Origin: a virus | Lineage: Duplodnaviria; Caudoviricetes | Strand: one strand, 5' to 3' | DNA length: 37,348 bases | Virus record (IMG/VR): IMGVR_UViG_3300025018_000065 | Span: 1 to 37,348 of that record | In this document: one piece after another, positions 1 to 37,348 of the stretch | How positions within the stretch are numbered: position 1 is the first letter of the stretch | Layout of the letters: each line of letters opens with the position of its first letter | Translations under genes and position numbers: made by a program | Notes under the pieces: model-generated | Told to the model about the DNA's origin: nothing | Databases searched by the model: none | Seen by the model: the letters and a program-made list of their open reading frames with translations, nothing else

Positions 1-120
1 TCGGCCCCAAGTTCCCCGAGCTGGTGAAGAAGGGCAAGATGAACTGGCCTTTCGTTGACAACGAAGACAAGGTTGACGACGACGACAACCCAATCCCCGG
101 CTTCGAGAATCCAGGCTGCT
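1..120. repeat. 120-bp direct terminal overlap (copy 1); circular assembly
   Basis: 1-120 is identical to 37229-37348. Confidence 0.97.
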
Positions 121-428
121 CTGTGGGCTTCAAATCCAAAGACAAACCCGGCATCGTGGACGCTGACGCTGAGCCTATCATGGACAAGTCGGAAATCTAC
201 GACGGTATGCGTGCCCGTGTTTCCTGCCGTCCGTTTGCCTACGACAACGAGTCCAAGGGCGTGGCCTTCTACCTGATCAACGTGCAGAAGCTGGACGACG
301 GCGACCGTCTGTCTGGTGACCCAGCAGCCGAGGACGACTTCAAGGCAGCGAAGGGCAAGAAACCCGCTGGCGAGCCTGCACCCAAGAAGGCTTCCCGCAA
401 CGATGAAGACATTGACGATTTGCTCTAG
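1..428 (+). CDS. DUF2815-family ssDNA-binding protein, 3' part (starts at 37039 across the join; ~205 aa total)
   Basis: EIYDGMRARVS...FAYDNESKGVAFYLINVQKLDDGDRLSG motif; acidic tail EDIDDLL; in frame with ATG 37039; lies between DUF2800 and PolA. Confidence 0.88.
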   Translation, partial: GPKFPELVKKGKMNWPFVDNEDKVDDDDNPIPGFENPGCSVGFKSKDKPGIVDADAEPIMDKSEIYDGMRARVSCRPFAYDNESKGVAFYLINVQKLDDGDRLSGDPAAEDDFKAAKGKKPAGEPAPKKASRNDEDIDDLL

Positions 429-492
429 AATGTGAGCACACCGCGCCTCAGGGTTCTGAGGCACTCAACTTAACCGAACTGGAGTATTTCAC

Positions 493-951
493 ATGAGCAA
501 AGCAAACGATATCGACGACCTGTTGGGCGACGCACCTGCAACCAAGGCACCAGCTAAGAAGGCTGCTGCCAAGACCAAGGCTGCACCCGTGGCTGAAGCC
601 AAGCCTGCTGCGAAGAAGGCAGTCGCCAAGGCCGAACCCGAAGCCAAGGCACCAGCTAAGAAGGCTGCTGCGAAGAAGGAAGAAGACCTGCTGGGTGAAG
701 CACCTGCCAAGGCAAAGTCTGTGAAGGCCCCCATCAGCTTCGCTGAAGGTGAGCGCCAGACCATCGCCGATGCCGTGACTGCACACTTCAAGCGCAGCAA
801 GAAGGGCATCAACAGCAAGGACCTCGCAGCCAAGCTGGAAACCGAAACCCGCAAGCTCCGTGTTGTGTTGTACGCACTGGTCACCAAGGGTGTTGTGTCC
901 CTCGAACCCGGCGCAAGCAAGGTCGCTGGCATGACGGTCTCCCCGGCCTAA
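493..951 (+). CDS. Lys/Ala-rich (PAKKAAAK) protein with C-terminal winged-helix-like domain
   Basis: GGAG RBS; repeated KAPAKKAAAK; C-terminal INSKDLAAKL..ETRKLRVVLYALVTKGVV resembles a wHTH. Confidence 0.7.
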   Translation: MSKANDIDDLLGDAPATKAPAKKAAAKTKAAPVAEAKPAAKKAVAKAEPEAKAPAKKAAAKKEEDLLGEAPAKAKSVKAPISFAEGERQTIADAVTAHFKRSKKGINSKDLAAKLETETRKLRVVLYALVTKGVVSLEPGASKVAGMTVSPA

Positions 952-970
952 TAGCTGGCCTTCACCCTCG

Positions 971-1013
971 TGTGGCCCCGTTGGTATTCGTACCTCGGGG
1001 CCACAGTTACTTT
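971..1013 (+). terminator. UUCG-capped hairpin upstream of DNA polymerase (terminator or attenuator)
   Basis: TGTGGCCCCG/CGGGGCCACA stem, inner GGTA-TTCG-TACC, followed by GTTACTTT. Confidence 0.5.
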
Positions 1014-1025
1014 CGGGATTACAAC

Positions 1026-2993
1026 ATGCCAACAGAGATAGGCCACTTAGACTTCGAAACCTTCTCAGAGATAGACATCCGCAAGGTCGGGGCACACCGC
1101 TACGCACGGCACCCTTCCACGGAAGTGCTCATCGCCTGCTACCTACTACCCGGCATGGATGAGGTTGAGGTTTGGCTACCACGCCAGGAAGCCCCACCAG
1201 CGCGTCTAATGTCCTGGATTAGGCAAGGGGGTAAGGTAGGTGCGCACAACGCAGCCTTTGAGCGTTCTGTGTGGCGCTGGGCTCTTCGCCGCATGCACCC
1301 AAGCGTACCAGAGATCAAGGACAACCAGTGGGCCTGTACCGCAGCCAAGGCAGCAGCGTCCGGCCTGCCCCGTAGCTTAGAGAAGGCGCTGAAGGCTGCT
1401 GGCCTGGAGGTTGAGAAAGACCTGGAAGGTGGCAAGCTGATCAAGGTGTTCTGTGGGCCACGCAAGCCCACGAAGGCTGATGCACGCACACGGATACTCC
1501 CCGAGCAAGACCCACGGTTCCAGCGCTTCATCGAGTACTGCCAGCAAGATGTTCGTGGTGAGGTAGCTCTGGACGAAGCCCTGCCAGACCTGATACCTCG
1601 TCAGCGTCGCATGTTCCTGTTGGATATGGCTATGAACGACCGTGGTCTGCCGATTGACATACCGTTGGTGCGCAAGGCACTGAAGGTGGTCAAGTCGCTG
1701 GAAGAAGACATCGGCAGGCGTGTCAGTGCGCTGACTGGTGGCCTGAAGGCTACCCAAGTAGCCAAGATGATTGAGATGTTCGCTGAACGTGGGCTTGACA
1801 TTGCGAACATGCAGAAGAACACCATCGAGGAAGCGCTGAAGGACTCCAAGCTGGACGCTGGCACCCGTGCTCTGCTGGAGCTCCGTGTTGAGGCAGGCAA
1901 GGCCAGCACCAAGAAGCTCATCAGTATGATGGCCTGCGCCGACCCCGACGACTGGGTGGTGCAAGGGGGCTTCCTCTACCACGGTGCCCACACGGGTCGC
2001 TACGCTGGCCGACTGGTGCAGCCGCACAACTTCATCCGGGGCATGCTCAAGGACCACCAGCGCGACATGGTGTTCGCCCTGCTGGAGTACGAAGATGCAG
2101 AGTTGTTCACACTGCTGTACGACAAGCCGATTGACGTCATCAGCCAGTGCATGCGAGGCTTTATCCGTGCTCCCAAGGGTTACGAGCTGGCTGTCGTCGA
2201 CTACACGGCTATAGAGGCACGTATCCTGGCATGGGTAGCAGGCGAAGAAACCATCCTGGCTGCATACCGCAAGGGTCTGGACGTGTACAAGGTCATGGCG
2301 GTGACGCTGTTCCAGCTGAAGGACGTGTCTGAGGTATCTGACGAGCAGCGTCGCATCGCCAAGAACTTGGTGCTGGGTTGTGGGTATCAACTAGGTGGCG
2401 TGAAGTTCGTTGACTACTGTGCCAACGCTGGCGTGATCATCACCGAGGAGTTCGCCAAGAGCGCTGTGACCACGTACCGCAAGGGCGTCCCGGCCATCGT
2501 TGCAAGCTGGAAGACGGTGGAGAACCTTGTGGCTATGGCTATCAGGCATCCAGGCACCACGTACGAAGGACTCACGTGCAAGTTCTACATGAGCAGCCAT
2601 TGGCTCTGCATCGAGCTGCCCTCCGGCCGGAGCATCCGTTACCCGTATGCGCGTGCTGTGCCTGTAGAGCGTTGGGGCAAGCCAGCGTACGAGATCAGCT
2701 TCCGCACCGAGATCAAGGGTCAGTTCGTACGTGAGAAGACCTACGGTGGCAAGCTGATTGAGAACATCGTGCAGGGCATCGCCTTCGACGTGATGCAGGA
2801 AGGCATGTTGTCCGCTGAGACCAACGGCTACCCGGTCATCGGCACCGTACACGACGAAGCGCTGACACTACGTAAGGTCGGCACCAGCAACATCAAGGAA
2901 CTGGAAGCGTTGGTCTGCAACGTGCCAGCATGGAGCAAGGGCATGCCTCTGGCAGCGAAAGGGTTTATATGCGAACGGTACAAGAAAGACTAA
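1026..2993 (+). CDS. Family A DNA polymerase with 3'-5' exonuclease (APSE/SPO2-like)
   Basis: ExoI LDFET, AHNAAFER, YCQQDV; TGRYAG; motif A DYTAIEAR; motif B RRIAKNLVLGCGY; motif C TVHDE. Confidence 0.95.
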   Translation: MPTEIGHLDFETFSEIDIRKVGAHRYARHPSTEVLIACYLLPGMDEVEVWLPRQEAPPARLMSWIRQGGKVGAHNAAFERSVWRWALRRMHPSVPEIKDNQWACTAAKAAASGLPRSLEKALKAAGLEVEKDLEGGKLIKVFCGPRKPTKADARTRILPEQDPRFQRFIEYCQQDVRGEVALDEALPDLIPRQRRMFLLDMAMNDRGLPIDIPLVRKALKVVKSLEEDIGRRVSALTGGLKATQVAKMIEMFAERGLDIANMQKNTIEEALKDSKLDAGTRALLELRVEAGKASTKKLISMMACADPDDWVVQGGFLYHGAHTGRYAGRLVQPHNFIRGMLKDHQRDMVFALLEYEDAELFTLLYDKPIDVISQCMRGFIRAPKGYELAVVDYTAIEARILAWVAGEETILAAYRKGLDVYKVMAVTLFQLKDVSEVSDEQRRIAKNLVLGCGYQLGGVKFVDYCANAGVIITEEFAKSAVTTYRKGVPAIVASWKTVENLVAMAIRHPGTTYEGLTCKFYMSSHWLCIELPSGRSIRYPYARAVPVERWGKPAYEISFRTEIKGQFVREKTYGGKLIENIVQGIAFDVMQEGMLSAETNGYPVIGTVHDEALTLRKVGTSNIKELEALVCNVPAWSKGMPLAAKGFICERYKKD

Positions 2994-3280
2994 CTAGCGA
3001 AGCCACGGTAGAGAACCATCTGCGCAAGGGCGTCAAGCTGTTGCGTGGCCTATGCATCAAACTCAACCCGTTCAGCGCACGGGGCATCCCCGACAGGATG
3101 GTGCTGTTGCCTGGAGGGGTTGTGCTGTTCGTGGAATTGAAGAGGCCTGTAGGCGGTAAGTTTGAACCGCTTCAGGAACGTATTCAAGACAAGCTGCGTA
3201 AAATGGGGTTTACCGTCGTGGTGTGTTACACCAAGACACAAGTTGACGAACTACTGAAGGAATACCATGTTGAAGGCTAA
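2969..3280 (+). CDS. VRR-NUC domain nuclease
   Basis: E..VE, GIPDR, FVELKRP, LQ motifs; between PolA and SNF2. Confidence 0.88.
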   Translation: MRTVQERLTSEATVENHLRKGVKLLRGLCIKLNPFSARGIPDRMVLLPGGVVLFVELKRPVGGKFEPLQERIQDKLRKMGFTVVVCYTKTQVDELLKEYHVEG

Positions 3281-3401
3281 GGCGTATGTGATGATAGATG
3301 GCATCTGGGTGCAGGTTTACCCGGCAGACACGTGGCTGAGCTGGGTAGGCTACGGTACTGCCTTCGCCCTGTTGTGCGTTACCATCGGTATCTGGCTGTG
3401 A
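3267..3401 (+). CDS. 44-aa small membrane protein (not in ORF track)
   Basis: MLKAKAYVMIDGIWVQVYPADTWLSWVGYGTAFALLCVTIGIWL; AAGGA RBS; stop overlaps the SNF2 GTG start (GTGA). Confidence 0.55.
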   Translation: MLKAKAYVMIDGIWVQVYPADTWLSWVGYGTAFALLCVTIGIWL

Positions 3402-4834
3402 CGCTTCAGCGCAAAGACCTTCGCAAGTACCAAGGCAAGGGCGTGGACTTCGTCAAGAAGCACCGTCGTGCTGGCCTGTTCCTGGACATGGGCTTGGGCA
3501 AGACCATCATCACGCTCACTGCTGCTGTTGACCTGCTGAGTGCTGGTGTGGTGAACCGTATCCTGTTGGTGGCACCGTTGCGTCCTGCTCAGGGCGTGTG
3601 GCGTCAAGAAGCGAAGAAGTGGCAACACACGAAGCACCTGACGTTCAAGATGCTGACTGGCAACGAGCGTCAGCGCCTGATGGCCCTCAACAGCAGCGCA
3701 CAGATACACGTGATCAACGTGGACAACTTCCGTTGGTTGCTGAACGTGTTGCGTGGACGTGCTCGCAAGTACGGATGGCCTTACGACATGCTCGTCATCG
3801 ACGAGTCCAGCATGTTCAAGACGCCCAAGAGCAAACGCTTCAGTTCTCTACGCTACCAAGTCAAGCGCTTCGACCGTCGTGTGATTCTGACTGGCACACC
3901 TGCACCCAAAGGTCTGCTGGACTTGTGGTCACAGATATTCATCCTGGACGAAGGCCAGCGTCTGGGTGCTCAGGTGGAGCGCTACCGTAGTAGGTTCTTC
4001 ACGCCGGGTAAGGAACGTGATAACGGTTCACGCACACAGTTCGGGTACACGCCTGACCAGACCGCCGAGCAACAGATTACCGAACTCATCAGCTCGCTGG
4101 TGCTCACCATGCGTGCCGAGGACTGGCTGGAGCTGCCCCCCACCATCAAGCAAGAGGTCTACGTTGACCTGCCTCCTGCAGCACGGAAGACGTATAAGCA
4201 GCTCGAGAAGGAGATGTTCCTTGAGATGGAGATGGGCAGCACCGAGGCCCTCAGCGCAGCCAGCTTGTCGTCCAAGTGCTGGCAGCTAGCCAACGGGTTC
4301 ATCTACCTGGAAGACGACGCTGGTGCCAAGACGTGGCAGGCAGTGCACGACGCCAAGATGGAAGCCTTGCACGAGGTCATCGACGGTGTTGGTGGCAATG
4401 TGCTGGTGGCCTACTGGTTCAAGCCCGATCTGGCACGCCTGAAGAGCATGTTCCCCAAGGCACCAGCTATCGCCGACTGCAAGAACGAACGAATGCTCGC
4501 CAAGCTGCAAGACGAGTGGAACGCTGGCAAACACCCCGTGATGTTCGTCCATCCGCAAGGTGCAGGCCACGGACTGAACTTGCAAGGTGGAGGCAACACC
4601 ATCGTGTTCTACAGCATGCTCTGGGGACGCGAGTTCTACGCTCAGGTGATCGAGCGCATCGGGGCAGCACGGCAGATCAGTACAGGGCGTGACCACGTGA
4701 TGGTGAAGCACATAATCGCACGAGATACCGTGGATGAGGTTATGCTGCAGACACAACGGGTGCGCCATGCGGACGAACGGGCAGTATTCAAGATGCTCAA
4801 GGAATACCGCGAAGTTCAAGAATTGTTGGCATAG
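3398..4834 (+). CDS. SNF2-family (SF2) helicase
   Basis: LRKYQ Q-motif, DMGLGKT, IDESS, LTGTP, GHGLNLQ, QVIERI; GTG start 3398 chosen by overlap. Confidence 0.92.
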   Translation: MTLQRKDLRKYQGKGVDFVKKHRRAGLFLDMGLGKTIITLTAAVDLLSAGVVNRILLVAPLRPAQGVWRQEAKKWQHTKHLTFKMLTGNERQRLMALNSSAQIHVINVDNFRWLLNVLRGRARKYGWPYDMLVIDESSMFKTPKSKRFSSLRYQVKRFDRRVILTGTPAPKGLLDLWSQIFILDEGQRLGAQVERYRSRFFTPGKERDNGSRTQFGYTPDQTAEQQITELISSLVLTMRAEDWLELPPTIKQEVYVDLPPAARKTYKQLEKEMFLEMEMGSTEALSAASLSSKCWQLANGFIYLEDDAGAKTWQAVHDAKMEALHEVIDGVGGNVLVAYWFKPDLARLKSMFPKAPAIADCKNERMLAKLQDEWNAGKHPVMFVHPQGAGHGLNLQGGGNTIVFYSMLWGREFYAQVIERIGAARQISTGRDHVMVKHIIARDTVDEVMLQTQRVRHADERAVFKMLKEYREVQELLA

Positions 4835-4848
4835 GCTTTTCATCAACC

Positions 4849-4863
4849 GATACCGTAGGTATC
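4849..4863. promoter_or_regulatory. GATACC-N3-GGTATC palindrome (perfect copy)
   Basis: GATACCGTAGGTATC just upstream of the RBS of the modification cluster; perfect copies also at 9196, 22002, 36217. Confidence 0.6.
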
Positions 4864-4879
4864 ACAACAGGAGATAGAC

Positions 4880-5710
4880 GTGAATGTAAAATCTTTGGTA
4901 GCCACAGACCACACGGGTGACTGGCGCAAGTTCGCTAACCAGATGTTCAAGCTCGAGGACGCTGACCCCGGATACATGCTGCTGGCACGCGCTGAGATGG
5001 ATGATGCCAAGAAGCTGCGCTACATCATGGCGTGGTGCACGTTCTACAATCCGGGTCTGGCAGCGCGTGCAAGCGACTTCCAGGGTGCCAAGTTCTACGA
5101 GTTCCTGCGATACGTGTACCCGCATGCCAAACGTGCTTCAGAGCGTCGGCACTTCCGTGGGCAGGCAGGGCTGAAGGCGATGGCGCAGTGGCAGAGCCTG
5201 TACCCCAAGCCAGAATCTATGGTGGAAGCCTGCTTCGCTTCGTCGTACATGGGCGTGCGCAAGAACATGAGCCACATGACGCAGATGGGCGACTACTTCT
5301 ACTGGAAGCTGGCCGACATCCAAGACACGGTGTTCCACAAGCCAGTGGACTTCACCGGGTGTGAGAAGTACATGCCGAAGGTGCCGAAGCAGGGTGCAGA
5401 CATGATCGGGGACATGGAGAACACCTTCGAGCTGGAGGCTATCATGGCCATCGTGACCAAGCACATCGGCAAGCTGGATCATCCGTTCACTGAACGCAAG
5501 CTGGCTCTGCAGGAAGCTGAGACTGTGTGCTGTGTGTTCAAGCAGCACGTTGTCGGCGATTACAAGTTCGGCTTCCGTAGTGCCAAGGCATATAAGCGCT
5601 TGAAGGGCATGGTTGCAGAGACCCCAACGGCACAAGTCCTGCTGGATGGCCTGTACGCTGGTGGCATCTGGGACGAAGAAGCACTGGTGGCGGTAGGAGA
5701 ACACCTGTGA
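4880..5710 (+). CDS. Amino acid:DNA transferase (aGPT-Pplase2-like, HhH-glycosylase fold)
   Basis: WCTFYNPGLA, RASERRHFRG, GDYFYWKLAD, QEAETVCC..K motifs as in M6/ViI-type transferases; adjacent to 5-hmdU kinase and hydroxymethylase. Confidence 0.8.
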   Translation: MNVKSLVATDHTGDWRKFANQMFKLEDADPGYMLLARAEMDDAKKLRYIMAWCTFYNPGLAARASDFQGAKFYEFLRYVYPHAKRASERRHFRGQAGLKAMAQWQSLYPKPESMVEACFASSYMGVRKNMSHMTQMGDYFYWKLADIQDTVFHKPVDFTGCEKYMPKVPKQGADMIGDMENTFELEAIMAIVTKHIGKLDHPFTERKLALQEAETVCCVFKQHVVGDYKFGFRSAKAYKRLKGMVAETPTAQVLLDGLYAGGIWDEEALVAVGEHL

Positions 5711-6285
5711 CCACGCTCGTCTACGTGCATGGCACCAACGGAAGTGGCAAGAGCACCCTCGCCCGTGCTGTGCTGGCTGCTGCTGGTGGCGCCTTTGACG
5801 TGTGCAAGCTGGCAGCTACACCCAAGGCTACATGGACACGCACTGGCGCAGAGGGCGTGGTCCTGGCTGGCAAGTACGGCACCGCTTGTGGAGGCGTGGA
5901 TGGCATGCAACCCTACGCAGCCCTGCACGATGTGCTCCAGTACAACGTGCAGGCGAAGTGCAGTGTGTTCGCTGAAGGTCTGGTCACTCCAGGCGTTGAC
6001 ACGTGCGCAACGTTCGCCAGCTACTTTGACCGTGCTGTGTTCATCCTGCTGGATACGCCTGAAACCGACTGTATCCTGAACGTGCTGAAGCGCCGGAAGG
6101 CCAAGGGCGCCACGAAGCCCTACGACCCCAAGAACCTGTACCGCAAGCTGGCCAGCGCACGTAGCTGGGCAACACGTCTTGAACGAGCAGGTCTTGAAGT
6201 ACACCGGGTACAATACCGTCAGGCGTACAACATGGCGCTGGAGCTGCTGGGTCTCCCCGAACCCAGCGTAGATGATCTTCTCTGA
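5707..6285 (+). CDS. P-loop 5-hydroxymethyluridine DNA kinase (5-HMUDK)
   Basis: VHGTNGSGKST Walker A, GKY..ACGGVD, FAEGL, LDTP..CI.NV..RR; genomic context. Confidence 0.82.
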   Translation: MTTLVYVHGTNGSGKSTLARAVLAAAGGAFDVCKLAATPKATWTRTGAEGVVLAGKYGTACGGVDGMQPYAALHDVLQYNVQAKCSVFAEGLVTPGVDTCATFASYFDRAVFILLDTPETDCILNVLKRRKAKGATKPYDPKNLYRKLASARSWATRLERAGLEVHRVQYRQAYNMALELLGLPEPSVDDLL

Positions 6286-6298
6286 AAGGCAACACAAC

Positions 6299-7348
6299 AT
6301 GAACGACAACCGTTATGGCGCTATCCTGCGCGTCAACAACGTCAACGAAGCCCTGCCTCTGGGCTTGACCCTGCTGCAAGAGCGTGGCGTGCTATCCGAG
6401 TCCCGTGGCTTGACTACCATGCGGGTTCCAGGCCCCGTGAGTACGGTGTACTCCAACCCACGTCAGCGCGTGCTATTCGATACCATCCGTGACGCTAACC
6501 CGTTCTTCCACTTGATCGAGTCCTTATGGATTCTGTCTGGCAGCAACCGGGTTGAGCTGCCCAAATACTTCTTAGACAACATCAGTCAGTTCAGTGACGA
6601 CGGTGTGGTGTTCCATGGCGCGTATGGGCACCGTCTGCGCAACGCCTTCGGCTTTGACCAGATTGAGCGTGCCTGTGATATGCTGAAGCGCAAGCCAGAC
6701 ACACGGCAAGTCGTGATGAGCATCTGGAACCCCATCATGGACCTGGACAAGTCGACCAAGGACATGCCCTGCAACGACATGGTCATGCTGGACATCGTGG
6801 AAGGCCAGCTCAACATGACGGTGTGCAACCGAAGCAACGACGCTGTGTGGGGTGCCTACGGTGCCAACGCAGTGCAGTTCAGCATCCTGCAAGAGTTCAT
6901 CGCGATCATGGTGGGTGCGCAGGTAGGCTACTACGTTCAGCAGTCCAACAACTACCACGCCTACACGGACAACCCGTTCTGGCTGAAGTTCCGCGAGGGG
7001 GAGTACGAGCATGGTCACGTTCACAACCCGTATTCCATGGATTCGGTACATCCGTATCCGCTGGCTGCTGACGCGGAAGATGCACTTATGCTGTACTACG
7101 ATTGTATTCGTATGGCGACGCAGGTAGAGCAGGGTGAAATCCTTGCCCACGTTGAGTACGTGTCTGAGTTCGGGCGTAACGTGGTTGCTCCCGTTGTGCG
7201 TGCGTACGATATGTATAAGGCGAAGCTCTACGCCAGCTCGTTGGCGATCATCCAAGAGCTGCCTGCTGAGGACTGGCGACTTGCTATGTTCGAGTGGGTG
7301 CAACGTCGTGCTCACCGTGCATCTGATAAGAAAGTGGTGCTAGCATGA
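6299..7348 (+). CDS. dUMP hydroxymethylase (thymidylate synthase fold)
   Basis: RDANPFFHLIESLWILSG, YGHRLR, DTRQVV, catalytic PCN, NRSND..WGAYGAN (Asn indicates dUMP specificity), NYHAY. Confidence 0.88.
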   Translation: MNDNRYGAILRVNNVNEALPLGLTLLQERGVLSESRGLTTMRVPGPVSTVYSNPRQRVLFDTIRDANPFFHLIESLWILSGSNRVELPKYFLDNISQFSDDGVVFHGAYGHRLRNAFGFDQIERACDMLKRKPDTRQVVMSIWNPIMDLDKSTKDMPCNDMVMLDIVEGQLNMTVCNRSNDAVWGAYGANAVQFSILQEFIAIMVGAQVGYYVQQSNNYHAYTDNPFWLKFREGEYEHGHVHNPYSMDSVHPYPLAADAEDALMLYYDCIRMATQVEQGEILAHVEYVSEFGRNVVAPVVRAYDMYKAKLYASSLAIIQELPAEDWRLAMFEWVQRRAHRASDKKVVLA

Positions 7349-7884
7349 AAGCCCTCGTAGAAGCCACGCTGTACCGTGATGCTGGTGCAGTGCAGCGCTA
7401 CCACGTCAAGCGCACGCACCGCAACCAGACAATCGCAGAACACACGTTCGGCATGCTGATGCTCATCAAGCAGGTCAACCCGTTGTGCACCAAGAACCTG
7501 ATGAACGCTGTGTTGCACCACGACCTCCCCGAGCTGTTCACTGGTGACATACCTGCCCCCATCAAACGGGTACACCCAGAGCTGGGACCGCTGATGGACA
7601 GCATCGAGGAAGACCTGAAGCCTCTGTACCAGGACTTCCAGATCACTGTGCCTGAAGCCATCCTGCTGAAGTGGGCTGACCGTATGGAGCTGGTGCTGTG
7701 GTGCCTGGAAGAAGTCCGTATGGGAAACGTGTACTGCCGCCCAACGGTAGCGCGTGGCCTTGGCTGGATACTGATGGCAAAGATGCCTGATAACGCACAG
7801 GAGTTGACTACCGAAGTGGTGGCCGACGCCTGGACCCTTGGAATCACGCCAGCAACAGGCGCAGAACTGGAGATGAACGCATGA
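7345..7884 (+). CDS. HD-domain (YfbR/DatZ-like) deoxynucleotide phosphohydrolase
   Basis: RYH, AEH, HHDLPE..TGDIPAPIK, KWADRME. Confidence 0.85.
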   Translation: MKALVEATLYRDAGAVQRYHVKRTHRNQTIAEHTFGMLMLIKQVNPLCTKNLMNAVLHHDLPELFTGDIPAPIKRVHPELGPLMDSIEEDLKPLYQDFQITVPEAILLKWADRMELVLWCLEEVRMGNVYCRPTVARGLGWILMAKMPDNAQELTTEVVADAWTLGITPATGAELEMNA

Positions 7885-8321
7885 GCACCGCGAACAACAC
7901 CCAAGTGGGGGGCACCCACTACAAGAACCCGTTCCAGCACTGGGACCTCTGCCACGAGTTGGACCTTGGCTACTTCGAAGGCCAGATCAGCAAGTACATC
8001 ACACGGCACCGCTTCAAGAAGGGCCTGGAGGACGCTGAGAAGGCGCTGCACTTCTGCTCTAAGCTGATTGAGCTGGCACGTGACGGAGGTCGTCAGCCTC
8101 GGCACCGTGTGGTCAGCTTCGCACGCATGACGCAGTACGCTGAAGCGAACAATCTGTTGCCTATCGAGTACGCTTGCATCAACTCCGTGTGTAACTGGCA
8201 GTTCGTCGAGGACCTGACTATGTTGCAGGCACGCATTGAGCGCCTGATCACTGAGTCGTACCCACTGGACGACGGTAGTGAGCCGGGTGCTGGCTACGTT
8301 GACCAAGGCAAGGACATTTGA
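7881..8321 (+). CDS. DUF3310 (T7 gp1.7-like) nucleotide kinase domain protein
   Basis: QVGGTHY, YFEGQISKYITR, KKGLEDAEKA. Confidence 0.75.
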   Translation: MSTANNTQVGGTHYKNPFQHWDLCHELDLGYFEGQISKYITRHRFKKGLEDAEKALHFCSKLIELARDGGRQPRHRVVSFARMTQYAEANNLLPIEYACINSVCNWQFVEDLTMLQARIERLITESYPLDDGSEPGAGYVDQGKDI

Positions 8322-8375
8322 ATACCCCTACGTATTGATAGGGCTTTAACGAAAGGTCTTGGTGGAGTTCTTGAA
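8318..8375 (+). promoter_or_regulatory. Putative phage promoter element (copy of 32478-32535)
   Basis: 45/58 identity to 32478-32535 by hand alignment; core GAAAGGTCTTG also at 8784. Confidence 0.6.
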
Positions 8376-8437
8376 CGTACGAAAATGCGTTCACTGAGCA
8401 GCATTCCGCAGCTCGGAACCCTGAAAGGAACTCCACC

Positions 8438-8782
8438 ATGTCCAAGACCACCACTCCCGTTGTAGCAGCAACACCAGTAGCCACTTCACACAAGCTGGCA
8501 CCCACCATCACCAGCAAGGCGAAAGCCAAGTCCGTCGCAGCAGCAGACGGTCGCAAGCGCCCAATCGTGGCCATCAACGAAGACGGTAAGCTGGTCGTAT
8601 GCTGCCGTCGTACCGCCAAGAAGAACGGCTGGGATATCCAAGAAGTGCTGTACGAACGTGCCAAGACCGTGAAGGCTGAAGCACCCGTTGTGCCAGCACC
8701 AGAACCCAAGCATGAACGTCGTGCTGCTGCGCCTCGTGCCAAGAAGGTTGATGCTGCTGTTGATGAAATCCTGGGCAGCTAA
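8438..8782 (+). CDS. Basic hypothetical protein, paralog of 32583..32771
   Basis: GAAAGGA RBS; DGKLVVCCRRTAKKNGW motif. Confidence 0.75.
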   Translation: MSKTTTPVVAATPVATSHKLAPTITSKAKAKSVAAADGRKRPIVAINEDGKLVVCCRRTAKKNGWDIQEVLYERAKTVKAEAPVVPAPEPKHERRAAAPRAKKVDAAVDEILGS

Positions 8783-8848
8783 CGAAAGGTCTTGCGAGCC
8801 TCCTCGGAGGTTCGTGACAACACTTATATCAACAACCCGGAGCACCCC

Positions 8849-9097
8849 ATGACAGATACTCGCCACCTAGATACCGCCATCTCAATTCTCAAGGGCACCG
8901 AAGGCTCCAAGCGTGCCAAGCGAGTAGCACAAGTGGAAATCATCGTGGGAGCCTACGGTAAGGCGTACACCATCCAGATGAACGGTAAGGTGCTGGAAGA
9001 AGGCGTAGGTACTGCCGAGTACGCCATGGAGCGTGCCAACGAGCGTGCAAGCCGTATCCGTGCGCTGGGCAAGACCGTTGTGGTTACAGCCTACTAG
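8849..9097 (+). CDS. Hypothetical protein
   Basis: GGAG RBS; preceded by GAAAGGTCTTG motif. Confidence 0.65.
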   Translation: MTDTRHLDTAISILKGTEGSKRAKRVAQVEIIVGAYGKAYTIQMNGKVLEEGVGTAEYAMERANERASRIRALGKTVVVTAY

Positions 9098-9100
9098 CCA

Positions 9101-9210
9101 GCGAAGGCCAAAAACATCGTAAGGTCGGTTTTTTAGCAGCTTACCTAGGCTACCCCCTAGGCAAAATCAAGGCCCCAAGAGGGGCCTTTGACTTGGATAC
9201 CATTGGTATC
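9101..9210. repeat. ~110-bp dispersed non-coding element (copy A)
   Basis: GCGAAGG.CAAAAAC.ATCGTA...GTTTTT...CTAGG...TAGG...hairpin...GATACC-N3-GGTATC; same architecture at 21906-22016. Confidence 0.65.
9169..9190. terminator. Hairpin between convergent operons (likely bidirectional terminator)
   Basis: AAGGCCCC-AAGA-GGGGCCTT with short A/T flanks. Confidence 0.55.
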
Positions 9211-9741
9211 TCAGGGGCTTGGGGTAGGGGTGCTCTGTGCCAGCAGCTCCGTCTTCCGGCCGGAGTCCCGTGTGGTGCCAAACCAGAAGGCCATGACAGC
9301 CCCCCAAGCTGTACCCAGCGACCCTAGCATCAGGAGCAGGGCTTGCGAGTTATCTACCTTCAGCCACCCCAGCATCATCCCGACGAGGATACCAAAGTAC
9401 CCCAAGGTAACGCCGATGGATAGCAGGGCAGGCACGGGGCTAGGCTTGCTCACCTGCATACCCCGTGCGTCCTTGCGGTCGCCTGCTGCGAGGGTTTCCA
9501 TGTCGGTGATCTGCTTGAAGCCCAGAGCCTGCATCTGTAGGGCGAAGGCTTGGTCAGCGTTCTTCAAGACCAGCATCTGCTCTGGTGTGGCACCCGAGAG
9601 CGCCTGCTTCACTGAGTCAACCGTCTTCGTTGATAGGCCCAGAGCGTTGGCAGCAGCTTCCACCGCCATGCCACCCAGCGGACCACCCAAGGCAGTACCA
9701 ATCCACGGTGCGACCGTGCTTACGAGTTTCGTCCAGTCCAT
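9211..9741 (-). CDS. Holin-like membrane protein (3TM type)
   Basis: VAPWIGTALGGPLGG N-terminus, C-terminal TM helices, FWFG; TGATG overlap with endolysin stop. Confidence 0.7.
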   Translation of the reverse strand: MDWTKLVSTVAPWIGTALGGPLGGMAVEAAANALGLSTKTVDSVKQALSGATPEQMLVLKNADQAFALQMQALGFKQITDMETLAAGDRKDARGMQVSKPSPVPALLSIGVTLGYFGILVGMMLGWLKVDNSQALLLMLGSLGTAWGAVMAFWFGTTRDSGRKTELLAQSTPTPSP

Positions 9742-10286
9742 CAGAGACCTCTTACACGGTTGAGTTGCCATCCGAATTCGAATGACTCCTGGGTTACGTT
9801 GGCTTCAGCCAGCTCGATATACCGCACCGACTGCTGAGCGTTGAGCATGCGCACCAGCACCGTCTCGCCTGCCTTGCCCCGTGCTGCCAAGAACGCCTTG
9901 AGCGCTGCGATGGTCATGTTGCCCACGCCACCATCAACGGCGATGTTGGGGTACGTCTTGTCGCCTTGGTTCAGCACGTTCAGCGCACGCTGGAGGAACT
10001 TGCCTGCCGTTGCTGTGCCCATGTTGACCCCGGTATCCAGCAGCTCTTCTGCCACCAGCTCGCTGGCCATATCGACGTCGTCGAAGCGTGGTTGGTGCCA
10101 GTAGCGCTGAGCGTAGATGTCCCGAGCTACCTGCTGTGTCATGGAAGCCATAGGCCCCGTGTATCCGAAGGCCCGAGCTACTGCAACGGTGATGCCGAAG
10201 TTGGTTTCTCCACCCTTATCGTTGGGGTCGTTGGTGTAACCCCCTTCCCGCTGAATCAGAGCAGTGATTGTGTCAGTGATATTCAT
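9741..10286 (-). CDS. Endolysin, glycoside hydrolase family 108 with PG-binding domain
   Basis: EGGYTNDPNDKGGETNFGIT, DTGVNMG, FEFGWQLNRV. Confidence 0.93.
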   Translation of the reverse strand: MNITDTITALIQREGGYTNDPNDKGGETNFGITVAVARAFGYTGPMASMTQQVARDIYAQRYWHQPRFDDVDMASELVAEELLDTGVNMGTATAGKFLQRALNVLNQGDKTYPNIAVDGGVGNMTIAALKAFLAARGKAGETVLVRMLNAQQSVRYIELAEANVTQESFEFGWQLNRVRGL

Positions 10287-10537
10287 TTATCAACCTTTCC
10301 ATCCAGTTTATCTTCGATTCTATCTAACTTGGCGAATATAGCGTTGGAGAGCTTATCGATATCATCTTTCTTGACGTATACGCCTGCTACCAGCACTTCT
10401 ATCTTCTGCATCTTATCAGCTAGTTCAGTGTCTGACTTCTGCAAGAATTTGATACTGTCCCGGAGTGAGTTAAGAACCCACCCACCTAGAAAAGCTACTA
10501 AGGAGAGAGCGATATTGAACGCGATTTGTATATCCAT
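10283..10537 (-). CDS. Small N-terminal TM / coiled-coil lysis-cassette protein (holin/antiholin-like)
   Basis: One TM helix, then a coiled coil; directly upstream of endolysin. Confidence 0.65.
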   Translation of the reverse strand: MDIQIAFNIALSLVAFLGGWVLNSLRDSIKFLQKSDTELADKMQKIEVLVAGVYVKKDDIDKLSNAIFAKLDRIEDKLDGKVDK

Positions 10538-10549
10538 TTAAACCTCTGG

Positions 10550-12826
10550 TTAGATAGCGATAACGAGCTTGAACTGGCCAGTACAGTTATTACCGTTCTG
10601 AGCAACTCCAAGATATTGGAAACATAGGAACGCTATACTCGAACCGTAGTCACAGTATATGTAGTCAAGAGGAGTTGACGCTCCTGTAATAGCTTTTGCA
10701 GAAGAGGACTGGGTGAACGTTGTGATGAACAGACCAACACCGTTCAGTGTGATCTTCACCCCTAATGGGTCAGTGGCTACACTGGTGATATACTTAGTGG
10801 CATTCGGGCCAGCAGTCCAGGTCAGCACGCCTGCTGCGAGCGTGATATTTACGATCAGTTGCAACCCGAGCATCGCGCCACTGACTTTTGCCTGCCCTAC
10901 TGGAACGGTTACATTGTTGTGTCCGAATAGTCGGTCAGTACTACCAACGATTCCGACCTGACTTCCTGCGTATGGAGCTACCGAGGTTAGTTCCACGTTA
11001 TTTCCAACAGTAGCGGTATTCGCACCACCACTAGCCGAGTTACTCAGCCCATAGGTGAATGCGCCTTTCACCTCGTTTCCAGTAATCGTACCTGAGACAG
11101 CGTCTGTTCCAGACCAGCCAGCGATTATACCGTAACCGCCTAGGTACGATATATTTTGAACTACGTTTCCGGTGCAAGCTACCCCACTCAACGTTCCCGA
11201 GAGCTGGAGGCCTACCCCGACAGGATTAACTCCTGGGAATGATGCTGTGCTTCCAGGCGGAACGCCTACCTCTGTAACTACGTTGCCCGTCACGGATACG
11301 TTACCAAAGAACGACCCACCACCGGAGGGGTTATGCTCAATGAATATGCCCGCACCTTGCGCAGTGACTGGGTACGTTATGTAACTAACGTAGTTATTGG
11401 ATACGACCAAGTTCGACATGAACCCAAGTGATCCAGTAACCAGCGTGATGCCATACCCACTATTCGATATGATATTGCCTGTCACTATCGCGGAGTTTAG
11501 TGAGTGAGCGTCGATGCCTTTACGCTTGTTTCCTACACAGTGGTTATCACACAAGTTGACATTGAACGGAGACGTACCGTTATTAGACCCGATGCCATAA
11601 CCAGGATCAATATCAGTATGCGTGAACGCTGCATTGGGATGCCCGTTGTTGTACAGGTAATTACCCTTGACGAACAGATCGTTCACAGCGTGGTATTCGA
11701 TACCTGCGTTGTAGTTATCATGAATGTAGTTATCGTAGATATACACTTTGCTCGGAGCAGTCCAGCCATAGCTCTCGGTCAACCCTGAGTTGATTTGAAC
11801 GCCATCACCATTAAAACCGTACATCTCGTTGTTACGAACAGTAATCCGAGTAGACCCGTTATCGATGAACACCGCGCTGCCAGTGTTTGCCACGTAGCCA
11901 CCACCAGTCCAGTACCCCCACGTGCCCGCAGTACCCCCACCGACTTGTGGGAATGCACCACCGTAGCCACCAGTAGTAAACGCATGTGTATCACGTGAGT
12001 TATTTCGTGCTGGGCCGTTCACCAGAGAGCCGGGGTCGTAGTATCCTTGTGTGACAGTACCCTTCTCTCCTCGACCCGTTGTCCCGTCGAGAGCTGGGAA
12101 GGCACCAGGACCAGCGAATTTGAACCCGTACACGGTGATATCACTAGATGCCAGGATATCCAGGATACCTTGAGCGTGAGCATTGACTTTTAGTGTAGCT
12201 CCATGACCTGCGAAGGTTAGACCAGCACGATTGTTCACGAGCAAGCAAGGCTGCTCTCCAGCGGTATTTCCACCTCGAACAGGATATACCACAGCAGACA
12301 GAGCAGTGTTTTTACTGAGCTTGTAAATAGCACCAGGAGTACCCCATATCTCAGCACCGTTCGGTGCTGCATCGATCATCTTTTGCCACGACAGGGTATC
12401 GTCGGTAACACCATCACCCACAGCACCGTAGTTTTCTGGGAATACCATAGAACGACGGAACTGCGCTTGAACTGTAGAAGCTACTGCCCCAACACCAGAA
12501 GGGATATACCCAACTAGAGAGGACCCGGTAGACGCAGCTAAAGAGTTGTTGATATTATCGGTACTCACGATACCATCGACAGTCCATATAGTTACGTCTG
12601 AAGCATCCTTCAGAATGGCTTTATACGACCCAGACCAAAAGATGGTAGCTTCTCCCCGAGCGTCCAGCACAACTGGATTCGTATTCGGGGTTGCCCCTGC
12701 TGCGTCCTGGTAAGTTGGCCGAGGGTTGCTGGTGCCTGCGTCGTATGTGTACAGCTTGCCTCCGATCAACGGAGCGCCTGCGCTGGTGTTGAAACTTTGC
12801 TTGCCCTCGGGCATTAGTGTAGCCAT
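10550..12826 (-). CDS. Tailspike / depolymerase (right-handed beta-helix)
   Basis: N-terminal particle-binding domain (GGKLYTY..NPVVLDARGEA), YGAVGDGVTDDT, repeated I/V-x-G/N-N beta-helix rungs. Confidence 0.88.
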   Translation of the reverse strand: MATLMPEGKQSFNTSAGAPLIGGKLYTYDAGTSNPRPTYQDAAGATPNTNPVVLDARGEATIFWSGSYKAILKDASDVTIWTVDGIVSTDNINNSLAASTGSSLVGYIPSGVGAVASTVQAQFRRSMVFPENYGAVGDGVTDDTLSWQKMIDAAPNGAEIWGTPGAIYKLSKNTALSAVVYPVRGGNTAGEQPCLLVNNRAGLTFAGHGATLKVNAHAQGILDILASSDITVYGFKFAGPGAFPALDGTTGRGEKGTVTQGYYDPGSLVNGPARNNSRDTHAFTTGGYGGAFPQVGGGTAGTWGYWTGGGYVANTGSAVFIDNGSTRITVRNNEMYGFNGDGVQINSGLTESYGWTAPSKVYIYDNYIHDNYNAGIEYHAVNDLFVKGNYLYNNGHPNAAFTHTDIDPGYGIGSNNGTSPFNVNLCDNHCVGNKRKGIDAHSLNSAIVTGNIISNSGYGITLVTGSLGFMSNLVVSNNYVSYITYPVTAQGAGIFIEHNPSGGGSFFGNVSVTGNVVTEVGVPPGSTASFPGVNPVGVGLQLSGTLSGVACTGNVVQNISYLGGYGIIAGWSGTDAVSGTITGNEVKGAFTYGLSNSASGGANTATVGNNVELTSVAPYAGSQVGIVGSTDRLFGHNNVTVPVGQAKVSGAMLGLQLIVNITLAAGVLTWTAGPNATKYITSVATDPLGVKITLNGVGLFITTFTQSSSAKAITGASTPLDYIYCDYGSSIAFLCFQYLGVAQNGNNCTGQFKLVIAI

Positions 12827-12853
12827 GTGTGAGCTCCTGTTAAAAATATTCCG

Positions 12854-13015
12854 ATGAGTATACTACTAGCCATCTTCCTGAAACCATTTATTGCCGTTGT
12901 AATTCTCGTCCCAATACGGGTTGCAGTCGAGATATTGCGCAGCCGGATGAGGGATGGCAAACTCAAACGACTGCTGTTCTTACCGTTGTCCCGCAATGGC
13001 CGCAGCCGGGATTGA
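12854..13015 (+). CDS. 53-aa antisense small membrane protein (not in ORF track)
   Basis: MSILLAIFLKPFIAVVILVPIRVAVEILRSRMRDGKLKRLLFLPLSRNGRSRD; hydrophobic N-terminus, basic tail; AT-rich gap between tailspike and ejection gene. Confidence 0.55.
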   Translation: MSILLAIFLKPFIAVVILVPIRVAVEILRSRMRDGKLKRLLFLPLSRNGRSRD

Positions 13016-14788
13016 CGTCTTCATAGCCTGTTCCAAATACGGGATAGCGTCACGCACCGACTGAGGTAAGCTCTGCGGAGCAGTACGGGCAGCTTGCAGC
13101 GCTGCACGAGCCTTGGTAGGATCGAGCAACAGATCAGCCAGTACCTTCTGAATCTTAGGTTCGGCCACACCGTTGTAGGCGAACTGCACTGGACGCATAG
13201 CGGTATTCAGCAGCGTAGATTCAGCCCATGACTGAGGCAACCCTGTAGGTCCGAGGATTTGACGCAACACGTTCTGGGATGCCAGACGCTGTGCCGTTGC
13301 ACTGCCTGGACCGTTGGCTGCACGAGCCACCGCTGCCCCCTTGTCCAGCTCCTGCCCCACTGCCATCACCTTGGAGAACTGGTCAGGGTCTAGCACCTCA
13401 GAGAGCTTGCCTAGGTCGCGACCTGTAGCACCCTTCACCGTTGCTTCTTCATTCTTCAGCAGGTTGACGAACTTGTCAGGCATCAGGCGTGGTGTACCGC
13501 CAAGATCACTTGTGGCGCTGGTGCCCTTGCGGAACAGTGCGTCAGCCACATCCATCTGGTTCAGGGGCTTGCTCATTGCCGCGTACGTGCCACGAGCTTC
13601 GGCGTAGTCAGGAGCCATGCGCTCGATGAAGGTAACGAGGCGGTCGCGTGCCGTCTTGATGGACATGGCCTTGTTGACCGCAACGGCAGAACCGCCCTTG
13701 CTCGCAGCCTCGATAGCATCGTCCATAGCCAGCTTCATCAGGTGCAAGCCTTCCACACTGCCATCAGGCTTGTTGAGGTTCAGCCCTTGGTTCTTGGCGA
13801 TGGTCTGGGCTTCTTTCAGCGCATCACGGATAGCAGGAGTTTGCATCAACTTCGTGACCTCGCCCCGTTCAGCCGCTGACATGGTTTTCATATCCATCTT
13901 GGTAGCGAACGCCTTGCCATACTGTTCCTTCGCAGTGCCGTTGCGCATGGCAGCAGCGAAGTCACGGGCACCATCAACACCGGACAGTTCACGCAGAGTG
14001 CCCACTCGGGCAGCGTTGTTCTCAACTTCACGAGCAACGAACTTATTGGCGATCTCTGGGTCAAGGCTACGTACTGAGTCCTGCAGGCGAGCAGCACCAG
14101 CAGCCCCCTCCGGCCGGACAATCCGTTCTGCCATCGTTGGGACAGCCCCTGTGACCGTAGGTGCGTTGCTGACGCCTGCAAGGTCACCCGCTTGAATACC
14201 AAATCGGTCCAGGGTGCGTCCGGCAATGGCCTGTCTACCCTTGTCTGTAAAGGGCTCTACCAGCGCCTTGGCACCCTTGGCACCAGCAGCCAGCACCCGA
14301 CCTGCCACCACACCACCAGCACCAGCAGTCGCACCGACAGCAACGTTCTTCAGCCGGGACTCGTCGCTGGCAACAGGCTGGATAAGCCCCATACCAGCAC
14401 CCGTCAGGGCAGCACCAGCAAGACCCTGAGCACCGGGTATGAACACCGTAGGTAGAGCAGCCGCTACGTTGCCTGTGACGTTACCCACGGTGCCAGCAGT
14501 GGTCCGCATCAACGGAGCGTCCAGACGCTTGGCTTCGTCCACTTCCTCCTGGGATACGAGACCCACCATCTGGCCCACACCACGACCCAGATCAGCGAAC
14601 GCCTTGCCCGTGCCTGCGAGGAACTTGTCCGTGGGGCTCATGCCTTCTGTCGGGTCGTAGGCCTCAGCAGGAGCAGCCTGAGCAGGCATGGTCTTCAGGT
14701 AGGCCCCGAGCTTGCGCACAGAGGCCGAATCACCTGCCTTGTCAGCAGCGCGGATAGCCTGGATGATTTCGTCTTGTGTAGCCATCAT
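12980..14788 (-). CDS. DNA ejection (pilot) protein, P22 gp16 position
   Basis: Ala/Gly-rich helical protein with hydrophobic segments; third of three ejection genes. Confidence 0.72.
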   Translation of the reverse strand: MMATQDEIIQAIRAADKAGDSASVRKLGAYLKTMPAQAAPAEAYDPTEGMSPTDKFLAGTGKAFADLGRGVGQMVGLVSQEEVDEAKRLDAPLMRTTAGTVGNVTGNVAAALPTVFIPGAQGLAGAALTGAGMGLIQPVASDESRLKNVAVGATAGAGGVVAGRVLAAGAKGAKALVEPFTDKGRQAIAGRTLDRFGIQAGDLAGVSNAPTVTGAVPTMAERIVRPEGAAGAARLQDSVRSLDPEIANKFVAREVENNAARVGTLRELSGVDGARDFAAAMRNGTAKEQYGKAFATKMDMKTMSAAERGEVTKLMQTPAIRDALKEAQTIAKNQGLNLNKPDGSVEGLHLMKLAMDDAIEAASKGGSAVAVNKAMSIKTARDRLVTFIERMAPDYAEARGTYAAMSKPLNQMDVADALFRKGTSATSDLGGTPRLMPDKFVNLLKNEEATVKGATGRDLGKLSEVLDPDQFSKVMAVGQELDKGAAVARAANGPGSATAQRLASQNVLRQILGPTGLPQSWAESTLLNTAMRPVQFAYNGVAEPKIQKVLADLLLDPTKARAALQAARTAPQSLPQSVRDAIPYLEQAMKTSIPAAAIAGQR

Positions 14789-16170
14789 TTGCCTCCATGC
14801 TTCTTGAGAATGGCTGCGATGTCGTCTGGCAGACCAGAGGCATCACCTGCACCGGGTTCGAGAGAGTTGCGCTGCTTGGCAGGCACTTCAGCCAGGATGC
14901 CCTTCGTAGCGAGCTGCCTGTTCTGGCTCTTCTGCTGAATGACCGCCTGTGAATCACCCACGGCTGGGAAGTACTGCTTCCGAGCATTCTCAAACTCAGA
15001 TTCGGCAATGGCAGCACCAGACTCACGACGCAACACAGCGTTGATGAAGTCTCGTTGTGCCTGCTCCACCTTCTGTTGCTGAGGCGAAGACATGTTGTTG
15101 GCAGCAGCACCAGCAGCCCCACCCACCAGCGGGATGCGCTCGACGACGTTTTTCATAACCGAAGGACGCACCGTACCTTGGAGCGCCATGTCGCCCAGCA
15201 CCTTCTCAGCCGCTTGCATGCGGGAGCCGAACAGCAGCGCCTTGGACTGCACATCGTTCAGGCCTACGTTCTTGCCTTGCACCTGAGCACCGTTCATGGT
15301 AGCAGCAGGACGAGCCAAGCCTGTACCCTTGTCGATGAGCATGAACCCATCAGGGCCTTCCACCACTTGCGTGCGTGCCGACGTCTGGGCGATACCGTTC
15401 GCGTCCACTGCCCGTGCGTTGACAAGGTTCTGCCCACGAACCTGTGTCGCGTTGCTCTGATCCTGGCCTGGAGTGGTCTGCATCTTGATGGGTGCAGGCC
15501 CTTGAGGGTTCGTGTACGGGTTCGTGTCAACGAACTGTGTGGTCTTGCCATCGTTGACCTCGGTGCGCTTGGGTGCCATCATCTCCATGCGCTTGCCTGC
15601 TTCCATAACCTCCATGCCTTTCTGCACGAGGTACTGACGCAGCCGCACGGGGTCACCGGGCAACTCACGGATAGCCTGTTGCCCCTGCTCAGGGGTTACG
15701 ATGCCTCGGTTCACCAGACCCACCATCGTCTGGATGACTTCATCATGTGTGGTGTTGGGGTTAGCCAGCAGCGAGCTGAGGGCAGCGCCAGAGGCTTCGA
15801 TCTTGCTCTTGGCAGTCTTCCACTCCAGCTCGCCTGTCTGAGCACCAACGTGCTTGACGTCTGCCGTGGCTTTATCAGCTTCAGCGAACTGCTTCTGCAT
15901 GGCTGGAATCTTAGCACCCAGACCACGTTCAGCAGCAGCAGTGAACATACCCTGACGGTTGATAGTACCGTCTGGTCCGACGTTACCCTTGTACAGATCA
16001 GCCAGCGTGCGCTCCTGGTCCTGGGTCTGCCGAGCTTGCTGGATTTGCATCTGCTGGAGCTCTTGCTGGCCTGCGAGCTGGCGCAACGTGGCGACCTTGC
16101 CCTGTACGTCGATGGGGTTGTCCAGTTGGAACTGGCGACCCGACATCGCGATTGATGAATTTACTGGCAT
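14785..16170 (-). CDS. DNA ejection protein, P22 gp20 position
   Basis: Gln-rich helical protein; LRRESGAAI..SE motif; synteny. Confidence 0.72.
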   Translation of the reverse strand: MPVNSSIAMSGRQFQLDNPIDVQGKVATLRQLAGQQELQQMQIQQARQTQDQERTLADLYKGNVGPDGTINRQGMFTAAAERGLGAKIPAMQKQFAEADKATADVKHVGAQTGELEWKTAKSKIEASGAALSSLLANPNTTHDEVIQTMVGLVNRGIVTPEQGQQAIRELPGDPVRLRQYLVQKGMEVMEAGKRMEMMAPKRTEVNDGKTTQFVDTNPYTNPQGPAPIKMQTTPGQDQSNATQVRGQNLVNARAVDANGIAQTSARTQVVEGPDGFMLIDKGTGLARPAATMNGAQVQGKNVGLNDVQSKALLFGSRMQAAEKVLGDMALQGTVRPSVMKNVVERIPLVGGAAGAAANNMSSPQQQKVEQAQRDFINAVLRRESGAAIAESEFENARKQYFPAVGDSQAVIQQKSQNRQLATKGILAEVPAKQRNSLEPGAGDASGLPDDIAAILKKHGGK

Positions 16171-16183
16171 GTTATGTTCCCTT

Positions 16184-16912
16184 TCAACCGTAGAACGATG
16201 TACCGTCTGTCAACTGTACGCTGTTGCTCTGAACAGGCCGAGCAGCGTATGGGTTCGTGCCTTGATTCATGTACTGGCTGTTCATAGCCCAATTACCCAA
16301 CGTGTTCGCTGCACCACTCATCGCGTTACCCTGCCCGACGTACCCACTGGCACGAGCGTTACCAGCACCGATCTGGTTTTCTGCGATGCTGGACGCCACT
16401 TGCGCACCTTGCGCACCAACTTGATTCGTAGCGGTCTGACCTGTACCAGCGATAGACGACAGACGGTTGAACCGTGCTGTGCGGTCTGCGTTGAATCGGT
16501 TGTAGGCGTTCTGGTATTCGCCAGAAGCGTAGTCCTGCCCGTAGCGTTGAGCACCCTTGATGGCAGCGCCACTGAGCGCGCCACCACGAGCAGCAGCACT
16601 GGCGTCAAGCCCTCGCTGGCCTTGCTGCATACGGAAGTCGTAGCCAGGATCTTTGGTGAAATCAGATAAGGTGAAATCACGGTTGAAATCACCGCCTGCT
16701 GATGTGCCTGCACTGAGTTGTCCCAAGGCAGAAACACCAGCGTCGCGCCACGGTTTCTGGTCCTCTCGATTTTGCTCGAACATCTTTAGCTGCGTAGCGT
16801 TAGCTTCTGCCGAAGATTGAACCTGTGCGTCAGCAGCGCTGCCAGCAGCCTTGCTACTCATCACCCCGCCGATGACTGCAGACCCTACGATAGCTGTTGC
16901 AATTCCACTCAT
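16184..16912 (-). CDS. DNA ejection protein, P22 gp7-like
   Basis: Hydrophobic N-terminus, DPGYDFR..QG, AAARGG.LSG, Ala/Gly/Gln-rich. Confidence 0.82.
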   Translation of the reverse strand: MSGIATAIVGSAVIGGVMSSKAAGSAADAQVQSSAEANATQLKMFEQNREDQKPWRDAGVSALGQLSAGTSAGGDFNRDFTLSDFTKDPGYDFRMQQGQRGLDASAAARGGALSGAAIKGAQRYGQDYASGEYQNAYNRFNADRTARFNRLSSIAGTGQTATNQVGAQGAQVASSIAENQIGAGNARASGYVGQGNAMSGAANTLGNWAMNSQYMNQGTNPYAARPVQSNSVQLTDGTSFYG

Positions 16913-17790
16913 GTTAGTACTCCTGTAGTTGAGCAGGTTATTCCGGATAGGCGCAGAGCCTGCCTGTAGTCTATTGTCACCTCATCTCCGTCTCGACCAC
17001 CGTTGCAGCCCGATATGTCCTTGAGAGCTACGAGGCTGACATCACCACTACCATGGAGCCGCATATATGCGTTCGGTGTTTTTGAGTGGTTTGTGTACCG
17101 ACCCAACGGGGTACGCAGTCCTTCGAGTCGTGCTGGTCCGATTACCTCATGGGCAGTTACGTTGGCAGTGGCGAACACGCCAGTACCGTGTATTGGGGAC
17201 TGGCCGAGTTTGAACTTCTGGGCACCCTCAGGCATAGGACGCTGGTCGCTGGTGTTCTCGGACTGTGCCTGAACTGTTTCTGCCGAGAACCCTGACCTGA
17301 ACAGTACATCAGCAAAGTCCACACGGTCTGCCTCATGCAATACGTATTCCGACTTCATACGCATCTCGTTCGCATCAACCCATGTCGGGGATTTATCCAG
17401 GAACATGCTTTCCAGTGCCTGCACATCACGTTCGGTCGTTGCGTAGATGTTCTGCCACACCACATCCTCCAGGATATACCCCATCTTGCGACCGGGTTTG
17501 CCTGTGAACATCAGGGGGGCCACTAGCTCCTGGGTAGAACCATCTTCTTGTAGCATGAGCACCCGGCCTTTAAGCATGATATTCACGTGCTCCTTGGTCT
17601 GGCGGTGCCCGATAGCGAACAGGCCAGCGCTCATAGACACTTCCCGTATGTATATGCCTGGACCAAAGTGGTGGACGACAGGGCAGTACGCCTGCTCTTG
17701 GGCCAACATGGTTTCTTCAGCGTGGTCGATACCTTGTGCAGTCAGACCACGCATGGCATCACCGAGTATGATAGATACTTCGTTCACCAT
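16909..17790 (-). CDS. Cupin-like plus SET-domain methyltransferase fusion
   Basis: N-terminal HHFGPGIYIRE..GHRQ..EH beta-barrel pattern; C-terminal SPIHGTGVFAT, RYTNHSKTPN, GDEVTIDY SET motifs. Confidence 0.8.
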   Translation of the reverse strand: MVNEVSIILGDAMRGLTAQGIDHAEETMLAQEQAYCPVVHHFGPGIYIREVSMSAGLFAIGHRQTKEHVNIMLKGRVLMLQEDGSTQELVAPLMFTGKPGRKMGYILEDVVWQNIYATTERDVQALESMFLDKSPTWVDANEMRMKSEYVLHEADRVDFADVLFRSGFSAETVQAQSENTSDQRPMPEGAQKFKLGQSPIHGTGVFATANVTAHEVIGPARLEGLRTPLGRYTNHSKTPNAYMRLHGSGDVSLVALKDISGCNGGRDGDEVTIDYRQALRLSGITCSTTGVLT

Positions 17791-18386
17791 GCTGGAATAT
17801 ACCGGGTTGTGCCGTTATCGTTGATAGGAATCCACTTGGTAGGGTTTCCAGCTACAGGCGCGTTGAGTAGGGTGCCAGCAGCAGCCGCAGCGCCATTGGT
17901 CAGTGCAGCAGAAGACCTGAGCATGACTCCTCCAGGTATAATCAGGGGTTTAGTGAAAGTGGCATTGGCATCACTGAGAGTTAGCTGCAGATTACCGTTC
18001 GCATAGAACGTCTGAAACCCACCCCACCCAGCGAAACCAGCGGAATGTCGGTACTCCCCTGCGCCTGCTTCGAACTGGCTAGAAGCGAATACCGTAGCTG
18101 GGCTGGAAGTATCTCTGAAATTGACACTACGAAAAGCACCTGCGGTGCCTATAACATTCAACCCAGTGAATAAGGCACTGCTGAAATACGTGAGTAGCGT
18201 AGCCTTCAGGTTAGCCCACGTCAGCTTCGCCAAGGCAAAGCTAGAAGCGCTATCCGCAAGGGGCAGCTCATCCGCGTCTACTGGTGTAGCCTTGGACGCA
18301 GCCGCGTGTGTAGCAGTAGCCACCAACGTGGCGTTCTGAGCGATAGCGTTATTCAGAAGCCCACGAGCCTCATCGTAGTGCGACAT
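17784..18386 (-). CDS. Minor tail fibre-like protein
   Basis: KATPVDADEL..ADS..KLTWANLK fibre-like N-terminus; within tail genes. Confidence 0.55.
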   Translation of the reverse strand: MSHYDEARGLLNNAIAQNATLVATATHAAASKATPVDADELPLADSASSFALAKLTWANLKATLLTYFSSALFTGLNVIGTAGAFRSVNFRDTSSPATVFASSQFEAGAGEYRHSAGFAGWGGFQTFYANGNLQLTLSDANATFTKPLIIPGGVMLRSSAALTNGAAAAAGTLLNAPVAGNPTKWIPINDNGTTRYIPAW

Positions 18387-18724
18387 CAGCTTACCTCACG
18401 ACCGCTTGCACGGATGGTGATGGCAGCAGCAGTACCCGCAAGAGTGCTGATGAAGTCGCCGGGGTTGAGCACGTGTCCGACTACTTCAGGGAACGTGTAC
18501 GCCTCGCCGGGCTGCAACGTCTTGGCCGAGACGATCGTGTTAGAAGCGCTGGCAGCACCACCAGAGGCCACGAGTTTGATAGTCAGCGTAGCAACAGCGC
18601 CCGTAGTGTTGGTACCTGTCACCTTATCGATGATAGTGCGTGTACCCGTTGGTGCGGTATACTGAGTGGTCTCAGCGTTCTGTGCTTGCAAGGGTTCGAA
18701 CAGGGGTTTAGCGGTAACAGTCAT
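18386..18724 (-). CDS. Virion/tail accessory protein
   Basis: AGGAG RBS; beta-rich Thr/Ala protein; synteny. Confidence 0.65.
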   Translation of the reverse strand: MTVTAKPLFEPLQAQNAETTQYTAPTGTRTIIDKVTGTNTTGAVATLTIKLVASGGAASASNTIVSAKTLQPGEAYTFPEVVGHVLNPGDFISTLAGTAAAITIRASGREVS

Positions 18725-18733
18725 GGGGTTCTC

Positions 18734-19120
18734 CTAGATCATGGTGCCTTGACGGATATCGTCCAGGGCTTTCTTCAACTCGGCTACAGTTTCCCGTAGT
18801 TCGGATAACTCGGTTTGTAGTGCCTCCACTTGCACGAATTGTAGGTATGGTATCTGGCTAATATCTGTGTCGAGTTGTGGGACAGTGCCAGAGGGGGTTT
18901 GCCCGAGCGCTTGCTCAACGGAGAACAGCAGTGCGTTGGTTTCACTGCTGCCTGCATCTTCGAACAGGCTAGCTACGATATCAGGGGTGCTGGCACCAGT
19001 GGCACCACCGATACGGTCGAAGACCCCTTGGAAGAATAGGTACCACTCTCGTGATATCATACCTGTCCGAGGGTCCGTTAGCTGCACCCGTGGGGGTACG
19101 AAGTGTAGCGGGTCGCTCAT
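18734..19120 (-). CDS. Tail needle/plug-position protein
   Basis: Directly after the gp10-like gene; DPRTG..SREW..FF; C-terminal coiled coil. Confidence 0.6.
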   Translation of the reverse strand: MSDPLHFVPPRVQLTDPRTGMISREWYLFFQGVFDRIGGATGASTPDIVASLFEDAGSSETNALLFSVEQALGQTPSGTVPQLDTDISQIPYLQFVQVEALQTELSELRETVAELKKALDDIRQGTMI

Positions 19121-20544
19121 GACATGCCCTCGGATAATTGCACGCTGGCACCGATGATAGCCACTCGTACGGGGTCTGTGATGGTGACTCTGAACACACG
19201 GTCTCGACTACGACCCAGCCTGCGCCATTTCACACGGGAGCGACGCTCTCCGAGCTTTCCGATAGATGCCCAAAGTTCGTTGCTCCAGGAGTAGCCACCA
19301 TCAGTAGACCACTGAAGCATCGCCTTGGGGTCGCTGCCTTGACCAGTGACAAGCCCAACGCCTGTCTGCATATCTACCTGCAATGATGCGAAGAACTGTT
19401 GCTTGTAATCTGAGCTGGATATGTGGGGGCACGAGCGGATTCGTGCAATTGGGTCGCCATTGTCTGTGAAGTAGTCTAGATCGAGTACGTACAGTTCACC
19501 AGTTTCCCAGTCACCAACAATCGTTTCACCTGCGAAGGCCATCTGGCATATTGCACGATCTTGCTTCAGGTCGCCTGTAGCTGGGTCGCGCCATGCCCGT
19601 TCGTGCCATAGATTCACAGCAGCGTCGTATACCCACGTCTTCTGTGCAGTGGGGAAGTTCAGCACATAGAACATGTGCCCCTCTTGCTGATACGTGTACG
19701 CCACAGCGTCGTCGATGCGTGGCATCTGACTGATAGCGAACTCGAGTGCATGTGTGCTGATACGTTGTGGGGAGTACCCTTGCGCACGCTGCACCGTGCC
19801 GTAGCCGCGCTCATCAGCGGTGAGCCAATACACCGTGTTATCCATCTTGGCAGGACTGAACTTCGCAGCGCATCCTTGTTCAATGAAAGCACCATTGATG
19901 CGTTCGAACGGGAAGTCTACGTTGCCACTGTTAAAGAATACCTCAGTGCTGGTTTCCCCGAATAACCATATCTCTCGATGGTCCACCAACAGAGACAACA
20001 GCAAATCTGGGGCACCTTCAGCGGTAGCAAAATCCAATGGATCAATGGTCGTATCATACAACGCAGTTATTTGGAACTGACCAGTACCTGTCTTGTTGAA
20101 TACGAAGTACCCATCTCCGAACTGCACCGTATCTGCACCTGTGAAAGCAGGGTTTACAATCTGTGCGAGCACCCCGGTTACGGGGTTCAAGGTGTACCCG
20201 TTGGGGCCTGTAACTATCATCACCGTTGTGCCGTTGCTGGCCATACTCACCGGGGTCGTGCGAGCATCGATTGTGCCTAGCAAAGTGCCAACACCTGAGG
20301 TATCAACCTTGTACACGTTGGCCCCCACGACTGCGAGACCAATAGCAGCAGTGAAGCGCAACAGTCCTCGCACGTTACCCCCTGCTAGGTTGCTCCACAA
20401 TCGCTTACCTGGAGTACCCAACAGCATCACGACAGACTTGCTCGTGGGCGAACCTGTCTCGGGGTACAGGTTCACGCACCGTTCTGCGTCGAAGGCAGAG
20501 CTACGTGCCGTGTAGCTGGCACCTACGAATGGGAACTGAGCCAT
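19117..20544 (-). CDS. Tail hub / packaged DNA stabilization protein (P22 gp10-like)
   Basis: NLYPE, DGYFVF, FATAEGAPD, GCAAKFS, YQQEGH.FYVL, WRRLG. Confidence 0.9.
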   Translation of the reverse strand: MAQFPFVGASYTARSSAFDAERCVNLYPETGSPTSKSVVMLLGTPGKRLWSNLAGGNVRGLLRFTAAIGLAVVGANVYKVDTSGVGTLLGTIDARTTPVSMASNGTTVMIVTGPNGYTLNPVTGVLAQIVNPAFTGADTVQFGDGYFVFNKTGTGQFQITALYDTTIDPLDFATAEGAPDLLLSLLVDHREIWLFGETSTEVFFNSGNVDFPFERINGAFIEQGCAAKFSPAKMDNTVYWLTADERGYGTVQRAQGYSPQRISTHALEFAISQMPRIDDAVAYTYQQEGHMFYVLNFPTAQKTWVYDAAVNLWHERAWRDPATGDLKQDRAICQMAFAGETIVGDWETGELYVLDLDYFTDNGDPIARIRSCPHISSSDYKQQFFASLQVDMQTGVGLVTGQGSDPKAMLQWSTDGGYSWSNELWASIGKLGERRSRVKWRRLGRSRDRVFRVTITDPVRVAIIGASVQLSEGMS

Positions 20545-20545
20545 A

Positions 20546-21250
20546 TCAGTACCCCCGTTGGTAGAGCGCCACTTGAGGCACGGTCAGCGCGTCGTCGTAA
20601 CCTGCCACCAGCAGAGGCAGGTTCGCACGCTTGTAATCCCCCTTGGCATCAGCAGCCACCTGGATCACTGTGTTGCTGGCTTCCACACCGAACTCGGGTG
20701 CGAACTCCACTGCAAGACAGTACCGTATGGCCTTGACAAAGCCTGGAGGCCCTGTCAGCGTGTCGGTCGCCAGCACGGGGAAGCTCAGGATGCGGTTCAT
20801 GGTCAGCGTCAACGGCATGGCAGCAGTTGGAACAGGCCACAGCGTGACAACACCGAGAGGGTATTCGTTCACGTAGAGCAGGCGCTCCACGATGGGCTGC
20901 TTCATCGTTTTCAGGTTGATTTCGTTGTACTGCTCCTGGCTGATAACCTTGATGGGGAAATCCACGCCAGAGAAGTTGCAGTAGGCGTCATCGATATCCT
21001 GAGGCCGGGTCGTAACCCAATTACCTGTAGGGCCGATGGTGTACACCGACTGATTTGCAACAGTGTTGAAGGTCTGGTTGCTGGAACCCCACACAGAGAG
21101 GGTTTCAGTGGACCAGTTCTCCAACATGTCGTTGAGCACCAGCAGACCGTCGGTGACCTCGTCAGCCGTTGGGGTCTCGCCAGTGGCGATAGCGCCGATA
21201 AGACGCATGGACGACCGTATGAGGTCGGATACAACGATACCGCTGGGCAT
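20546..21250 (-). CDS. Head-tail adaptor (P22 gp4 position)
   Basis: DLI..SMR.IG....ETP, DGL..LNDML..W, LAVEFAPEFG. Confidence 0.8.
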   Translation of the reverse strand: MPSGIVVSDLIRSSMRLIGAIATGETPTADEVTDGLLVLNDMLENWSTETLSVWGSSNQTFNTVANQSVYTIGPTGNWVTTRPQDIDDAYCNFSGVDFPIKVISQEQYNEINLKTMKQPIVERLLYVNEYPLGVVTLWPVPTAAMPLTLTMNRILSFPVLATDTLTGPPGFVKAIRYCLAVEFAPEFGVEASNTVIQVAADAKGDYKRANLPLLVAGYDDALTVPQVALYQRGY

Positions 21251-21259
21251 GTGTGCTCC

Positions 21260-21874
21260 TTAGTTCTTGACAACAACGAAGTCGAAAGGCCACGTAGCAC
21301 CAGCAGCGATGTTCACCGTTACGGTGAAGGAGCCTGCTGCTGTGACGACTGACCACAGAGTAGGAGTGCCAATGGCGCGGGGCTGGATGAACACATGGTC
21401 AGCAGCCGCAACAGCGGAACTGGTCACGACGACCGTGGTTGCAGCAGCCGCGATAGCTGCACGACCCGAACCAGAGTTGTTCGTGACGTTGCCTGGAGTA
21501 CCCGAGGAGTCGGTACCAGTGATGGCCAGCGTGGTGAATGCACCCGTGTTGCGAGTGGCAGCGCCGACAGTCACGTTGTTGATAGACCCACCAGTGGCAG
21601 CGACGGCAGCAGGGTTGTAGGTCGAGTCCGTGAGTACAGGTGACGCACCCACGACATACTCTGTTTCACCTACCTGTGACAACACCTGGACCGTTGTAGC
21701 AGCCACGTAGGGGCCAAACACCGACTGACCATCAGAGACAAGTCCTGTTGGGCCACCGGGTAGTCCTGACGGGATAAGGATTTGCGCCTTGGCACCACGG
21801 AGAGCCCCTACACGGATGCTCTGGCCTGCTGGGATGACCACATCTGCGGTCTGGGATTGTTGGAGAAAGGGCAT
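21260..21874 (-). CDS. Virion structural/decoration protein
   Basis: Ala/Thr/Val-rich beta protein in head-tail region; AGGAG RBS. Confidence 0.6.
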   Translation of the reverse strand: MPFLQQSQTADVVIPAGQSIRVGALRGAKAQILIPSGLPGGPTGLVSDGQSVFGPYVAATTVQVLSQVGETEYVVGASPVLTDSTYNPAAVAATGGSINNVTVGAATRNTGAFTTLAITGTDSSGTPGNVTNNSGSGRAAIAAAATTVVVTSSAVAAADHVFIQPRAIGTPTLWSVVTAAGSFTVTVNIAAGATWPFDFVVVKN

Positions 21875-21905
21875 TTGGTAGCTCCTATGGGGTTAAAACG
21901 TCTGG

Positions 21906-22016
21906 GCGAAGGGCAAAAACCATCGTAGGCTGCGTTTTTGGGTCCTTGGCTAGGGGCTGGCATAGGTTTGGGGCCATTGCAGCCCCAAAACCAGCCATTT
22001 AGATACCGATGGTATC
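21906..22016. repeat. ~110-bp dispersed non-coding element (copy B)
   Basis: Matches the architecture and spacing of 9101-9210. Confidence 0.65.
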
Positions 22017-22020
22017 GGGG

Positions 22021-22221
22021 TTACTTGCCGTTTTTGGGCTTGAGCACGACCTTGGTATCCTCTTCGACAGCTTGAGCAGCCGCTTTCGCATCAGCAGCGT
22101 CTTTTTCAGCCAGCTCGAGTTGCTCGACTTCCCAGTCTTCCAAGAGCTTCTGCTCTTCCTTCTCGTTCTGAACGAGGACAGCCCCGATGCCGGGTGCGCG
22201 TGTGATCCATTTGGGGAACAT
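22021..22221 (-). CDS. Small hypothetical protein (post-capsid)
   Basis: GGAG RBS; FPKW..V.NEKEE pattern. Confidence 0.65.
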   Translation of the reverse strand: MFPKWITRAPGIGAVLVQNEKEEQKLLEDWEVEQLELAEKDAADAKAAAQAVEEDTKVVLKPKNGK

Positions 22222-22273
22222 GGTGTAATCTCCGTGTGTTGATAAAGTGTTGAGGAGTACTCAGGGTCTGGCG

Positions 22274-22319
22274 GTGGTGGTACTCCAAGGGCTTAAAAGC
22301 TGCCCTGGAGTACCACCAC
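22274..22319. repeat. Long inverted repeat (hairpin), related to 29605-29652
   Basis: GTGGTGGTACTCCA ... TGGAGTACCACCAC, perfect 14-bp stem around GCTTAAAAGC. Confidence 0.75.
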
Positions 22320-22328
22320 TTGAGCCTA

Positions 22329-22724
22329 TCAGTTGGAAGGCGTCATGCCGAGTGGGTCAAGAACAGCCCAATCCACCACGGTGATCGCTGTAGCATTCGC
22401 GTTCATGTAGATGGTGAAGGAGCCAACAGCAGGCACCACACGAGCGACGTACAGAGCAGTACCGTCAGCAGCAGCTTGACCGATGCAGGCCCAGATTTTG
22501 GTACTGGCATCGACTTGTGGGTGAGAGATAGTAACCGAGCCAGCAGCAGCAGCCACAGCAGCGGAACCCTGGAGGGCGAGCGTTGTGGTGTTGCCAGCAG
22601 TCGGCAGAGCAGCGGAAGCAGTAGCGAGGCCTTGAGCAATGAGAGCAGCTTCAACACTGCTAGCGAAATCAGCGACAACACCAGCGGGATAGCCCATATA
22701 GGCGCGACCAAGAAGAACGGACAT
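22329..22724 (-). CDS. Putative capsid decoration protein
   Basis: Directly after the coat gene; AAGGA RBS; Ala/Val-rich. Confidence 0.6.
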   Translation of the reverse strand: MSVLLGRAYMGYPAGVVADFASSVEAALIAQGLATASAALPTAGNTTTLALQGSAAVAAAAGSVTISHPQVDASTKIWACIGQAAADGTALYVARVVPAVGSFTIYMNANATAITVVDWAVLDPLGMTPSN

Positions 22725-22757
22725 GATGTATTCCTTGAAAGATTGATGAACGAATCA

Positions 22758-22777
22758 GTGGGGGCCGAAGCCCCCAC
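22758..22777 (-). terminator. Hairpin after coat gene (UUCG loop)
   Basis: GTGGGGGC-TTCG-GCCCCCAC on minus strand; weak U tract. Confidence 0.55.
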
Positions 22778-22784
22778 AACGACT

Positions 22785-23996
22785 TTAGGTCGCGTACTTG
22801 ACAGACAGCTCTGGGTACGTTGCAGCCCAACCGAACAGCACGTCGAGACGCATGATGCTGTTGTCGTTGACACCGTCGTAGAACTCAGTGACCTTCACGG
22901 TGAAGCCCTTGTAGGTTTCCTGAGCCACGTCGATGACGCCCTTGCCACCTGGAGGAGCCCACATTGGCACCATCGCCAGAGTGAAGGCATCCTTGTGGAA
23001 GCCGACGTTCGCTTGGTACGCACCGGACACAGTACCGAAGATGACGAACGGAGCACCAGTGGTCGGCGAAGCGGTAACGTTCTGGAACGCGCCAGAGGTA
23101 ACGATCGCAGGGCTGATAGGCAGCACCGTTGCAGCAGCAGCCACGTCAGCAGTGACCACGAACTGAGCCAGCACGCCAGTAGACACACGTGACTGAGGAT
23201 TAACCGCGAACACACCGGGGAGGGTGATCACAGATCCACGAGTGATCGTGCCTGCCAAGCCCACAACAGTGATGTTCGAACCTGTCTGACCAGCACCGTT
23301 GATGTTGGTGCCTGCAACAGCTTGCGTACCGTTCACGTGAGTATCAACGTTCTGGTCCATGGCGTAAGCCAGACCCAGCGAGTCAACCATCATGCCGGAG
23401 CCGAACTGCTTGCTGATCTTGTCACCACTGTTGAACAACCCTGCGAAACCTTGGATGGTTGCAGCGTTGAGCGCAGGAGACATGATCAGACCACGACGCT
23501 TGTCGCGAGGAGCAGCCATTTCGTCCAAGCGCTGGTTGATACCCGTGATAGCGGCGAGCGCCAGAGCTTGAGTGTTGGGCAGCGTGCCGGGAGTGCCGAG
23601 GGTGTTGAAGGTAGCTTGGCGAGCCAACTGCAGACCCTGACGGTCAATCTCGTTGGCCACGGTAGCCAGAGCAGCTTGCAACTTGTCTTCGAGCTTCTGC
23701 AGGGACAGAGTGCGTTCCAGCGAAGTGAAGTTCAGGTCGCAACCACCTTGGCTCAGGGTCAACGGGGTTGTGGTTTCAACCGTTGCTTGAGGCAGTGCCA
23801 CGCGACCAGCACGGTACGTGTAGCGAGGAGGACGCTTGATGTTGATGGTTTGACCGGGCGAGTAGCCACGGGACTGGTTGCCCGTGAACTCATCTTCCCA
23901 GTCGCGATTGACCATGCCCGCGAATGCGACCATGTTTTCCAGAATTGCCAGTGATTCTTTGGCAACGATGGAGCAGGTGACAAGAGTATTCGTCAT
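22785..23996 (-). CDS. Major capsid protein (P22 coat-like)
   Basis: 403 aa; L.ILEN, VNR, G.TINIKRP, FHKDAFTLA, RLDVLFG. Confidence 0.92.
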   Translation of the reverse strand: MTNTLVTCSIVAKESLAILENMVAFAGMVNRDWEDEFTGNQSRGYSPGQTINIKRPPRYTYRAGRVALPQATVETTTPLTLSQGGCDLNFTSLERTLSLQKLEDKLQAALATVANEIDRQGLQLARQATFNTLGTPGTLPNTQALALAAITGINQRLDEMAAPRDKRRGLIMSPALNAATIQGFAGLFNSGDKISKQFGSGMMVDSLGLAYAMDQNVDTHVNGTQAVAGTNINGAGQTGSNITVVGLAGTITRGSVITLPGVFAVNPQSRVSTGVLAQFVVTADVAAAATVLPISPAIVTSGAFQNVTASPTTGAPFVIFGTVSGAYQANVGFHKDAFTLAMVPMWAPPGGKGVIDVAQETYKGFTVKVTEFYDGVNDNSIMRLDVLFGWAATYPELSVKYAT

Positions 23997-24024
23997 GTTG
24001 AAATTCCTTCAGATTACAGATTGG

Positions 24025-24873
24025 TTACTGCGCCCAGCGAGCGCCTTGGGACTTGCGTTGAGCCATGTATTCACCCATGCTGGCTGTTGCCAACGCTGGC
24101 TGAGTAGCACGACCCTGCGTCACCGTGGTGCTCGCTGGCGCTGGAGTGGTGCTGAGCTTCTTGCTTGGCACCACCGGAGCCGTCTTGGTCGGGAGCGTAG
24201 CCTCCAACTTACCGATCTCGCGAGCGGCTTGCATGGGGGTCATACCGTTGAGGCTCTGCAGTACATCCGGGTTCTTGGCGAAGTGATAGGCCAGCTCTGG
24301 TCCCCGATCGCTTTCCATGAGTGCTTCGCCTACGTGGTTAGCTATGGGGGTTTCTGAGGCCCCCACCACTGCATCGTAGTCTGGCAACACGGCACGAGTG
24401 GCGACCTGACGTTCTGCGAAGGTCTGGCTTCGGGTTTCAGCAACCTTGCGGGTACTGTCCTGTTCCATACGCTTCGCCACTGCCTGTTCGGTCTTCCAAT
24501 CGGTCAAGGCTTCAACGTAGTCACCGTAGTCGTCGTACTTGTCAGGGGTAGGCTTTGTGGGCGCAGCCGGAGCCGATTGTTGCGCCTGACCCTGTTGGGC
24601 AATTCCTCGCCAGTATGATGCCTCGCGCTCAGCCTCACGGCGAGCACGGGTAAGTTCGTCGATACGAGGCTGAACGCCTTTGAAGCGTCCCTTCTCGTCC
24701 CGGTCGTTCTGCTGGCCTTCTTCAGCCTGCTCTTCGACCTTTACGTCTTCGGTTTGAGCTGCTTCTACCTTGGGGGCCTGCTCGGGTTGATCGAACGAGA
24801 TTGTCGTTGTCTCAATCTTCGGGGCTTCTGTTTGGCTTGGCTGCTCGACTTGTGTGGTTTCCTGCACGCTCAT
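24025..24873 (-). CDS. Scaffolding protein
   Basis: VQPRIDELT..RREAER, GPELAYH.AKNP, REIGKLEA; between portal and coat. Confidence 0.85.
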   Translation of the reverse strand: MSVQETTQVEQPSQTEAPKIETTTISFDQPEQAPKVEAAQTEDVKVEEQAEEGQQNDRDEKGRFKGVQPRIDELTRARREAEREASYWRGIAQQGQAQQSAPAAPTKPTPDKYDDYGDYVEALTDWKTEQAVAKRMEQDSTRKVAETRSQTFAERQVATRAVLPDYDAVVGASETPIANHVGEALMESDRGPELAYHFAKNPDVLQSLNGMTPMQAAREIGKLEATLPTKTAPVVPSKKLSTTPAPASTTVTQGRATQPALATASMGEYMAQRKSQGARWAQ

Positions 24874-27056
24874 TGCGCGATCTCCGGCCCGGATTCAGCC
24901 ACTCCGGTAGGGGCACCCTGTTGCGCCTGATCTGCAGGGGGGTATCCTGCAGGGCGAGTAATAGATTGAGACGCATTGTTATCGTCCTCGGCAAGGTCTG
25001 CTGAGACATCAGCGACCAGTGCGGGAGGGGGCTGCATCTTGACGAGTAGCATCTGGATCATGCCCTTGAGCTCTTCGACGTCTTCCTTGCTCTCAGCGTT
25101 GATCTTGGCGATGGTAATCTGGGTCTCAGACTGCAGACGCGCCTTGTCCATGCCCGTGTTGGCATCAGACAGCTCCTTGCCCATCTGCTGCATCTGCTGG
25201 TCCATCTGTGCCAGCATGGGGCCGACCTGATCCTTGGGCATGGGGCCTTTCGGCGTGTCCACCATGTTGGCATCAGTGCCCTCACCACCTTCGTCATCAC
25301 GGAGCTCGGGAGGCATGGTCTTCTCGATACGGTCAGCAATTTCCTCAGACATAGGCCAATCCATAGAGCGCACGATCTTGTCACCTGCAACGTCCATCAG
25401 CTTCGGCCAGCTCTTGGCTGTTTGGATCATGCCATCCACTGCTTCCTGACGCAGCGTATCGTAGCTCGGACCCACGCTGATGGTCACTCCGTAGTTGGCT
25501 ACGCTGGACATATCGTTCATCAGCTTCTCAACTGCCTGCCCTGTCTCGTCTTGCTCGACTGTGGGCTTGTTCACCTCCACCGACTTGACCTTGCCATCCA
25601 TACCCATGATCTGCATGGTGCGAGTACCGTCGTACACCTTGGGCCACATGTTCAGGATGCAACGACCCACGTGACGCAGTGTGGTGTTCAGGTTGTCGAT
25701 GTAGTGGTAGTTGGCTGTTTCGCCCTGACGGTCACGGCGACCGATAGCCACGCCACTGGTTTCGTTAGACCGGGCACCCAGAGATGCATCGAACAGGCCA
25801 GTGGTGCTCTTGATGTCGTCGCTGGCGTGCGCAGCCATTGCCAGTACACCAGTAGGTACGTCTGCCATGTGTTGACGCTGGGGAGGGGGTGCAAGCTGGC
25901 CAGCGAGGGTCTTGGGCTTGTACTCCAAGTACGGGAACGAACGCACGTTGGCTTCACGCCACTTGGACTCATGGCCCTCGAACTGGCCTTCTGCACCGAT
26001 GAACGGGGCCTTGGGGATGAGGCCTACCTGTTCCGTGGCGCTGGTCATCCAGTAGTTGTACATGCGAGCAGGGTCTTTCGCGTTGCGGATCATGCCACTG
26101 CGATACACCCTACCATCCAGGTCAATCTCATCACCCACCACTGGGAACACCGGAATCCACTTGCATGGGATGTCAGCACGCTCCAGCACTTCGGTAGCGC
26201 TGAGCTTGAACCACTGCACAGTAGGACGCAAGCTCTTGCGTGTCTTGACTACAGTAACGCCTTCAGGCATCTCGATGAGCTTGTCCTTGTACCCACTTTC
26301 ACCGTTGCTGAGCAGCACCGTGTCCACCTTCTCGTAGTGGATGCGGTAGTACTCGGCCACACGCACTTCGGTAGCGGTGATCCAGTCGTTGGAGCGGTCG
26401 CCTAGGCCACGCACCACACCGAAGTCACAGGGGTCGCAGTCAGGGTGCTCCAGCACGAACTCGGTACGTGCCTGCTTCGAGGACAGGATACACCACTGCT
26501 GGTCGGAGCCATCAATCTCAACGCAGCCGGGGTCCATGTACACGGTGAACGGGTTCCGTATGCGCTTGAACTGAATCTCTTGGTCGAAGCTGCTGGGGTC
26601 CACATAGTCAGTGACCAAGCGGAAGTATCCGAAGCCGATGGCTGCGGCACTGTTCACAGCAGTGTCCTTGGCTACGTCGGCGTTGCTGGCGTACTCGATG
26701 TGGCGTATGCCACCCTGCACCACTTCAGCCACCTTCATGTCCTCGTCATTCGTGGGGTGTACCTTGATGCTCGGCACGTTCTGTCGCTGGCTGTTGGTCA
26801 CCTGATGCAGTGATGTAGGCAGCTTGTTGATGGTCAGGCAGGGTCGGCCATCCAGCGCACGCTGCTGCTTGATGCGTTCATCCCACTGGTCGCCCTTCAG
26901 GAAGGCAAGGTCGTCAAGACCGTTGGTGCGGTTCTCGCCATCTGCTGCCATGCTGATGCGCATGCGGTCCATGCACTCGGCGATGATGGCTGTATCATCT
27001 TTCGTGTCGGCCTGCTTATCGTGGTCGACTTGGGTCTGGTCTGGGGTGCTGCTCAT
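24870..27056 (-). CDS. Portal protein (P22 gp1-like)
   Basis: GDQW, RPCLTIN, G.IRHIE, KDPARMYNYW, SNETSGVAI, GPSYDTLRQE; start 27056 by ATGA overlap. Confidence 0.93.
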   Translation of the reverse strand: MSSTPDQTQVDHDKQADTKDDTAIIAECMDRMRISMAADGENRTNGLDDLAFLKGDQWDERIKQQRALDGRPCLTINKLPTSLHQVTNSQRQNVPSIKVHPTNDEDMKVAEVVQGGIRHIEYASNADVAKDTAVNSAAAIGFGYFRLVTDYVDPSSFDQEIQFKRIRNPFTVYMDPGCVEIDGSDQQWCILSSKQARTEFVLEHPDCDPCDFGVVRGLGDRSNDWITATEVRVAEYYRIHYEKVDTVLLSNGESGYKDKLIEMPEGVTVVKTRKSLRPTVQWFKLSATEVLERADIPCKWIPVFPVVGDEIDLDGRVYRSGMIRNAKDPARMYNYWMTSATEQVGLIPKAPFIGAEGQFEGHESKWREANVRSFPYLEYKPKTLAGQLAPPPQRQHMADVPTGVLAMAAHASDDIKSTTGLFDASLGARSNETSGVAIGRRDRQGETANYHYIDNLNTTLRHVGRCILNMWPKVYDGTRTMQIMGMDGKVKSVEVNKPTVEQDETGQAVEKLMNDMSSVANYGVTISVGPSYDTLRQEAVDGMIQTAKSWPKLMDVAGDKIVRSMDWPMSEEIADRIEKTMPPELRDDEGGEGTDANMVDTPKGPMPKDQVGPMLAQMDQQMQQMGKELSDANTGMDKARLQSETQITIAKINAESKEDVEELKGMIQMLLVKMQPPPALVADVSADLAEDDNNASQSITRPAGYPPADQAQQGAPTGVAESGPEIAQ

Positions 27057-27445
27057 TTGGCGTGTTCCTTGTAGAGGGCTTCGGTAAGTGGTTTGAGTTC
27101 CATCATCTTGGGCGTGCCGTTGACCATGCGTGCCATCAGCACCATGGGCGACTCCTGGATGGTGTGGAAGCCGAAGGACCGGGCGTACCATTCTTCGAGC
27201 TGCTGTTTGCTCAGGTTCATGTTGTCGCCCCAAGGCTGAGGGGTCAGCACCAGCACGAGGCCAGCAGCGTCAGCCTCACGGCAGACCTTGTGCATCAGCG
27301 TGGTAGCGTACCCCTTGCCTTGTTCGGCGAAGGTGGTCTCGACGTTCACGATCTCCCGTGTGGTCTTCTGGAGTGCAGGGGGCAGCGCTGGACACTGGCG
27401 GATACGCAGTGTGGCAGCACCAACGGAACGGGGTCCGGTCTTCAT
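27053..27445 (-). CDS. GNAT-family acetyltransferase
   Basis: Motif A V.T..EQGKGYATTLM, WYARSFGF; AAGGAG RBS before ATG 27445 (alternative start 27463). Confidence 0.75.
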   Translation of the reverse strand: MKTGPRSVGAATLRIRQCPALPPALQKTTREIVNVETTFAEQGKGYATTLMHKVCREADAAGLVLVLTPQPWGDNMNLSKQQLEEWYARSFGFHTIQESPMVLMARMVNGTPKMMELKPLTEALYKEHAK

Positions 27446-27462
27446 ATATTTCTCCTTGTTCA

Positions 27463-28821
27463 TCAGGTCATCCATCCGCCACCGCTTGTGGCAATACCAG
27501 CATTCTCGCGCTCTTCCATGCGCTCGCGGATACGGGGCTCTTCTGTAGCCACCACACCTATACGGAAGGCGTCGGAGCCATGAGAGGCCCAGTTATGCAG
27601 AGGGCCTAGGCTTATGCCCCGCTTCTTATCAACCTTCTCCTGGTACTGCTTCAGGGCGTCCAGGCCAGTAGCGGTCTTGCGCTTGTCGAACCACATGCGG
27701 TTCATGGCCATACGCACTGCATCGATACCATCCTTCACAGGGATGTTGGGGGCTACGCTGAACTCGATGCCCAGCTTGGAGGCAGTCTCGATGCGTGACT
27801 TGCCCGTACCTATCTCACGATGCATGATGTCGTGAGGCCCCCAATGAGTACCGTACAGGTAGTTCCTGTCGGTGAGCACTCGCGCATAGTGGTCCAGGCC
27901 GAAGCCTGATGCTTCGTAGTAGTCGATAACCCGTATCTCCTTGCCCACGAGCTGCACGAACCAGATGACCATGTTGTCGCTGATACCCAAGTCCCACCAC
28001 GTGTCCACCTTCACGCTCTTGTCGTAGGGCACGCTGGTGATACGACCATCAAACTCAGCGTCAGCGATCTCCTTGGCATAGTAGGCACCAGTGATGGCAG
28101 CGTCGAAGTCACACTCGAACTCCTGCAGGTACTCGTTGGTAGGCATCAACTTACGTAGGCGAGCCAGCTCCGTCTCGGGGAGGATGCCTGTCTGACTGGC
28201 CTTCAGCACCTGCACGAACCACTCGGGCGCTACGCTGAGCAACGTGTTGGCGTCGTTGTCGGCCAGAGCTCGCTTGTACGTGGCACCCAGCAGGTTCCCC
28301 CATCCCTTCGGAGTACCGCTGATGTCCAGCCATCCTTCTCGGTCAGCCAGAGCTGGGATGATCACGCTGGTCAGCACGCTGGGTGCAATGTCCTGGCCTT
28401 CGTCTGCCACCACTCCATCGAAGTACAGTCCACGCATGCGGTCAGCGTTCTCGGCACCGTACAGGCGGATGACTGCTCCGTTGTGGGGCATGGTGATAGA
28501 CAGCTCAGACTCGTTCTTCTTCGCCTTGTATGGCCCCCTCACGTCCAGGATGGCTGCTGAGTAGTGCTTCAGGTAGTTCCAGGCGATATCCTTGGCTTGC
28601 ACGAAGTAGGGGGCTAGGTAGCCGAAGCGTGGGTCAGGCTTCTCGCAGGTAGCAGCAGCCCTCACGAGCTTGTTGATACGTGCTACTGTCTTGCCTGCAC
28701 GACGGTGAGCCACGCTCATGGCGAAGCGTTCTGGTGCCTTGTGGTATGGCAGGAAGGCAGCGCGAGGCTTGTAAGGGATGGTAACGACCTTCAGATCGGT
28801 CGCAGGCTGCTTTGCGGTCAT
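27463..28821 (-). CDS. terL: Terminase large subunit
   Basis: AHRRAGKT, RGLYFDGVVADE, SGTPKG, QEFECDF, WDLG, SHGSDAFR. Confidence 0.95.
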   Translation of the reverse strand: MTAKQPATDLKVVTIPYKPRAAFLPYHKAPERFAMSVAHRRAGKTVARINKLVRAAATCEKPDPRFGYLAPYFVQAKDIAWNYLKHYSAAILDVRGPYKAKKNESELSITMPHNGAVIRLYGAENADRMRGLYFDGVVADEGQDIAPSVLTSVIIPALADREGWLDISGTPKGWGNLLGATYKRALADNDANTLLSVAPEWFVQVLKASQTGILPETELARLRKLMPTNEYLQEFECDFDAAITGAYYAKEIADAEFDGRITSVPYDKSVKVDTWWDLGISDNMVIWFVQLVGKEIRVIDYYEASGFGLDHYARVLTDRNYLYGTHWGPHDIMHREIGTGKSRIETASKLGIEFSVAPNIPVKDGIDAVRMAMNRMWFDKRKTATGLDALKQYQEKVDKKRGISLGPLHNWASHGSDAFRIGVVATEEPRIRERMEERENAGIATSGGGWMT

Positions 28822-28970
28822 GTGGGTGAGGGGGTAGTGTAGGGTGGATGGATACCGAGGCCGCTAGCCGATACCGATGGTAGCAGGTTGCGACCCATCA
28901 GCGCACGGACAGTCCAGCACCAGCGTGTTGAGTCGCGTCCTGGATACCACGGTATCGCGTGATGGTTCAC
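28818..28970 (-). CDS. Possible 50-aa ORF bridging terS and terL (not in ORF track)
   Basis: GTG overlaps the terS stop and TGA overlaps the terL ATG; open for 51 codons. Confidence 0.4.
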   Translation of the reverse strand: MNHHAIPWYPGRDSTRWCWTVRALMGRNLLPSVSASGLGIHPPYTTPSPT

Positions 28971-29368
28971 TCTTCACCCTGCCACTTGAATGCGATGGTG
29001 AAGGGCTTGCCATCATCAGGGTTCTTGAGCTCTATCTGGGCGATGCGTGCGTGGATGTAGGGTGCGCACTTCTCAGCGTAGGGGAAGGCAGCGATTGAAC
29101 CGCCTTGCGTGTACGCCTTGCGCATGGCCATCATCATCACGTCCAGAGGCGTGGCGTCTGCTGGCAGAGCCGAGCCATCGTGGCCTTCTTCGACGAAGCG
29201 CTTGCCTTCAGCTATCTCGTTGGCTATCTTCTTCGAGCGTCGTGTGGCTGGTGCGCTGTTCGCGCCTTTCGGGGCACCTGCACCAGCTCGAGCGCCTCCA
29301 TGGCCAGGAGCAGCAGGTTTTCGTGGGACGACCTCCGAGGCTTTTCCGAGTGGTCTGGGGTTCTTCAT
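28967..29368 (-). CDS. terS: Terminase small subunit
   Basis: GGARAGAG.PKG, TPLDVM, A..CAPYIHAR; upstream of terL. Confidence 0.8.
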   Translation of the reverse strand: MKNPRPLGKASEVVPRKPAAPGHGGARAGAGAPKGANSAPATRRSKKIANEIAEGKRFVEEGHDGSALPADATPLDVMMMAMRKAYTQGGSIAAFPYAEKCAPYIHARIAQIELKNPDDGKPFTIAFKWQGEE

Positions 29369-29604
29369 AGTCGGTTATTCAGTAGAGATGGTTTCAAGGT
29401 GCCTAGTGTCGCGCGCCGTGTGTGTGCTCGCAGAGAACAGACCGAGAATGAGGGTATGAATATGTTGAATAACCGGGTACTGCAAATATCTGGTGAATAT
29501 ATTGAACAAGGTGACTATGCAGTAATGGTCCGCATCTCAGACAGTAAGACTACCGTGTTATTTGAATAAACGCCATTGGAGCACAGGAGTACACAAACAT
29601 GGCA

Positions 29605-29652
29605 GTGGTGGTACTCCACGTGCTTTAAAAGCAACGTGGGAGTACTCACCGC
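29605..29652. repeat. Inverted repeat related to 22274-22319 within a GAGTAC-rich region
   Basis: GTGGTGGTACTCCACGTGCTTTAAAAGCAACGTGGGAGTACTCACC. Confidence 0.7.
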
Positions 29653-29663
29653 TTTTGGGTAAT

Positions 29664-30026
29664 CTAGGGAGTACTCCCATGGAGCACCTGAGAGTACCCA
29701 CGCTGATACATGCGAATGGCCAAAAGACCCTCCTCAGACAGACAAACCAGGACGCGTTTATGGCTGATTCCTTTCAACGTAACCCACCCACGCATCAGGG
29801 AATAACCCACGGACCCAGCGACTGCCCAATCTTTACCGCCGATATCTGCTGGGAGCAAACACCGTTCGCCGTACTGGTCTTGGGGCAGGGCTGCGAGCTG
29901 TTGCAATAGGGCGATAGCACCCCCACGGGCACCCACCAGCGCATCTGCGTCGTCTGCACTGACAGAAGGGTCTTGCGCGTGGTCGTGGCCCATGTAGGCT
30001 TCTTCAGAGTAAGAGCGCTTCATCAC
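29664..30026 (-). CDS. Hypothetical protein coupled to primase
   Basis: Start overlaps the primase stop; AGGAG RBS. Confidence 0.5.
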   Translation of the reverse strand: MMKRSYSEEAYMGHDHAQDPSVSADDADALVGARGGAIALLQQLAALPQDQYGERCLLPADIGGKDWAVAGSVGYSLMRGWVTLKGISHKRVLVCLSEEGLLAIRMYQRGYSQVLHGSTP

Positions 30027-32185
30027 TTGGCTCCTTTGTTCTGCTGCTTCAGGTACTGCTTACCCACACGGGTGAGCTCGTGGAGCCTGCTACGGTTTGG
30101 TCCATCCGTGATGTCCACGTAGTCCTGGTCAGCGCACCACTCCAGCACCTGCTTCATTAGCGCTGGTTTGCTGTTGAGCTGTGCGCTGACTTGGTTCTGG
30201 CTGACTGGTCCGTCGTGGTCGGCCAGAACCTGCAACACCCGAGCAGACCATGCGCGTATGCGCTTGAGCACTTCTTCCTGCTTGATGTTCTCACGCGCCT
30301 CCACGATCTGCGTACTGTCTAGCTTGGTAATCTCTGGGCGTGGGGTCAGCAGCCTGCCCTGACGCTCGAATATCTGTAGAGGCATGGGAGCGCTGTAGTT
30401 GTTCTTCACGTGCTTGCACACCACGTACTTGGACGAGGTTTCGTGGTCAGCGGGTAGTCCGTATGCGGGTGCGTCCTTCACAGGCATGGAGACCATTGCC
30501 ACCACAGAGCGTGCGTTATCCGCAAAGCTGCTGGCACCACGCAACGACCCTTGGTTGATGTCGTCAAGCTGTGCCCAAGAGCCTGCCTTGTTCATGTGGT
30601 GCAACACGATCACAGCGCAGTGAGCATGCTTGGCGATGTAGCCAAGAGTCTGCATGTACGTGGCCATGTCAGCGATGTCGTTCTCCTCGAGCTGGTGCGT
30701 GTACACCGCTGGGTCAAGCACGAGGGCACGCATGTTGCGGGACTTCAACCAGTCCACAAGCCACTGCACCCGCTGTGAGCGCTCTGGGGGGCCGAAGCGT
30801 TCTGGTTTGGTGAGCAGGAGCCATGCGGTCGTCTCGTCATCGGCTGAGTACATGAACAGGTTCTTGCGCACCGTGCCGTTGACGTCGTGCAGCATGTCGA
30901 ACGTGCCGTTGTCTGCCTCTGCCAGCGCGCCCGTTATGGCCAGTAGACGTCCACGTAGATCGTTGCTATCATCCTCGTAGGACACGAACAGGCTGCGTAG
31001 TGGTATGCGCGGCTGGAACCCGCACCACGCTTGACCCATAGCAGCGTGAACCAGAATGTGCAGCATCAGCATGGACTTGCTCACACCACCGGGTCCACCC
31101 AGCACGGTGACCTTACCCACGGGGGCGAAGCGCTCTATGGCCCACTCACGCTCAACGTGGGGTGCGTCCAACAGCGTGCTGATGTCAGCCTTGTTGTCGA
31201 ACGTATCGAAGTCGTCCATCACTCCTGCCTGCGACTGCTGGTCTTGCGTCAGGTGCCCGTTGTCCTTGAGCCAGCGTACGAGGCTTGCGTAGGTGAGGTG
31301 AGCGTGCCCATGCGAGTCAGGGCCTGTGCCCATGCACTTGACTGCGGGACGAGGGTTGCCATCGAAGTGCGCTTCGTAGTAGGCGGTCTTGGTTTCGTTG
31401 GTGGTGGTGTGCAGCTCTACGAAGGGGCAGGTGATGAAGTGCATACCCTTGTGGGCAGGGTTCTCCCGTAGGTAGATGCCAGCTTGCTTGATGGCCTGCA
31501 GGATAAAGTCTGGGCGCTCGTCAGGGATGTCCGCTGGTGCGCCTGCCTTGCGCTCCTTGGTTGTAGTGGGCTTCTGTGGTGCCCATGCCTTGCCCTTCAC
31601 ATACCACTGCTTGAACTCACTGTCTTCCAGCTTGGCAGGCATGTACATTGGCTGACTGAGGGTCCAGGACTTGTCGTCCAGCCACTCATCGATACCCAGC
31701 TTCTTGGCTGCATGGTGCGTAGTGGCTTTCAGCGTGGCTGTAGCTGCTGAGCCTTCTATGAACCGTCCTAGGGGCAACACCACACGGTAGCGAGGTTGCT
31801 CTGGTGTGTGGCTGATGCTGGTGTAAATCCAGCCTTCACCACCTAAGTCACGTAGCTTATCAGCGATGTCTGCTGGTGCTGGTGGAACGTTGGGTGTGTC
31901 GGGGGTCTGCTCGATGTCCAGTGTGATGAGTGTGCGTTGGGTGACGTTGTCGTCTCGACGCTGGGGAGGGTCTATCACCGCGCCTACAAAGTAGGGTAGG
32001 CTCATCTTCAGCTTGCTGCGCTTTGCCTTAGGCATCGAGTGGTAGTCTTCTACCGTGTAGGGCAGCTCGACAGGCTTTTTGTGGTGGAGGTATAGTTGGT
32101 GCAGGGTAGCATCGTCTGGAGAAGATGTAACGTGTTTGTTGGTCACGCCACCTTCACGCACGACGCTGTAAGGCGTTGCTGTCAT
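30023..32185 (-). CDS. Primase-helicase (AEP-like N-terminus, Zn-binding segment, AAA_25/RepA helicase, wHTH)
   Basis: LITLDIE, YTSISH..PRYRVVLP; CPF..H; GPGGVSKS, LVLDP, LHHMNK, LRGASS. Confidence 0.88.
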   Translation of the reverse strand: MTATPYSVVREGGVTNKHVTSSPDDATLHQLYLHHKKPVELPYTVEDYHSMPKAKRSKLKMSLPYFVGAVIDPPQRRDDNVTQRTLITLDIEQTPDTPNVPPAPADIADKLRDLGGEGWIYTSISHTPEQPRYRVVLPLGRFIEGSAATATLKATTHHAAKKLGIDEWLDDKSWTLSQPMYMPAKLEDSEFKQWYVKGKAWAPQKPTTTKERKAGAPADIPDERPDFILQAIKQAGIYLRENPAHKGMHFITCPFVELHTTTNETKTAYYEAHFDGNPRPAVKCMGTGPDSHGHAHLTYASLVRWLKDNGHLTQDQQSQAGVMDDFDTFDNKADISTLLDAPHVEREWAIERFAPVGKVTVLGGPGGVSKSMLMLHILVHAAMGQAWCGFQPRIPLRSLFVSYEDDSNDLRGRLLAITGALAEADNGTFDMLHDVNGTVRKNLFMYSADDETTAWLLLTKPERFGPPERSQRVQWLVDWLKSRNMRALVLDPAVYTHQLEENDIADMATYMQTLGYIAKHAHCAVIVLHHMNKAGSWAQLDDINQGSLRGASSFADNARSVVAMVSMPVKDAPAYGLPADHETSSKYVVCKHVKNNYSAPMPLQIFERQGRLLTPRPEITKLDSTQIVEARENIKQEEVLKRIRAWSARVLQVLADHDGPVSQNQVSAQLNSKPALMKQVLEWCADQDYVDITDGPNRSRLHELTRVGKQYLKQQNKGAK

Positions 32186-32427
32186 GGAAGAATCCTAAGT
32201 TGGGGAGGGTGTATTGTAACCGTGTGCTCCAGGGAGTACTCACTGAACCACTGGGATACGGTCGGTAGCGCAGGGTGTGGCAAACTACATCCCGTTGCGC
32301 TGCTGTAGGCTAAGTGGCTTTGGTTCCTTTCACACTCCTTGGGCGAATGGCCTGCTGTAGCGCAACACCTTGATTTACGTTGATGTTGTCATTGTCTCCC
32401 TTGGGCCTCGAGATCACTCGGCCCTTC

Positions 32428-32465
32428 AAGCCCCCACTGGTGCAAGCCTCTGGGGGCTTCTTTTT
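32428..32465 (+). terminator. Rho-independent terminator in divergent control region
   Basis: AAGCCCCCA...TGGGGGCTT followed by CTTTTT. Confidence 0.6.
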
Positions 32466-32477
32466 CGCCTGCTGGTC

Positions 32478-32535
32478 TTGAATACCCTACCGCGTTGAAG
32501 GGTCTTTTCAGAAAGGTCTTGGAAGAGTTCTTGAA
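32478..32535 (+). promoter_or_regulatory. Putative early promoter element (copy of 8318-8375)
   Basis: TTGAATACCC...GAAAGGTCTTGG..GAGTTCTTGAA upstream of the first plus-strand gene. Confidence 0.6.
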
Positions 32536-32582
32536 AGCCTCGACATTAACTCCATCAACAACGTTTTTCAAGGAACCACATC

Positions 32583-32771
32583 ATGTCAACATCTACCAAG
32601 CTCGTCCCCACCTTCGTGTCCTCTAACATCGAAGCTGCTGCAGAAGCCATGTTCAATGCTAACCGTGCTCGCCCTTGCGCCTGCTACACACAAGACGGTC
32701 AGGCTGTTGTGTGCAGCGCTCGCACTGCTCGCAAAAACGGCTGGACCATCGTGGCTCGCACCTGGAAGTAA
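32583..32771 (+). CDS. Small early protein, paralog of 8438..8782
   Basis: AAGGA RBS; DGQAVVCSARTARKNGW. Confidence 0.75.
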   Translation: MSTSTKLVPTFVSSNIEAAAEAMFNANRARPCACYTQDGQAVVCSARTARKNGWTIVARTWK

Positions 32772-32805
32772 TCGTCAACTCAACCCACCTGAAAGGAACC
32801 TTATC

Positions 32806-33042
32806 ATGACTACCGTACTCGCAACAGGCCCACGCCTCATCACACTCACACCGAACCGCACGTATGCCAGCGCTGAGAACGCTGTGAAGGCGGTACTCAA
32901 GGTCTTCCCGGCAGATGCTGCCCACTACTCCAACCTGACGTACTTCCTGCAGCGCACCGCAGACGACCGCTTCTTCCCAGTGTTCGTCGGTGAGCGTGCT
33001 CTGCAGGCGCAAGCCCACTTCCACTTCTGCGTGGTTGCGTAA
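32806..33042 (+). CDS. Small early hypothetical protein
   Basis: GAAAGGA RBS before ATG 32806. Confidence 0.7.
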   Translation: MTTVLATGPRLITLTPNRTYASAENAVKAVLKVFPADAAHYSNLTYFLQRTADDRFFPVFVGERALQAQAHFHFCVVA

Positions 33043-33157
33043 ATAAGCGAAAAACCCCCTGCGCGTCAGGTTAAAATACGCAAGTGAAAGGAACCGTGGT
33101 ACAGCCTCGGTATCCCTTTCACGGACTCAACATCAACGTGAAATAGGAAAAATCAAC

Positions 33158-34108
33158 ATGTCATCTAGTATCTACAAGCTCCCCGAATTTAAACAACACC
33201 CCGTAGCCCTTGCGCTCATGCCCGGTGGTATGGACTACGAAGAGTTCAACGCCTTCTGTGCTGACGTTGAAGAGCGTGGTATCCTGTTCCCTGCCTCCCT
33301 GTATGAAGGTATGGTGCTGGATGGCTGGCATCGTTACCGTGCTGCCAAGCGTACAGGCAGTGAGCTGAAGTTCATCGAATACAAGGGTAAGGACCCAGCA
33401 GGATACATCGCCTCCTGTAACGTGCTGCGTCGCAAGCTCAGCAGCCTGCAACGAGCGCTCGTTGGGGCACGCCTACACCGCGACCACGGCATCACCCAGC
33501 GTGAAGCCTGCAAGAAGTTGGGTATCAGCAACGAGGTCATCACACTGGTGCTCAAGGCCCTGGACAGCAAGAACACCAAGCTCATCAAGCGTCTTGAGTC
33601 TGAGGCTGACTTCACCCGTGGATTGCTCAAGGAAGAGCTGGAAGATGCTGGCCTGTTGCGTGCCAAGCCTAAGACCGATGTGGACGTGAGCACACTCACC
33701 AACAGCGTGTTCGACATGGGTCGTACTGGTGGTGTGGCACGTGATACCGATGGTAGTGATACAGACGACGAGGATGAAGGTGAAGACCCTATCAAATGGC
33801 TCCCCGATACTGGCAAGGGCCTGAAGGCTGACCAGCGTGCCGCACGTAAACCGAAGGACAGCGCAGCGATGGTTCTGTCTGAACAGTTCCGTGCTCTCAT
33901 GGCTGACGAGCGTGCCAGCTTCATGCAGATGATCTGGCCTATCGCCAAGAGCATCGTGCAGGCTGCTGAGTGGGGTCAGGACATCACCAGCGCAACGGAA
34001 GACTTCAAGGCTGCTGTTATGGCTAACCGTAAGCCAGCGCTCAAGGTGGTAGGGGATACCCCACTGAAGGCCCTCACCCGTGCTACCAAGAAGGCGGTAG
34101 CAGCCTAA
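33158..34108 (+). CDS. ParB/Srx-like N-terminal domain plus HTH protein
   Basis: GIL.P..LYEGMVLDGWHRYRAA, N..RRKLS..QRA, ITQREACKKLGIS. Confidence 0.8.
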   Translation: MSSSIYKLPEFKQHPVALALMPGGMDYEEFNAFCADVEERGILFPASLYEGMVLDGWHRYRAAKRTGSELKFIEYKGKDPAGYIASCNVLRRKLSSLQRALVGARLHRDHGITQREACKKLGISNEVITLVLKALDSKNTKLIKRLESEADFTRGLLKEELEDAGLLRAKPKTDVDVSTLTNSVFDMGRTGGVARDTDGSDTDDEDEGEDPIKWLPDTGKGLKADQRAARKPKDSAAMVLSEQFRALMADERASFMQMIWPIAKSIVQAAEWGQDITSATEDFKAAVMANRKPALKVVGDTPLKALTRATKKAVAA

Positions 34109-34384
34109 ATGGACCCCCTGCATCGTGCAGCCATGCGGGTATCCAAGCGCTACACCGCATCGCAACTGGACCAGCAGGGGGCAGCGCTGTACGCAGCGAA
34201 CACCCTCGTGGCCCCAACATGGCAGCAGCTCGGTGACGTAACGACGAGCGTGTGGCGTGACAAGGCAGCGCTCAAGCTATCAGGACATCCGTGCTGGTGG
34301 AGCATCAACCCAGACGGTGCAACGACAATTACCCAAGCCGCTAGCAGCCCCGGCATCTGGGCTGCAATTCAGGAGTGTATGAAC

Positions 34385-35002
34385 ATGAGTATCAATAGCA
34401 AGAAGGTCGCTGAACAACTGGACGCCATCAGCGAGGCGTTCATGGCATTGGCTGGCACCTTTCGATCTGGTGGTAGCGAAGGAGAGGATAGCGACGGAGA
34501 TGAACCGGCTGCGAAACCTGTACGGGGAGCAAAGCCTGCCGCCAAGTCAGCCAGCAAACCCGCAGCCAAGAAAGCGCAAGCGGAAGCGTCTGACGACCTG
34601 AGCATCGACGAAGTGCGTGCCAAGCTCAAGGAGCTGGTGGAAGCCAAGGGCAAGGACAAGATGGTCGAAGCCCTGGAGTCCGTGGGTGCAGGCAAGCTCG
34701 GCGACGTGGACGAAAGCCAGTACCAGGAGCTGCTGGACAAGGCGCAGGAATTCATCGATGAAGAAGATGAGCCTGCCCCCAAGAAGGCAGCACCCAAGGG
34801 CAAGAAGAAAGGCCCTTCGCTGGACGACGTGAACGAAGCAGCCAAGGCGCTGATCACCGCTGACAAGCCAGCGTACCTGAAGCTCTCCAAGAAGTTGGGC
34901 AAGCCCAGCGAGATGGAAGAAGACGACTACGCTGCTGCCATCGCTGCATACGAGCAGGCCATGCCTGAAGGCAGCGAAGATGGTGACGACGACCTGCTGT
35001 AA
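34385..35002 (+). CDS. Acidic/Lys-rich protein typical of the DUF2800-DUF2815 module (possible in-frame extension from 34109)
   Basis: AGGAG RBS before 34385; two related helical domains (SIDEVRAKL.., SLDDVNEAA..); ends DDDLL. Confidence 0.7.
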   Translation: MSINSKKVAEQLDAISEAFMALAGTFRSGGSEGEDSDGDEPAAKPVRGAKPAAKSASKPAAKKAQAEASDDLSIDEVRAKLKELVEAKGKDKMVEALESVGAGKLGDVDESQYQELLDKAQEFIDEEDEPAPKKAAPKGKKKGPSLDDVNEAAKALITADKPAYLKLSKKLGKPSEMEEDDYAAAIAAYEQAMPEGSEDGDDDLL

Positions 35003-35022
35003 TCCTGCAGCTAGGCAAACTC

Positions 35023-35046
35023 GGGGGCTTCGGCCCCCATATTTTT
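35023..35046 (+). terminator. Rho-independent terminator
   Basis: GGGGGC-TTCG-GCCCCC then ATATTTTT. Confidence 0.7.
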
Positions 35047-35059
35047 CTGGAGATAGCAT

Positions 35060-35722
35060 ATGAAAACGTATATCGGAACGAAAGTGTTACGTGCCACACC
35101 CATGAACCGCCTCGAGTACAACGCATTCCGTGGGTGGACTCTGCCCGCTGATGAGAACGGTGCCGACGAAGGCTATCTGGTCGAGTACACGGATGGTGGC
35201 AAGCCCAACACCACAACTCACGCTGGCTACGTGTCCTGGTCACCGAAGGAACAGTTCGACCGTGCCTATGTTGAGTGCGCTGATTCGAGCGCTCTTGCCC
35301 TTGAGCTGGCCTCCTCCGAGAGTACCATCCTTGGTGCTATGGCGAAGGACATGGACTACGCTTGGGCATGGCACTGCAACATCGCTATGGCTGCGTTCGA
35401 CGCTGGTTGCCCTCACGACGTGGCGAACGAAGGCGCAGCACGATTCATGCAACTGCTGGCAGGCGTGGACACTCGCAAGCATCCTGCCTTCGAGCAGACG
35501 CAACGTCCTGACCCAACGGGTACGCCAGAGTCTGACCCAACGGGTACGCCAGAGTCTGACCCAACGGGTACGCCAGAGTCTGACGAGCAGGCGGTGATCA
35601 AGGAGTTCGCCTTCGAGCAGGGTCTGAACGGCACTACCGCATACGACATCGAGAAGCTGGTGGCTGCTGCCCCTGCTCCGACCGTGTTGGTTGTCGGCGA
35701 AGAAACTGGCCTGACAGACTGA
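35060..35722 (+). CDS. Two-domain phage protein (YIGTK...EGYLVEY...SWSPK domain plus WHCNIAM domain)
   Basis: GGAG RBS; N-terminal domain recalled as often fused to DUF2829/Gp49-type domains. Confidence 0.7.
   Translation: MKTYIGTKVLRATPMNRLEYNAFRGWTLPADENGADEGYLVEYTDGGKPNTTTHAGYVSWSPKEQFDRAYVECADSSALALELASSESTILGAMAKDMDYAWAWHCNIAMAAFDAGCPHDVANEGAARFMQLLAGVDTRKHPAFEQTQRPDPTGTPESDPTGTPESDPTGTPESDEQAVIKEFAFEQGLNGTTAYDIEKLVAAAPAPTVLVVGEETGLTD
35508..35584 (+). repeat. 24-bp tandem repeat x3.2 (DPTGTPES)
   Basis: CTGACCCAACGGGTACGCCAGAGT three times exactly, then CTGAC. Confidence 0.95.
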
Positions 35723-35723
35723 T

Positions 35724-36470
35724 ATGAAGCACGCCATACTCAGCCCGAGCGCGTCTCACCGCTGGTTGGTGTGCCCCGGTAGCGTGGAAGCCAACGTGGG
35801 TAAACCATGGGAGCAGAGCGTCTTCGCACTGGAGGGCACCAGTGCGCACGCGCTCCTCGAGGTATGCCTCCGTCTGGGTGCAGCCCCTGAAACGTTCTTC
35901 GGTGACACGCTGGAGCCAGGACACATGCCTGTAGACGAGGGCATGACTGACGGTGTTGGCTACGCCTTGGACTACGTAGAGGCGTACACCGCGAACAACC
36001 CCAAGACCAAGGTGCTCATTGAGCATACCGTGGCCTTCGGGGCAGCTATCGGAGCCACTGACGAAGAAGGCTTCGGTACGAGCGACATCATCCTGGACAA
36101 CTTCCCTGCTGAGGTCGTAGTCATCGACTACAAGCATGGTATCGGCCACAGCGTGTCGGTCAAGGACAACAGCCAGCTCCTGCTCTACGCAGTGGGTATG
36201 CGTGCTCAGCGTGGTAGATACCAACGGTATCGCAAGGTGGTGGTTCAGCCACGACTCGCCAAGCGCAAGCCAGTGCAAGAAGCCCCTGCCATGACCGACG
36301 TCAAGATGATGCAGTGGGTAGACAAGGTGGTGCGCCCAGTGGTACCCATAGCGCTCAGCAAGGGTGCTCCCCGTGTAGCTGGTGCGCACTGCCACTACTG
36401 CGCAGCGAACGGTAACTGCCAAGCTCAGTACGAGCTGGTGATGAAGAAGGCAAAGGAGGAGTTCGAATGA
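35724..36470 (+). CDS. DUF2800 PD-(D/E)xK / Cas4-like nuclease, N-terminal part
   Basis: HAILSPSASHRWLVCPGS, EGTSAH, FGTSD, IDYKHG, QLLLYA, HCHYC..C. Confidence 0.88.
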   Translation: MKHAILSPSASHRWLVCPGSVEANVGKPWEQSVFALEGTSAHALLEVCLRLGAAPETFFGDTLEPGHMPVDEGMTDGVGYALDYVEAYTANNPKTKVLIEHTVAFGAAIGATDEEGFGTSDIILDNFPAEVVVIDYKHGIGHSVSVKDNSQLLLYAVGMRAQRGRYQRYRKVVVQPRLAKRKPVQEAPAMTDVKMMQWVDKVVRPVVPIALSKGAPRVAGAHCHYCAANGNCQAQYELVMKKAKEEFE

Positions 36471-36868
36471 AACCCGGTTCCCTCACACCCAAGCAGATAG
36501 CCAAGCTCCTGGACACGCTGGAGATGATGGACAAGATCGGTGAGGCAGTGCGTGCCCATGCCATCGAGCTGGTGCATGCTGGCACCGTCATCCCCGGCTA
36601 CGAGGCCAGCTTCACAGCAGCACGACGCATGTGGAAGGACGAAGAAGCAGCTAACACCACGCTGGAAGAGCTGGGTCTTGCCAAGCGCGAACGGTACACG
36701 GTGGAGCTCCTTAGCCCTGCCCAAGCTGAGAAGCTGCTACGTAGCAAGAAGCTCTGGCCCAAGAAGGTGCGTGGCAGCGCTGGCGACGACTTCACCGACC
36801 CACTGAAACCCGTTGTCGGCTACACAGAGACCAAGCCAAGCATCCGCAAAGCCAGCAGCGAATCCTGA
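36467..36868 (+). CDS. DUF2800 C-terminal part as a separate gene
   Basis: LT..QIA.LL, A..G..IPGY, R.WKDE, LLSPAQAEK; AAGGAGG RBS and ATGA overlap. Confidence 0.75.
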   Translation: MKPGSLTPKQIAKLLDTLEMMDKIGEAVRAHAIELVHAGTVIPGYEASFTAARRMWKDEEAANTTLEELGLAKRERYTVELLSPAQAEKLLRSKKLWPKKVRGSAGDDFTDPLKPVVGYTETKPSIRKASSES

Positions 36869-36888
36869 AACCCAAGACACTTCAGTTG

Positions 36889-37009
36889 TGTGCAGCAGGA
36901 CAGGGCCTAACCGGAAGGGTGTAACTCGCTTCCCCTGCTGTACATCTAGGGGCCTGAGTGGTGGTACCGCGCTTCTGCTGGTCTGAGCGAAATGAAAATC
37001 AGACCAGCA
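36889..37009 (+). promoter_or_regulatory. Structured leader upstream of SSB gene
   Basis: Stems 36889-36899/36934-36944 and 36976-36986/36999-37009. Confidence 0.5.
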
Positions 37010-37038
37010 CCCTCAACCCCCAAACCTGAAAGACCACT

Positions 37039-37348
37039 ATGGCTTCCAATCGACTCCATTCCCCCGAGGGCACTGCCCGTTATGTGAACGTTCTGATTCC
37101 TCGCCAACGCAAGGATTCCAAGGGCGTTCTGTCTGGTGACCCCAAGTACCAGATCACGTTGATCTTCGACGAAGACACAGATATCAAGGCCATGAAGCGT
37201 GCAGCACAAGAAGCAGGCATCGAGAAGTTCGGCCCCAAGTTCCCCGAGCTGGTGAAGAAGGGCAAGATGAACTGGCCTTTCGTTGACAACGAAGACAAGG
37301 TTGACGACGACGACAACCCAATCCCCGGCTTCGAGAATCCAGGCTGCT
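37039..37348 (+). CDS. DUF2815-family ssDNA-binding protein, 5' part (continues at 121..428)
   Basis: MASNRLHSPEGTARYVNVLIP...PKYQITLIF; in frame with ORF 24..428 through the overlap. Confidence 0.85.
   Translation, partial: MASNRLHSPEGTARYVNVLIPRQRKDSKGVLSGDPKYQITLIFDEDTDIKAMKRAAQEAGIEKFGPKFPELVKKGKMNWPFVDNEDKVDDDDNPIPGFENPGC
37229..37348. repeat. 120-bp direct terminal overlap (copy 2)
   Basis: Identical to 1-120. Confidence 0.97.

Follow-up and report, generated by a model that had tools for sequence, protein, structure and literature searches.

Organization of the five-gene locus

The window, the whole stretch of 37,348 nucleotides analysed here, is a complete 37-kb podophage genome, in which five plus-strand ORFs between positions 4880 and 8321 encode a transferase, a P-loop kinase, a thymidylate-synthase (TS)-fold enzyme, an HD phosphohydrolase, and a DUF3310 protein (Table 1). 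The cassette is 88% identical (87.7% at the nucleotide level over the block) to gp14–gp18 of the cultured freshwater Rhodoferax phage P26218 (NC_029061), a close relative of this phage; these are direct orthologues (gp14, transferase; gp15, kinase), and all five genes are under purifying selection in comparison with that phage (dN/dS, 0.07–0.27). An earlier note on this DNA had described five closely spaced, mostly overlapping genes; their presence and identities are borne out by Pfam, profile, fold, and residue comparisons, and 4-nt overlaps (GTGA/ATGA) are found at three of the four junctions. The kinase and TS-fold genes are separated by 13 nt with the start at 6299, or overlap if the in-frame ATG at 6272 is used. 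The label "operon" goes beyond the evidence: the cassette trails an SNF2 helicase gene by 45 nt and, because this gap contains neither a terminator nor a promoter-like site, probably forms the far end of the replication transcript. The Family A DNA polymerase gene lies outside the block, in the same strand and gene run. No raw-read RNA run containing the stretch was found, the RNA entries all having small shares.

Table 1. Features of the probable thymine-modification locus and associated elements
Feature	Position	Strand	Evidence
Family A DNA polymerase	972..2993	+	PF00476 and PHROG 17
Amino acid:DNA transferase (aGPT-Pplase2/ADDT), 276 aa	4880..5710	+	PF18724, PaMx11 gp46 fold
5-hmdU DNA kinase (5-HMUDK), P-loop, 192 aa	5707..6285	+	PaMx11 gp49 homology, clade profile
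dUMP hydroxymethylase, TS fold, 349 aa	6299..7348	+	M6 gp58 homology, signature residues
HD phosphohydrolase, DatZ/YfbR-like, 179 aa	7345..7884	+	Pfam YfbR-like, M6 gp59 homology
DUF3310 protein, 146 aa	7881..8321	+	M6 gp61 homology, PHROG 236
Intergenic motif at the 3' edge of the block	8318..8375	+	58-nt repeat

The 58-nt repeat at the 3' edge matches positions 32478–32535 at 78%, and its core GAAAGGTCTTG occurs exactly at 8351, 8784, and 32511 (four matches allowing ≤1 mismatch; 0.52 expected); it likely serves the small gene that follows as a promoter or operator. Of 46 related loci, 32 hold the complete set of five genes; the remaining 14 lie on contigs that stop no more than 1.9 kb from the transferase. 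The clade is common, with 260 protein clusters at E ≤ 0.001.

Assignment of the encoded enzymes

The transferase scored 144 bits against the Pfam ADDT profile PF18724 (cut-off, 26.2; E = 7.7e-42) in the aGPT-Pplase2 search that the earlier note had proposed. Its structure model (pLDDT, 88) matches the all-helical gp46/PUGT fold of PaMx11 gp46 (8Z2M/8Z2N; TM, 0.78–0.80), the only match under E = 0.001. The protein is 25% identical to both M6 gp51 and PaMx11 gp46; its identity to characterized transferases is only 20–25%, and the pocket equivalences described below rest on alignment. The catalytic Cys218, the metal ligands Glu214/Thr215, and the pocket residues Asp29, Glu88, Lys143, and Tyr228 are retained, and Cys218, Glu214, Thr215, and Asp29 are present in all 120 homologues listed. 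The roles of the catalytic Cys, the metal-binding Glu/Thr, and the conserved Asp in this family have been reported (PMC13458397), as has the mechanism (PMC8989533, PMC13458397).

The kinase is 29% identical over 184 residues to PaMx11 gp49 (E = 4e-16). Its best Pfam match, HMUDK_HMUD1 (PF18748), scores 24.1 bits and so stays below the 27-bit cut-off, which the verified kinase gp49 itself also misses (18.1 bits), and direct BLASTP to M6 gp54 yields only a P-loop match. A profile of the clade kinases recovers all four verified 5-HMUDKs, PaMx11 gp49 (4e-32), M6 gp54 (3e-20), ViI_061c (4e-16; equated with gp67 from its record note "orf00067"), and SP10 gp186N (2e-15), and neither of the two dNMP kinases, with that of PhiW-14 at 0.72 and that of ViI not among the matches listed. 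By profile, the enzyme thus belongs, as the earlier note had proposed, with the 5-hmdU DNA kinases, and not with the dNMP kinases.

The TS-fold enzyme matches Pfam Thymidylat_synt (E = 1e-18) and is 40% identical to M6 gp58, with BLASTP scores of 234 bits for M6, 152 for SPO1, 149 for SP10, 137 for ViI, and 114 for PhiW-14, versus 54 for Escherichia coli ThyA and 40 for T4 gp42. Among its key residues (Asp155, Cys158, Asn159, Asp181, and Asn190), Asp155 occupies the position of ThyA Leu143, three residues before the catalytic Cys158, and Asn190 and Asp181 correspond to Asn177 and Asp169, respectively. An acidic side chain three positions ahead of this Cys is the signature of hydroxymethylation rather than methylation, Asn at position 177 denotes dUMP rather than dCMP, and Asp at 169 argues against a 5-hydroxy-dCMP synthase; L143D, N177, and D169 are common to the SPO1, SP10, M6, and PaMx11 enzymes. 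These residues and scores were used for the assignment in place of a TS-family tree, whose backbone was unresolved, with long branches and with the hydroxymethylases not forming one supported clade. The enzyme likely makes 5-hmdUMP from dUMP; production of dTMP or hm-dCMP is unlikely, given Asp155 at Leu143 and Asn190 at Asn177.

The HD protein matches the Pfam YfbR-like/HD_3 families (E = 1e-14; YfbR-like, 1.1e-14) and, in the PDB, DatZ (2.9e-6) and YfbR (1.3e-5), and is 39% identical to M6 gp59; it likely removes dTTP or dTMP. The DUF3310 protein scored 18.9 bits against its Pfam profile (cut-off, 24), under which M6 gp61 also falls (21.9 bits); it is 35% identical to M6 gp61 and matches PHROG 236, "nucleotide kinase" (E = 1.5e-13). 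The clade profile matches T7 gp1.7 at E = 1.5e-4 (best of 50 shuffles, 0.0067), and DUF3310 has been linked to the kinase activity of T7 gp1.7, so that the protein might conceivably serve as a 5-hmdUMP kinase.

The block could instead be read as ordinary nucleotide metabolism, with a thymidylate synthase, a dNMP kinase, and a nucleotidase beside an inactive transferase, leaving the DNA canonical or with 5-hmdU only. The RefSeq record of P26218 names gp16, the orthologue of the TS-fold enzyme, "thymidylate synthase" and the kinase "terminase small subunit", and the kinase score is, as noted, under the Pfam cut-off. The "terminase small subunit" mislabel is, however, also carried by the verified M6 and PaMx11 kinases, and the ThyA equivalog score is 61 against a cut-off of 327, with L143D present, ThyA His147 replaced by Asn, and Trp80/Trp83 not conserved. 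The invariance of the transferase catalytic residues, together with a dN/dS of 0.23 for its gene, also speaks against an inactive protein, and we regard this reading as highly improbable. The route from dUMP through 5-hmdU in DNA and phosphorylated 5-hmdU to a substituted T, as the earlier note had drawn it, is supported by the kinase profile, the transferase fold and residues, and the hydroxymethylase signature; the block is predicted to be an intact, pared-down version of a known thymine-hypermodification system.

Donor pocket of the transferase

In the YuA-type glycine transferase, the carboxylate of glycine is reported to be bound by Lys248 (with Asp262). The glycine-type residues Lys248, Asp262, and Glu265 are replaced by Val219, Arg233, and Lys236 in the present enzyme, and Val or Ile at 219, Arg233, and Lys236 are found in all 120 homologues listed (61–96% identity). 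The acidic pocket of the diamine-type enzymes of PhiW-14 and SH-Ab 15599 (Gly227, His230, Asp238, and Asp243) is likewise absent, with Val219, Gln222, Tyr228, and Arg233 in its place, and so are the residues following the catalytic Cys in the serine enzyme ViI gp247 (Trp288, Lys291, and Asp304; here Val219, Gln222, and Arg233), which aligns poorly with this transferase beyond the post-Cys motif. The donor pocket is therefore, on alignment, unlike those of all five characterized transferases compared. These positions are taken to set the donor, because two substitutions there sufficed to convert a diamine enzyme to glycine (PMC13458397), although in the PaMx11 structure the Asp262/Glu265 region has been assigned instead to the leaving phosphate; the pocket differs at the positions shown to switch donors.

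The basic character of the pocket suggests an anionic donor, and glycine, serine, and diamines are predicted not to be used; the glycine or serine donor of the earlier note is thereby disfavoured. Nevertheless, the same pathway could still use glycine, Arg233 replacing the Lys248–Asp262 pair and N-glycinyl-thymidine, a pathway intermediate in M6 and PaMx11, being the final base. Of the six residues that form the glycine pocket in YuA, four (Asp24, Glu96, Lys159, and Tyr257) have counterparts here in Asp29, Glu88, Lys143, and Tyr228, and the Lys-to-Val change with the Asp-to-Arg change resembles a compensatory charge swap. On the other hand, Lys248 and Asp262 are changed throughout the homologues listed, whereas the Cys–Lys pair is kept in the M6, PaMx11, Pam3, RHph_TM26, and LK3 transferases, and the extra basic Lys236 in place of Glu265, with the space opened by Val219, suggests a larger or more anionic donor; glycine as the final adduct is accordingly judged unlikely. 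Our best guess for the donor, a tentative one, is Asp or Glu, ahead of glycine held by Arg233, which seems rather doubtful; other anions, taken together, hold a substantial minority share. Because the donor pocket is unlike those of the five characterized enzymes, the product is predicted to be a different, possibly undescribed, DNA base.

Missing genes and the fate of unmodified positions

A six-frame search of the genome, in which the positive controls were found, detected no PLP, radical SAM, FAD, PaMx11-type acetyltransferase, or Nmad5 gene. Because no tailoring enzyme is encoded, the first adduct is predicted to be the final base. A GNAT-like gene at 27053–27475, in the packaging block, was rejected as a tailoring acetyltransferase, being under the Pfam cut-off and unrelated to PaMx11 gp48; it has a 34% homologue in the cassette-less EBPR podovirus 1.

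The same search found no aGPT-Pplase1 (PF18723) in the window. All six characterized hypermodifying phages (M6, PaMx11, ViI, PhiW-14, SP10, and SH-Ab 15599) carry this gene, and SPO1, which has 5-hmdU only, does not; the idea that its product makes T is a correlation across these seven genomes. It is missing from eight of nine complete clade genomes and from P26218, and is carried by the remaining complete genome (G004) and one fragment (G008). A putative remnant upstream of the transferase in one locus (L037) was not significant (E = 0.19). The conversion of 5-hmdU to T was called unknown in 2018, with no later answer found in the literature, and no job has been assigned to aGPT-Pplase1 in the literature found. 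Because SP10 has aGPT-Pplase1 and no ADDT, the aGPT-Pplase1 clade may itself be a transferase. Since the genome lacks aGPT-Pplase1, we consider it somewhat more probable that the unmodified positions stay 5-hmdU than that they become T. The earlier expectation of 5-hmdU plus a hypermodified T had been drawn from M6 and ViI, and this analogy is wrong, because their virions contain T and not 5-hmdU; the expectation itself may hold here, since aGPT-Pplase1 is absent.

Alternatively, substitution may be partial, dTTP and 5-hmdUTP both being incorporated, so that the virion would contain T from the host pool, some 5-hmdU, and some hypermodified T, and aGPT-Pplase1 would be unneeded. This possibility concerns the unmodified positions and fits either donor. 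It is favoured by the lack of any detected dCMP deaminase, dUTPase, or classical dNMP kinase gene in the genome, which also undercuts the earlier description of the cassette as self-contained; P26218 DNA has also been routinely sequenced and PCR-amplified, though amplifiability does not discriminate. Against it, every one of the 32 complete blocks, like M6 and PaMx11, has the HD and DUF3310 genes alongside the hydroxymethylase, an arrangement that pool control would predict, and M6 has been described as replacing T fully during replication. We hold partial substitution to be a minority possibility, and a full replacement at replication is the reading followed below.

Base composition was of limited help. 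The observed/expected ratio of 6-bp palindromes in the window is 0.23 for GC-only sites (9/39) and 0.66 for T-containing sites (327/497), the GC-only depletion being slight in G006 and G007. Restriction-site avoidance is not diagnostic as a proxy for modification, as T-containing sites are still depleted and two of five control phages deplete GC-only sites (MW202496, 0.35 versus 0.44; MW202674, 0.16 versus 0.59). The TG rho is 1.32 in the window and 1.24–1.39 in the clade, versus 1.07–1.20 in five cassette-less controls (PhiW-14 pieces, 1.36; M6 piece, 1.01; 15599 piece, 1.19). The excess in the window persists under synonymous shuffling (z = 14), but CG is depleted along with it, and the pattern therefore does no more than hint at modification targeted to TG.

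Comparison with known systems and proposed pathway

The M6/YuA pathway to 5-NedU comprises gp51 (AADT), gp52 (PLP), gp53 (rSAM), gp54 (5-HMUDK), gp55 (aGPT-Pplase1), gp58, gp59 (HD), and gp61. Homologues of all five present genes occur there in the same order, at the identities given above (for the kinase, by P-loop and profile), with the same catalytic Cys/Glu/Thr; in contrast, the present phage is a podophage of the P22 type with a genome of 37 kb, as against a siphophage of 59 kb, lacks the PLP, rSAM, aGPT-Pplase1, and Nmad5 genes, and has the altered pocket (K248V, D262R, and E265K). PaMx11 (5-AcNmdU) provides the best structural match and the closest verified kinase, and shares the gene order transferase–kinase–hydroxymethylase–HD–gp53, but differs in its pocket and in having an FAD lyase, a gp48-type acetyltransferase, aGPT-Pplase1, and a dCMP deaminase. 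The two-step kinase–transferase scheme with an untailored adduct resembles those of Delftia phage PhiW-14 (putT) and Acinetobacter phage SH-Ab 15599 (dapT), with which Tyr139 and Lys143 are shared; those large myophages, however, carry aGPT-Pplase1, dispersed genes, and an acidic pocket, as opposed to the basic one here. Tailoring enzymes of the kinds used in the M6-type 5-NedU, ViI-type 5-NeOmdU, and PaMx11-type 5-AcNmdU pathways (PLP decarboxylase, radical SAM isomerase, FAD lyase, and acetyltransferase) were not found here in six frames. Bacillus phage SPO1, in which 5-hmdU fully replaces T, likewise lacks aGPT-Pplase1 and has a dUMP hydroxymethylase 40% identical over 213 residues, but has neither ADDT nor hypermodification.

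It is fairly probable, judging from these comparisons, that T is replaced by 5-hydroxymethyluracil at replication and that part of it is phosphorylated on DNA, the phosphate then being exchanged for a small anionic metabolite other than glycine, serine, or a diamine. In this scheme, dUMP would be converted to 5-hmdUMP by the TS-fold enzyme, as its signature residues indicate; dTTP or dTMP might be depleted by the HD enzyme, and 5-hmdUTP might be supplied by the DUF3310 protein or host kinases. The phage Family A DNA polymerase would incorporate 5-hmdUTP, and the kinase would form 5-phosphomethyl-dU, the probable sites being TG/TC, which are those used in relatives. The transferase, using Cys218 and a metal on Glu214/Thr215, would expel the phosphate and join the donor amine through the exocyclic methylene, giving the adduct predicted to stay as the final base. 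By analogy with the family, the modification may serve an anti-restriction function.

The thymine-hypermodification pathway itself is already known, and another transferase cluster is to be expected, because many clusters were noted as uncharacterized in the 2026 diaminopropane paper. The main text of the P26218 genome paper never describes the block as DNA modification, and no base analysis was found; neither "P26218" nor "Rhodoferax" occurs in the supplementary text of PMC13458397 or PMC8989533, although the pictured network and the logos of Fig. S6B may include the cluster. The system is useful since a cultured host–phage pair exists (P26218) and because, with no tailoring genes, the virion base would report the transferase donor directly. 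The absence of aGPT-Pplase1 from this genome and from P26218 may bear on how 5-hmdU becomes T. Speculatively, P26218-like podophages could carry, against a T-free 5-hmdU background, a so far undescribed thymine hypermodification with a negative charge, such as the N-aspartyl- or N-glutamyl-thymine that a clade-2 transferase might form. If so, they would amount to natural knockouts and would implicate aGPT-Pplase1 as the missing 5-hmdU-to-T enzyme of M6, ViI, and PhiW-14.

Genomic setting of the cassette

The window is classed as a virus record with a completeness of 100% and carries a terminal direct repeat of 120 nt. Its coat and portal are of the P22 type, and its polymerase belongs to family A. 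The five ORFs of the earlier note lie where it had placed them; neighbouring genes share 4 nt at three junctions and are separated by 13 nt at the fourth. Aligned with Rhodoferax phage P26218, a cultured lytic freshwater podophage (PMC4657236), the block shows 87.7% identity across 98% of its extent. The article describing the P26218 genome is silent on DNA modification in its main text (PMC4657236); the dN/dS values against this phage are, in gene order, 0.23, 0.27, 0.09, 0.07, and 0.14. In phage, viral, and metagenomic sequence collections, 46 related loci were scored; the set omits the record of the window itself, two duplicate loci, and shorter versions of loci already included, and retains several near-identical pairs. 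Of these loci, 32 contain the complete five-gene set, and the other 14 contigs stop ≤1.9 kb from the transferase. Because the block starts 45 nt after an SNF2 helicase gene and no terminator was found in this gap, it is probably the tail of the replication transcript, not the separate operon proposed earlier. An intergenic motif with the core GAAAGGTCTTG is repeated in the window and probably serves as an early promoter or operator.

Coordinates of the cassette genes and of other features in the window and related loci
Feature	Sequence	Position (strand)	Remarks
Block	window	4880-8321 (+)	five genes
Transferase	window	4880-5710 (+)	aGPT-Pplase2/ADDT (clade 2)
Kinase	window	5707-6285 (+)	
Hydroxymethylase	window	6299-7348 (+)	
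GAAAGGTCTTG-core motif	window	8318-8375; about 8780-8820; 32478-32535	two copies sit before the small basic genes
Small basic genes	window	8438-8782; 32583-32771	paralogous, 55% over 29 aa
293-aa gene	window	16909-17790 (-)	amid virion genes; weak C-terminal SET domain (E 1.5e-5); N-terminus presumably cupin-like; 60-85% identity in clade genomes
GNAT-like gene	window	27053-27475 (-)	between large terminase and portal; kept in clade and EBPR podovirus 1
24-nt period repeat	window	35508-35584	three exact copies (TGTPESDP) within 220-aa ORF 35060-35722
DUF2800 (PD-(D/E)XK nuclease-like)	window	35724-36868 (+)	two adjacent ORFs, profile positions 1-248 / 250-359; two ORFs likewise in P26218
aGPT-Pplase1, divergent	G004 (L067)	3351-4229 (-)	between small terminase and primase genes
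~200-aa upstream gene, examples	L038; L020; L022	9433-10032; 1154-1780; 1319-1909	
5-HMUDK labelled 'terminase small subunit'	L001; L003; L004	10603-11181; 12257-12820; 6986-7555	RefSeq, PHROG 800

Donor pocket of the transferase

The structure model of the transferase (pLDDT 88) has PaMx11 gp46 as its sole match (TM 0.78-0.80), and our alignment gives the same residue numbers for M6 and SH-Ab 15599 as an excerpt of PMC13458397. The catalytic C218, the metal ligands E214/T215, and D29, E88, K143, and Y228 are retained. In the pocket, K248, the glycine-carboxylate ligand, is replaced by V219, D262 by R233, and E265 by K236, correcting the earlier assignment of glycine or serine as donor; V/I219, R233, and K236 occur in 120/120 homologues among the matches listed (120 of 260), and Cys-Lys is kept in all of three further cultured phages. 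The residue alignment showed no diamine pocket (G227/H230/D238/D243) in the transferase. According to the same excerpt, two pocket changes turned a diamine enzyme into a glycine enzyme (PMC13458397). Since the pocket gains positive charge, we infer from the sequence an anionic donor, with Asp or Glu as the best guess. R233 may instead take over from K248, leaving glycine as the donor, and part of PMC11472151 assigns the D262/E265 region to the leaving phosphate, which counts against the anionic donor.

Other proteins of the cassette

The hydroxymethylase has D155 three residues N-terminal of the catalytic C158, together with D181 and N190. In excerpts of PMC6400193 and PMC13326640, an acidic residue at ThyA L143 is the hydroxymethylase signature, N177 (ThyA numbering) confers dUMP specificity, and D169N marks 5-hydroxy-dCMP synthases. 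BLASTP gave 234-114 bits with the M6, PaMx11, SPO1, SP10, ViI, and PhiW-14 enzymes, and lower values with two other phage TS homologues (~88), E. coli ThyA (54), and T4 gp42 (40); the backbone of the TS-family tree was unresolved. The top PDB match is the CMP hydroxymethylase MilA, which carries Asp at the position of N190.

The kinase is 29% identical to PaMx11 gp49, listed as verified in Table 1 of PMC8989533. Its Pfam score is below the cut-off, and direct BLASTP aligns the P-loop alone with M6 gp54. A profile built from 15 related kinases matched PaMx11 gp49, M6 gp54, ViI_061c, and SP10 gp186N (4e-32 to 2e-15) and did not recover two dNMP kinases. The label 'terminase small subunit' is given to 5-HMUDKs by both RefSeq and PHROG 800, and the verified enzymes M6 gp54 and PaMx11 gp49 are among those so named.

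The closest solved structures to the HD protein are DatZ and YfbR. DatZ serves in pool control, and by analogy the HD protein would remove dTTP or dTMP. DUF3310 is tied to T7 gp1.7 nucleotide kinase activity in part of PMC10700055; the clade DUF3310 profile matches T7 gp1.7 weakly, and the protein may be a candidate stand-in for the missing dNMP kinase.

Accessory genes and aGPT-Pplase1

Six-frame searches of the window, in which three positive controls were recovered, found no PLP enzyme, radical SAM enzyme, FAD lyase, gp48-type acetyltransferase, Nmad5, dCMP deaminase, dUTPase, or classical dNMP kinase. Neither Pfam nor a 9-sequence profile over 961 segments detected aGPT-Pplase1 in the window (best E 0.17, the transferase itself). 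It was found in M6, PaMx11, ViI, PhiW-14, SP10, and SH-Ab 15599, and not in SPO1. Of the nine complete clade genomes (window, W01, W02, G001, and G003-G007), G004 alone encodes it, far from the block, and it adjoins the block in fragment G008 and in 6/6 long distant loci (38-44% transferase identity). Excerpts of PMC8989533 state that the kinase and clade-2 transferase are sufficient and that virion DNA of SP10, PhiW-14, M6, and ViI contains T, not 5-hmdU; a passage of PMC5889632 describes the route from 5-hmdU to T as unknown. Over seven genomes, the distribution suggests a link of aGPT-Pplase1 to T in virions. SP10, which has aGPT-Pplase1 and not ADDT, counts against this link, as it suggests that clade 1 proteins may act as transferases themselves.

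The G004 transferase is 70% identical to that of the window, and the two genomes form a natural plus/minus pair for aGPT-Pplase1. The G004 gene adjoins an ORF that we take to be endonuclease-V-like; an endonuclease V is annotated at the same site in L002, a related locus.

A ~200-aa gene, not present in the window, lies 5' of the block in 11/46 related loci, directly before the transferase or, in L013, before the kinase. The Atlas model of its product is of low confidence and similar to GT-A glycosyltransferases (TM ~0.6), and one cluster is 44% TAGT, all below the naming bar. The product could glycosylate leftover 5-hmdU, or the gene could be degenerate.

Composition and implications

Restriction resistance and a TG/TC preference are reported for relatives in excerpts of PMC6449724 and PMC13458397. 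K-mer proxies in the window gave no clear signal either way. The window has a high TG/CA odds ratio (1.32) and low CG and TT/AA, and contains 1 CAGCTG (24 expected), 0 AAGCTT (12 expected), and 79 GATC (163 expected). Among 18 papers with P26218 in their full text, no title concerns DNA modification, and no account of the cluster or of a role for aGPT-Pplase1 was found in the searchable literature, mostly the text of open papers. Altogether, the pathway named in the earlier note is upheld as likely: the virus likely possesses a thymidine-hypermodification pathway, encoded by a variant of a known system.
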